Shown here piece by piece: positions 1-64,000 of a stretch of DNA of 64,000 nt. Position numbers and translations under genes: made by a program. The stretch lies in NCBI GenBank assembly GCA_001643675.2, contig LSRY02000020.1, positions 1,240,001-1,304,000 of the forward strand. The letters are read 5' to 3'. The stretch comes from Monocercomonoides exilis PA203 (lineage: Eukaryota > Protista > Preaxostyla). The notes under the pieces were generated by a model, which did no database searches, was not told the DNA's origin, and saw only the letters and a program-made list of their open reading frames with translations. Every line of letters starts with the position of its first letter. The first letter of the stretch is position 1.

Positions 1-1284
1 TGATGGCCGATTCTGATGATGAAATAACTTTATCCAACGAAATGGAAAGCTGAGAAATTTCAAATAATTCCTTAAATTTGTTGAATTGTGCTTGCTTTTC
101 AATGTTAAGCCCGACTGCTGCAATGTTTTCAGTTGTGCCGAGTGCAAAGGTGAGCAGCGCAGAAAGAGCAGGATAATAACTTTTCGGAATGAGTGAATGG
201 CAGTCAATGCAATTGCTAATGGCATCTGCCAATAGTTTCAGAACGTTCAAGCTAATCATACGCTCAACCTGCTTATTTGAAGCAGAGCAGCTCATGTTGT
301 ACAAAACGGAAAATGCTTCAACGAGACTCCCATCGTCAATGCCTGTGCACAACAAAGTGCTGTTGACCTGCAATGCAGAATCAAATAGCTCCCAGTTTTC
401 TCTCTTCATAATAACGTTGACTGCTTTGCATGACGAAACAATATTTGCGAGTGTCTTGAATGATTCGCTGCGGAGTTTTGTGTTGCTTGTGTTTATAAGA
501 TAAAAAAGCGTTTGAATGAGTCCACCGTTGACATATTTACGCTGTGTGCGAATTTTTAGAGCAACCTCTTCTTGTATATCTGAAAGGATCGAGCAAACAA
601 CTTCCACGCTTGAGTTTCTTCAAAAAAGCAATATGAGAAAAAAGGAACGAGGATAAAATAACTAAAAAGCAAACTTTAGCGCAAGAATTTTGTTTTCAAT
701 AGATTTCAAATTCTTTGGTTTGTCTCCAATCGTTCCACTATCATTTTTTGTCTAAAAAATAAATAAATAAAAATACAAATGAAAATGAAAAGGTGGACAT
801 TAATTTGAGCATACATCATGAACAACAAGAAGTTCATCGCAGACAGATTTCAAAGGCTGTTGTTCCGTTGAACCAAGAATTAGTCTGTGAAGTGTGAATA
901 ATATCATTTGTAATTCAAGCTTATAAAAGTTTTTTAAAAATAGCAAAAAATAAATAGGAAAAGCGAACCTTATAGGGGTGTGGATTAATTAAATTAACAT
1001 TCAGCACAATCGTTGGAATAAGATTAGAAGAAACAATTGAATCAATATTTCTATTATCTAAGATAAAGTGTAAAAATGCATTTAAATCAAATATAAAACC
1101 TTCTAATAAACGGTTTCGAAACTGCCTGATTATTTCAATTGATCCAGAAATTGAAGGATCACGAATTGCATCTTCGACTTGTTTCAAATATTTCGACTTT
1201 TTTCAAAAAAACAATGATGCTCAAAATAATAAACAAAAAAGAAAATACATCATAAGTTAACAATGGGGCATCTTTAGAAGCCAT
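1..1284 (-). CDS. Divergent importin-alpha-like / armadillo-repeat protein, multi-exon, 3' end outside window
   Basis: ATG at 1284 (MASKDAPLLTYD). Spliced exons read IIRQFRNRLLE-DNRNIDSIVSSNLIP...LELQMILFTLHRLILGSTEQ...GGLIQTLFYLI...LRSESFKTLANIV, resembling importin-alpha ARM repeats. GT-AG introns lie between exons. Confidence 0.6.
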
Positions 1285-1640
1285 TGTTTTTATCAAAATC
1301 AACACAATAAAAATATATCAAGTTTTTCAACTAAATAATGTAATGGTAGTTTGGATCGAAATATTGCTTATTCTTTCGTAAATAAATTGAAATAACATTT
1401 CCACAACTGGTCATTAAAAAAAAGAATATCCAGGTTAAAAGATAAGCACTCCTGTTTTGTTGAGAATAAAATATATCCTTGAATATGAATGATTTTTCAC
1501 ATTAAAAATATTCAAGGAATAATAATCACCATGACATATACATTTTTTTCGTTCATTTTTTTAACTTTTCCTATGAATTATTTCCTTTGAAGGTTCCAAA
1601 GAAAAAAAAAAATCTTTTAATGCCCAATATAATTTTTTTG

Positions 1641-2241
1641 ATGATTGATAATTTATTTGAGAGGTTTTTTGAAATTATTAGTGCGTAACAAATATCAATT
1701 TATTTTTTTTTATTTTTAAATTTTTTTATCGTCAAGCACACTTTCGCTAGAACTTAGTCGTGCGTTAAATTATTCGCAAAACACACTTGTTCCACAACAA
1801 ACTGCTATCCGTAAGGAAAAGGCAATAATTCCTTTAGGAAAGCAAGAACCAAAAGCCATAATGACAAAAAAGTGGGCAAGTATGGAATCATCAAAAACAG
1901 ATGAATCAGTAGAGAAGGATTTGCGATTTCTTGAACTTAGGAAATATGCAAGCAAAAAGCAGTTCTACAAATCTACAGGAATGAAAGAAAAGCCTAAAAC
2001 ATTTCAAGTGTGCATTTTATAATTGAAAATTTATATTTCATGTGTGGTTTTATGATGGTAGATTGGCACTGTGATGGAAGGCCCTGGAGAATATTTCTCT
2101 GGTAGACTAACAAAGAAGCAACGACAAAAGACGTTGCTTGATGAAATCAAACAAACAAGATCTGAAAAAGATCGTTTGAAAAAGCCAGTTGCTAAAGGAG
2201 CCCCAGCACCAAGAAAACGAAAAATCCAAAAAAGAAAATAA
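1641..2241 (+). CDS. FCF2: Fcf2-domain pre-rRNA processing protein (Fcf2/DNTTIP2 family)
   Basis: Spliced reading W..M...DLRFLELRKY..KQFYK...PKTFQ|IGTVMEGPGEYFSGRLTKKQRQKTLLDE is the Fcf2 signature, with an intron at about 2008-2061 and TAA at 2239-2241. The start at 1641 via a short first exon is inferred. Not in the ORF track. Confidence 0.85.
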
Positions 2242-2398
2242 AAACCTACACTTCACAAAAAACACTTCACTAACTCAAAAATTGCAACAATGTAATGTAA
2301 ATTTTCTGAAGTTAGCATTTATGTTGTATTTTTGCATGCTGTTAAAACTTTTTATTGATCATTTCATATTTTTTTATCAATCCATCAACAAATAACTT

Positions 2399-5300
2399 TC
2401 ATTCTAAATCCAAATCTTCTTCTCCTCCGAAATCATCAAAAGCTTCATCATTATCATCTTCTTGTTGTTCTTCAGAAAGAGGCTTTTTAAGAACAGAAGC
2501 ATACTCATTAAGTGCATCGTGAAAGTGCTTTCTTTCTTCAATGGACTTTTCCATCTTCTCTTGCGGATCAGGTGTCTCGTCAAGAATATCATTGGCATCA
2601 ATCACCAGTTGGAGTGTGACTTCGGCAGCAACTCTGGTACTCTGCTCGGGAGACGCTGCCAGGTCCAGAGAAAGCACAGACGAGGCAGACGTTGCTGGAG
2701 CAGCCTTGGAAGCCTTAACAGCCTTGACAGCCTCAGGAGCAGATGCATCGTCCTGATCAGAATGAAGGAGAGGAGGTGGGGTGAGCGGGTGTTTGGCAGC
2801 CTCGGCTGCAGATGGAGTGTGATGTGACGACGGCTGGCTGATGACTGGCTGGTGTGCTCGCTTCAGAGGTAAGGGTTCTGCAGAAGGCCCAGAGCTCTTT
2901 TTGGATTCGTCTGTGTGAAGTGTGTCAGGAATCAGAGAAGGAATGTTTCTGAGCGAATCGTCCCGCTGCCTTTCCAATCGGCTTCTCTCTTCCATCTTTT
3001 GAAAGGGCTTTGCACGCGGATTTTGCAGCTCGGATGTGATTTCTCGCAATTCTGCTGCTTTTCGCTCAAAAAGCTGCAGATTTTGCGCTTTTTTCAGTTC
3101 TTTTGCGTCTTTTTCGCTCTTGTCTGAATGAGCAGATGAAGATTCTGTTGGATGAGGTGCAGATGTGTGTGTGATTGGCGAAGTGATGAAAGGAAGAGGA
3201 TGTGGATTGCTTGAGACAGAATGATTATCATCCATCTTGTCCACACTTTTTGATGGATGCAACGCTGGTGTAGTTTGTTTGGGTAAATGTGGTGATTCTT
3301 TAGAAGAAGAAGAAGAAGAAGAAGAAGAAGAAGAAGAAGAAGAAGAACAAGAAGAAGAAGAAGAAGAACAAGAAGAAGAAGAAGAAGAACAAGAAGAAGA
3401 AGAAGAAGAAGACGAGGAAGAGGAGGAAGTTGTAGAAGATGTTGAATGATCAAGTGAATGCGAAGAAGCGGATGAGAGGTGCTGTGGAGGCTGTGGAGGA
3501 AGAGCAGATGAAGCACGGCGATGTTGAATGGAAGCATATGAAGTTTGATGAGATGGCGAAGAAGCAAGTTTGTTTGCTGTCTGCTGCTCTTCCCGAAACA
3601 GCCTTTGCTGCGAATCCGAGCGCCTCTGCGCAGTCGATGGACGAGAAGCGTATGAAGAGTTCGGAGAAGGAGAAGGAGAACGTGCAGGTGATGTAAGCAC
3701 TGGCGTGGATGGAGACGAGGAGAGCCTGCGAAGTGCGGGCTTTGCTGCTAAAGACGGCGACGAGTGCTGAGAGACAAGCGGAGGGTGGGCAGAGGACGGG
3801 CGCGAGCGGCTGCTGTGCAGCTCGTGTGAAGGCTCTTGTGTTGTGCGATGGGCAGAGGAAGGGCGAGAATCGGAAGGGCGCGGAGAAGAAGGACGTGAAG
3901 TGGCGTGTGCAGAGGGAGAGGCAGATGTGTGTGGTGGAGCAGGGCTTAGGCGACGTGCGGAGACTGGGCGGGCGTAGGGTGACACATAGTTGGCACCATA
4001 CGGCTTTTTTGGCTGGGAGACAGGACGCTTTGGCTGAGTTGGGTGAGAAGAAGAAGAGGAGGAGGAGGAGGACGATGATGATGAAGTGGAGGAGGAAGCA
4101 GATGGAGAAGATGAAGAAGATGAAGAAGGAGAAGAAGGAGATGCTGATGAATTGCTTCTTGCAGAGAAAAGCGCTGTTGGGTGAGCAGAAGCCGGGCGAG
4201 GTGACTGAGAACGAGGTGTTCGAGAAGAAAGCCTGCCAGCAGAAGGATAGCGAGCAGCAGGCAGGAGCGAAATCACAGGGACAGACGGAGAAGGAGACAG
4301 CGATTTTGTGGCTTTGGAGTCAGAAGCCCCCTTGTGGGGATCGGGCTTTGCGGATGTTGGATTCTGGTATGAAGGAGAAGAGCGGGGAAGAAGCTCTTTC
4401 AGAAGTGCTATTGCTTCTGCCCCGCTTTTCTTCTCTTTTCCTTCTTCGGCTTCGCTTCTTCCATTTTCGGAATTTGCTTTTCCTTTCTCTTTTTCATTGT
4501 TTTTCTCTTTCTCTTTCTCTCCTTCTCCAAGTGCCTTTCCCATCACAGGAGAAATGGTTGCACTTTCATTCAGCAAAGCCTGCATTCTTGCACGAATAAA
4601 TGGTAAGTCCAGTATTTGTGCAGTTGTTGGCCGACGTTCAGGTCTCTGAGAAAAAAAAGCAGAAAGAAATTGTTGCAAAACATTTGCATAAACAATCATA
4701 ATAATAATAATTTTAAATTAATTTATTTTTTTTCAAAAATGACTTTAAATTTTTTTCTCATGATGAATAGAATATTTCTAACTTGGTTGAGCATGCTATC
4801 CACAAGCGACGACAGTTCTCTGCTGAATTTTGAGGCTGGCAGTTTTGTGTAATAGCCTCTGGCAATGCGCCCAATCAGCTGCTGATAATTCTGTGCTTCG
4901 AAAGGATGTCTGAAGGTGCACATCTCATAGAGAAGGCATCCAAGCGCCCATACATCAGACTTATAGCCATAACTATAAGGATTAAAGAATGATTGCATGT
5001 GAGTATGCAAATAAATATCAAATAACATTGCAAATAAGAAAATGCCAAATTTTTTAATAAAACTGAATTGCATTCGAAAAAGTATCAAACGGCTTGTTTT
5101 GGCTTAGTTCTGGAGACATGTAATATGGAGTGCCAACAACGGTCTTTGCCAACTCGCCCGAAGTCGAAAGGGTTTTTGCGATTCCAAAATCGCCTAAGAA
5201 TTTATGGAGAATAGTTACAAATAAGTTGAAGTGAAAGGCAATAAGAAGGCAATCAAACCAAGTTTGACCATTCCAGTTTTTGTTAGGAAAATGTTTTGAG

Positions 5301-5829
5301 CCTTAATATCCCGATGTAAAACTTTCCTTTGATGAATGAAATTTAACCCAATTGTTATTTGAGTAAACCAATCAATAATTTTCTGTGTGCCAGATAATTT
5401 CAAAATTACATCGAAAAAAAATCAAAAGGATAAAAATTCAAACTGTTTCAGGAATTGTCATTCGCTTTGTTCTGCAAAGATTTATGTATTGATTTAAATC
5501 TCCAGCATCACAGTATTCCATTATGATATGAAATTGCTTTTGTTCGATGAAACTGTCATTGTAACGGCATATAAAAGGATTGTCGAACATTTGCAGCATT
5601 TTAACTTCTCTTTGAGCAACAATTGTCTCTTTTGGATTTGTTAATGGAATTGACTTCATAACAAAATGGCGGCGCTTGATTCTATGAAGCACAAGAAAAA
5701 CACGACCAAAAGAACCTTTTCCAATCTGTCTGACAGTTTGGTCTGAAATATTGCAATTTATAAAATATTTTCGTGTGAAATTAATTAATAAAATTATTAA
5801 AAATGTTGCGTACAATCTTTTAAGCTCAT
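2399..5829 (-). CDS. NEK (NIMA-related) Ser/Thr kinase with long Ser/Pro-rich disordered C-terminus
   Basis: Exons give IGKGSFG, HIIMEYCDAGDL, VLHRDIKAQNIFL, DFGIAK, GTPLYMSPE and YKSDVWALGCLLYEMC. ATG is at 5829, there are about 5 introns, and the last exon (about 4647-2399) is low complexity. Confidence 0.92.
3302..3432. repeat. (GAA)n/(TCT)n coding microsatellite (poly-Ser in NEK)
   Basis: Direct read of the gaagaa run interrupted by caa. Confidence 0.9.
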
Positions 5830-6006
5830 GTGTACCAAATTATTTGATTATTACAAATTGAAGTGTCCCAATTTATTTTTTGTTCTCAATTTGAAAACAA
5901 CTTTCATTCTATCTTCATGAAATTTCATTCATTATATCAATTTTTCAACTTTATTAAAAACATATCATACGTCAAAAAAAGAAAGAAAGAATTGACTAAA
6001 AACCAG

Positions 6007-7060
6007 ATGGAAATTCTGCAATTACGTAACTTCAAAATTTATTGCAAGAGCAGGCTGCTCTTACTGGCATCAGTTGCAATTTACTGTGGCAAAAAAATAT
6101 TTAGCAGAGATAGCCTGACACATGAGCTTGTTTTAGCTAAGGAAGGAGAAGGAGAAGGTGAAGAAGGCAATGCATATGGAGATGAAGGAGAGAACAGCAA
6201 AAAATCCCAAAAGAAAAATAACATCAACGCAACACAATTTAATGCGCTCTCCAATTGCTCAAAGATTGAGGCAGTTTCGAATGTTTCAACATCGGTATCT
6301 TCTTCGTTAGTGCAGCAAAAAAAAAAAAGTCTTCAGCGAAGAAAAAGGTGAATGTTTTCGCAGAAAGAGAAAATAATAGATAGTTGCTGTACTCAGATAG
6401 GTCCGACACTGCTTTTTTTGACCATTCGAAGGAGTAGAAAATGAAACAGAAGAAAGCTATGAATCGTTTCGATAAAACGAGCCACATATTCCAACTTTAC
6501 CATCGTCTTTTTCCTCCCCTTCCTCCGCAACCACTTTCTCCTTCAGCAAGCTCGTCAAAAAACAAAAAAATAAGAATAAAAACAAAAATTAAAATAAATC
6601 AGTGAAGAAACAAAAGCTGTCTTTGGCGGATTCTCAGCGTTTGCCATCAATTAATGTTTCGACACCTCCAACAACAAGTCCATTCCCTGAGGAATTCATT
6701 CAAATAATGAACTAGAAACCCAATTTGTAATGGATACACAGAATAGTGAAAATCAAACTGTGGAGGACGCAATTCAATAGATTTGAACAATCAGTGTGTT
6801 TGACATTTGGAGCCATCTCATTCTTTCATATTGGATTTATCTTCTTTCTGTGTGTAAATGCATCTATCTTGTTGCATTGCATTCATAATTATAATAATTT
6901 GTGTCTGGCAGCACCTTCTTTAAACTCTTCTTTGCGACGTTTTATTGTTTTGTATAATGGCGATGGATTCTTTCGAAAAATGCAAAGTAAAATTGGAAAA
7001 AGTTTTTTGAGAGAAGCGAAGTGGATGAAAAAGAAGTGAAAGATAATACAGAAATTGATT
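6007..7060 (+). pseudogene. Possible degraded or spliced hypothetical gene with hydrophobic C-terminal segment
   Basis: Coding-like composition in ORFs 5863-6351 and 6746-7039, but frame breaks and no recognisable family. Confidence 0.25.
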
Positions 7061-7126
7061 AAATGCTCTCAGAAGATTTTTTTAAACACATGTCAAATAA
7101 AAACATTGCATTTCTGGTGAAAGTTG

Positions 7127-7854
7127 TTAGTTGCATTGCATATTCTTCAGATATTGAAATGCGACTTGTCTGCATCTTGTGTTCACATTCAGTTTCATAT
7201 ATGAAATTTCTTTATCAATATCTTCCATGAACTGAATGATGAAATCAATGAGTTTGGCTTTTTGCAATTTTTCGAGGTGGAAGTTGGTAATTAAAAATGA
7301 AAGATCAAATCCCTAAATATTCCGTCATTTTGGAATGTCAAAAGAAAGCAAAAAGTTTAAAATTGTACTACACAAAATGTTCAAACTTCAATGGGTTTTC
7401 TGCGGAGAATGAAAAAGTTGTCTGCTCTTCTCATCAAGAACTGTGTGAATCGATGAGCTAAAAGTCTCTCCAGATCATCGGCTTGCTTGATTTTAATGCT
7501 TACACGAACTGAATTAATAGAAGTTTCAATAAGACATTGTTCTTGAGGATTTCTGCTAATCAGCACTGGACGAAGGACTGCTTCTGGTGTTTGCTTTGAT
7601 TCAATTTCTGGCTTGTTGTGTCTCTCAACAACACGTGAAGGAAAATTTGTAAGGCAAAGAGCAGCATTCAATGTTGCGCGGATGCAATTAAGATATGGTT
7701 GTAAAGCAACAACACCTTGCCCAGACTGGCAATTAAAAAATTATTTCGTCATTCATGTTATAACAAAATATTTGGAATATAAATTTCCAAAAATAATTGC
7801 ACATTCATATTTAAAGTGAAACGCCACAGGAATAAAAATTATTAGTCACACCAT
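7127..7854 (-). CDS. ARPC4: Arp2/3 complex subunit 4 (p20-Arc)
   Basis: [35 protein letters not shown]...[18 protein letters not shown]...RRKPIE|[12 protein letters not shown]...[16 protein letters not shown]. The first coding exon is ATG only; TAA at 7127-7129. Confidence 0.96.
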
Positions 7855-8557
7855 TACGGAAATATTACTTTGAGAAAGATCTCGGATCAAATATTCCCAT
7901 TTGCCGAATGATTAATAATTGAAAGGAAGACATTCTGCGTTTCACATGGACGACAAAAGAAAAATAAATTTTGAAAATTTTATTATTTCAAGTTATACTA
8001 TAAAAGGCAGAAGAAATACAAAATATAAAGAAAAAAATAATATCGAAATAACCAGAAATTGAAAAAATGAATAAAAGAGGACATCTCTGTTAGAATTGAT
8101 AATGTTTGGAGTTTTGAATGAAATTATGTTTTCTATTTATTGTTGTTAATTTTCATCTTTTCTGAATGTGTAATTTGATGCTTTGTGACTGTTCAATGGA
8201 AATATGTTTTCAATAATTTTTTTCAGATGTAATGAAACTTTCAGTATCGCAAAGGATAACAACAAAATAAAAATTAACTGGAAAATGAAAATAAGGTTTG
8301 ATGTTTCTTCAATCATCATTTCTCGCTGATGTATTGACAAATTTTTAATCTTTTTCATCCAGTTTTTTTAACTAACTCCTTTTTCATTTTCAATATTAGT
8401 TTTTCTGTTGTTCTGTTTAATTTTTTGCAAAAAAATCCATAGAAAAATTAAAAGTTTGTAATTTATTTATAAAATAAGTTGTGTTCAAAAGAAAATCGAA
8501 GAAATACGTACAGTTAAACAGAAACACAAAAAATCATGTCTTTTGAACCACGCTCTT

Positions 8558-10591
8558 TCACAAAAGATATAACCACGGCAGAGTTTCACTGAAGCAGAAT
8601 TCAACTCCCTTCAGGCAATTGTGCAACTGTGCAATGCAAGCATCTTCAGCTCCGCTTTCTTCTAGCTGCTCCTTCGCAATTGTCCAAACAAGTTTCCATC
8701 CCTTTCTGTTGAACTCCTTGTTTGCTTCATCTTCCCGTGTCTTTTGTTCTCTTCTCACATTCTGAATGGCCCTCTCAACAAGCAGACGGATGCAGTTGCT
8801 TGCCTCCATCAGCACCAGTTCTCCTTCATCGCCCATCCTCACAAATTCGTCGACAACAAACCAGAACCACTTCTGCCTGACCGTGTCAAGCACACACTTC
8901 GCATCTCCACATTCGATGCAGCAGTGAAAGACTGAAACTGTTCGAAAGAGTACCCCTCTTCTATTTCCATCCCATTTCTCGCTTTCGTCACCTCTTTTCA
9001 TCGCCTCCGATCCAATTCTTAGAATTGACTCCATCAATCTTTCGTTTTCTGCTACTGCATTTGCCATCCCTTCATTTCCTCCAATCATTGTGCACAGCAA
9101 TCTCAATGAAAACTGAGCGCAGAGATGTTGCGTGCTTGTTTGCTTCATCGCTATTTCTTTTTCTCTTCTCTGCCCTTGTAACCCTTTTCTCTCTTCTTTC
9201 TCTTCACTCCCTCTCTTCTCTGTCATTTCTCTTTCCCCTAAAGACACTGCTGATGTTGTTGTTGCTGCGGATGCTGTGGTCAACATTGAACTTGATGATT
9301 CCTTGTTCATATTCTCTTCCCCTCCAACAAAGGCTCCAAATTCATCTTCTGCATCCTGAAGACTCTCTTCTGAACTCAAGATCTCTGTGATTAGCCCCAA
9401 CACATCCAACTTCTTTTGAAATTGTTCCAGTGCTTTTCCTTCCCATGCAAAAAGCTCCCCTAATGTCTCAAGTGCAAATATCTGGGCAGGAGCAGAGAGT
9501 TTCCTTCCTTCTTTTCCCTTCTTATTTTGATTGTGTTTCTGAATTAGCCCTTCCATCATCTCCATCATTCTCGTATTTTGTAAATTCTTCCTTTCCCCTC
9601 TAAAATCTGAAAATATGAAAGACAAAAGTAATGCAGCATGTTCGTGACATCCATTGGACAAATATATGATGTTGTTCAAGTTATTGCAATACAAGCAATT
9701 TTATACGTAATGTATCGTTGTCAAGCAAAAATATGAAGAAAATAAATAAATAAATAATAAGAAAACGAAAACGAAAAATATAACTATTTGCATATCAAAA
9801 AATTTTTTTCCTTTGTTTCTTTGCCCAAAGTAATTCATTAAAAAAAAAATAATGTTGCTATTTCTTTTCTGTTCAAATAAAATACAAAATATATTGCATA
9901 CGCATAGATTTTGAAAGACATCGTACAGCAAATAATAAACGATTCAATCCCACTTCTGTTTCTATTCCTTTCATTTCCATTTGTATTTCAGGTTCAATAA
10001 CCTTCATTACTTCTTCAGCTTCTTTATCTGTTAACATTTTGTTCATCGAATAGCAAAATGCGCATGCGCTTCGGGCACGCACCCTTTTACTTATTTTTCT
10101 CTGTTCATCATTTATTATCTTCAGAATCTCAGATCCAATTGTTTCTCCAAATTTTCTATTTTCAAGTCTGTTATGAAATTCACTGACTTCTATGCAGCAT
10201 CCGTGTAGTGCTACTTGCTCTGCCACTAGCACAGCCATTTCTTGCTCATCTGATCCATTCTCGGATTTTCTCAATAATTTCACAAGCACTTGTGCAAATA
10301 CATCACATGATCCCATAACACTATCAATCACGCTTATTGAGTTGCTTCTTTTTGTCCATTCTAGAACTTTTCGAAGCTCTTCTGCCCAACACTCACGTGG
10401 ACAACTTGGAATTCTCAAAAACATATCTTTCAGAAGGATTAGAAATATGTTTGAAAATAATTGTTACAAAATTTCCCGATCAAAAATTCAATGTTTATGA
10501 CATTCATTTGTTTATTCAGTAAATATTTTCTAATTATCAAAAACAAAAAAACAATAAAAAATTAATGTGTCACACAAACGTCTGAATCCAT
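8558..10591 (-). CDS. Hypothetical alpha-helical (ARM/HEAT-like) protein of a lineage-expanded family, multi-exon
   Basis: ORFs 9873-10424 and 8558-9694 joined by AT-rich introns, ending in a KEQLEESGAED motif. The start is uncertain. Confidence 0.6.
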
Positions 10592-11248
10592 ATCCTCCAA
10601 ATTAATGCATTCGTGTTTTAAGAGTGCTATGCTCTCGCTGTCATTGCTTATAGACGTGCAACATCCCATTCAAAGCCCCGAAAATAACTTGTTTAATAAT
10701 TGTCTTTTTCGTTATGGGAGAATAATCAAAATGTGACAACATTTCATGCTTTAAGAATTTTGTTCCACTCAATTAATACTACAATTTTTCTCTTTTTTTC
10801 TTTGTTATTGGATACAGGAATGAAAGAATAATAACGATTCGATGGAAATAAAAATCGTTAAACAAATTGTTAAATTTTTCATAATTTCAAAATTTTTTTC
10901 ACGAACAATTATTATCACAATCCATACAAAAACTTTTGTGATACAAGCAAGAAATTTTAAAGATTTATTTATTGCGAAATCAAAATGAATTAGCATTATT
11001 TCTTTTATTTGTTTCTTGTTAAAATGAGAAGAATTTTTTTCACAAGTTATGATGATTAAAATGTGCATTGAACAAAAAAGAAGGAGATTTCAAAAAAGCA
11101 GTTAAACATTCAATTATATAAAATTAATAATCAAAAAAAATTTTTAAATATATTTTTTTATTAATAAGTTATTAATTCCGTGTTATTGAAAAAAATTCAA
11201 GATTCACTTGTCAAATGAATGGATAGAAATAGAATTTAAAAGTGATTA

Positions 11249-11581
11249 ATAAACCCAAAATTTCATAAGCCCTGTTATGTTGTTGTTGTTGTTGAAACAG
11301 AATAAATACAGCATAAAGATATTTTTGACTCACTTTTATCTGTTTATTTTCTGGTTAATGATAGTCCAAAAATTTTTTTGTTTCAATTTTAGTTATTGAT
11401 GAAGATCAAAGGATCTTTTTATTATTTTTGATCATTTGTTTTGCCCATTTTTAACCAACTCTCTTTTTCCGTCAAGTTTTAGGGATAATGTCATGAAACA
11501 TACATATTGACCATTAATAATTCCAAATATTTTTTTGTTTTTTCTTATTTTCTCGATTATTTTTTTCATTTCATCGTTTTT
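11249..11581 (+). repeat. Left arm of 333-bp inverted repeat (partner 24004-24336)
   Basis: Reverse complement of 24004-24336 with one mismatch seen by eye (catacatattg vs catacacattg). Confidence 0.93.
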
Positions 11582-12077
11582 GACAAAAAATGTGTAAGAA
11601 TGAAAATTACTGAACTTATATTTTTGACACACTACCAAATATTATTTCAATGAATTCATAAGATTGAAATGCATTATTTATTTTATTGTTGATTTAAACA
11701 TTTTGATGTATAAAATTTAATGAGCATAATTGTTATGAACAATTATTAATTAAAATAACTAATGCAACAAAATTTGTCAAATTATTAACATGGGAAACGC
11801 TAAGTGTTTCGATTTTTCTTTGATTGAATACAGTCTAAGCCGGATATAATCACATCGCATATTATCACGGAGCTGAAAATATATAATCACATTTTTTTCT
11901 TATTTGGGTGAAATATTTTGTTTATAATTTTAATAACATCCAACGAATATAAATTAATTTATAATTAATTATTTGATAGAAATTAATTTTGATCACTATG
12001 GTTAATTTTCAAGAAATATTTTTTTACGTTTTTGAACCATATTATACAAATTGATATTCGAAATCAAAAAAGTTTGA

Positions 12078-13660
12078 ATGAAAACAACAGGTGTGAATTT
12101 AAGAACATAACTTTCTTTTGTTCAAATATTAGATATCATCAACAAGTTGAGTTCGAACCCTCCTCAATCAAGAAATATCATTGCAAAAGATATTTATATT
12201 GATTTCTCAACAATTACAAAAATATTAAAAAACAAAGAAGCAATATTAAAACAAAGTTCATCAATTATAAAGCCTGATATCACATTTCGAATTCAACCAA
12301 CGATATATCCAGAGTTTGATGAAGCGATGATTATTTGGTTTCGACAAATAAGGTCTTCAAATCCTGAAATGGCCATTGATGGAAGAATGCTTTTAGAGAA
12401 AACACCGTATTTCGCATATCAATTTCACCACAAAAATCCTTCAGAACGCAACTGGGATAGTTGGATAGAACAATGAAGAATGCGATGCGATATAACTTCA
12501 AAGAAAATCGTTGGAGGGTCTTTGTCTGCAGACAAGGATAGTGCAGCCAAATGGATAGATTTAACTTTACCAACAATTATAAATCATTTTGGGGAGAACA
12601 ACATATTCAACGCAGATGAATTTGGTTTATTTTCAATCAATCAGCGAAACAAACTATTGCTGAAGGCAGTTGTTCGGTTTCTGGAATCAAATAATCGAAA
12701 GATAGGGTTTCCGTCCTTCTTGCCGCAAGTATGACAGGAGCAAAGCTGTGCCCTCAAGTGATAGGCAAATCAAAATCGCCAAGATGTTTAAAAGGAATAT
12801 TGTTTCCAACCCTTTATAATCATTCATAAAAGTCATGGATGAATGCAGACATTTTTAATGATTACGTCAAAAGACTTAACGAAAAAATGTCCATTTCACA
12901 TAGAAAAATTATGTATTTTGTGGACAACTGTCCAGCTCATAGTGTAGATTGTGTCAATTTGTCTCATGTTTCATTATTTAACTTCCCTCCTAATGTTACG
13001 TCCATTATCCAACAAATGGACGCAGGTATTATCAAAGTCTTTAAACACTTCTGTATATGTCAACTTCTTAGAAAAAACAGGCAAAAGTTGAATGTGGCGT
13101 TGCAACGAAGATAACAATGCTTGAAGTGTAAAACATGGTTGAAAAAGCTTGGATAAAAGTCAAAAAGGAAACAATAGAAAATTGTTTCAAGCATGCGGAA
13201 TGGGATCCGGCCAAAGAAAAAGAAAAAGAAATTGTGAATATCGATGAAGATGAAATGAATGAGCATAATGTTCTGTATTAAAAACAAAAACCGGAGACAG
13301 CGATCTTTTCGAAATAACTGCAGAAAAATTTTCTCGGCAGAAGATCACGAAATAACAAGAGAAATTCTATCCGAAGAAGAAATTGTTGATTCAATAATTT
13401 CAAAGTCAGATGTTTCCGAAGATGAAATGACCTTGAATGTGAAAGTTGATGAAGAAGGAAGAAATAGAAAAGTCAAAACAATTGGAGAGGCAAATATAAT
13501 GTGGAACATGTAAAAAGAGTTCATTGAAGATAAATCACCACATAAAGATAGTCATAAAGTTATTAACGAGGTGGAAGATTTTCTGGAAAAAGTTGCATTT
13601 AATAATCTGATTCAGCCTTCATTGACAGACTTCAACATGTTCGAAACAACAGATGAACGT
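12078..13660 (+). pseudogene. Degenerate pogo/Tigger transposase (CENP-B-type HTH + DDE_1)
   Basis: STITKILKNKE...YPEFDEAMIIWF...IDGRMLLEK; IFNADEFGLF; IGKSKSPRCLK; SWMNADIF; FVDNCPAH; FPPNVTSIIQQMDAGIIKVFK; C-terminal QPSLTDF. There are multiple stops and frameshifts. Confidence 0.92.
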
Positions 13661-13780
13661 GGTTCACATGAGAACACAGTTGGAATAAAAGGTGATGCAG
13701 GAAAAGAAAAGAAAGTCAAAGTCTTAATGAAAATCAGTTTGTTATCTTTTCGTTTCTATGAGCAAATATATTTCATATGA

Positions 13781-14056
13781 ATATGGGGGAAAATACGGAC
13801 TTTCAAGCTTTCTTTGCACAAGGCACTGAAAAATTACTTCACTCATAACTTTGTTTCGCTTTCTCAGATTTAAAGATAAATTTGATTTTCATATCCTAAA
13901 ACAGGCATCTTTGAAATCAAAACATTAAATTTTCCAAAATTTCACGAATGTCAAAAAATGGACTCATTATTATTGTATTTTTTGATCTCAAAAAGTCAAT
14001 GAAAAGTGAATAATTTTTCAATGAAAATGCCTGAAGAAAAATATTTTGTCCCATAT
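13781..14056 (+). mobile_element. MITE family A, copy 1
   Basis: Termini ATATGGGGGAAAATA...TATTTTGTCCCATAT; homologous along its length to 16810-17086 and 42441-42714. Confidence 0.85.
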
Positions 14057-15519
14057 GTCCTTTTTTTGCTTAATATTTTTTATGAAACATTTCCGAAAAG
14101 CATCCTAATAACCTTTTGAAACATTTATTCATAAATCACATCATGAGCATTTGTTTTTCCAAAAAGATATTAATAAAGTTAAACATTGTTTTGAATATTT
14201 ATTATTTCCTTTTACATCGCAAAGAGATGCTAAAGATAATATAGAAGTGAAAACCAATCATATTTTACACATTATTTGTCGAAAAAACAGATTCAAATCA
14301 GTTTGCATTTCTGCTTAGCATCTCAGAAGGTTTAAGAAATATTTGTACAGAAAAATAAATACATTACTAATTGTTTGAATCATTATGATTAACAATTTCG
14401 ACAGAGTCACCAAAATAGCCTTTGATTGCAACACGATCGTGTATTCAAATTCAGAGTTAATAATTCGAAGAAAAATCGAAAATGGAAAAACATACACCAA
14501 CTTGTAATGATGAGCCTTCTTCTTTGTTTTCAAAGTATATTCGAATAAAAAATGAAAAGAATTGTAAAAAATATTTGATTTCAAGCGAAATATCAAACAA
14601 TCAATGACTAATTAATGCCATCACTAATTTACTGAATGGTTAAGATTTTTTCTTGCATTTTTTAAAATTCTTTGAACACTTGACAATTGATAAAATATGA
14701 TCAGTTCACATGAATGCATTGAAATGAAGTACACTTCAAAGATACAATTTGTGCATTTTTGTTGAACACTGTGATTCTCTTATCAATTATTATTCTGATA
14801 AATCCAAAATGAATTTCAAATTAGAACAAGAAAATAACAAATAGACTTACAGATATTCCAAATTCCCTTCATTTGTCTTTGAAATCATGCATTGATAAAT
14901 AATGACTACGGCAATTTTTTAATATAAGTTATTGTGACAATGCGAATGCTAACACTTTCAGATTTAAAATTATAAAGAAATAACATTCTATTAATACACG
15001 CGACATCTATTTATTCATGGAGATATTATTTCTTTGCAACCTCGATATTTTTCTGAATGAAAAATATTTTTACAACTTCAACCCTCAACTATATTTTTTC
15101 TTATTTTTTATCACTCCAAATTTTTGTGAAATATCAAAAAGCAGCAACACAAAAGCATATTTCATTATTTCTAGAAATATATTTCGGTTTTTTTCATAAA
15201 ATAGTTATAGTTAAAATTTTCTGATATCACGTTTGATATATACCAACAAAAGGATTATTGACATATCGAATGGAATACTATTTGGCAATAATAAACAATT
15301 TCAACACCAAGACATGAGCAGACAATGATTTTATTTTAAAGATTGAGACAAAACATAATAAATATAAAGATATAAGAAAAAGAATAATCAAAGAAAATTT
15401 CCAAAGAAAAGAACAAAAAGGAAAATTTTCCAATAAAGTTTGTGTTGTTCATTTAAGAAGGATAATTTTTTCATCTTGAATTTTTTCATGTTTCTTTATC
15501 TTAATGTTTTGGAACAGAA

Positions 15520-16270
15520 AGTTGTAAAGGGGATAGCGCTTGTGTGTTTGAGTGTTTCTTCACTTCGTGCTCTCAAATATATTCAAGTGGCGGACGGATG
15601 TTTTGCCAAAGTGTTCCGGCTGCTTTCAAAATGAGGAGCCTCCAGTTCATTTCGTGCTCAGCGGTGTCGAATGGTGGAGGAATGGAGTTGTATCCAGCTC
15701 AATCAACTGCTCCAAGCAACAACATTTATTGCTATTTCTTCTTCTTCCATGATTACCATTGCAACGCTTCCACTCCATGTGGCAACGATGTAATGTATCA
15801 TGATCGTTCCAATCATTTCCAATCATCGAATAATCCGTTCTATGAATCGTACACAACGAATACAAATGAAAGAAGATTGTGTTATGCATATGTGTCATCA
15901 AATAATTGGTATCTTCAGTATTTAGAAAAGAAGTTGTGGCTGAAGGAAGGGATGAATGATCTGTATGTTGGAGTCTGTGGAGATGACACGAGCAATCTGT
16001 GCGGGATGAGCGAGAATGTTCCGTGAAATACAGTGGGGCATGCAGTGCAGTCGAGCATGGTGCAGCTGAGTTCGACAATAACTGTGCTGAGTGGGATGCA
16101 TGTGAGAGAAAAGGAGACGATCATTGTTGGTGAAAATTTTTCTGTTGTGGGGATAGTTTAGTCAGTGATTGTGATTGGGACGAATTCTCTTTCTTCATCA
16201 TCGACAACGCTGTTCAATGTTGCTAACCAATAGTTTTGTGCAGTGTGCGTTGAACACAATGACAAAACGA
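15520..16270 (+). pseudogene. Fragment of Pmp/beta-helix surface-protein family
   Basis: GGG.ELY, FFFHD..C...GNDV, YVGVCGDDTSNLCG.SE..P*.TVGHA, with stops and frameshifts. Same motif order as 59100-59500. Confidence 0.7.
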
Positions 16271-16809
16271 CAAGTTGTCCATTGCAAAGTGTGTTTTTTT
16301 TGTTTTTAGGAAACAGAAAAACCTTCGCTTTCTGACAAACTGATTCTATCTTCAGCAACAGCTTACGATAATTCACTTACAATATCATCATCAGCGTGCG
16401 TGCGCTTTACAGTTTGAATTAAGTTTGCAATATGATAAAAAATTTTTTCATAATATTTAATAAATGGGTAATTCTGTTCGAAAAGTCTCACATGTTTAAT
16501 TTTCAATAAATCGAAAATTTCATATTTTGCTCAAAATTTTGTTAACATATACAAAACTTCTCTTATATGGAATCTATTTCTGGATAATGCTATTTCACCC
16601 ATTCATAAGAAGATTCGTGAGTTGAAACAGATATTTGAGCAAAATATAAAATTTTGGCTTTATTTGAAATTAAACATTTGCGACTTTTCAAAAAGAATTA
16701 CACAAATAATTATTTATAAGTTTATTATTTATTTTTCTTCAACATTCACTGATACACCTTTTTTACCACTTTATTTTCACGCAAATATTAATTTCTTTGT
16801 TGATTAAAT

Positions 16810-17086
16810 ATATGAGGGGAAAATATGGACTTTCAAGCTTTTTATACACAAAGCATGGAAAAATTGTTTCACTTATAACATTTTTAAACTAAATTAGATT
16901 TCAAAATAAATATGATTTTCATATCTGAAAACAAACATCATTGATGTGATCACAAAATGTTTTGTGACCTCACATGTTTTTCAAAAAATAAACCCATTTT
17001 TTATGTGTTTTTTGATCTCAAAAAGTTAATGAAAGGAGCATAATTTTTCAATGAAAATGCCTGAAGAGAAATATTTTGTCCCATAT
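16810..17086 (+). mobile_element. MITE family A, copy 2
   Basis: ATATGAGGGGAAAATATGGACTTTCAAGCTT...ATATTTTGTCCCATAT. Confidence 0.85.
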
Positions 17087-18029
17087 CAAATCGTTTTCTT
17101 ATATGTCTGCATGATCTCATTTAATTATCAATTAAAAAACTGTTCTTTTCTTATATCTCTTGAATATCCATTTTTCTTCAATAACACTTGTCTCACAAAT
17201 CGTTCATGATATTCTCATCCAAAATCTGATTATCTCGAGCTATACTTTCTTTTCTCCAACTTTAAATGCTTTTTATTATTCATGTGAATTTGATTTTTTG
17301 GTATGTGGAGAATGAATGAGAAAATGAAAGAAACGAATAATGAATTCTTCAAGAATAATTAAAAACATTCGAATATTGTAATTTTCCTTTTTATTGATTA
17401 ATTTTGCGTTTCACAAATATTGGAAACTTTTTTTTCGTAATCATAACAACAAACACTAATTTTTTAATATGAAAAACATATACACCAAAAATAATTCAAA
17501 TTCGAAAACTTTCAATCAAAATCGAAAATTTGACAAAAAAAAATAACTTTTTGTCAAGATAATTCAATTGTTGAAAAATATTGTTCCTTCATTTTTGAGA
17601 GCATTATCAGCAATGCATGTGTTGTTGATTTCTGCAAAATATGAAGATTTCGAACCAAAATAAACTCAAAAATAAAATATTAACATTACGTAGAACATTT
17701 GTTTCCTTCAATAAGAAATGAGTTGTTTTTGATGAAAAAACACGAAATGAGAGAGCCAATACAGTATTCTTCATTTTTCATAAAATTGGTAAAAAAATAA
17801 AAAATATCTATGAAAAATTTTCTATGAAGAAGAGTTCTTTCAATTGAAATGAGATTAAAAAAATGTTTGAATTTCTCTCATAATTTTTAATATGCAATTG
17901 GACAAAAGAAAGCAAAGAATGATATCGGGAAAAAAGATAAAGTCATTAAAATAACAAATATCATTAGTATTTCAACAATAACGATGTTTTTTAGACTATT
18001 ATTGATTTTAGTCACTTTTTAAAATTTTG

Positions 18030-18200
18030 AAGTTTTTCGAACTTTCGACTTTGCTTGAAAGTTTTTCGATTTCGTTTGAAACTTTTTCGACTTTGAATAA
18101 TAATTTTCGATTTTGAATGAAACTTTTTCGACTTCGAATGAAAACTTTCGACTTTGAATGAAAGTTTTTCGACTTTGGTTGAAAGTTTTTCGACTTTGAA
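18030..18200. repeat. ~20-21-bp minisatellite (AAAGTTTTTCGACTTTGAATG-like), ~8 units
   Basis: Recurring TTTTCGACTTTG cores at about 20-bp spacing. Confidence 0.85.
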
Positions 18201-18929
18201 TAATTTTTGGTGCAACAATAATGATCAAATAACATATCACACAAAGAAATTGTTAATAAGAACATTCTTTCTTGAGCAAGCTTCCAAGAAATTTTTTGTC
18301 CCAATGAAACTTTTACATTCGAAAATTTGTTAAAAATTGATGAATTACTTTTTTTTGTTGACTTGTTTGTTTGATATAGTAATAATAACAATCTTCTGTT
18401 TTAAAGCAATATTTAACAATTAAATAATGTCTGCAATAACACTGAAAGAACTGTCTTTTTTCAAAAACATATCAAAGTGTTATTAATGAGAAAATGAAAT
18501 CGTATAAGTTGAATTATTCTTCAATTGATTGATGTTCGTTCTTCATTAACATGGGTGATTTGAATTTGTCGTTAATAAGCGTTTATGTGCCACTTTTCTA
18601 AAACTTCTTTGCATTTGGGAGATAATTTTTGAAAAATCACCTCAGATCAAAAAATCAATCCATAATATATTTGTTTGATTCTTTCCATTCTAACTTCTTT
18701 AAGAAAAATATATTCATTCAAGATGAAAATTATTATATGAACTCATTTAGGGCATAATATCCTATTTCTTGAAATATCCAGTTTTTATTACATTTATTGA
18801 TCAAATTATAATTCTGTTTGTTCATAAAATCACATGGCAGAAGAAGCATCATTTAATTCTTAAACCTTCTTCTGAACATCAATGAAGCAATTGTCATTTG
18901 AACATCCTTAAGTGATAGGCAAAAAGAAT

Positions 18930-19826
18930 GCAGTGTTAATTCGTTTTTTGATAACTGTAGATGTGGCAGTTCTTCTTATGGTGCTGGAGGAGCAATTATT
19001 CCTTGAGATTTAGCTGACATTATTGTTAATTCAAATTGTATAATTCATATAGCAATTCAATGTGTGGAGGCAACTCTGTTTTCATATCAAAAATTCAATT
19101 AATTGTGGAACACTGTTTTGTTATTGTTTTTTTCACAATAATACATGTGTAAAAACAGGACATGATATTTATCTTTGTTATTCTTCAGAAAACAACATTG
19201 ATACATGCTTCTATTTAACCAGACAAACAAAAAACAGAGTCAGCGCAAATTATATGAAAATTTTTGATCGAAGTGAATGGATTCGTAACGATTTTGGAAA
19301 CGTGAGATTTGTTTCTTCAAATGATTCAGAATCCAATGCCATTGATACATATGCATGTGGACGGGATGAAAGCCATCCTTGCTGCACCATCAGCCGCTGT
19401 CTCACACAGCCGATTCCAGAATTTGTTACTGATATTGAGGTACTCACAGGAACAATTACCGAGACCAAAAGCGTGAATTGAAGAACAGATGCTTTATCAA
19501 TTTATGGCCAAAGCGATTTAGCAGCAACAGTCCAAATTGAATTTGAAACATCAGGGTTATCTCTTTTTTCAGTCTCCACAGTAACGTTGACTGCCAGAGA
19601 CTTTGTTCTTGTGTATGACTGTGCATATGAAAATAATCGTGGGTTAAGACTGTTTGAGATTACTGGAACAGGAGAGATGCATATTAGCAGATTGAACATA
19701 TCAACAGGAAGTGGGCAAACTTCAGAAACAGAATTTTTCTCAAAGCTGATAAACGTTCAGAATGAGATCCTTCAGATGGAAAGTGTGAACAGAGCAAAGA
19801 CTATTTCCGAAACTACGTTATTTTAA
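18930..19826 (+). pseudogene. Second fragment of Pmp/beta-helix surface-protein family
   Basis: GAGGAI, YCFFHNN...GHDIY, ACGRDESHPCCTISRC, with an internal stop at 19481. Confidence 0.7.
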
Positions 19827-20369
19827 TAATTGTCAACACAAGAAATTTCTTTTCCACCAACTGAATGAATATTCTATTGATTAAAAAGAACAATAACGCG
19901 ACATTTTAAAGACATTTGATGAAGAAAGAAATCGACAAATGCGCAGAATCCACAGTCGAAGCAGATGATAAATGAGACGATGCTCTGTAACAGTAGATAT
20001 TGGTTGATGAATCGAGGAAGATCAACGCTTTCCACTCGAAGAAGCCAGAAGCCGAACAGATTCAAAAGGATCAGAATAAGACGAGGAAGTGCGCATATGC
20101 AAAGTTGCAATGCGGTCGTTGCACGGAAGAAGATAGTTATCAGATGCTATCTCGATGCAAATCTGAGATAGATACAGCATTGTGAACGTAAACAAAAGTG
20201 CCATTGAGTTAATAGAAAGATGCATTGTTCACATCCGCAGCGACACCAACTTAACCACAGCATTCAAAGTGAAATTGAAATCACTTCAATCATCTCTTTC
20301 AAATGTCGTAATCTCTTCAATCGTTTCATTGTCTACAATCACCTCTGCACCCATTCCTGCTCCATAAGG

Positions 20370-22900
20370 CTTTAATTTAACATCTGACTTTTAACGTCCA
20401 CTTTCTCTTTTCATTCACATTCCTTTCACATTTTCTCAACACTGTTGTCTTCACGAATCGAATTTCCTTTCATCAAACTTTTTCCTTCATATGAAGAATT
20501 TCACCTATTCTGATTGCCAATTCATTGTGGAATCTCTATCTATTTCTCCGACTCCACAAGCTTCAGCATTTGCAGCGCACGCTCTTCAGCAGCCGGAGGG
20601 TCCATTACTTTTGCAGCTTCATCTGGTTCTCTTTGATTATTTTCTCAAAACACACTTTGCGGTGTTGGATAACCGCTTTTTCACCTTATTTATATCAACA
20701 TCCTTTCTCCCTCTTCCTTTTTCCTCTGCCTCTTCTTTCTCCTCCAGCACTGTGAGCTCCAACAACAGTCGCACCATCTGGAACAACGTCCTCCGCCCTT
20801 CTTTCCACAACACTTCCGACTGTACAGTCTCCACTCACCACTTCAGCACTACCCCAGCTGACACTACGGGAAGCACAATTACACAATTGTCGAGAACCGG
20901 CAAGCCGTTTTCACAATCGCGCCGTTCTCTGACCAAAATAGAGGAGATATACAGTTAACTGCATGGCACATATTCTGCAACAGCAATTACAGAGTGAAGA
21001 AGTTGAAGCGCTGGAGCACCTTTAGCCCAGATGCATATCATGGCAGATAGCACCCAGATAATCAAAATGCAACCAAGAAGATCCTCTGTCGCAATGCATG
21101 AAGCGTATTCTGATAGCACACACTGAAGAAATTCCATTTCATCTTGCGAAATTCCTCTGCAAGCTGCCCCTGATGAAGAATTCGAAGAAATCGATATATC
21201 GCAACAAAAAATAACATTATACAGAGCTTTTATCACCTCCTTCCGCGTTGCTGTTTCTGCCCTGCAGTAGTTCTGCAGAAACCCCAAAAACACAGATATA
21301 TCAGCCTCCCCCTTCTTCGACTGCATTCCCTCAAACTTCCCAAAAAATATCTTGATCTTCTTCTCTGACGCTCTTTCAACCACCATTTTGAAGAACTGGA
21401 AAAACAATATCTCGTCTACCATAAACTCCTCCAGCACAAGCTTCCCTCACGACCTAACATCCACAAATTTCATCCAAAAAAACTCCACTTCGCGGATTAT
21501 CCCCTGCAGCGCTCACTTTCTATTCTTCTGCTCCGTGTGCTTCTTCCGCGTTCACATGAACGCAAAATCCACTAACCACTGCCTCGGAACCGCAACTCCC
21601 GATCACACAGCGCAGCCCTTTCCTAGGTTTGCTGCAATATTATCTCCATGTATCCCCCAGATCGTCGACAGCATCCACGCCAGCAATGGCTGCAGCCCTG
21701 TCTTCAGCGGCATCTGCACCAGTTGCATCTGCACAGACGACTACAAAGCGAGCGGTTTCTGAAGCATACGCACCTTTTTATCCTCCATCTTTTCTTGCTA
21801 CCCATACACTGTGCTCATCAGCCACTTCATCTCCGTCGAAACTTCCAGCAAAGAAGGTTCATCAGCCCCTTTCTTCCCTGCTTCATCTATCCTTCGCATG
21901 CCTTCATAGCCACTGCAGTGCTTCTTCACACGACGCCTTCATTTTCTTTCAATCATGCTTCTTTTGTGCAAGAATCTTTTATTGTTTCTCAATCGCCTCA
22001 TTGAACAGCTCATTCTGCTCTTAAATCGTCTGCTCCTTCACTTTCAACAGCGCCATCAGTATCTTCATTTTCCTTCTCTATCTTGTACATCTTCTACTGC
22101 ACCGTAGCATCTGCTCTTCCACCACCTCCTCCACCATCGCTGTTTATTTTTCTCGCAACACTCACCCTGCGCCACACTTTTGCAACAACTCCCTTCCCAT
22201 TCAGGTCTGGCCCAAGCATCACAGCACTTCCATTTTTAATAATCGCTGCAATCTTCTCCTAACACTTTTCACACAGCCTCAACTGCAGAATCAATAAAGC
22301 CAAAGAAGGAATTATTCCACTCGATGCAGAGGCCAACAAAGAAAGTGTGGCAAACGGAAACCACAAAATCGCATGCGACCCTCCTCGGCTTCCACTCACC
22401 ACTTCACTATGCTGTTTCTGAAACTTCTATTCCTTCTAAATCTCTGCATTGATCAGCTCCTTCTTCTCCATCATCTCGACAAATTGCTCCAGCAGCGTTG
22501 AAGCTGCTGCATTGTATGCAGTTCTCAGCTCCAAAATGTTCCTCTGGCTCATCCGAATTATCTTGTAATTCTCCAGCAGGTTCTCAGCAAGCCATCTCGT
22601 CCACTTCAACATCCGCCCGTTGTCGAATATTTTTGCATCAACATAGAGATCTCCGAATGCCTCTTCTTCATCTCATGCTTCATGTCCTCGTGCTGCTCCT
22701 TCTTGTTCTCCTTCTCTTCACTTCTCTGCTTTCTATACTGCGAAGCAGACGAAGAATACAAAAGGCGCCTAAAGAAGAGAAGAATGCCGCTCTACTATGA
22801 TTACATGACTCTTTGTGAAATATATTCTCTTGTCTTCCAGCAGCTCGATCTGCTTCACAAACACAGCGTCTACAGTTTAACTTAAACTTTTGAAAAGCAA
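20370..22900 (-). pseudogene. Decayed fragment(s) of a large hypothetical protein gene
   Basis: GC-richer, purine-biased minus strand with short coding-like ORFs (20955-21437, 20637-20834) broken by many stops. Confidence 0.5.
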
Positions 22901-24003
22901 GAAGCGCTCGATATTTTCGAACTTCTGAAAAAGATGGAATAGTCTTTCTTCCTTGAATAAGTTTATATGAAATGAAGAAAGTTAAAATAAAATAAGCAGT
23001 CTACATTTTCATATGATGATAGTTCGAAAAATATGTTCAGAAATCTTTTTCTTTTTCTTTTTTGTTTATTTCCTAAAAGAAAAAAACTAACACAACTTAT
23101 CGATCATAAACAATTAACATTTTCGCTATAATATTCAACTATGATCAATTGTTCCCCAGTTAAAATACAAGAAAGTTCACAACTAATTATTTTTGTTCAT
23201 TTTTGTATTCATTGAAAGTTTCAGAGTTTAAAAACCTGCAAGATCAAAAAATTCAAAATCAACAGATTTGAAACTAATATAAAATATATTCATAATCATA
23301 ACTGAATTATCTTTGCATTAATTGTGACAAGTTGAATATAAAATTATATAAGCTCATTGTATTGTGAAATAAAAAAGGAAAAATTCAAATTGTGCGAGTT
23401 CTTGTTAAATAACAAAAAATATTGTAAAAAACTTCAATTATAATTAAATATATTTGATTTTCATAATGAAATTTGAAAAAAGAAAAACTTAAAATGCTAA
23501 TAAAAAGAAAAAACAAGCGAATATAACTTTTTAGAAATAATTACGGAAAACGTAAATTTTATTTTAATATATTGTGGGTTTGATCAGGCTAAAAAAAAGT
23601 GATTTTTCAAAAATTTTCACCCATTTATTATTTGAAGTTGATCTTTGATCTCAAATTATATTATTTTTGATTTTCAATTTTTTTTTTTAAAAAAAAATGA
23701 AAAATGATATTTTATCGAAATAAAATAAATTCAAAATTAAAAATATAAAGCAATCCTTTTGAAAAAATTAATAATTCTGCAATTAAAACTTTGATTGATT
23801 CAATTTAATATAGACGCGATTTTTATCTATCGTATATAATCACTATCAAATATTGTCATAAAAAGTTGTGCAAAAACCGATGTGATTATATCCGGTTTTG
23901 ACTGTATAATTATTATTTTGTGACATACGAGGCTTCAAGTGATTTATCAGGTCACAGAGGTATATTCGATCGGATCAAATATTAAAATTTTCCAATTTAT
24001 TAT

Positions 24004-24336
24004 AAAAACGATGAAATGAAAAAAATAATCGAGAAAATAAGAAAAAACAAAAAAATATTTGGAATTATTAATGGTCAATGTGTATGTTTCATGACATTAT
24101 CCCTAAAACTTGACGGAAAAAGAGAGTTGGTTAAAAATGGGCAAAACAAATGATCAAAAATAATAAAAAGATCCTTTGATCTTCATCAATAACTAAAATT
24201 GAAACAAAAAAATTTTTGGACTATCATTAACCAGAAAATAAACAGATAAAAGTGAGTCAAAAATATCTTTATGCTGTATTTATTCTGTTTCAACAACAAC
24301 AACAACATAACAGGGCTTATGAAATTTTGGGTTTAT
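24004..24336 (-). repeat. Right arm of 333-bp inverted repeat (partner 11249-11581)
   Basis: Direct comparison; includes (CAA)5 and CAGGGCTTATGAAATTTTGGG. Confidence 0.93.
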
Positions 24337-24747
24337 CGAACTTTGTTTCAATTTCATTTAAGTTAGTGTCCACCATTATTGACGCTAACAATATTTTCAT
24401 GAATAAAATATTTTTTTATCTCTTTCGTTAATTTAATTAGAATCTATTATCTTTTTTATTTTATATTGTCTATCTCTTTATTTTACAAAAACAAAAAAAA
24501 AGTTAGGAGCAAATTATTGTTTTTTTTTAAAAAAACAAAACTTTTGCCCCATATTTCAAAATTTGATAACAAATTCCAAAATTGGAGTGTTTTTTTCAAA
24601 GAAAAGCAACAATTTCAGTCTGATATTTGTGGTCAAAAACGACAATCTTTTATTTTCAGTTTCATTTTTTTCTACGGTAATTGTTTTTGAATTCAATTCG
24701 ATAATGATTACACTCTTAAGAATTGAGAAGAACAAATAACAAACAAA

Positions 24748-26192
24748 ATGGATGTTAACGATGTTGGAGATTCAATTGATGAATCACTTGAACTGTCTCC
24801 AACTGAATATTTTTTTGGTTCGTGCATTTCATAATGTTTTAAATGCTCAGTTTCATGCTTTTTATGATACTTGAAGAATTGTTTAATCAACTGGAAGATT
24901 GTGATGTTGATGAGCAAATACAGATAATCCTTGAAATGATCGCATTGATTGAAGAAATAGATGAAGGTGAATTTATTTCAGTCTTCAATGAAGAATTTTA
25001 TGATGAAATGGAAAAAATGATTGATTATGAAAAAATACCAATTGAATATTCACTGTTCTTTCTGAAGCATGTTGGATATTACTGTGAGTTGAAAAAATTG
25101 AAGATTTGTTCTTTTACAGATTCGTTGCTCTCGAAAAGGTTTGAGAAGATGATTGTCGATATAGAGAAGGAAAAGGAAGGAAAGGATGAAAATCTTCTTG
25201 CTAATCTTTGTGAATGCTATGTTTCTCTAAGTATTCTTATCCAATTTGAATTGGCTCCAATATGTGTGCCATGTCTTTTAAAAGTTGCTTTGAAGAAAGA
25301 GGAAAGCGAGGAGACTCAAACAGAAGTGGAATTAGCTTTACTCGCATTGACTTGTTTTGATCATTTTGTATGAACTTTTCTTTTTCCTTTTTGATATTAT
25401 TATTATCATTTCTTATTTGATTATAAGGAATTGGATAAAGAACTATATTTGAAGGAGGTCATCGAAATCATCCAGTATCATCGGGAACATCGCAACCTCA
25501 CCTACCTTGCCCATCATTCTGCTTGGAAGTTTTTGATTGATAGAATTTCTTTTCAAAGCAGTTCGGAAAGCAAGATTGTCAGTGAACATCATTTTGCAAG
25601 AGATGCAGGAAGAGAGTTGGATGAACTTTCAAAACACATAGATTGGAAGAAAAAAGAGGAGGAGGAGGAAGGAGAAAGAGAAACGAAAGACGAGATTGTT
25701 TTAATGGAATGGCTCCGAACCTCGAGTTCTTTCTTCGCCACATGCGGGTTTTTGACTGATGAATTTTTTGGGCTTTTAAGCAGCGCTGTGGGTGTGTTTC
25801 GATTAGCGTATGATTGCAATAAAGAAATAAACGATCGATGCATGTATTTATTTAAAGAAGCAGCGCTGAACATGCATGTGAAAGCTGAAGACTTGATAGA
25901 AAGCGGAGCAGTTGATGTTGTTTTGGAGAAAATAATCCAATTGGATACAACAAATGAGTTGCTAACATATTATTTGTTGTTTTTTAAAAGATTATCAAAA
26001 AGATTGAATGAAGCTCTTGTTGGAGACATTCACGAAGCAAATAGAAGGGCTTTGCAAAAGAAGATATTTGAAAAATTGGAGGAAGAAGGATACGAGGATT
26101 GCATTATTGGATTGAGCCTGTGCATGATACAAGATACGTTTTACGAAGATTATTTCATCAGAAAGCTGGCACGGTTGCTTGTGCTTTTATAA
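24748..26192 (+). CDS. Hypothetical protein of a lineage-expanded helical family (VPCLLKVALKKEESEETQ / FEKLEEEGYED motifs), 3 exons
   Basis: ATG at 24748, introns at about 24818-24875 and 25368-25427, TAA at 26192; ORFs 24843-25373 and 25431-26192. Confidence 0.8.
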
Positions 26193-26569
26193 AAAAGATA
26201 TTTATTTAAACATGTGTTGAATTGCTATCTCAGAGAGATGAGATGAAGGATTGAATGGAATGAAATCAGTGATTTTGAAAAAGAAAAAGAAGACAAATGT
26301 TTTCAAAAATGACAAAAAAATTAAAAGAGAAGAGAGTTTTTTCAATCATGCTCTTAAGAGATAGCGACAGTTAGATAAAAGGAATATCCGGTTCAATTCA
26401 TGCATTCTTCATTCATTTCATTCAATTTCTCATCATCGTATTTCAAATCACTATCTTCCTTTTTTTCAAACCCACCTTTTCTCACTGCGCAAGCCGTCAT
26501 TTCGAAAAGTATTTTTCCTCTCCTTCAAATTTTGTGATAATTGTGAAATAAAAAGGAAATAAGAAATGC

Positions 26570-26965
26570 CCATCATTTCAAGTGATGATATTGTCAATCA
26601 CAATGAAGGCAAGTGTTTGTGAAGGAGTGGAAGTGGAGTTGAGGAGAGTGAGGGATGCTTCTTTGAATAGACAAAAGCCAAAGATTACAAACTCAATTGA
26701 GGCACATGGAGCTTGTTGTGGCCTGCCTCATGTATCTACATCACTTCTGCAATTTCCAACGATTTTTTTCTGCGCTATGAGAGGGAGCCAGCTATTGAAC
26801 AAATAACTATCTGCAGTTCCTTGATTCCATTTTCTTTTTGATTAAATTGTTGAACCATAATTCTAGAAGAAAGATTGGGTGATGATGCTTCCATTGAAGA
26901 ACACATCATTTCCTCAACCTCTTGCGGCTGTGATGTTGTCGAAGAAGCAGAATAATTTTCATTTC
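26570..26965 (-). pseudogene. Third beta-helix family fragment, alignable with 59110-59500
   Basis: Reverse complement reads FCFFD...G*GNDVFF.G...TQS...NSWLPLI...GRPQQAPCASIE, versus intact FCFFDGN..NGRGNDVFFSG..TQSPF..NSWLPLI..CGRPQQTPCATIE. Several stops. Confidence 0.8.
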
Positions 26966-27447
26966 AATTTTTAATTTCAACTCTTATGTAGATTTCATTT
27001 TGGTTTTTGATATTCAATTGTGAGAATAATCAGATATCCGTTTTTTATAAATTATGCATCAAACTAGTTTAATGGAATTCTTATCAACTTATTATTTTGT
27101 TTGTTTGCTTAATTAATATGTTATTATTCTGTTCAGATGAGATTTATTTAGCTTTCTTTTGCTCAAGTTTTTTCAAGTTATTTTTCTTTACGATAGAATA
27201 TAAAATTATTGTTTTTGAAAATGAGTTATTGTTTTATTGTTTTCATGTATTTGTAAAGATTTTTCTTTTCTTTTCTTTTCTTTCATTGAAAAAAAATAAT
27301 TTGTTCTCGGATCGAACGAAGTCTTTTTTCAAAAAGGATTATTTGCAAGCTCGGTAACGAACATTATCAAACCATCAAAAAATTTAAAGATGAAATGAAT
27401 GCTTATGAAACATTAGCAAATGAAACACACTAAAAGAAGTTCCATTA

Positions 27448-29001
27448 TTAGATTCCAGCTCCTTCTTCTCTGGCGTATCGTGAAGAAAGTCTTGGTCTGT
27501 CAATATGTTTAGCCATCATTTCAGCTGTGTCATTATCAGCATGAATCACACGATTCGAGCGGAGCTTCATTGGAATAAGCAGTGACGACGTTGCATATTG
27601 GGCAGCAGCCGAAGACGCTTTGTTTGAAGAATCGGTTGCCTTGTGGGATGGGTGTGTTTGATGCTCCACAGATTTTCTGTCATTTTTTGGAGAGCGCTCA
27701 ATGACCGAAGGTCGATGGTTGGGCGACGAGCGGCGTTGGCTGCGCGACTGCCGGCTTTTGTCCTCGCTCTGCTCTGCTTTTTGGCTTTTTCGAGCATTTT
27801 TTGCGTAATCAGCGGATCGGCGGTATCCATAGTTGTCTTTCTCTTCTCTTTCGTCTTCGCTTTCGTCTTCGTCTTCTCTGAAATACAGATGCGTCGGATA
27901 AGCTCTGCTCTTCATCAACGACGAACTTGGAGCTACCGATCGACTGAGAATCTGCCCGAACTGCCTGCTGTCATTTCCCTGGTCTCTTTGGCTGTAATGT
28001 GTTTGAAGCCATCTTTCCTCATTCAGATCGCTTCTCCTTTCATTGTCACTATTTCTGTTCAGAAGAAATCGATTATTTGAGTGTTCTTCTGGGTATTGCT
28101 GAATCTGGTCCTGCTCACGTTCTGTCATTTCCCAGTTCTGCCACATTTCGGTGATAGGAAGATATTTGCCAGTCATCTTTTTGTACAACTCAAATTCTCC
28201 ATCTATCCATTCTTTATGCTCCATTTTTTGTTCAAGCAACGGAATGCCTGTTACAAATAGTTGCATTGCGGTCAAGAATAGAGGCGCAATAATAGAGTAC
28301 CACTCTTTGTTTAGAATTGTCGAAGACGAGAGGATAAAAAGTCCCCAGATTGAAATAACATTACCAATAACGTTTGGATGCCTCATAAGCTTCCACAATC
28401 CTCCTTTAAAAATCCTTTTATTGTTTGACATTTTATTTCTGAATTTTTTAAGTTGAGAGTCAGATACTGTTTCCATTATAAAGCCAAGCAGCCATAAAGA
28501 TACTCCGAAAACATCTCGAAAAGCAATTGATCTTTGTTTAACATCTCTGATTGAATCAACAAGTGTAGAAGGAACGCAGTAAGCAAATGCCAGCATAGAC
28601 ATATACAAAGAATATACAAAAGATGCTCTTGATTTTTTCCTATTTCCATTCAAACGTTTTTTTGTTCTCTTTTCTGCAAGGCGCGACGAAAAATGAGAAA
28701 GCAATCTAACAGCCCAAGTTGATGTTAAAGCAAATAACAAAACCTTTAAAATAGAATAAAAAGTGCGAAAAAGAATAAAATTTAATATAATTAAGCCAAC
28801 CTGTCTTGCATGGAAAAACATTGATAGGCTAAAAGTGGAGCATAATGAAGCGAGTACAGAAAGAGGAAGAAAAATGAGTTGCGAATTTACTGATCTACGT
28901 GAATTTATAGCATAGCCAATAAAATTTATTGCAGATATTATTAATGCTGATACAATAAAATTGCTTTTAAGTAAATTATGTCCAAAAACAATTATAGACA
29001 T
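27448..29001 (-). CDS. DUF1295 / steroid 5-alpha-reductase-like membrane protein with charged C-terminal extension
   Basis: RQ..L....WAVRL, GFIMETVSDSQLKKF, GLWKLMRHPN..G...WG, GIPLLE. Probable in-frame intron at 28744-28800. Confidence 0.85.
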   Translation of the reverse strand: MSIIVFGHNLLKSNFIVSALIISAINFIGYAINSRRSVNSQLIFLPLSVLASLCSTFSLSMFFHARQVGLIILNFILFRTFYSILKVLLFALTSTWAVRLLSHFSSRLAEKRTKKRLNGNRKKSRASFVYSLYMSMLAFAYCVPSTLVDSIRDVKQRSIAFRDVFGVSLWLLGFIMETVSDSQLKKFRNKMSNNKRIFKGGLWKLMRHPNVIGNVISIWGLFILSSSTILNKEWYSIIAPLFLTAMQLFVTGIPLLEQKMEHKEWIDGEFELYKKMTGKYLPITEMWQNWEMTEREQDQIQQYPEEHSNNRFLLNRNSDNERRSDLNEERWLQTHYSQRDQGNDSRQFGQILSRSVAPSSSLMKSRAYPTHLYFREDEDESEDEREEKDNYGYRRSADYAKNARKSQKAEQSEDKSRQSRSQRRSSPNHRPSVIERSPKNDRKSVEHQTHPSHKATDSSNKASSAAAQYATSSLLIPMKLRSNRVIHADNDTAEMMAKHIDRPRLSSRYAREEGAGI

Positions 29002-29546
29002 TTATAAATGCAAGCTTTTATTTTAAAAAATATGCGTTGCTATACTAATTGTTAAAGTTCTTCAAATTTCATTTCCCATAGAGCAATATCACGTAATGAA
29101 TACGAATGAATAAAAGTTAGTGTTGAAACATTTAAATATGGGAACTTTCAAAAAAATAATTTGCTCAAGAGTCAAGTTTTCATTTATATTTGTAATAATT
29201 GTTCATTCATGTAATAACAAAAAATAGAAAAAATTAGAAAGGTTAGAACGATCAGACAATGTTCTTTTTATGTCTGTTTTCTCTGAACCAAGCACTATAG
29301 ACATTAAACTCGATCATAAATTGAGAAACATTTATTATTTATTTGAAATGATTATTTCTGTACGCAAAGATAATGCGATAAAGAATCGCACACAAAATTC
29401 TTTATTAAAGTGCACTTCTTTGACCGAGCAAAATTCAAAGTTCGAATTTGATTGTTGTTGCAATAATCATGAGGATAAAACGAAGAACGAACGTGCTAAA
29501 ACCAGTTTGAATTTTTATTTGTTTTAAATAACATTTTTATAATAAT

Positions 29547-32500
29547 TTGAACTGTAATGTTTTTCGAATAATTTTGAAAGAAATTGTAAGCAACGCTTCC
29601 ATTTTTGCAAAGGAATCACTTTCAAATAAGGTAGAAAATAGTGAAAATGAGTTTAAACTTTCTCGATCGTTGTCAATATCTGAATACAATGTTTCATGTC
29701 AAAATAAAAGCGCATCGGTATCTCCTGCATTTAAAGAGATTTTTGATGAGAATCCTACTTTTCATCATAAACAACATGCAATCGGAAACGTGCATAGATC
29801 AAAGAGCCTTTCTGAATCTCCAAATTGGAGTAATTCTTTTCATTTTGATATTGTGACAGGCTCAAAAAAGCACCATAGTGAAAAGAATCTGTTACTTTCC
29901 ATGCGTTCTTATAAAAAAATAAAATTAACGGGTGATGGTAAAGAAGATGAAAAATGTTCAAAATTTTCTGAAACAGATGATATAATTAGATGTAAATATA
30001 AAATTGACGAAATCCAAGCTCAAATGTCTTCTGCGAAGAAAAGGCACAATGATGCATCTATTTTTCATAGGAAGGATACATTGAATGGATCGTTTTTCTC
30101 CCTTTCACGAGTTTCTTCAGAATTAATCGCATTCAATGGTCACATTTCTAGTGGAAAGCAGTGCAGAAAACCGTCTACAAGAGACTGCAAATCTTTTTCT
30201 CCAAGCATGCTTCCACTTTCAATAAACAATTGGACTTTTTCCAAAGGATGTTCATTATCGAAGCCTTTACATAGCAAAAGATGCAAGAGTGAAAAAGAAA
30301 ATGTTCAGTTTCCTTCGTTGGTACGATCTTGTTCTCACCAACATTCGTTTTCTCTTCGCACTTCAAAGACAACTTCTTCTGGACCTCTTCCAAAGCTTCT
30401 ACACAGTTCTCTAGAATGTTTACACTTAAACAATGAACAAGAAAAAAGCAGAAGTGTATGCGAAATTGGGAGCAAAGAAAAACAAGAAGATATCATCACT
30501 CGCTGTAATTCAATGTCTAATTTCGATAATACCAAAGTAAAGCGCAGCGTGAGGACAGATCTGTTTGACGAACCAGATGATTCTTCAAAAAATTCAGTCA
30601 ATTCTTCAATTTTGATCCCATATTTCACTTCATGCCGTCAAGCTGTACAAAAGGAAAAATCTTGTACTTCTTCAGCGCCTGTGCGAATTCCTGATGGAAG
30701 TAACGATTGTGCTGAATTGAATGAGTTATTTCCTTTGGTGAATACCGCATCCCACAAAATTTCAAATCAAGCATATCACGAAAGGCTTCCAGCCGAGGAA
30801 AATAATAACTTAAAAGAGAAAAAAGTGGATGCAGCAAATAAACTCGCTATTGTGAGCAAAAATAATTCCGAAGCAGAAACAGATTTAGTCATCGAAAACA
30901 AAAGACGAAGAAACCAAAAAGTACAAGTGAAAAAACACCCACTTTCAGCTCCTGCTCGTTTGGTTGACATTTACTCAGCTGGGGAATTTCCTTTACACAT
31001 ATGTTTTCCTTTGGCATCATCTTCCAAATCAGGTTTAAAGGATGATTCAGTCAGGGTTTGCAGTGGAAGGAGCAATATGCATTGCGGTGATATTGAGGGG
31101 AGCAAGTGTCCGGTTTTAGATTCTTCTGGCTTCAATCAAAGCAACAGTATGTTCACAAACAACCACAGTAGCAATGATAACTGTGTTTGCACCGATAATC
31201 ATATTTGCATTGACAACTTCAAAAATGAAAAGCACACATATACAGACAATGTCAGAAGTGAACAATATGACCATAATTATTTACATAAAAAACAATGCAA
31301 TCAACATTATCCCATGAGCAGCGCTAACATTCAAAAAGAAAGGAAACTGTTTCCCAACGAGGAAAGTCCCTTTTATGCAAATGAAATGTCAGAACGTGGA
31401 GAGGCAGGTGAGCAGCAAATTATGAAACAGGAAGACAGTAAAAAATGTGCAGCGTTCGATATGTTCGCCGATGGTCATCGGCATCATGAAAGAACTCATT
31501 CCGCTTTTTGTGCAGATCGGATACCTGCTCATAAAATTGGAAGTGAAAAAAATTCACACACATTTTCTTCTCTTCCTCATTGGCAAGAGAAAAGCAAAAC
31601 GCATGAGGGAAAAAGTGAGTCAACGAGCAATCTATTTGCTTCGTCTGAAGCAAATAGTCTCCTCCAAGAGATGCAAGCAATACGAGAATCATACTCACAC
31701 AAATCTTCATCTGAGCACCACAACTCACTTCATCATCGTTCCTTCAATGATACGAAATCTGAAGGATTCGGAAATAGAGGAGATAAGAAATCTATGTGCT
31801 CACAGCTCACATCCCGCTCGGATGGACAGTTGGATCCGTCTGCGACTTCTTCAAAGTGTTCACAATTCGGATTGCAAGCATCACCTTCAGAGAACGATAA
31901 GAAAAAGTCACAGAAGAAGAGTTATCAATTAAATCAAGATACCAAAAGCGAGAATGGACTGACTTGCGTTTCCAGAGTTATTTCTCTTGCAAAATGCTCT
32001 TCTGAAGCATCGTTTTGCACATTTCACGGAAGCTCTTCTGCGGAATGCTTATCTTCTGGTTCATCTCTTGATGTCTGCCCTTCATCTCAAACACCAACAC
32101 TTGAAACGAGTTCGCCTAACGTGACTGTTTCTGCTTCTGCTACTACTTCTGCAGATGCACTTCCTTCTTCTTCTTCTTCTTCTTCTCAATCGATAAAGCC
32201 ATCTACCATTTTAACGGACCGTCTACCAATTGAAGAGGACACTTGCAAGAAGGGAGGTAGCCATATCAAGCACAATCCCAGCACACACTTCACACACTTC
32301 ACACACTCCACGCATGACACTCACAACACTCACAACACTCACAACACTCACAACACTCACAACACTCATAACACTCGCAACACTCACAAAAGCACCAAGC
32401 AATCGCAACAGGAAGATAAGCAATCATTTCACAAAAGCTTGATCGAGCCTTTGTCTCCTGCTAACAAACCTTCATCGAAGTCATCTATCACGTCAGATTC

Positions 32501-35500
32501 AGCTTCTGTTTCCTCCACATCTTCCGGTGTTTCTTCATCTTTGTCATCTCATACTTCTTCTTCTTCTTCTTCTGGTTCGATTTTTGAATCAGCTGCTCGC
32601 GTTTCAGTTTCTCCATCGATAACTTCTTCTTCAGAGTCATCGACCGTCTCATCTTCTTCCTCTTCATCCTCTTCTTCATCCTCTTCCTCCTCTGTTTCAT
32701 CTTCTGATTCATCTGACACACAATCTGACACTTCATCGCTCTTTTCATCATCTGCCTGGGCTGAAAATGAAGATCACGCTGCATCAACGATACAAGACAT
32801 AAGCAAGCAAATGAACAATAATTTTGTCCAGAAAAATGCAAACGTGCCTAAAGAGTTTGAAGCTAATTTGGCAAAAGATATTTATTTCCAGCAGCAGCAA
32901 CAAAGTTGGCAAAAAGGTGTACCACTGACAGGACAAAGTAATCCTGGAAAGACAGTCTCACTTCCACCTTTTCGGGTTTCTTCTCCAACTTCTTCGTCAG
33001 CGATGCAAGTTGCGCCTTCTTTTTCAGGCTCATATTCGGATTTGGCAAGCAATTCCAGATATAACACGTCTTTGCTTACAGCTTCTTCGCATTCAGTATT
33101 TGTAGGGCAACCAGATGTGAATGGTCATTTTGCAGAAAATTCATCTGTTCCTTTTGCCTCAAAAAATATTGAATCATCACAGCCTAATGATTTAAGAGCA
33201 AATAGTCTTTCTCCGATAGATTCATGTTTTCCTTCTATTCTCCTTTCTTCTTCCTCATCTTCATCTTCATCTTCATCCTTTGATGCGTCAGCTCCTTCAG
33301 GTGGCATTTACAATGACTCCATAACAGCTGTCGCACCTGCTTACAAAAATGCAAATGAAAAAGGAGCCGAAGCTCAACACTCAATGTCTTTCACTCATCA
33401 TCCTGTTTTTCAGGCTCAGCAAGTGCACGATATCTTCGAGCCGCTTCAGTTTCAACGTCTCCATCAAAACGAAAAGTTGCTTGCAAGCTCTGAAAGTGTT
33501 TCAGAGCCATTTTTGAACCCTCATTCATTTGGATCAAACTCACTTGCAGTTGCTTCTTCAACTTCTTCTGTTCATCCTTCTGTGAATGCTGCAACGAATG
33601 TTATTGTCCACCCCAGTGTTTACTCTTTAAACTCTCAAACAGGGATGAGTGAAAAGGCTGCACTTCAACACGATCCTTTGACCCCTGCTGCTTCATCGTC
33701 CTTAACTGAGTCCCAATCTGACAATCATTCAATACAGCCAATGCAATCAACAGTGCAACCGCAACAAATTTTGACTCAAGCAAATCCAATGCTTCAATCT
33801 TCGATTTCAACTCCGACTTCTTCAACCTTTAGTCTATCATCGACATCGTCAACATCATCATCATCAATTTCCCCTTTGACTTCTTCCTCGTCCCCTTCAT
33901 TTGACATAAGTGAATCTCTTTTGCTAAAAGCAGTGGATGCACCTGTGTTTGTTCCATCGGATAAGCACCAACATTTCTCACGTCTCCCTTCTTTCTCTTC
34001 ATCGTCAACATCATCATCTTCAATTCCTTCTTCTTCTCTTTCCACGCCATCGGTATCTTCATCTCCGTCTTCTGCATCTGAAGTCCAAGGAAGTTCAACT
34101 CCGCAAAACCCAACATTTTCATCTTCTCGAACAGTATCATTTTCTGGCAGTCGACCAACAACACCTTTACCGTTTAGATCTACCACACCAAATTATTCAA
34201 ACTTTGCGAAATCCAGCAATGATCTTGCATCCACTTCATATAAACCCTTTGTGCAAACAGGTTCGTCTTTTTCGCAATCATTGTTGGCTTCCTCAGAACC
34301 TCCGCAAAATTCTGCAGTTACCGCTTTTTCATCACCAAATATTTTGATGCGCAGTATGACTGATGCATCGATGCCTTCGCCTTTGTTGTCTTTTTCATCA
34401 GGATCTCCCGCATCGAACTATTCTTCACCTTCTTTTTCTCCTTTTGAATCTGCATCGTCTCCTCAGCTTGCATCTATCTTTTCTCCAGTTGGCCAATCAA
34501 AGCCATTTCAGCGTGCTGCAAACATACAACGCCATCAATCTGCAATTCCTTCCCGCCTTTCTCAATCAAGTTCATTTCCTTCGCCAAAGCTCGAAGCTTC
34601 TTCTCCGCTTTCTTCCTCTTCATCTTCATCTTCTTCACCGTCTTCTTCATTTCCCATGTCTCTTCAATCGAAACGTAATTCTCTGTTGATGGAGAATGTC
34701 TCTTTTTCTCACTTAACTTCTTCGCCGCTCCTTCCCCTTTCTTCGGACAGCAATTCTTTTGATTCGTCTGCTTCATTTGAAGCTCTTTGTTCGTCTTCCT
34801 CTTCTTCTTCCTCATCCTCATCCTCTTCTTCTTCTTTATTGTCCTCCGGCTCAACGGCAGCTGCATCAACTTTTCCTTCTGAACCGTATTCTCTTAACTC
34901 CTCTTCTCTTTCTTCTCTTTCTCAACAAGACACAAATCTTTCTAATTCATTTTCTGATGCCTCTTTACCACCTTTAATACGAAACTTGAGCTTCGCACGA
35001 AGAGCTTATAGTTCAAGCAGCAACACAGACAAGTCCAATCCTTCAAATGCACATGACGAAACGTCGCAATCTACTTATCCAGTTTTTTCTTCCCAACAAA
35101 AAAGCGATGCATTTTATGGATCTCAAAATCAATCGCTGAAATCTCCTGCTCCGCCGATGCTTCCTTCTCCTTTGCAGAATAATTCGCAGGCAACATCTGA
35201 AATTCCATTTGTTCAGCCCCAGTCTTTGAACTCGCCAATAGCAAGTGTTGGCATGAAAACTTCTTCTGCTTCGAATGTTACCCCAGCTTCTGGACGCTCA
35301 ACGCCTTTCCAGACTTATCCTCGTTCATCACCAAGTCCTTCACCTTATCCTCTGCGTTCTCAAATGCCTTCTCAACAGTCTCGCTCCTCGCTTTCATCCG
35401 TGAGCAACACGCAGTCGTCCTCTCCTCAATTGTCGTCTGTACCTCCTTCTCCTTTTCTTTCTTCTGTTCGTCCTAATCCTGCTCTCCCCGGCACTGGCCT

Positions 35501-38216
35501 TGTATATCGTCGCAACAGAGAGGCGTTCGGTGAGCCAGTTGTAGATCCTGTTGTCATGACACTGCTTTCAAAGCGCCATCGGCCGCGCCGGTCAGAAGTG
35601 ATCGGCCACATTGCTGGGCTGTTAGAGACAGCGTCAGGATGCGAGGTGGTAAAAGTGGCGCTTAGTTCGCGTGAGCCTGAGGTAGGCCACACGTACAAAA
35701 AGGAGATTGACCGCAACGCTTTTGTTGGGCAGAACGAGTGGCAGCAGGTGTCTGTGTCTATTTCGTATGAGAACGCTGCTCTGTTTTTGGAGGAAACGAA
35801 AGGGCGTATGAGGCGTGTGATGACGCTCGACTGCTGCAGCTATGTGGCTCAGAAGGTGCTTGAGCAGTGCGATCGGGATCATCTGACTGCTGTGATCACA
35901 GAAATAGCAGATGACATTTGCGACATTGCGATGCACCCGCTGGGCATGCGTTGTCTGCAGAGAATCGTTGAAGCGTCCGAAGGAGATTTGGACAACCAGA
36001 AGCTGATTGTCGAAGCAGTCCAGCGCAAATGCACGGCATTGGGGCCTCCGTTGATGAGAAAGAATGAATTATTGGCTACTCAGATTGAGCGCGCGAAGCA
36101 AAAGAAGTTCAAGCCAGTGAAAGGGAGAACTGTGGGCGCAAGCACAGCACATGTGACTGAAGGGATCCAGTTTGGAGAGATGACAGTGATAGCGCTTGTG
36201 TGTCACGAGCATGCATCACACGTGATGAAGAAGATGGTGCTGTACTTTGAAGAAGAGATGGTCCAGTTTATCTGCGCTGCTATTGCGCAGTATCTGGGGC
36301 TGGTGGCAGGAGACAGGTTTGGCTGCACGGTGCTTCAGAAGGCGGTGAATGCAGCTGCAAATAAAGTGCACGAGGATTTGGTGTTTGGCATTTTGAGCAG
36401 CTGTGACACGCTGATTGATAGTCCTTTCGGTAATTATGTCCTTCAGCTTGTGATGGCACCCGTTGCAGATGAAGAGGATGAGGGTGCAAGTGAAAAAGAA
36501 GGAGGATGCACAGAAAATTCGACAATAACCAAAAGAAACCAGAGCGAGAAAGTTTATTTTGGTGAAAAATCAAGCTTTGCGAATCGAGAAAAGAGAAAAG
36601 AGAAGCCGGAAGGAGTGAAAGTGAACGAAATTGTGGACATGGAGACGTATCAGATCCTGGTGGACAACATGTTTGAGTATTTTTCTTCGGGCATTTACGA
36701 ATTCTCTGTTGACAAATACTCGTCGAATGTGATCGAGACAGCGCTGGATTCGGCGCCTGACAAGTACCGCATGGAGCTTGTTGAAGCGCTGATACAGACG
36801 GATCAGGCAGGCAAGCTGAGCATGCATTCGTTTGGCAATTATGTCATTCAGGTTGCAGTGGCAGTGGCTACACAGCCGCAAAAGCTGGCACTTGGGCTGC
36901 AATTTGCGGGCTATTATGAAGAATTGAAGAAGACGCAGTATGGAAGAAAGATTATTGTTGAGTGTGGAGTGAGCATACCACAGTACGACATGTTTATGTT
37001 CAATTCGATGGCGAATGGAAACAGCACGAGCAGAAGTTCGGGCGCTTACGAACGAAGCAGCTATGCCAGCGATGCAAGCTATTCATATGAAGGAAATAAT
37101 GAAAGGGCAAGCATGGGGCAGAACAGATTTGGATACAGTGGGGCTGGTGGGTGGAAAAACGGAAATTCGCACGGTAAAAGCAGCAGCTCATATGAGCTTA
37201 AGGTGCATCGTCCAATAAAACTGCCAGATGCAAGGACATACATTCCAATAAGCTCGAAGCAGAATCAAAAGAACGAGCTTTTACCTTCTTCTTCATCTTC
37301 CTCCTCCTCCTCCTCTTCTTCTTCTTTCTCTATATCTTCTTCTGAATCTTGTAATACTTCTTTTAGTTCTTTCTTAAATCCTCACGAATGTTCTTCGCCT
37401 TCTTTCACTCAGCTGAAAGACGAAGATTGCAATGATACTTATTCTGAATCTCTGCTTCATAACAGAGCAAAGGAAGTGCAAGAAGAGTCTGCGTTTCCTA
37501 TTGACGGTTCGAATGAACTGTTCTCTTCCGAAATGCTTGAAAGCGCCAATCATGAAAGCCCTGCCTCTGCTTGCTGCTCACCTTCTGCTTTCACTTCTCC
37601 CGTTTCTTCGTCTCTTTTCACGCTATGCGCACCAAATTCATCCACGCTATCACCTGCATTGACATCTTCCTCTTTAACTTCTTCTGCACAGACTTCAACA
37701 CCAAAATCAAAATCAGCATCTGCATCGATGTCTTTCTCTTCAGCATTTCCTTCTTCGCCGTTGCAATCTTCATCCTCCTCATCAACAGCTATGTTAACAG
37801 CAACAACACAAGCTTCTTCTTTCTCTTCTTCTGCGCTGAACTCTGCTTTGTCTTCTTCGTCACGTGAAAAATCCCAATTGTCTAATACTGAATCAAGTTT
37901 TCAAAGATCTCCCTCTCTTCGTCCAGCCTCGCTTCAAGCGCAGTCGCTTTTTCGTTCAGAAACACCAGCCACAACATCTTCTCTCCGTGGCTATCGCTCG
38001 CAGTATGCTGACCATCTTCTCCAGCCTTCACACACTTCTCGGATTTCTTCGACTGTTTCATATCCTTCTGTGAGTGTTCGGGACTTACCTTTCAGCACCT
38101 TGTCAACCACTTTTGTTTCGCCGTTAGATAGTTTCAAGAAGCAAAAGACTTATTATTCACCCCGCACCAACTTCTCAAATTGGGAGCAAGACAAAAATTC
38201 CTCCACTCGAAGATGA
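29547..38216 (+). CDS. Very large Pumilio/PUF RNA-binding protein with ~2000-aa Ser-rich disordered N-terminus
   Basis: 2889-codon ORF. PUF repeats at about 35590-36965 include FGCTVLQKAV, FGNYVLQ, DKYSSNVIE, FGNYVIQ and YGRKI. The true start is uncertain because the ORF begins at TTG. Confidence 0.88.
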   Translation: MNCNVFRIILKEIVSNASIFAKESLSNKVENSENEFKLSRSLSISEYNVSCQNKSASVSPAFKEIFDENPTFHHKQHAIGNVHRSKSLSESPNWSNSFHFDIVTGSKKHHSEKNLLLSMRSYKKIKLTGDGKEDEKCSKFSETDDIIRCKYKIDEIQAQMSSAKKRHNDASIFHRKDTLNGSFFSLSRVSSELIAFNGHISSGKQCRKPSTRDCKSFSPSMLPLSINNWTFSKGCSLSKPLHSKRCKSEKENVQFPSLVRSCSHQHSFSLRTSKTTSSGPLPKLLHSSLECLHLNNEQEKSRSVCEIGSKEKQEDIITRCNSMSNFDNTKVKRSVRTDLFDEPDDSSKNSVNSSILIPYFTSCRQAVQKEKSCTSSAPVRIPDGSNDCAELNELFPLVNTASHKISNQAYHERLPAEENNNLKEKKVDAANKLAIVSKNNSEAETDLVIENKRRRNQKVQVKKHPLSAPARLVDIYSAGEFPLHICFPLASSSKSGLKDDSVRVCSGRSNMHCGDIEGSKCPVLDSSGFNQSNSMFTNNHSSNDNCVCTDNHICIDNFKNEKHTYTDNVRSEQYDHNYLHKKQCNQHYPMSSANIQKERKLFPNEESPFYANEMSERGEAGEQQIMKQEDSKKCAAFDMFADGHRHHERTHSAFCADRIPAHKIGSEKNSHTFSSLPHWQEKSKTHEGKSESTSNLFASSEANSLLQEMQAIRESYSHKSSSEHHNSLHHRSFNDTKSEGFGNRGDKKSMCSQLTSRSDGQLDPSATSSKCSQFGLQASPSENDKKKSQKKSYQLNQDTKSENGLTCVSRVISLAKCSSEASFCTFHGSSSAECLSSGSSLDVCPSSQTPTLETSSPNVTVSASATTSADALPSSSSSSSQSIKPSTILTDRLPIEEDTCKKGGSHIKHNPSTHFTHFTHSTHDTHNTHNTHNTHNTHNTHNTRNTHKSTKQSQQEDKQSFHKSLIEPLSPANKPSSKSSITSDSASVSSTSSGVSSSLSSHTSSSSSSGSIFESAARVSVSPSITSSSESSTVSSSSSSSSSSSSSSSVSSSDSSDTQSDTSSLFSSSAWAENEDHAASTIQDISKQMNNNFVQKNANVPKEFEANLAKDIYFQQQQQSWQKGVPLTGQSNPGKTVSLPPFRVSSPTSSSAMQVAPSFSGSYSDLASNSRYNTSLLTASSHSVFVGQPDVNGHFAENSSVPFASKNIESSQPNDLRANSLSPIDSCFPSILLSSSSSSSSSSSFDASAPSGGIYNDSITAVAPAYKNANEKGAEAQHSMSFTHHPVFQAQQVHDIFEPLQFQRLHQNEKLLASSESVSEPFLNPHSFGSNSLAVASSTSSVHPSVNAATNVIVHPSVYSLNSQTGMSEKAALQHDPLTPAASSSLTESQSDNHSIQPMQSTVQPQQILTQANPMLQSSISTPTSSTFSLSSTSSTSSSSISPLTSSSSPSFDISESLLLKAVDAPVFVPSDKHQHFSRLPSFSSSSTSSSSIPSSSLSTPSVSSSPSSASEVQGSSTPQNPTFSSSRTVSFSGSRPTTPLPFRSTTPNYSNFAKSSNDLASTSYKPFVQTGSSFSQSLLASSEPPQNSAVTAFSSPNILMRSMTDASMPSPLLSFSSGSPASNYSSPSFSPFESASSPQLASIFSPVGQSKPFQRAANIQRHQSAIPSRLSQSSSFPSPKLEASSPLSSSSSSSSSPSSSFPMSLQSKRNSLLMENVSFSHLTSSPLLPLSSDSNSFDSSASFEALCSSSSSSSSSSSSSSSLLSSGSTAAASTFPSEPYSLNSSSLSSLSQQDTNLSNSFSDASLPPLIRNLSFARRAYSSSSNTDKSNPSNAHDETSQSTYPVFSSQQKSDAFYGSQNQSLKSPAPPMLPSPLQNNSQATSEIPFVQPQSLNSPIASVGMKTSSASNVTPASGRSTPFQTYPRSSPSPSPYPLRSQMPSQQSRSSLSSVSNTQSSSPQLSSVPPSPFLSSVRPNPALPGTGLVYRRNREAFGEPVVDPVVMTLLSKRHRPRRSEVIGHIAGLLETASGCEVVKVALSSREPEVGHTYKKEIDRNAFVGQNEWQQVSVSISYENAALFLEETKGRMRRVMTLDCCSYVAQKVLEQCDRDHLTAVITEIADDICDIAMHPLGMRCLQRIVEASEGDLDNQKLIVEAVQRKCTALGPPLMRKNELLATQIERAKQKKFKPVKGRTVGASTAHVTEGIQFGEMTVIALVCHEHASHVMKKMVLYFEEEMVQFICAAIAQYLGLVAGDRFGCTVLQKAVNAAANKVHEDLVFGILSSCDTLIDSPFGNYVLQLVMAPVADEEDEGASEKEGGCTENSTITKRNQSEKVYFGEKSSFANREKRKEKPEGVKVNEIVDMETYQILVDNMFEYFSSGIYEFSVDKYSSNVIETALDSAPDKYRMELVEALIQTDQAGKLSMHSFGNYVIQVAVAVATQPQKLALGLQFAGYYEELKKTQYGRKIIVECGVSIPQYDMFMFNSMANGNSTSRSSGAYERSSYASDASYSYEGNNERASMGQNRFGYSGAGGWKNGNSHGKSSSSYELKVHRPIKLPDARTYIPISSKQNQKNELLPSSSSSSSSSSSSSFSISSSESCNTSFSSFLNPHECSSPSFTQLKDEDCNDTYSESLLHNRAKEVQEESAFPIDGSNELFSSEMLESANHESPASACCSPSAFTSPVSSSLFTLCAPNSSTLSPALTSSSLTSSAQTSTPKSKSASASMSFSSAFPSSPLQSSSSSSTAMLTATTQASSFSSSALNSALSSSSREKSQLSNTESSFQRSPSLRPASLQAQSLFRSETPATTSSLRGYRSQYADHLLQPSHTSRISSTVSYPSVSVRDLPFSTLSTTFVSPLDSFKKQKTYYSPRTNFSNWEQDKNSSTRR
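32283..32390 (+). repeat. 9-bp tandem repeat (ACTCACAAC)n encoding (THN)n in the PUF protein
   Basis: Direct read. Confidence 0.9.
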
Positions 38217-38307
38217 TGGTGAGTTGCGTTGCACGTGGTTTTGTTATTATATTATTAATCATTCCTATTTATTTTACATTTTTTTTTTTTTGCTATTTTG
38301 AGAATTG

Positions 38308-38326
38308 GTGTGTGTGTGTGTGTGTG
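38308..38326. repeat. (GT)n microsatellite in PUF 3' region
   Basis: gtgtgtgtgtgtgtgtgtg. Confidence 0.85.
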
Positions 38327-39691
38327 AAAGAATAAGTGAATGGTTGATTGTGAATGCGTTTATGCGCTCGATAGTTTTGACCGGCTTTTGCCTACTTGCG
38401 TGTTTTTTTACAATCTTGTTTTAAAAGCAAGCTCCACATCAGAGAGATTTAGTATCAGTATATTATTATCGTTATGTTAAGTTGAATTGCACTATTTCTT
38501 TGCACGTTATTAGACTTACTCGTGTTTATTGTTTGCTTTGTTGCTATTCTTAAAGTTTTATTGTTTTTTTATTTCATGGTTCTTTTATTTCGTTTTCAGA
38601 AACCTAAGTGATTTCTTTTTCATTTATTAATATTAATAATAATAATAATATTATCATAGTTTATTTTCTTTATTATTTTATGTTCACTTTTTTGTTTCAT
38701 TCTTATCGTTTATATTTATCTTTTAAAGTCGTGAATGCGATAGCAATTTGCAATTATCATAATTTCTTATAAAAATTTTTCAATACCGCAAACTAATTTA
38801 ACATTGTAGTCATATCGTTATTATTTATTTATTTTTTTCAAAATGAATGCGAAAAAACAAAAAATACTCACAAGTTGTATTCGAAAAAGAAACTTACATC
38901 GATTTTTCTCATTGTTTATGAAACGTTTAATGTTCAACACTTTTTTATATTGTTCGAAGAAAAGCCAAAGAGTTTAACAGTAGCAAAACAGAAAGTGGAG
39001 ATTTGTTTTCTTGCTGAATTTTAAAATTAAAACAAAATAAAGCCTTTTGAAAGCGAAATTTACCATTCAAGGTGAATCTTTATTTTGCGCATTTTTTCCT
39101 TTTGTGTCAAATCATCAATAATTAATTTAGAGAGACTCATTTTCTGTTGAATAAAAAAAATTCTTGAGAAGATGTTATCAGTCAATTAAATTAGTATTAG
39201 CTTTTGTACAATTTATACTTTTCATTATTTTTATTCAAACAACGCTTGGCTTCCAGAATATTTTTTTTCTAATTTTTCTTCTTATCACCCATCCAAATAG
39301 AACTTTGTGTTTTTTCCAATGGCATGTTTGATCTGATATTAATTTGAAATTTTTACAATGGCAGGTTTTCCTTTAATTTAACATTATTATCGAGCATTAA
39401 ATATATTTTTTGCATTCAACATATATTTTTTAATTATTTTCGCGTGTGTTTTATGAAGATATCGTTCTACCAAAGGTTTGCAAACCTGCTTTATTTTAAA
39501 ATTTATTTCGATATTCTAATAATATTTTACGATGCGATTTTATTTATTTATTATTATTTTAATTTGTTAATAAATTATCTTTGCGTTTATTTTCTTTATT
39601 TCAGGGTAATGGCAAGACGCTTGGTACATAGCCATTTTTTATTAAAAATTGTTTTTTCACGGCAATTCTTTTTTGTTCATTTTTTCTGCGT

Positions 39692-41948
39692 ATGACAGGC
39701 GAAATTGAAAAGATAAGTCAAAATATTGAAAATGATGAAAACCAGCAAACTCTTCACGATCTGTCTGAAGCCTTATTTGGACAACAACACTCAACTGAAG
39801 CAATTAGGACTGCTCTCACAGATTTTAAAGGATTTAAAGCTGATTCAAAGGTAGCGTTTCATTTGATTCAAAGATATTCATTATTATTTCATGCACATAT
39901 GTTTTGTTTTTAGTTTGAAACAGATTTAAAAACCAGACTGAAAGGGTTCAAGCAAGATAAATTGAAAAACTGCTTGAAACTTGTGAACCAAGTTTCCGGA
40001 GGACCAAAAGTGTGAAAATCGAGTTATTATATTTCTAAACTTGAAGATGGAAAAAAAATTATCAAAAAATTAAAAAAATTTTTTTCAGGAAGAACAAATT
40101 GAGCGTCTTGTGAAGTTTTTGTCATTTCCCATCGATGGAAAAGTGGTATGCAATGCTTTGTTTTGCTTAGTTTGATGAAGTTATAACTTATAAAATTAAT
40201 AATTAAAGCAACTTCCTGCAAAACCAGCAAAAGAATCGACTCAAGAAACTTCATCAGCTAATCAAAGCGAAAAAACCAAAAAGATGAGGCTTGGAGACGA
40301 AGAGGAGGAAGAAGAGTCAGAAGAAGGAGGAGCAAGTGAGGAAGGTGAAGGTGAAGGTGGAAAGAAAAAGAGAAGAACAAAGAAGAAGAAGGATCCTGAA
40401 GCTCCCGTTCATCCACTTAGTGCATTCTTCCTTTTTGGAAATGATATTAGAGAAAAGGTTTTATATATTTTATTTTATGTTTTTCGTAATACTTCATTCT
40501 TTTATTATTATTTTTTTATAATTATTTTGTAACGATTTATTTCTTTATTATAATTATTATTATTATTATTATTTTGTTTTTAGGTTGTTGCTGAGCTTAC
40601 AGAAAAAAAAGGAGAGAAACCAAAAATTGCTGAAGTTGGATCAGAACTTTCACGAAGATGGAAGGAGTTGGACGAAGAGTCAAAGAAACCATACAATGAA
40701 GATGCAGAAAAAAGGAAGCAGAAATACTTGGAAGAGAAAAAAGCATATGTTGAGTCAGGTTTGTGAATAAATGTTAAGAAAACTAAAAATTTAATAAACA
40801 CGTTTTCTTTCTTTCTTTCCCCATTTTTTTTAACCTTTCATTTGAAACAATTGTAAATTGGCAATAAATTCATAACAGGAAAAGAAGCCGCTTGGAAAAA
40901 AAAGATGGCAGAAGAAGAAAAGCAAGATGATTCTTCAGACGGTGAAGAAGGTGGAAAGAAGAAGAAATCAAAGAAACTGGTTGATCCAAATGCACCAAAG
41001 CATCCAAACAGCGTTTACATTATTTTCGTCACAAAAATGAGGCAAAAGGCGTGCCAGTATTATTTTTATATGCTTTATAATAATTTGCTATTTCTTGTTA
41101 TATTTATGATTTGCTTTTGAATGAAAATTTTCTTCTTGAAAATAAATAAATAACATAAATATCATAACATAACATAATTGCAACATTAATTTTGTGGGAA
41201 ATATAGGTGATTGATGAAATGAAAGGCGGTGATGATGCAGCACACGTAGCTCCCAAAGATATCATGACGAAGATTGGAGAGCTGTGGAGAGCGCTTTCAG
41301 ACTCGGAGAAAGAGGAGTACCAAAAATTGGCTGACGAAGAGAAAAAGAAGTACCAAGCAGAGCTGGAAGAATACAACAAAAGTGACAAAAAGAAAGAATG
41401 GGATAGGAAAATGGAAGAAGAGGAGAAAAAAGCAAAAGAGGCATCAAAGAAGAAGAAAGCAGAAAAAGAAAAGGGGAAAGATAAAGCCAAAACCAAATCG
41501 TCGAAAAGTTCTTCAAAAAAAGAAGAGAAAATTGTGAAAGGAAAAGTTCCATCGCGAGAAATGATGAAAAAAAAGATACAGCAATATTTGGATGAAGTAT
41601 GATGAAAATTAAAAATAAAAATTGTGTAAACTTCAGTTGTTTCTGCATTTTTGATCGATCGTTTTTTGTTGCTCTACCAATTTTCCGAAAAAGATTTCTT
41701 TTTATTTTATTTTATTTTATTTTATTTTATTTTATTTATTTATTTCATTCATGTTGGGATTCATTATTGTATGTTTATTGTTGTTGAAAATTATTTTTTG
41801 TGTTTTTCAGGATCCAGAATTGGAGCAAATCAGTTTGAAGCAATTAAGAAAACGACTGGAAGCCGAATTTGATATTCCTCTTTCTGAGCATAAAGCAACC
41901 ATTGAAGCTGTCGTTACAGAAATTACAAGCGCAGATTCCGATGAATAA
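39692..41948 (+). CDS. DEK-family chromatin protein: SAP-like N-terminus, two HMG boxes, DEK_C domain; 8 exons
   Basis: LHDLSEALFG...TDFKGF...LKNCLKLVNQVSGGPKEEQIERLVKFLSFP (DEK SAP region); KDPEAPVHPLSAFFLF...LSRRWKELDEESKKPY and DPNAPKHPNSVYIIF...IGELWRALSDSEKEEY (HMG boxes); ISLKQLRKRLEAEFDIPLSEHKATI (DEK_C). Confidence 0.85.
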
Positions 41949-42229
41949 ATTTTCGTAAAAGCATTTAATAGTGATTTCATTTGTATGTGTACTGTTTATT
42001 ATGATTCCATATTTTAATGGACATTACTTTAAACTCAAAAATGAAAAACAGTGAATTATCATTTAGAAAAAATTTTACATTTCTATTTTAAAGTTATTTC
42101 AATTCACATCACAAAATATATTGCACATTTGGGAAAAAACAATGTGATTTTTCATTATTGAAATAACATAAAAATAAAATTTAATTTTTGCCAATAAGAT
42201 TTCTTTTTGAAGCCTTTCACATTTTTATA

Positions 42230-42442
42230 ATATGGCTGATCCTTTTTGAAATCATACTTTTGTTCGAGTTTTGATCAAAATTCTATTCTCAATGGGATTT
42301 TGAAAAAAAGAACTTCAACAGTTAATTCATTCAGCATATGATGATATTACAAAGAAAATAAATTATATCCTAAATCCCTTTGAGAATAAAATTTTGATCA
42401 AAATTCGAACGAAAGAATGATTTAAAAAAGGAACAGCCATAT
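42230..42442. mobile_element. MITE family B with ~70-bp imperfect TIRs
   Basis: ATATGGCTGATCCTTTTTGAAATCAT...GGGATTT pairs with AAATCCCTTTGAGAAT...GGAACAGCCATAT. Confidence 0.8.
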
Positions 42443-42714
42443 ATGGGGGGAAATATAAACTTTCAAGCTTTTTTTGCGCAAAGCACAAAAAAATGTTTCA
42501 CTCACAACATAACAAAACTCTCTCAAATATCAAAATAAAAAGGATTCTGATATCCATAAACAGGAATAATTGATTTCATGACACAATGTTTTGTGGCATC
42601 ACAAATATTACAAAAAAGAAAGAAAATTTACTTGGATTTTTTGATCAATATAAGACTATAAAAAGTGCATAATTTTCAATGAAAATGCTTGAAGTGACAT
42701 ATTTTTCCCCATAT
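42441..42714 (+). mobile_element. MITE family A, copy 3
   Basis: ATATGGGGGGAAATATAAACTTTCAAGCTT...ATTTTTCCCCATAT. Confidence 0.85.
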
Positions 42715-42828
42715 TTCATCGAAAACTACGTTTCATGCATTTCATTATTATTATTATGATAATTTTGTTTTGTTTCGTTTTGTTTCGTTTTATTTTATTT
42801 TATTTTATTTTATTTATTTTTTTTTTTT

Positions 42829-43893
42829 TAGTGGAGTTTTTTATCCGGACATTTTTTTTATCCGGACAAAAAGTTAAAATTTAAATATCTCAACAATTAT
42901 TCAATATTAATTTCCAGCAATTTGCACAGTTGTATGTTAGCATATATGACATCGATTCATATACAAAATTTTCATAGCAGTGTTGTATAATTTTTGAAAT
43001 AAATAATTTTTATTTTTGAAAATCCGACTTTTGATGAATTTTTCTATTTTAATAAGATGATTTGGTTCGTCTTTTATTCATAGTAATTAATTTTTCTATA
43101 TTGAAAATTATTCTGGTTATTTTTTATTTTCCACAATTTGCTCTTTCTAATGGAATGAAAATCTGTCATTTTTGAAAAATTTTTGTTAATGGGACAACTT
43201 AAAAAATATTTTTCATTAAATGCAGGACCATCGAACAAAAACAAACACATACATTAATTAATATAACAGTTATATAAAATTACTGAGTAGTTGTCATTCA
43301 AAATGTTTCAATGTTTGTCTTTGAAAACAAATAAAAATAGAAATAATTTCTAATCGATTTGTGATATTTATCATTTATGGATGTTAATCAATTTGTTGAA
43401 ATAAATATTGAAACATTTTGAATGACAACTACTCAGTAATTTTATATAACTGTTATATTAATTAATGTATGTGTTTGTTTTTGTTCGATGGTCCTGCATT
43501 TAATGAAAAATATTTTTTAAGTTGTCCCATTAACAAAAATTTTTCAAAAATGACAGATTTTCATTCCATTAGAAAGAGCAAATTGTGGAAAATAAAAAAT
43601 AACCAGAATAATTTTCAATATAGAAAAATTAATTACTATGAATAAAAGACGAACCAAATCATCTTATTAAAATAGAAAAATTCATCAAAAGTCGGATTTT
43701 CAAAAATAAAAATTATTTATTTCAAAAATTATACAACACTGCTATGAAAATTTTGTATATGAATCGATGTCATATATGCTAACATACAACTGTGCAAATT
43801 GCTGGAAATTAATATTGAATAATTGTTGAGATATTTAAATTTTAACTTTTTGTCCGGATTAAAAAAAAGTCCTAATAAAAAAAAACTACCCTA
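42829..43893. mobile_element. Foldback element: 453-bp inverted arms (42860-43312 / 43407-43859) with 94-bp spacer
   Basis: The arms read as exact reverse complements; the outer ~30 bp are degenerate with a duplicated TCCGGAC motif. Confidence 0.9.
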
Positions 43894-44299
43894 TTAATTA
43901 AAAAAAATTTTTTTTTGTGACAGAAAAATGATTTTCTTTGTTATATATATACTAAAACAAAACATTTGAACGTGGAGATCATTCATTGTTAAAAAAAAAT
44001 TCAATAAATAACATAATAATTAATTCGCACTCTTTCTAATCTCTATAATAAAATTACATTTTCCTTTCAAAATTATTTTCTTTCAAATTCAGCAATTTCA
44101 TAACATTTAAACTTTGCGTGCACTTTCGTTCTAAACAAAATTTCATTATTTACTGAAGTTGATGATATTTTCGGATCATATAGTTCTTAAATCAGAAATC
44201 CTATCCCACAACTTCATTTGATTTAAAATGATCTGATATATACATTGGAAAAGGTGTTCGTGAGCAACGAACAACGTCTCACAGTCGTCATAAATCCAT

Positions 44300-45100
44300 A
44301 TGAGAAACGATATTGATTCGATGAGTAATTGCGTATCTGACAGATTGGAAATGAACAAGTGGATAGGATATAGTGGAACTTTTGGCGATCATGATGGAAG
44401 AACAAAGGCAATGCAATATATCATCAACGCCAAAGCTGAACCTCCAGAAAGGATGAGACATGATGTTACTCTTACTGATGATAACGGATGGACAATGGCA
44501 ATGATATGGATAATATATATCAAAACAGAGCCACCGGAGTGGATGAGACACAAAGTTACATTGTGTGATGTACATGGGTGGACAATGGCAATGCATTGGA
44601 TTCAATTTGTACAAACAGAACCTCCAGAGTGGATGAGGCATGATATTATTCTTGGCGAAAAGAATAAAAGAACAATGGCAATGACATGGATCAAATATGT
44701 AAAGATAGAACCACCAGAATGGATGAGACATGACAAAACGCTTGCTGATAGCAGAGGATGGACAATGTCCATGTACTGGATAACATTTGTGAAAACAGAT
44801 CCACCAGAATGGATGAGGCATGACATTACTCTTGTTGATAGCAAAGGAAGAACAATGGCTATGTTCTGGATTGAATATGTGAAGACAGATCCACCAGCAT
44901 GGATGAGGCATGGAATCACAAAAAAAGGAGGTATTTGGGAACGAACAATGGCCATGATATGGGTTGAATATGTCAAAACTGAACCTCCTGAATGGATGAG
45001 ACATGACATCACGGTTTGCGATAAGGATGGAGATACAATGGTTGATTATTGGAAAAACAATTTAACAATTGACCCACCAGAATGGATGAAGACAGATTAA
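44300..45100 (+). CDS. Intronless 30-aa tandem repeat protein (D..G.TMAM.WI.YVKTEPPEWMRHD), possibly ankyrin-like
   Basis: 266-aa ORF with 8 PP.WM motifs at 30-aa (90-bp) period and a TAA stop. Confidence 0.8.
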   Translation: MRNDIDSMSNCVSDRLEMNKWIGYSGTFGDHDGRTKAMQYIINAKAEPPERMRHDVTLTDDNGWTMAMIWIIYIKTEPPEWMRHKVTLCDVHGWTMAMHWIQFVQTEPPEWMRHDIILGEKNKRTMAMTWIKYVKIEPPEWMRHDKTLADSRGWTMSMYWITFVKTDPPEWMRHDITLVDSKGRTMAMFWIEYVKTDPPAWMRHGITKKGGIWERTMAMIWVEYVKTEPPEWMRHDITVCDKDGDTMVDYWKNNLTIDPPEWMKTD

Positions 45101-45626
45101 TCAATATAACCGCAAAAAAGTGTCTCTTTGGAAATGAAATTCGTTTCTTGAACTTCAACAAATCAACATTTCACTGCATGTCTGAACAAAAACCTTTGTC
45201 ATTCATGAGATGAAATGCTTGATATTGGAATGTTCTTTCTTTTTTGAATTGATTTTCACTCTTTTCATGGATATTTGGACATGCTTCAAAAAACACTCAT
45301 TTTTGAATATCTCCTTTTGCTTTCTCATTGCTTTGATACCTTCTGTCCAAATGAAAGAATCATTTCACTTTTTGTATTTTTAATTTCTCAGATTCATCAA
45401 ATAAGTCGATTTTCTTTTTCATTGTAATATCCACATGCAAAAGTTGATTGATTCAGATGAAATAATATTTTTTTCCATTCATTTCCATTTCACAGTATTA
45501 ACTGATATCGTAAAATTGATTTTTTTTTTCAAAAAATCATTCAAGAAATCAGAAGAAATGAAAGAAGCAAGATGAGCGATCGAGAATCAATAATAATTTG
45601 CAATCTTTTTCAAACTATTATTTTGA

Positions 45627-46305
45627 GTGTTGGATATGGTTGATGATAAAGAAGAGTCAAGGAATACATTATCATCCATCTCATCAACTTCAACAGCAAA
45701 AACAGCATCAATATTTGTTCTAACAAAAAATCTGTGCCCAATCACTTCATCTATGTCGAATCTTTTGGATGCAATTACCTGTTCTTCTCCACATGAGAAG
45801 CTGATTGTGGATCTGAGGGATTCACTGTTCATGTTGCTGCATGGAAGGAACGAGAAGAAGGAGATGGCAATTGGCTCATTGAAGGAGAGAGAACAAACAG
45901 CTGCCCAAATCCTGTTCTGGGTGGCAAATCTGGCACTCCACTCCTTTGACGAGATGGAAAATGGATTGTCTTCACTGGCCAATCTCAGTCCCCACATTGT
46001 GCTGTTCTCAGAGCACATGGTGATCTGCATTGCCCTCCACTCCGACTGTTCATCTTCAGACGATTCCGACTCATCCTCCATCTCTTCGTCAACTGTTGTG
46101 ACATCTGCCAGCGATGACGACGATGATGATGACAGAGACTCTCTTCCTTCATCAGCATTTGAGATGAAGATTATCACAATAAAGAGTGCCTGAGGTGGAA
46201 GGCGCCCGAGTTGCTGATCAACAAGAAGACGAAGGGTAACAAAAGAGTCAGTTGCCTTTTCGGTTGTTATTATGTGCATGGTCTTAAACTCCAGATTTCA
46301 TTAAA
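45627..46305 (+). pseudogene. Fragment of degenerate kinase-like cytoplasmic tail of an expanded membrane-protein family
   Basis: AAQILFWVANLALH...LANLSPHIVLFSEHMVICIA, then after a frameshift ECLRWKAPELLINKK (kinase subdomain VIII-like). Confidence 0.65.
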
Positions 46306-47639
46306 AAAGAAGGTAAATGATTGAAATAAATAAGATTAATTTGAAAAGATCGATTTTACAAAAAGCGATTAAGTTATCTTCTCTTTGGAGCGTCGTTGAT
46401 AAAGGGCTCGACAGTTCTTCTCAAATCGTTTGCCGTATGTTTATGTTTGTATGGAGTTCTTTCAACTATTCGTATCATGCATTTTATTGATTTTATTCTC
46501 ATTTGTTACAGATCGTAAAACATCTGTTGATCGCTCAGCCATAAAACGGATTCAGCAAGCTTATTTTCAGTGAAAGTGAAATTGTGTTTGTAAAGAAAGA
46601 GGAGAAGTTGCAAAAGCATGTTAGCAGATTGATGAACAGAATGAAGAAATTGACTTCAAAATTAATTTTTCTGTTAAATTACTTTCTGCACTTTGAGCAT
46701 TTTAATAGAATCATCAATCCATGTTTTGTGAGTTGCCTTTTCCACATCTTAATGTTCAAAATTCGAAATCTTCCTCAATTCATTGTCAGCTTCCACAGTA
46801 ACCTTTTACATCATTCCTCATTTGTCAGACGAAGTCAGTCCCAGAGGATGATAAAACAGCAGAAGAACGAATATCCAACATGTCAGACCACAATCAGGTA
46901 TGTATTCTTTGAACATGGGAAGATCATTCCATGAATGAAACAGTATCAATGGCTGAAAGGTGGCTGAAGTTCAGAGACTTGAGACGTTAAATTTGAAGAT
47001 GATGACAGTGGCTTAGCTGTTGAAGTACCACAACTGATATGACTACCGAAGCTCTTCGATTTCACCAAACTGGTTGGAGAATGAATGAAGAAGCATGAGA
47101 TGAGAATGAAGAATAACTTGTATTTTCTTTTGTTCGAAACAAAGACTCCGAAGGAATCGAGTGAAAAGGAATAAGAAGCCTGATAAATCTACGCATTTGG
47201 CGAGAAAACAGAAGAAGAGATTGTCTCTATCAGCTCAAAAATCGAAGAATTTGGTTGTTTCTCTTTCGTGTTTAGTATTCCCATTGGATTCTCTGTTCTC
47301 CACTTTCCTTTAAAAGAACTTCTTGTAGCATTACCTTTGTATCCATTGGTATATTCAGCTTCTTTTTCCTTTTCTTCTTCTTCTTTCATCCCAACAAACA
47401 AAAAATGAAACAGAAACCTCCTTCACCTTCCATGCATTCATAGTCTAGATTGATGAAAATATTCAATCAAATAGCAGCATAATTTCAGCAAGGCAACATT
47501 TCTGGATCAGATCATATTTTAGTCTAACGCATAGCAATTAACATACTTATTAAATGGTTTGCTCATATTTTGATTGAAGTACATCCCTCCGCGTGTGTTG
47601 TGGATGTGCACCGCCACAACACAAATAAGGCGATTCTGT

Positions 47640-49620
47640 AGAAAGAACTTTCATTGAACCAATCGAATCACTCGTTTGTCCACGAGCTCACTCCAACCAA
47701 CGATACATTCAACCACTACGATGGCCTACTCAACACAGAGACTGGCATGCGCTTTCTGCAGAATCTGCTGCACCTTCCTTTCTGCTTGTATGCTGCTCCG
47801 CTGGGAAGTAAGTGGTGCTGGAGATCTCGAGCCAGATGCAGATCCTAACTGACGCATATGTTGTGTTTGAGAGCGGGCGAGGAGAAGAAGCTACGGAAAT
47901 ACGCTTTTTGGAACAGGTTCCCCTCGGAGAGGTGGATACTCCGATGCAGTCATTCGTGCTGCGGAACGAAGGCGGGACGAATATCGACCACATACTCGAC
48001 CTGACTGATGTGGAGCTAGTAAATGAATCGGCGCCTGATTTCCCTCTGTTTAAGTGCCCTGTCACGAGAGGGATTGTACCTGCGTATGGAAAGCAGACGA
48101 TATACTGGCGCTTCCGTCCACTGATGCAGAGAGGTTATTTGGTGAGGATTTAGATCAAGTTGGTAAGCAGATACTGCTCAATGAGTGAGATGCGTGAGTG
48201 TGCTGGAGGAGTATCAGAGGGAAGAGGAAGTGATGGAACTAAGACATCACGCACATAAAAATTGTGCCGCAAGCGCTGCTGGACGGTGAAGGCTTTATCG
48301 CAAAGGAAGGTGCAGAGCCACTTGTGGACGAGAAAAAGACAACAATTCCAGCTCCTCTTTTTCCACTGCCTGGGCAGCTGTGCTTGTTGTCAACTGAGCG
48401 AATTGGCTTTGGGAGTGTGGCATGTGGGAGCATCGAGCGAAGGCTGGTGTGTCTGGTGTGTCCGCGCACAAAACCGCATCTGGCGCTGCGGAATAGGGCG
48501 AATGAGAGAAGAGAGAAGAGAGGTATCCTGCATGACTGGAAAGAGAGCCATCCGCTGATCATGTCGCAGGTTGTGACAATTCGGCCGATCAAAGGAAAAA
48601 TTGCAGAAGGATAGAAATGTGTGTGTTGTGGAGCTGCATGCACCGATAGCTGTACAAGTTGTGGACACTTCACTTCAATTCCACATCAGAGATGCAATTT
48701 TCACTTCCTCCATCTCAAATTCTCCAATTAAAAATCAGAATTCTTCATCGTCTTCTTCAATTAATGCTGTTGGAGCAAGTTCAGAAGTTAATCAGATCTT
48801 TTCGTATTATCGTTTCCCTTCAGCTCGTAGCTCATCTTCTATGAATGCTTCTTCTTCTTCTTCATCTTCTGTTGTTGCTTCCAACATAAGCTCAGGCAAT
48901 ATTTATGATCACTCCATCATCGCCTCACTCTCCACGCAGCACTCTCAACTGGGAAAAATCAAAGGGCTTCCTTCTTCTTCGTATCCTGTGACTTCTCAAT
49001 CTTCTTCTTCCTCCTCACTGGCAATTGCCCCTCATCAACCAAGCTTCCGCAAACAGCCACCGAGAGTGTGTGTCATTGAGCGCATGACGAAGAAGCGGGG
49101 CATTCAAATAGCCACCAGATTTGAGCAATTCCACCATTTCCTGGAAAAAGCGAGAGACGAAGAGAAGTCGTTTCTGTTGGTGCTGGCGAGGCGGTCTGTT
49201 GATCTCCTTTCGGCAACTGCTGCATTGACGCTGCAATTGCGAAAAACGGTCAGCAGCATTCTGCTTAATGAGGTCACGAAGCAGGCGCAGAAGATAGCAG
49301 CACAGGCAAAAGAGGAGCAAAAGATCAGGATTTTGCAGAAGGAGAAGAAGAGAGAGGCATTTGGGATGTACAACCTCACTCCAACTACGTCCGCCATGAA
49401 ATGAACAAGAAAGAACAAAGGGAACTTGGGTCCGCTGAGAGAGTCGCGAAGCAGCAGTGCTAAAGGAAGAAGGATGACTGATGCAGAAGAAGCGAGCGGA
49501 GTGAATGAGTCACTTCCTCCTTTGTTGAATCCGTCTTTTGGCTGTTCTTTTAGTTCTGGCTCAGTCTCAGTTCCATCGTATTCTCAGAAGAGATTTGTGC
49601 ATCAGGAGTCTGTGCAAACA
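47640..49620 (+). pseudogene. Decayed CFAP65/CCDC108-like (Ig/ASH-domain ciliary protein) fragment
   Basis: VPLGEVDTPMQSFVLRNEG...FPLFKC..RGIVP....IYWRFRPL..RGYLV and PGQLCLLSTERIGFGSV...RRLVCL resemble CFAP65. Interrupted by TAG stops at 48153 and 48614. Confidence 0.5.
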
Positions 49621-51150
49621 TAGGAGATTCAAGGAATTCAAGGGCTTGCACCAACGGGAGCAATGACAAAGCAAGGCTATTCATTTCGTTTGTATCCTTT
49701 AGGGATGCAAGAGCCAAATGAAGGAGAAAAAGTACATGAAGGGCGGATGTCGTCGAAGAAGAAGAAGTTTAGTGAATCGGAAGAGCTGTAGGATTTGTAT
49801 GGAGGGATGAGTGGAAAGCTGGGTGAGTGAGAGGAAGACTGAGAATGGGATGATGGCTTCATAAAGCCAGACCAGAAGATATTTTTGAGAGTGTCGTTCA
49901 AAAGCAGCTCTGCCAACAGGTTTTTGGAGCTGCATGGGGATTCTTATCTTTTGCAAGTGTTTCTGTCTCAGCCACCGCTCAGTACTGACGGAAATAGAAA
50001 GATTCCTTTTGTTTATTCTCTCTTCTTCTTTTTCCTCCTCCTCCTCCTCCTCCTCCTCCTCTTCTTCTTCTTCTTCTTCTTCTTCTTCTTCTTCTTCTTC
50101 TTCTTCTTCTTCTTCTTCTTCTTCTTCTTCTTCTTTTGCTTCTTTTGCTTCTTCTTTTGCTTCTGCTTCTTCTTCTCCTTCAAAAATATGTTCTTCTTCA
50201 CCTATTTTTAAATCCTTGTCTAAGAATATCAATTCCATTTGTTTCTATCGCTCGAAATCAATGAGCTTTTGTTTCTAGTCGGTCTTTCAAATCGGAATAT
50301 GGATGCGTTTGTGTCTCCTGTGGAGCTGCCGGCAGACGTGGTGGGTTATCTGAAAAAGCTTCTTGTGGCCGGGGCAGCGCGGCAGTTGTCTCTTCGTCCA
50401 GCGCATTTGTTTTTGTCTTTCTCTCATGGAGCAGCACGCCGTTCAACTTCACCATTCCGGAGGCGGAGAAGCGAAGAGAAGAAGGCAGCAGGATATGATC
50501 GGCCATCATCTTCATCTTCGTCATCAGCACCTGCGATTGACCCTTCGGATGCGTCGGTGGTGGCAGCGTCATACACTTCGGTAGTAGATATGAACGACAT
50601 CGAGAGATGGCTGCGGATTGTGGTGCATGAGGCGGCTGAGGTGTATGTGCAGCACATGCAGCTGTCGCTGCAGCTGCTGCTGTCGCTGCGGGTGCTGCAG
50701 ACGCTGCGGGGATATGTTGTTGCACTTTCTGTGATGCTTTCGGTTCCGCTGGTGGGACCGCTTCCATCGCTTGCAGCGTCGGTGGGCACGAAGTCGGGGA
50801 GTGAGCGGATCTTTGCAGCGGCAGATGTGAATGTGTTCCCGTCGATCTCGATCTGTTTAGCCCTTCAATGCAGATATGGCGATTACAACAGTCGAGGCAT
50901 GTGGTGGTGAAGCTGGACTACGAAGTGATGGGGCGAGGGGTTGCAGCGTGTGAAGGATAGATGAGAGAATGGAGAAGAAGGCTGTATGTGGAGGGGCTGA
51001 GGATGAGGGATGGGATTCTGTCTCCAGCAGCCATTGCGCTGGCGGTGCTGGAGAAGTGAGAAGAATAAGAAGAAAAAGAAAATGAGGAGGAGAAAAAAGA
51101 AAAAGAGCAGATCCAGAATGCAGATACGCAACTTATGATTTCGTTGCATC
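49620..51150 (+). pseudogene. Decayed hypothetical gene fragment
   Basis: GC-rich coding-like ORFs 49934-50278 and 50239-50910 with frame breaks. Confidence 0.4.
50021..50180. repeat. (CCT)n(TCT)n microsatellite
   Basis: Direct read. Confidence 0.9.
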
Positions 51151-53460
51151 GTTCAAGCTTTGAAAAAGTTGACAGAGATGTATGTGGAAGATGACAAGAC
51201 AGACTGCTTGTGAAAGTAATGAAAAATGCATTGATAAAACTGAATGCATTTCTGGAGAGAAGAAGAAGTCGAGTTGCACAGTTTTTGATTGCGAAAAGGG
51301 GGAAGACATACGATATTCACATTTTTGTTGAGGAGAATGAACAATTTTTGATGAGTAAAGGTGATTTTTAAGAGATTTCATCAGCGTAGCTGTTGGCATT
51401 CCAGTTGATGTTGTATCTTCTTCGGTGAGGCATCGAGATTGCCTCACGAAACTATCTCCTCTAACCGCATCAGTACTGCCAATTTGCTAACAAGCGCTCT
51501 GCTTTCTTGTGCCTCATCTTTTGTGTAATTGTTGTGAACTGCAAAGCTTCTGGCTTCTTTCGAGTGCAGCACGCCAATCAGTTTTCACAAATGCAGCCAG
51601 CACACTCATCAAGAGATAATCCCCTCTGTTGTCATCCGCTTTGCCTGGAATTGCAAAAATATTCTCCTCTTTCTCTTCCCTGTTCCAACTTGCAGCTTTG
51701 TGATTGTTCTTTCTGTCTCATCAAAGACTCTCTAAAATAGCTTAAATTACATTTCGTTTGAAGAAGAGAACAATAACAATGAATCTGTAGAGATCGTCTT
51801 AATCCTGTTCAAAATATCCTTCTTCAATTCTCCATCAAAAAAACATTTTAAAATTCAATGGAGAAAATGTTGTTTCTGTTGAGCTAGCTCGTCCAGCGGA
51901 TACGCTCTGTCTGTTTGAAATAGTCTCTCTTGCTCCAGTTGCTTCAAATAGCTTCAAGGTATGACCATTCAGGTGGATTGAGTCATGTTAAATAGCAATG
52001 CCTCAAATAGATTGAACACCATCGATACGGATGAAAGTGATAAATAAGATGCTTCTTATTCTGTTTGGATAGTCTGTCCAAATAAATTTTGACTAAAAAT
52101 CGAAACTGTATTTTTGCTGAAATCAAAACTTGTTGTCTCCTTTATCTTTCCTGCTGGAATCTTAATATCAGTCACTGAATCAACAATCTGTTGAGTGAGG
52201 CAGTGACTGATCACGTTGAATGGATGGCATTCAACTTGTTTACTCGTAAACGTGACTTTTGTATTTAATTGCGTTTCAGAAGAAGAAACAAATCTGAATC
52301 TTCCACTGAAGCTTCAAAGATATTCGCTTTTATCTGCAATTAAAAACTGTATCTGGACTAACTCTATTTTCTGTTTGCCTTGTGGAAAAACAGTTTTGAT
52401 CAATGCCATTTTGAAAAGAATTGCATCGTTGAATATTATATTCTCCTTAAAGGCATGTATTATTATCAAAAAATCAGAAAAATTACAATGTTCCGTTGAT
52501 ACAGCAAGAAATTTATATATAAACTGTTTCGCTTCCGAAAACCAAATTGCAGTAACAAAATAGACAAATGGATATAATAACTTGATCTGTGTAATTCCTA
52601 TGCTTAATGGCATTTCCTGTACAATAAGACGATCGATTTCAACGGCAGTTCTTTAAAAAATGAATTGATAAAGCACCGATTTCGCTTTTGAGTTATTGCA
52701 AAAGGGAGATCAACTGCTCCACCATCACTTCTAGAAGAACAGCTTGGAAAAGAATAGTCGCCAATCTGTTGCTTTTCCACTTTCCAGACAAGAGGAAATA
52801 GTCTAACGATAGCATATCCGGTCTGTAATGATTGAGTTTCTCAACTTGATCAGATTGTTGCAATCGGATGATAATAAGAGGCTGGACGAATAAATATTCA
52901 TTTTTTTGGATCAACCTCATGTCAGTGAAGGAGAATGACAAACTTTGCAAAAGAAACGGAGATGGCGATTTTTGTGAAGAAATAAAGGAATCCAGTGAAA
53001 TACTGTACCTTCCCGTCATTACCATAAATGATTATGACAAATGTTCATCCGCAAATATTTTCATTAGAATTTAATTAAGGCATAATCTCTAAAATGCAAT
53101 AATAATAACTGCAGATGTTCCTGGCTTCCATTTTTTCTCCAGAAAATATAATTTTCTCAAACAAAGAATTGTTGTTGATCTCAAAGGGAAACTGTGATTC
53201 ATTTTAACTGTCTTGATCAAAATTAACACAATTATTATTATTATAAATATTGAGGGATACCTTGTCTTCTCGATATGTAAATTTCACAAATATATTATAA
53301 ATTAAACGTCTTTTCCAGGTGCAAACATTACATTGAACAATAAATGCAATTTCAGGGAAAATCTTTTTTGTTTGCCTGATCACAAAGACAACATTTGGAA
53401 AATAACTTAAATCATTTACGATGAAATTTTTTTGTTTAATGAATTTTGTTCCATTCTTCA
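51150..53460 (-). pseudogene. Decayed hypothetical gene
   Basis: Colinear coding-like minus-strand ORFs (52693-53025, 52314-52613, 51133-51447) separated by stops; family not recognised. Confidence 0.35.
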
Positions 53461-53757
53461 TTTCTTAATTATTTTCATTTTTTGATTTTCCCAAATAATT
53501 TTCGCTTGAGAATGCTACACTTTTTATGATTTGATTGAAGAAAAAGTCAGGAATAAATCGTTGTTCTGGTATAAACGAAAGAATTTAATCACATTTTTGC
53601 TTTTTTGTTATTATTTTTTCAAAGAAAAGTTTTTAATGAGACTATTGTAATATATAAGATATATCAACTGTTTTTGCTGAACAACAAGCGCCGAGCGTAT
53701 TTTGATTCACAAACATTCTATTGTCATATAAAAATGAGAAGCGACTTTTCATAAATA

Positions 53758-54134
53758 CAGTTTGTGCAAAAAATACCGGACATCGCAAAAAATACCGGAC
53801 AAGATCGATTTCTCAATAACCGCAGGAGGAATAATTCTGACTATTTTCCTCAAAATATACACCATCAATACAAACTCAATTGATAAACGAGACTTTCAAA
53901 ATAGTTTCATTTGTGCTCAGAGAAAATATATATCAAAATTTCGGAGAAACTCAAAATCCAATTTCTCCGAAATTTTGATATATATTTTCTCTGAGCACAA
54001 ATGAAACTATTTTGAAAGTCTCGTTTATCAATTGAGTTTGTATTGATGGTGTATATTTTGAGGAAAATAGTCAGAATTATTCCTCCTGCGGTTATTGAGA
54101 AATCGATCTTGTCCGGTATTTTTTGCATAATCTG
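53758..54134. mobile_element. Foldback MITE, Tc1/mariner-like termini, 165-bp arms and 12-bp spacer
   Basis: TA|CAGTTTGTGCAAAAAATACCGGAC on the left and GTCCGGTATTTTTTGCATAATCTG on the right. Arms 53785-53949 / 53962-54126 are reverse complements. Confidence 0.88.
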
Positions 54135-55874
54135 TCCTTTAAACACTTTCTGACGTTCAACAAAAAATTGGTTTTGCCTCAAAAAATTTTCATTCAAAAA
54201 TTCTCAAAATAATAAAGTGAATAATAGCAAAAAATTAGTTTAATAATGGAGTAATCCCAAAAATTTTCTATTTCAAGATTTATTAAATAAATTTTAATTG
54301 TAAATTTGCATTCGCAGTAAACTCTCCTTGGTCTGAACGTTAAAAATTATTAATTTCATGATTCACAAATGCTAGTCAACAACACAAGTTGAAGCATCAT
54401 ATTTTTTGAACAGTTTTCAAGGGTATAAAAAACTGTTATTGAAAAAAATGATGTTAAAATTGTTATTAGACCTATTTTCGTTAGTTTGAATCATTTGGCA
54501 TTAGCTTTAGCCGAAGCCAAAAAGTTGAACAAAATTTCAATAAGTGCAGATCTTTTTCAAAAAGATTGAGTCGTTGCGAATTGATTATCTTCTGGGTTTA
54601 CGATCATTGTTTTTGACGTTTTTTTCTTTTCTAATTTTTCAAAAGTTTTGCAAAAAATTTATCATTCCAAGAATATTTGAATCATTGTTTTTTCATTTTA
54701 ACTGAAAAAGACGAAATATACAAAAATAAATATTCGTAAAATTTAATGCCAATCATTTATAACTGTTCAAACAATAAAAACACTGAAATGTTGGCTAGAT
54801 CTCATTCTTTTAAATAAATTTAATTGAATTGAAGTTTCACAATGGAATGATGACAACAGATTTAAAAAATAAAAATCAAGATAATAAAGCCAAAAAATAT
54901 TCATTTGAAAAATATAAATGTGCTTTATCGAGCAATATTATGCTTTTCCATATGTATTTTGCTTTTATTGAGCAGAAGTAACAAACAAAAACTGCTTGTC
55001 ATAAAAAAAACAAATCAAAAACAATAAATCAATTGTATGAACATTTTTCTTAAGAAAGCGAATGAAAATATACACAGAATATGAGTTGATTTAACATTCA
55101 TAGTTGCAAAATAAAGTACAATATTCGCTTGGCATTGTTAAAAGCGATTAAAACATAAAAACCAATTCCAAAAAATCGGGGCCTATTAACATTGATAGAT
55201 TAAAAACATACAGAGAATATATAGAAAATGAAATAATAAACAGTATATTTAAAAATAGATAAAAACATACAATTTGTTCACTGGAGCCAGAGCAAACTTG
55301 TAAATTTTTTGATCAAAATTGGCATATAACCTTTTATTAATTGATCAAATAATAGATTGACTTATTTTCAAAATGATTGAGTCATTTGCGAAAAGTTGAA
55401 TTAAATTCAAAATGATCACTTCTTTTCGAAATGACTTAATATTTCTCGAATAGGTCTATTGTATTCAATTTTTGTTTTTGAAGAAATATTTTTACCAATA
55501 AATGTGTACTCATTAAATAAGAAAAATTTTTTCTTCAAAAAACTCGGATATCTTGAAGTATATTTTATTAAAAAAGAACTCCAACCTTTCTATTTAAATA
55601 TCTTTACTGTCTATTATTGGCAAATCACAGAAATCTTAACATTTTGCATATAAGTTAAGAATACAACATAATGATTGTGTATACTAAGAAATCAGTTCAA
55701 GAATTAAGTTTGAATAAAAAATTTACATATTTTGTGTATGCTTCCTTTCTCCATTTGATTCCTAAATATGATTTTAAAAAGAAATATTTGCTCTTCTTTC
55801 AAAGAATGTAATATTATTCTTTAAAATAAGAAATGATTTTAGAAAATGGAAAATGATGAAAGAAATTTGCAACA

Positions 55875-56295
55875 TTCTAAAATATAAAACAAATAAATAA
55901 ATTACAATCAATAATTGAAAAATTGAAACAATCTTAAAAAACAAACAGAAATCAAAGAGTCCACCAAGATCTTGTTCTTCTTCTTCTTCAACTTTCTTCT
56001 TTTCTTCCTCCTTCTTCTTTTTGTCATCTCCTTTCTTTTTGTCATCCTTGTGAGATGGTTCTGAGGATGCAGCTGCAGCAACTGGAGCTGGAGCAGCAAC
56101 AGCTCCGCCTGAGAACAAAAGGTCCTCAATGTTCTTGTTTGCAAGCATCTTTGCAAACAACACTGGAAGATATGCTGGAACTTTAACATTGGCAGCTGTC
56201 AAAATTGCCTGGATAGCATCCTTTGTGATTGCAATTTTGTCGTCGTGGAGGATAAGAGCTGCATAAACGCATGCAAGTTCTTCTTTTGTTGCCAT
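55875..56295 (-). CDS. RPLP1: 60S acidic ribosomal protein P1
   Basis: [17 protein letters not shown]...I..IL.AANV.V...P.LFAK.L, Ala hinge, [14 protein letters not shown]. 116 aa if intron 55877-55946 splits the TAA. Confidence 0.93.
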
Positions 56296-57466
56296 TAAAG
56301 TTCAATTTTTAAAAAGGATAAAACTGAGTGTCGGAATACATAATTATTACAATAAAGGCCGCTTAATGATCAAAGATACAAAATACTTGATGTCTTCACA
56401 CAGCATATATTTAATAAAAATATACTCGATAATTACATATGCATTTCCCCACTTTTAATTATAATTTGAAAGAAAAATTCCAAAAAATAAGAAAAAGTTA
56501 TTTCCTATCAAAAGGCTGAACAGTTGAAAGTGGAGGGAAAAAATTGAAACGATAGTGAAGATAAAATTCAAAGATAAATATTTCGACCATCAACACGTAG
56601 TTTTATTTAAACAATCATAAATAATTCAATAGCGAAAGTTTTGATAATCAAAGATGACGCTGACAGATTGAGATGGATGTATATTTATCCGATAAAGAAT
56701 ATCTGAACAAATTTATATGATGCATTTATCATACTGATGAACGCCACTATTTAGATTTAATACTTGGATAAACGTTGATGAACAAATGTCAATGTGAATG
56801 AGAATTATAATATAAAAAATTTTTTTGAAGTGATCGCAATTGATTTATCTTTTTCAACTTTGATTGTGATAAGAGGATTGCTAAGAAGCTGAACAAGAAG
56901 AAAGATATTCAATTGATTCGTTTATTGATTTTGAAATATGCAAATATTTCAACTCAATACTGATTGCGAAAAACTATTTTTTAAACTGTGTTACTCTTAT
57001 GACGGATAAAATGATTACAGGATTTGAATGATACAATTTATGCCTGCAATTGTTGAGAAATAATTTAGTGAAGATGAAGAAAAATATATTCTTACAAAAA
57101 AAAAATATTGGATCTTTGCAAAAAATAACAAAATGGAATGTTTCAATGATAACGAAAATAGAATTGGAAAGATGGAAAAACGCAGAAGCAAAATCATCTT
57201 TGTACACATCGGAGATTTAACAACATTACAAATCATAAATCTGATTTGAATTTTGATTTTATTAAATAGTTTAATATTATCGTTTGCTCTCATATAAAAT
57301 AAATAAATATAAACCTTTCATTGCAAACAAAAATGATTAAATAACTTTTTAATACTTTAAATTCAATTCAAAAGAAATAAAATAATCAATTTTTAAAAAA
57401 TTGATCTAATACATTATACATATTTAATTATTGATAGATATTTGGAAATTGTTTTTCTTTTGGAAT

Positions 57467-60400
57467 ATGAGAGGAAACTCAATGGCTTTATTTTTGTTGG
57501 CCACAGCGTTTTGCATGCACGCTATGCTCAGTGTGAATGAATTTTCTGTCAGCGATGGGCAGGCTGTGAGCGTTCGAAATACAATATTCAGTGATTTCGC
57601 ATGTGCTGAAACGAGCATCTCCATCAGCAACACCTCCTTGTGCGTAAGCCATCTCAGTGTCATCCTTGCCAATGGTTGTCCACTCCTCACTGCTAAATAC
57701 CATTCAGCTGCCACCATCTTCTCTTCTGCTTGCCAAATTCATCCAGCAACAAAATCTCCACTTTTCCTCTCTGTTCATGCCTCCATCGCCCTCACAAACT
57801 TCTCCCTCGCAACATCTAAACCAGCCATCATCTCCTTCCCCCTCTTCTCCATCCCAAACAATCACCTCCAAGATGCCCACTCCCAAATCTCTGTCTCCTT
57901 CTCCATCTCCCACTCCTCTTTCTCCTCGTTCATCTCCCTCATCCAGCCTTTCCTATTTTCTCCTTCTTCTTTTTCTTCCCCTCCCCCTTCATTTTCTCCT
58001 TCCATTTCCCCTTCTCCTTCATCTTTCTCATCCTCATTCTCATCATCTTCTTTTTCTACCCCTTCCCCTTCCTCTTCTCTTTCCATTTCCTCTTCCCCTT
58101 CCCCTCTCCATATCCATCACCAATATCATCCCCACCTCCAAATCCACCTCGATCTCCATCTCTCAAACACCCTCTTCTCCAACATCTCCTCATCCCATTC
58201 CCATCCATCTCTTCCATCTCTTCCCTCACACTCACTTTATCCATTCACATCAACCACCTCTTCCTCTTCTTCCTCTTCCACCAACACCAACACCAATACA
58301 ATCCCCTCCTTCTCTCTTCACTCGTCCCTCTCCATCCACTCATCCATCTTCCTCCACGCCCACAATCCCATCGATGGCGCCATCCTCCCCAACTTCAACA
58401 GCCCATCCACTTCTCTCTCTGCCTTCAACGCATCCTTCGCACATCAAACACGTTCTTCAGCCAATGCTGCTGTGGTGCATATTGGAACGGAATCTCAAAG
58501 AAAGAAACTTGGAAGATTGGAATCATTCGATTTGAACAGCCATCGCTTTGAATGGTGCGAATGGGAAAATTCTAACAGTGGAGGTGAATGGGGAGGCGCG
58601 CTTCATGTTTATAGCACAAACGCAAATCTCACAGTCACTTCTTGTTCATTCAATAAATGTTCATCAAACAAAGGTCAAGGTGGAGCATTAATATGCTGGT
58701 ATTTGTTAAATGTCAACATCAAAAAATCCAATTTCACAAACTGCTCAGCTGCTCATGGAGGAGCTGCATATGTGTATGCTCCACAATCAAATTCTATTTG
58801 GACATTCTCAGAAAACAAAGTTGAATACTGTAAAATAACAGATTGGTGTGGAACTGGTTGGTATTTCTGGCAGGAAAACATGACATCAAATTGTAAATTC
58901 CTATTTACCAAATGCAAGTGCATTTCAAATTCTGGTGGCGATTCTGCTGGTTCGCTCACATTTCATTCTCCTCCAATCAACAAACCGAGTCAATTTTTAA
59001 TTAATGATTGCCAATTTTTAAATAACAAATTGGCAAGTTCATCAACTCGTGGAGGAGCTGGTATACATTGCACCAGTACATATTCCTGGATGAGTGGACA
59101 AAAATTTATCACTTTCTGTTTCTTTGATGGTAATACAGCTGCAAATGGAAGAGGAAATGATGTGTTCTTCAGTGGTAATTCCATCACTCAATCTCCATTT
59201 GAGAATTGTGGCTCAACAACTCCAACAAAAAGAGTGTGGAATAATGGACAAGCTGATAACGCTGTGTACAACAGTTGGCTTCCTCTTATCCCTTCGAGCA
59301 AAATAGTTGCAAACAATGGAACAGATATGGAAATCTGTGGCAGACCCCAACAGACTCCATGTGCTACCATCGAATATGCACTCAATGGCTTCACTATCCT
59401 CCAAGACGCCTCCCTCACGCTCCTCACCTCAATATTTGTTCCTCTTCAAACACTCACCTTCAGCGCAGCTGATACAAAAGTCACTGGAAATGGCACAACT
59501 GCCACCACCATCGCCTCCAGTGGCATTCCCCAACAACCAAACTCACATTCACAGTCATCACAATCAACATCATCATTTTCATCGTTTTCATCATCATTAT
59601 CATCATCATTATTTTCTTCGCCAGATCCATCTGCCTCTTCTGCCCTCTTCCAGCAAACTCAGGGCTCCCTCACAGTCTCTGCCCTCACCGTCGTCCACAA
59701 CTCCACAAATCAAATCACCCCCATCCTCTTCCACCTCTCCGATAACTCCCCTTCCCTCAACCTCAACACAACCACCATCACCGGAACAACCTCCATAACA
59801 ATAAAAACACCCCTCTTCTTCCTCACTGCTGGCTCCCTCGCCCTCAACCACACAGCAATCACCCAACTCACCCTCAACAGCCAAAGCATCTTCCACCTCA
59901 CATCCCTCACAAATCCCCTCACCCTCAACTCCTCCAACATCACTCACATCACCTCCACATCCACCCCCACCAGCTGTGTTCTCTCCTCTGCCACCTCCCC
60001 TGCCCTCTCCATCTCCCTCGCCAACTGCACCATCACCAGTATCAACTCAGAACAGTTGAGCCAACAGACTGCCACAGATGGCGGATGCATCTCATTCGCT
60101 TCGTCTGCCTCTGCCAATACGTTTTCGGTGAGTGACACCATCTTCTCCACCTGCTCTGTGAGCGAAGATACAAGTTCTGGTGGAAGAGGCGGTGCTCTCA
60201 TGATCGAGTTCAATGAAGGCTCACAAGTGTCATCCACAACCTTTTCCATCACAAATATCGTGTTTTCAGCCAACAAGGCGAGTGTTGGAAGAGATATGTA
60301 TTTTGTGTGTGAATCATTTGTCACTTCTGTAAAGGAACCATTGTTTGCCTTCATGAGAAGCATCATTCAGAAAGACAACTCGGTTGTTGGACATGACAGA

Positions 60401-63400
60401 ACAGAAGCATTCGGCGATTGGGATGTCGACTTGTTCATATTCTTCGATGGATTCTTTGATAACACAATATATGTGGATGGAACATCCGGAGTGGAAGAGG
60501 TGTATTGCGGTCTGGAAAAAGCACCTTGTAAGAATGTGAACTACGGAATGGGGCATTTGAAGAAAACACTGAATGTTAAAGAAGAGATTATTGTAATTTC
60601 AAATACATTAATGACTGGATGTGTGGATGTGGGTGGGATGTGCGTGAAAGCAAAAACTGAGGCAATTGTGGAAATTGAATGTAAAAGGGAAGTGAGAGGC
60701 TCTGAAGAATGTGTGTTGAAATCATCATCGTTGACAGAATTAGAGTTCATTGGGATTGCTGTTCCATCGAGTTTTAGCAGAGCAATCTCAACAGTGATCG
60801 AATCAAGGACCCAAAATGGGGAGCTGTTCATGAAAAACTGTGAGATGAGTGTGGTTGAAGGGAAGCAAAACACAATTACATTTTTCTTGATCAGATCTAC
60901 AGGGAAGATTGTTGAACTAAAATCTGTCACGATTTCAGATGTGAAATCAACGGTTTCGTTGTTTTCAATTTCACTATCCTCAGCAAATTTGAATGAACAG
61001 GAATACAAAGTGAAGTTGTTGGATTGCACACTGGAAGGATTGGAAATTGATGAAGTTACAGAGGCAGCAGTATTTGGAGGGAATGTGGGAGTTGGAATGG
61101 TGTTAAATGATACCAAGATAGAAGGTGCAATTTCAAAGAAGAGCAAAGACGGAGGAGCGCTGAAAATAGCATTGAGCGAAGGAGGATATATGACAATTCA
61201 AGAGAGTTCATTTACTGGATGCGTTTGTGAGAATATGAGTGAGGGAGGAAAAGGAGGAGGGATGTATCTGGATTGCAGTTTGAACGAAGGAGGATTTCAT
61301 CTCTCATCGATATCGTTTTCAGGATGCAGAGCAACAGTTGGGAAGAACATGTTTGTGAAGAGCAGCAATCTGGTGAACAGTGTGAAAATAGAGCGTTTTG
61401 CAATTATTAACACAGATTACGAGGATGATGGGAATGCATTTGTTGGGGAAGATGGGGAACATGGGGAATTGGATCTTCGAGTGTTTCTTGTTTCTTTGAA
61501 GTGGGTGGAGACGTATGTGTCGACTGGTGGACATGACACGTTGGGATGTGGAAGTGAAATATTCCCATGCCAATCAATGAAAAGTGGAATTGACCACATT
61601 GACAGAAGTGGAGCAGTTGGAGAAAGGAAAGTGAAAGTGAAAGACGAAGGGACAATTGAAGATATTTATTGCTTCACAGATGCACTTATGATTGATGGGT
61701 GTGTGAATGAGGGAGATGCCATTAAACACAAGGCTGTTCATTTTAATGAGAGAATCAATGGGGATTCTGCATCATCGTCTTCATCTGTTATTTCATCAAT
61801 TCAGCCACTCAGCTTGTTATCTTTGAAGTTACAGATTCCATGTCAATTTGTGCCAAGCATGAATTCTTTGATCTCTTCAAGTTATATTATTCAACTCGAA
61901 AACTGTTTATTTGACATCCAATCAGCAACAAATACTGTTCAATACTCATTGATAACCACAACCACTGGACGTTGCACATTGAATGGATGCAGTTTAAAAG
62001 GGTCTTCATTTGTCAAATCACCATTAGTGATGGCTTCTTCTGTTGTATTTGAGAGCAACAACTTTTCAAACATTGTGAACAAGGGCAGCGGTGAAGAAGG
62101 AGGCGTTGCAAAAGTGACATTGCAAGGGAATGAAGAATTGGTGATGAAATCAACAAATGTGTCATCATGTTCGTTTTCATCAGGCAATGGAAAAGGAGGA
62201 TTCTTGTATTTGGATTGTCAAAATTGTTTGAATGAAAACCCATTTGTTTTTGATGTTGGAGTAACATTTGAGAACAACAATGCAACCATCGGAAAGAATA
62301 TGTTCATTTTGGGAAAGGATTTTAATCGTTCTGTTACAACTAATACATTCAGATTTGATTACCCATCAATGATTGATGATAAAACTCTGTTTGTGGGAAG
62401 TGATGACTATCATCAAGAAAAGGATTTGTTCATGTTTCTGATTCCATTCAGCTCGTTTGAGATATTTATCTCATCTTGTGGATTTGATGTTGCAAGATGT
62501 GGAAGTGAAGAAGATCCATGCTTCACAATGTGGAAAGGGATGGAAAACATGAAAAGAGAGATTGGAAATAAAACAATTCAGATTGAAGGATCAACAATTA
62601 TTCAAGATTCATTCAGCATGTCCAATTGTCAGATCAAAAAGGCTTCCTCAATGGGAGAAGAGAATGAAAAAGCAATATTGAATTTTGAAAAGGCAATTGG
62701 AAGTCAACTGGAATATTTCATGGAAAATGATATTCATCTTGAATTGACAAATATCCAGCTCCAACTAACATCTGGATTTGACAATTCAGCAGAATCAATT
62801 ATTTCAAACAGAGGAGGAGAATTGTCCATAACTGGATGCTCATTCCATTCAGAGGCAGAAGTGAACAGTGGATTTGATTGTGTGTTTGTGGATGTGATTG
62901 GAGGAAGTGTGGAAGTGAATGATTTGTCAATGGAATCATGCAATATTGGAAATAGTGTATTTACCATTCACGATGCTGGAGTTGTTTGTCATTTTGTGAA
63001 TGTTCGAGTGAAATTGTTGAATGAAAGCGGAGGATGCATTTTGTCAATCAAGAAATCTGAAACAGGATTGGAGATAAATGAAGAATGTGTGAATATTGAG
63101 ATTAACAAATCGTCATTTTCAGGAGTGAAGAGAAGTGACAATGGAGCGAGCATTTTGGAGTCTGCAAGTGAGAAAAAGATATGTTTGGTTGTGAATACGA
63201 GCAACATCACAGAAGACAAAGCAGAAGCAAGTGAAAAAGGAGGGACAATATTCTTCACATTGGGTGCATCAGGATCGATGAAGATGGTTGACTCAACAAT
63301 CAGCCATTGTAGCTGCAGCATCAGTTCAGGAAAAGGAGGAGGAGTGTATCTGGCAACAAAGGAAAGAGGGAATCTTGATTTTGCATTTGTGAGGGTGAAG

Positions 63401-64000
63401 TTCAGTGCAAACACAGCAAAAGTGGGGAACGATATTTTCATTGAATGTTACAGGATCAAATCGCAGATCAATGAAAGGCAATTTGAGCTTGATCTTCGAG
63501 AAGATCATTACACTCGAATAAATGGGATATGTGGGAGAGATGAGTGTGATTACCCGAGCGATACAGATCTGATTGAGTTTATCACGATTCATCAAAGTGA
63601 TACGATTGTTGTGAGCAGTGTGAATGGATCGAATGAGAGACAATGCGGAACAAATGCTCTTCCATGTGATTCAATCGATTATGGGCTGGTGCATCTGACA
63701 TCAGAGCTGATAAGTCAAATTCTCATTGTTGAAGAGAGTGTGATTGGGGAAGAGATAAATCTGGAGGAGATGAGTTTGAGTTCAAAGAGCAGGGAGATGT
63801 GCAAAGTTGAAGTGAAATCAGGGACTGAAAGAACAAGAGAGGCATTGTTGATAACAACCGGAACAGTCTCATTATTGAGAGTGAATTTCGTGTTTGATTT
63901 GAATCTCATCTCTTCACACGAATCACTGATGTCACCAGAAGGAGGGATTCTCGAAATAATAAATTGCTCAATTTGCTCAAAGCAACTGATGGAAGAAGGA
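57467..64000 (+). CDS. Large secreted/surface Pmp-like (pectin-lyase-fold right-handed beta-helix) protein, >2178 aa, runs off window
   Basis: ATG at 57467 with hydrophobic signal peptide MRGNSMALFLLATAFCMHAMLS. The start frame matches the frame at 64000 and the ORF track shows no stop-terminated ORF in it. Repeated GGA(L/I)/GGG.Y, F..N.A..G and CG....PC modules. Confidence 0.85.
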   Translation, partial: MRGNSMALFLLATAFCMHAMLSVNEFSVSDGQAVSVRNTIFSDFACAETSISISNTSLCVSHLSVILANGCPLLTAKYHSAATIFSSACQIHPATKSPLFLSVHASIALTNFSLATSKPAIISFPLFSIPNNHLQDAHSQISVSFSISHSSFSSFISLIQPFLFSPSSFSSPPPSFSPSISPSPSSFSSSFSSSSFSTPSPSSSLSISSSPSPLHIHHQYHPHLQIHLDLHLSNTLFSNISSSHSHPSLPSLPSHSLYPFTSTTSSSSSSSTNTNTNTIPSFSLHSSLSIHSSIFLHAHNPIDGAILPNFNSPSTSLSAFNASFAHQTRSSANAAVVHIGTESQRKKLGRLESFDLNSHRFEWCEWENSNSGGEWGGALHVYSTNANLTVTSCSFNKCSSNKGQGGALICWYLLNVNIKKSNFTNCSAAHGGAAYVYAPQSNSIWTFSENKVEYCKITDWCGTGWYFWQENMTSNCKFLFTKCKCISNSGGDSAGSLTFHSPPINKPSQFLINDCQFLNNKLASSSTRGGAGIHCTSTYSWMSGQKFITFCFFDGNTAANGRGNDVFFSGNSITQSPFENCGSTTPTKRVWNNGQADNAVYNSWLPLIPSSKIVANNGTDMEICGRPQQTPCATIEYALNGFTILQDASLTLLTSIFVPLQTLTFSAADTKVTGNGTTATTIASSGIPQQPNSHSQSSQSTSSFSSFSSSLSSSLFSSPDPSASSALFQQTQGSLTVSALTVVHNSTNQITPILFHLSDNSPSLNLNTTTITGTTSITIKTPLFFLTAGSLALNHTAITQLTLNSQSIFHLTSLTNPLTLNSSNITHITSTSTPTSCVLSSATSPALSISLANCTITSINSEQLSQQTATDGGCISFASSASANTFSVSDTIFSTCSVSEDTSSGGRGGALMIEFNEGSQVSSTTFSITNIVFSANKASVGRDMYFVCESFVTSVKEPLFAFMRSIIQKDNSVVGHDRTEAFGDWDVDLFIFFDGFFDNTIYVDGTSGVEEVYCGLEKAPCKNVNYGMGHLKKTLNVKEEIIVISNTLMTGCVDVGGMCVKAKTEAIVEIECKREVRGSEECVLKSSSLTELEFIGIAVPSSFSRAISTVIESRTQNGELFMKNCEMSVVEGKQNTITFFLIRSTGKIVELKSVTISDVKSTVSLFSISLSSANLNEQEYKVKLLDCTLEGLEIDEVTEAAVFGGNVGVGMVLNDTKIEGAISKKSKDGGALKIALSEGGYMTIQESSFTGCVCENMSEGGKGGGMYLDCSLNEGGFHLSSISFSGCRATVGKNMFVKSSNLVNSVKIERFAIINTDYEDDGNAFVGEDGEHGELDLRVFLVSLKWVETYVSTGGHDTLGCGSEIFPCQSMKSGIDHIDRSGAVGERKVKVKDEGTIEDIYCFTDALMIDGCVNEGDAIKHKAVHFNERINGDSASSSSSVISSIQPLSLLSLKLQIPCQFVPSMNSLISSSYIIQLENCLFDIQSATNTVQYSLITTTTGRCTLNGCSLKGSSFVKSPLVMASSVVFESNNFSNIVNKGSGEEGGVAKVTLQGNEELVMKSTNVSSCSFSSGNGKGGFLYLDCQNCLNENPFVFDVGVTFENNNATIGKNMFILGKDFNRSVTTNTFRFDYPSMIDDKTLFVGSDDYHQEKDLFMFLIPFSSFEIFISSCGFDVARCGSEEDPCFTMWKGMENMKREIGNKTIQIEGSTIIQDSFSMSNCQIKKASSMGEENEKAILNFEKAIGSQLEYFMENDIHLELTNIQLQLTSGFDNSAESIISNRGGELSITGCSFHSEAEVNSGFDCVFVDVIGGSVEVNDLSMESCNIGNSVFTIHDAGVVCHFVNVRVKLLNESGGCILSIKKSETGLEINEECVNIEINKSSFSGVKRSDNGASILESASEKKICLVVNTSNITEDKAEASEKGGTIFFTLGASGSMKMVDSTISHCSCSISSGKGGGVYLATKERGNLDFAFVRVKFSANTAKVGNDIFIECYRIKSQINERQFELDLREDHYTRINGICGRDECDYPSDTDLIEFITIHQSDTIVVSSVNGSNERQCGTNALPCDSIDYGLVHLTSELISQILIVEESVIGEEINLEEMSLSSKSREMCKVEVKSGTERTREALLITTGTVSLLRVNFVFDLNLISSHESLMSPEGGILEIINCSICSKQLMEEG

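Follow-up and report, generated by a model that had tools for sequence, protein, structure and literature searches.

An old foldback element of Monocercomonoides exilis with a nested pogo transposon in its loop and arms probably homogenized by gene conversion

The window analyzed here is a stretch of 64,000 nucleotides of the Monocercomonoides exilis PA203 assembly, and one of its genes is 96% identical to an M. exilis protein. A repeat search of the window returned a pair of 344-nt inverted arms at 11249–11592 and 23993–24336 that are 98% complementary and have 12,400 nt between them. Base-by-base alignment of the arm cores (11249–11581 on the forward strand and 24004–24336 on the reverse strand) showed one mismatch in 333 positions (11505 versus 24080), in agreement with an earlier sequence-only reading, which had described 333-bp inverted arms about 12.4 kb apart with about 1 mismatch. 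Past the edges of the cores, identity between the two arms collapses, with differences at 5 of 11 inner and 6 of 9 outer positions. At each edge of the 333-nt tract the drop is abrupt, yet it lies inside the arm extent of the family to which these sequences belong. Between the arms lies a pogo-family element (11831–23904, forward strand). It interrupts a loop whose left part (11593–11830) ends in a TA at 11829–11830 and whose right part (23905–23992) begins with the second TA of the target duplication, at 23905–23906. The pogo terminal inverted repeats (TIRs) had been reported just inside the arms with TA at each side; they are indeed there, 249 and 97 bp from the arm cores. Removal of the element together with one TA leaves 1012 bp (344 + 324 + 344), that is, the hairpin of about 1.0 kb that had been predicted.

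Querying the genome with the arm gave at least 40 scored places among 175 candidates, mostly inverted pairs of about 982 bp end to end. The terminal 23-mer of the family occurs 86 times in forward and 87 times in reverse orientation (173 termini), while a control gave 0. These searches define a foldback family of about 85 dispersed, non-coding elements of uniform size (about 982 bp; 966–984 bp in the copies measured), with arms of about 345 bp, a 290-bp loop and a TA at each end. Copies begin with GGGTGATTT and end with AAATCACCC, each directly flanked by TA. A 3-bp (PIF-type) target duplication was considered and rejected, as the flanks agree on TA alone. Most other family copies show the TA duplication at intact termini; the window copy does not. 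Its left outer terminus (11240–11248, forward strand) agrees with GGGTGATTT in 6 of 9 nt and follows AA instead of TA; on the right, the sequence beyond 24336 has neither the outermost 9 nt of the family nor the flanking TA. The window foldback is thus a decayed family member. No target-site duplication is found outside the arms, as had been noted, because the family termini lie 9 nt further out and are decayed on the left and missing on the right.

It had been suggested to look elsewhere in the genome for uninterrupted palindromes of about 1 kb, and this search found copies of the same family that align over full length with the fused sequence. The fused 1012 bp aligns over positions 1–1012 to 12 uninterrupted copies at 70–74% identity; the pogo insertion junction is a single alignment column, and the closest uninterrupted copy has TA there. 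This end-to-end alignment establishes that the pogo inserted into the foldback loop, so that the proposed nesting of a TA-flanked pogo in the spacer of a foldback of about 1 kb holds. A second foldback cited as having the same design is also real and is indeed built alike (42837–43882, 480-nt arms, 99% identity, 86-nt loop), but belongs to a different family. Of the earlier interpretation as a whole, the nesting stands; a young foldback, arms acting as the termini of a 13-kb unit and a 12-kb cargo-carrying pogo do not.

The foldback termini are also found on a longer element that encodes a transposase. At least 7 inverted-end pairs of about 2.03 kb sharing these termini are present in the genome, and in two diverged copies ORFs of 79–116 aa and 401–403 aa are both retained, the larger of which matches DDE_1 at 3.5e-15. 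One such element (L070:301–2329) shares end stretches of 34 nt (94%) and 50 nt (86%) with the foldback. Judging from these ends, the 2.03-kb pogo-like element is likely the autonomous partner of the foldback family, and we infer that its transposase may mobilize the foldbacks.

The inner element is 12,074 bp long, with TIRs at 11831–11857 and 23878–23904, and consists of a 5.6-kb backbone and five private insertions. Its TIRs of 27–30 nt (93% identity) are conserved across five copies, apart from a single private change on the left in the window copy, and the other four copies are likewise TA-flanked. Copies at C20, C1 and C69 (5.6–6.2 kb) are collinear with the window copy save for five blocks found in the window alone. 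The element had been taken for a 12-kb, cargo-carrying pogo; the family is in fact 5.6 kb long, and the extra 6.5 kb are insertions private to this copy. A broken transposase gene lies at 12147–13513 (forward strand), where fragments match CENP-B_N (2.6e-5) and DDE_1 (1.8e-10) in Pfam; since it is split into four ORFs of 84–109 aa, the window copy is not autonomous. The copy at C20 retains an intact transposase of 550 aa (DDE_1 1.1e-35, CENP-B_N 6.6e-11, HTH_Tnp_Tc5 8.1e-8). About 3.5 kb of the backbone is non-transposase sequence with a second ORF, which belongs to a multi-copy family found only in M. exilis. This ORF has no Pfam domain and its homology search matched M. exilis “uncharacterized” proteins alone, a result compatible with host gene fragments but not diagnostic of them. 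The terminal 60–76 nt or so of the pogo are also present as many short MITE-like copies. The closest pair of pogo copies is at least 7.4% apart, and nested insertions are each private to their own copy. The window copy carries 4.6% private substitutions over 5134 sites, which could predate its arrival in the foldback and are an upper bound on its time at the site.

The five window-only blocks, all given on the forward strand, each have their own ends. A 267-bp MITE (13786–14052) has GGGG...CCC ends with ATATG on either side, at a site that is empty in the other four pogo copies, and a second member of the same MITE family (16814–17081) is 78% identical to it. A 238-bp MITE (16466–16703) has 106-nt inverted arms with AAAT on either side, and its ends resemble those of the largest insertion. 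The block at 17480–18210 (731 bp) has inverted ends and an internal tandem array of 20–21-nt units. The largest insertion, of 5.0 kb (18617–23622), has TIRs of about 24 nt and ATTT on either side. It represents a repeat family with copies at C91:397878–402900 (85%, full length), C53 and C17, and its ORFs contain no Pfam domain. Within it, 18920–19896 is a high-copy repeat of about 1 kb; the loci carrying this repeat have no long ORFs.

Arm evolution was analyzed in 18 of the approximately 85 foldback copies. The left and right arms of the window copy group as sisters in the arm tree (100/100), and the stem leading to them, at 0.19 substitutions per site, is the longest in the family. Fifty derived bases are common to both arms, 0 are confined to the left arm and 9 to the right, most of the latter falling in the outer 11 nt, which are not homologous, so that about 1 arm-specific base is left. 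The same converted pattern was found in 12 of the 18 copies, window copy included, and is lacking in the remaining 6; arm-specific changes per copy number 0–3 in the 12 and 13–33 in the 6. Conversion between arms therefore looks all-or-none per foldback copy. Chimeric copies occur as well: in L027, the right arm clusters with L006, 19 kb away.

These results overturn the claim, drawn from the similarity of its arms, that the foldback is young. It is the most diverged copy of its family, its outer termini are decayed or missing, and its arms have 50 derived bases in common, so that their near-identity reflects homogenization and not youth. As one recent deletion may account for the loss of the right outer terminus, the left terminus alone speaks for age. 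We infer that gene conversion between the arms was the mechanism. The inner margin of the left arm (11582–11592, forward strand) is homologous to family arms and differs from the right arm at 5 of 11 positions, which places it outside the converted tract; the inner margin of the right arm (23993–24003, reverse strand) is outside it as well.

We consider it likely that the locus is an old, immobilized nest built on a foldback of about 1 kb, with a pogo in its loop and arms homogenized by conversion. According to this history, a non-autonomous, TA-flanked foldback with ends common to the 2-kb pogo-like element would have become immobilized at about 11240–24336. The 5.6-kb pogo would then have inserted at a TA in the loop, and five further insertions in place would have enlarged it to 12.1 kb. 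One arm would recently have served as the template for rewriting its partner, through intrachromosomal conversion between these inverted repeats, most likely after the loop had been stretched to many kilobases; such a rewriting would account for the near-identity of the 333-nt cores. That conversion came after the pogo insertion is probable, with the balance clearly in its favor: had there been no conversion since the pogo arrived, its private substitutions would predict about 31 arm mismatches, and 1 is observed. Another family copy, at C21, has 358-nt arms that are 99% identical and enclose 4,958 nt, within which lies a hAT element with its own TIRs. Because this hAT has an intact ORF of 918 aa and may be recent, the C21 copy does not demonstrate conversion across a long spacer.

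In the less likely sequence of events, the arms would have been homogenized, or the foldback formed, first, and a 12-kb pogo composite that had already decayed and swollen would have been moved into the loop in trans very recently. The intact TA duplications and nearly intact TIRs of the pogo would fit such a late arrival, as would the intact 550-aa transposase at C20 as a source, and the private substitutions limit the time at the site from above only. However, the foldback is not young, and the distance between pogo copies together with the lack of any nested insertion common to two of them points neither to recent activity nor to mobile composites. In addition, for a Tc1/mariner-type element, a 12-kb substrate would be expected to transpose poorly. 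We therefore regard a late arrival as improbable.

Two further explanations were considered, and we give both very little credence. The arms could function as the ends of a 13-kb transposon that carries genes, as had been proposed, since long arms here surround a large interior and do so again in the C21 copy, with 99%-identical arms around about 5 kb. Yet the true family termini are found 9 nt beyond the identical tract, where the left one is changed at 3 of 9 positions without a TA and the right one is absent. The interior is moreover a pogo that has TIRs and a TA duplication of its own and occupies one point of the family loop, and the C21 interior is an independent hAT. Every layer of the composite has ends of its own, and relatives of each occur elsewhere in the genome; the composite itself is present once, and no second copy of it was found in the M. 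exilis assembly. Neither functional termini with a target duplication nor further copies, as a Pack-type giant element would have, are thus seen, and this proposal is the least credible of all. The inverted duplication or its near-identity is only slightly more likely to be an artefact of long-read assembly or short-read polishing, although the assembly was built from ONT reads and polished with Illumina reads (PMC8767320). Against this, the two halves together give a full-length family member whose loop is correct, and 11 other foldback copies also have near-identical arms. Unitigs and contigs (Logan) made from short reads of four runs of the strain, from the same sample as the assembly, include a 333-nt unitig built from reads only that spans exactly 24004–24336, ends at the tract edges and has about twice the depth of its surroundings (162 versus 84–104). 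Others bridge 24307–25319, into the unique right flank. We set aside one weak joint, between 23907 and 24004, which a single contig supports with 30 nt on its shorter side.

Non-autonomous elements with long TIRs derived from Tc1/mariner elements have been described in C. elegans, namely Tc7/CeleTc1 and Tc6 (PMC3814204). Like the M. exilis foldback, they are non-coding elements of about 1 kb with arms of about 345 bp, a unique loop and TA flanks, and only their outermost tens of bases are common to a short-TIR autonomous element of the Tc1/mariner-pogo group. Tc7 reportedly measures 921 bp, with 345-bp inverted repeats of which the outer 38 bp or so match Tc1. The M. exilis foldback differs in occurring in an oxymonad protist, in its unrelated sequence and in having a pogo-like (DDE_1) partner instead of Tc1. 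The inner element resembles pogo/Tigger (Tc5-type) transposons in its TA duplication, TIRs of about 27 nt, CENP-B_N, HTH_Tnp_Tc5 and DDE_1 domains and MITE derivatives, whereas its 5.6-kb backbone is long for a pogo and the copy in the window is broken and has been enlarged by insertions.

Large genomic palindromes can undergo arm-to-arm conversion. In Galileo, long TIRs have been proposed to attract recombination and conversion (PMC3573991). As in Galileo/Foldback TIRs, the arms within an M. exilis copy evolve together while copies diverge, and chimeras occur; in contrast, conversion in M. exilis looks all-or-none per copy, and the spacer of the window copy measures 12.4 kb. The family is not of the Drosophila FB/Galileo type, since its arms are without tandem sub-repeats (TRF gave weak micro-repeats only) and it is flanked by a TA duplication, not one of 7–9 bp. 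Nested “Russian-doll” clusters occur in many eukaryotes, and as in these, three insertion levels could be ordered in the window by comparison with empty sites. Nothing fundamental sets it apart from other such nests except that its outermost shell is a foldback with re-homogenized arms, which makes that shell falsely appear to be the youngest layer. Seen as a whole, the locus is a transposon nest of the ordinary kind, and it neatly illustrates how long inverted repeats evolve in concert.

Repeats make up 46% of the M. exilis assembly, and unclassified repeats 35% of the genome (PMC8767320); a literature search pairing M. exilis with transposable elements returned no matching paper. The locus dissects some of these unclassified families: the foldback with its likely autonomous pogo-like partner, the 5.6-kb pogo, of which one copy is intact, and three or more families of nested MITEs or elements. 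The dating of transposons also calls for caution, since the similarity of long TIRs at this locus dates the most recent conversion between the arms and not the element itself. More tentatively, it is possible, though rather unlikely, that M. exilis re-homogenizes inverted repeats with unusual efficiency, over whole arms, in an all-or-none manner and across spacers of at least 12 kb. If so, foldback MITEs would remain perfect palindromes indefinitely and could then seed far larger palindromes and inverted gene duplications in the genome.

A repeat search of 10000-26000 returned a single outstanding inverted repeat, formed by 11249-11592 and 23993-24336 (344 nt, 98% complementary, 12,400 nt apart). 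Base-by-base alignment showed that the arm core (11249-11581 and 24004-24336) contains one mismatch in 333 nt, 11505 versus 24080, and that identity drops directly beyond it, where 5 of 11 inner and 6 of 9 outer positions differ. The pogo inverted repeats (11831-11857 and 23878-23904; 27-30 nt, TA adjoining each) lie directly interior to the arms. Coordinates and counts given for both structures by the sequence-only reading were correct. In read data from the same sample as the assembly (Logan contigs, four runs), one X1 unitig corresponds exactly to 24004-24336, at a depth of 162 compared to 84-104 in unique neighbours, and other X1 unitigs bridge 24307-25319. These unitigs support two identical core copies and the right arm-flank junction. 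Loose unitig ends fall at the boundary of a nested 5-kb element (23623) and at that of the pogo (~23906).

We then excised the pogo in silico by joining 11249-11830 to 23907-24336. Uninterrupted family copies align with the fused 1012 bp end to end (1-1012), loop included, at 70-74% identity; the fusion junction falls in one column of the multiple alignment, and TA is present there in the closest copy. This alignment places the window pogo within the foldback loop, as the sequence-only reading had proposed, and the nest of transposons at this locus is real, with three levels. The other proposal, a 13-kb mobile unit ended by the arms, was not upheld: at the left outer terminus 3 of 9 positions are changed and the TA is lost, the right outer terminus is absent, and the composite was found once.

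Across the genome (82.3 Mb, 101 contigs), the arm matches at least 40 scored places of 175 candidates, mostly as inverted pairs spanning ~982 bp. The flanks of 12 full copies showed that the family termini lie 9 nt beyond the arms as first delimited, the element running GGGTGATTT...AAATCACCC between flanking TAs. Genome-wide, the 23-nt terminus has 86 forward and 87 reverse occurrences (reversed control, 0), and among the sites listed about nine-tenths have the TA. No tandem sub-repeats were found in the foldback arms. Foldback-family termini also occur as at least 7 pairs spaced ~2.03 kb apart (locus L070:301-2329, on contig C25:501824-503852; L071, L075 and at least 4 more pairs), and this longer element has only the terminal 34-50 nt in common with the foldback. 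Two diverged copies, L070 and L075, each hold a small ORF (79-116 aa) and, after it, a larger one (401-403 aa) that matches Pfam DDE_1 (3.5e-15); since both keep the two ORFs, the 2.03-kb family may still be active. This pogo-like element is likely the autonomous partner of the foldback family and, given the common termini and the DDE_1 ORF, the foldback is best interpreted as derived from a pogo-like transposon, with long TIRs and no coding capacity. Comparable architecture is known among long-TIR MITEs, including the Tc7-type elements of C. elegans (PMC3814204). Repeats make up 46% of the M. exilis ONT assembly and are mostly unclassified (PMC8767320).

The window also contains a second foldback of a separate family (42837-43882; 480-nt arms, 99%, 86-nt loop) with the terminal design of the first: TA, a GGGT-type end and two direct ATCCGGAC motifs. 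Elsewhere in the window, a gene at 27451-29001 (-) encodes a protein sharing 96% identity with one of Monocercomonoides exilis, and 29547-38216 (+) is an unbroken reading frame of 2,889 aa that has a match to the Pumilio (PUF) repeat.

At four more loci, on contigs C20, C1, C69 and C24, the leftmost 1.9 kb of the window pogo recurs together with its rightmost 0.3 kb. Three of these copies measure 5.6-6.2 kb and are collinear with the window copy, barring five window-only blocks; the 14.6-kb C24 copy is enlarged by other insertions. Compared with the empty C20 site, each of the five blocks is bounded by inverted ends of its own, with short repeats flanking it. They comprise two copies of one MITE family (13786-14052, 267 bp; 16814-17081, 268 bp), another MITE (16466-16703, 238 bp), a 731-bp block with inverted ends and an internal tandem array (17480-18210), and a 5,006-bp member of a repeat family of its own (18617-23622). 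The last recurs over its full length at C91 (85%) and in part at C53 and C17, and includes a ~1-kb high-copy repeat (18920-19896; at least 35 scored copies at 72-78% identity, 501 candidates). No nested insertion is common to two of the five pogo copies compared. Four of the five have, within or next to them, insertions of the ~270-bp MITE family (GGGG...CCC ends), acquired independently at differing positions (13786-14052 and 16814-17081 in the window; C24, L056/L059; C69, L058; C1, L057). At 11853-11896, the window pogo is missing ~40 bp of left subterminal sequence present in the C20, C24 and C1 copies.

The window transposase gene is in four pieces, with CENP-B_N and DDE_1 matches. The C20 copy of this 5.6-kb family (C20:617077-622685) encodes an intact 550-aa transposase (L055:4714-6363, -) with CENP-B_N, HTH_Tnp_Tc5 and DDE_1, and is a candidate autonomous copy. 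The element had been described as a 12-kb cargo-carrying pogo: its 12-kb size is due to nesting, but the term "cargo" does suit the family in part, because the backbone has ~3.5 kb besides the transposase. This includes a conserved ORF (window 15544-16026, +; L055:2642-3178, -) with relatives in M. exilis only, namely 24 or more annotated "uncharacterized" proteins on many contigs.

The foldback had been considered young. Our results argue against this: besides its decayed or missing termini, it is the most diverged of its family, its arms being 80-85% identical to all others, which are mutually 84-94% identical. A maximum-likelihood tree of 36 arms joins the window arms as sisters (100/100) on its longest stem (0.19 substitutions per site). 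Scoring every arm position against the family majority gave 50 derived states common to both arms, none specific to the left and 9 to the right, mostly within the outermost 11 nt, a stretch in which the right end lacks homology. As 50 parallel changes cannot be independent, one window arm appears to have been copied onto the other. The edges of the 333-nt tract are sharp and both lie inside the family's arms, and the margins beyond differ by ~2 x 0.19, as expected of unconverted sequence. Such a pattern marks a conversion tract within an old element rather than a recent insertion.

The window pogo carries 238 private substitutions in 5134 sites of the backbone, the 5.6-kb sequence without its private nested insertions (4.6%), and lies at pairwise distances of 12-16% from other copies. 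Arms unconverted since an insertion of that age should differ at ~31 of 333 nt, and 1 mismatch was observed; therefore, either the pogo diverged mostly before its arrival or the arms were homogenised after it. We consider the latter the fairly probable course: the pogo would have inserted in the loop, and the arms would have been homogenised afterwards across a 5.6-12.4-kb spacer. Late trans-mobilisation, by which most of the private divergence would be older than the arrival in the loop, could draw on the intact C20 transposase (550 aa) but is less favoured, since the closest two pogo copies are 7.4% apart and no swollen composite was found a second time among the five pogo copies. Another interrupted foldback, on C21 (C21:60385-66048; 358-nt arms, 99% identical, 4,958 nt apart), holds in its loop a ~4.6-kb hAT (L072:915-5573) with 66-nt TIRs and an intact 918-aa ORF with Dimer_Tnp_hAT. 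This insert may be young, so the C21 case does not decide the order of conversion and insertion.

With truncated ends set aside, 12 of 18 copies present the same pattern as the window foldback (7-50 shared derived states versus 0-3 arm-specific), and the other 6 are opposite, e.g. 3 shared versus 33 specific. Arm homogenisation thus appears to be general within the family. In the tree, certain arms cluster with those of a different copy, a sign that copies exchange sequence with one another too. The right arm of L027 (C91:385060-386041) clusters with both arms of L006 (C91:404316-405297), 19 kb away, and its left arm falls in another part of the tree; L012 and L014 have sister left arms. Such copies are chimeric and imply element-to-element exchange. 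Long TIRs have been proposed to attract recombination and conversion (PMC3573991). The apparent age paradox of near-identical arms is explained by their concerted evolution.
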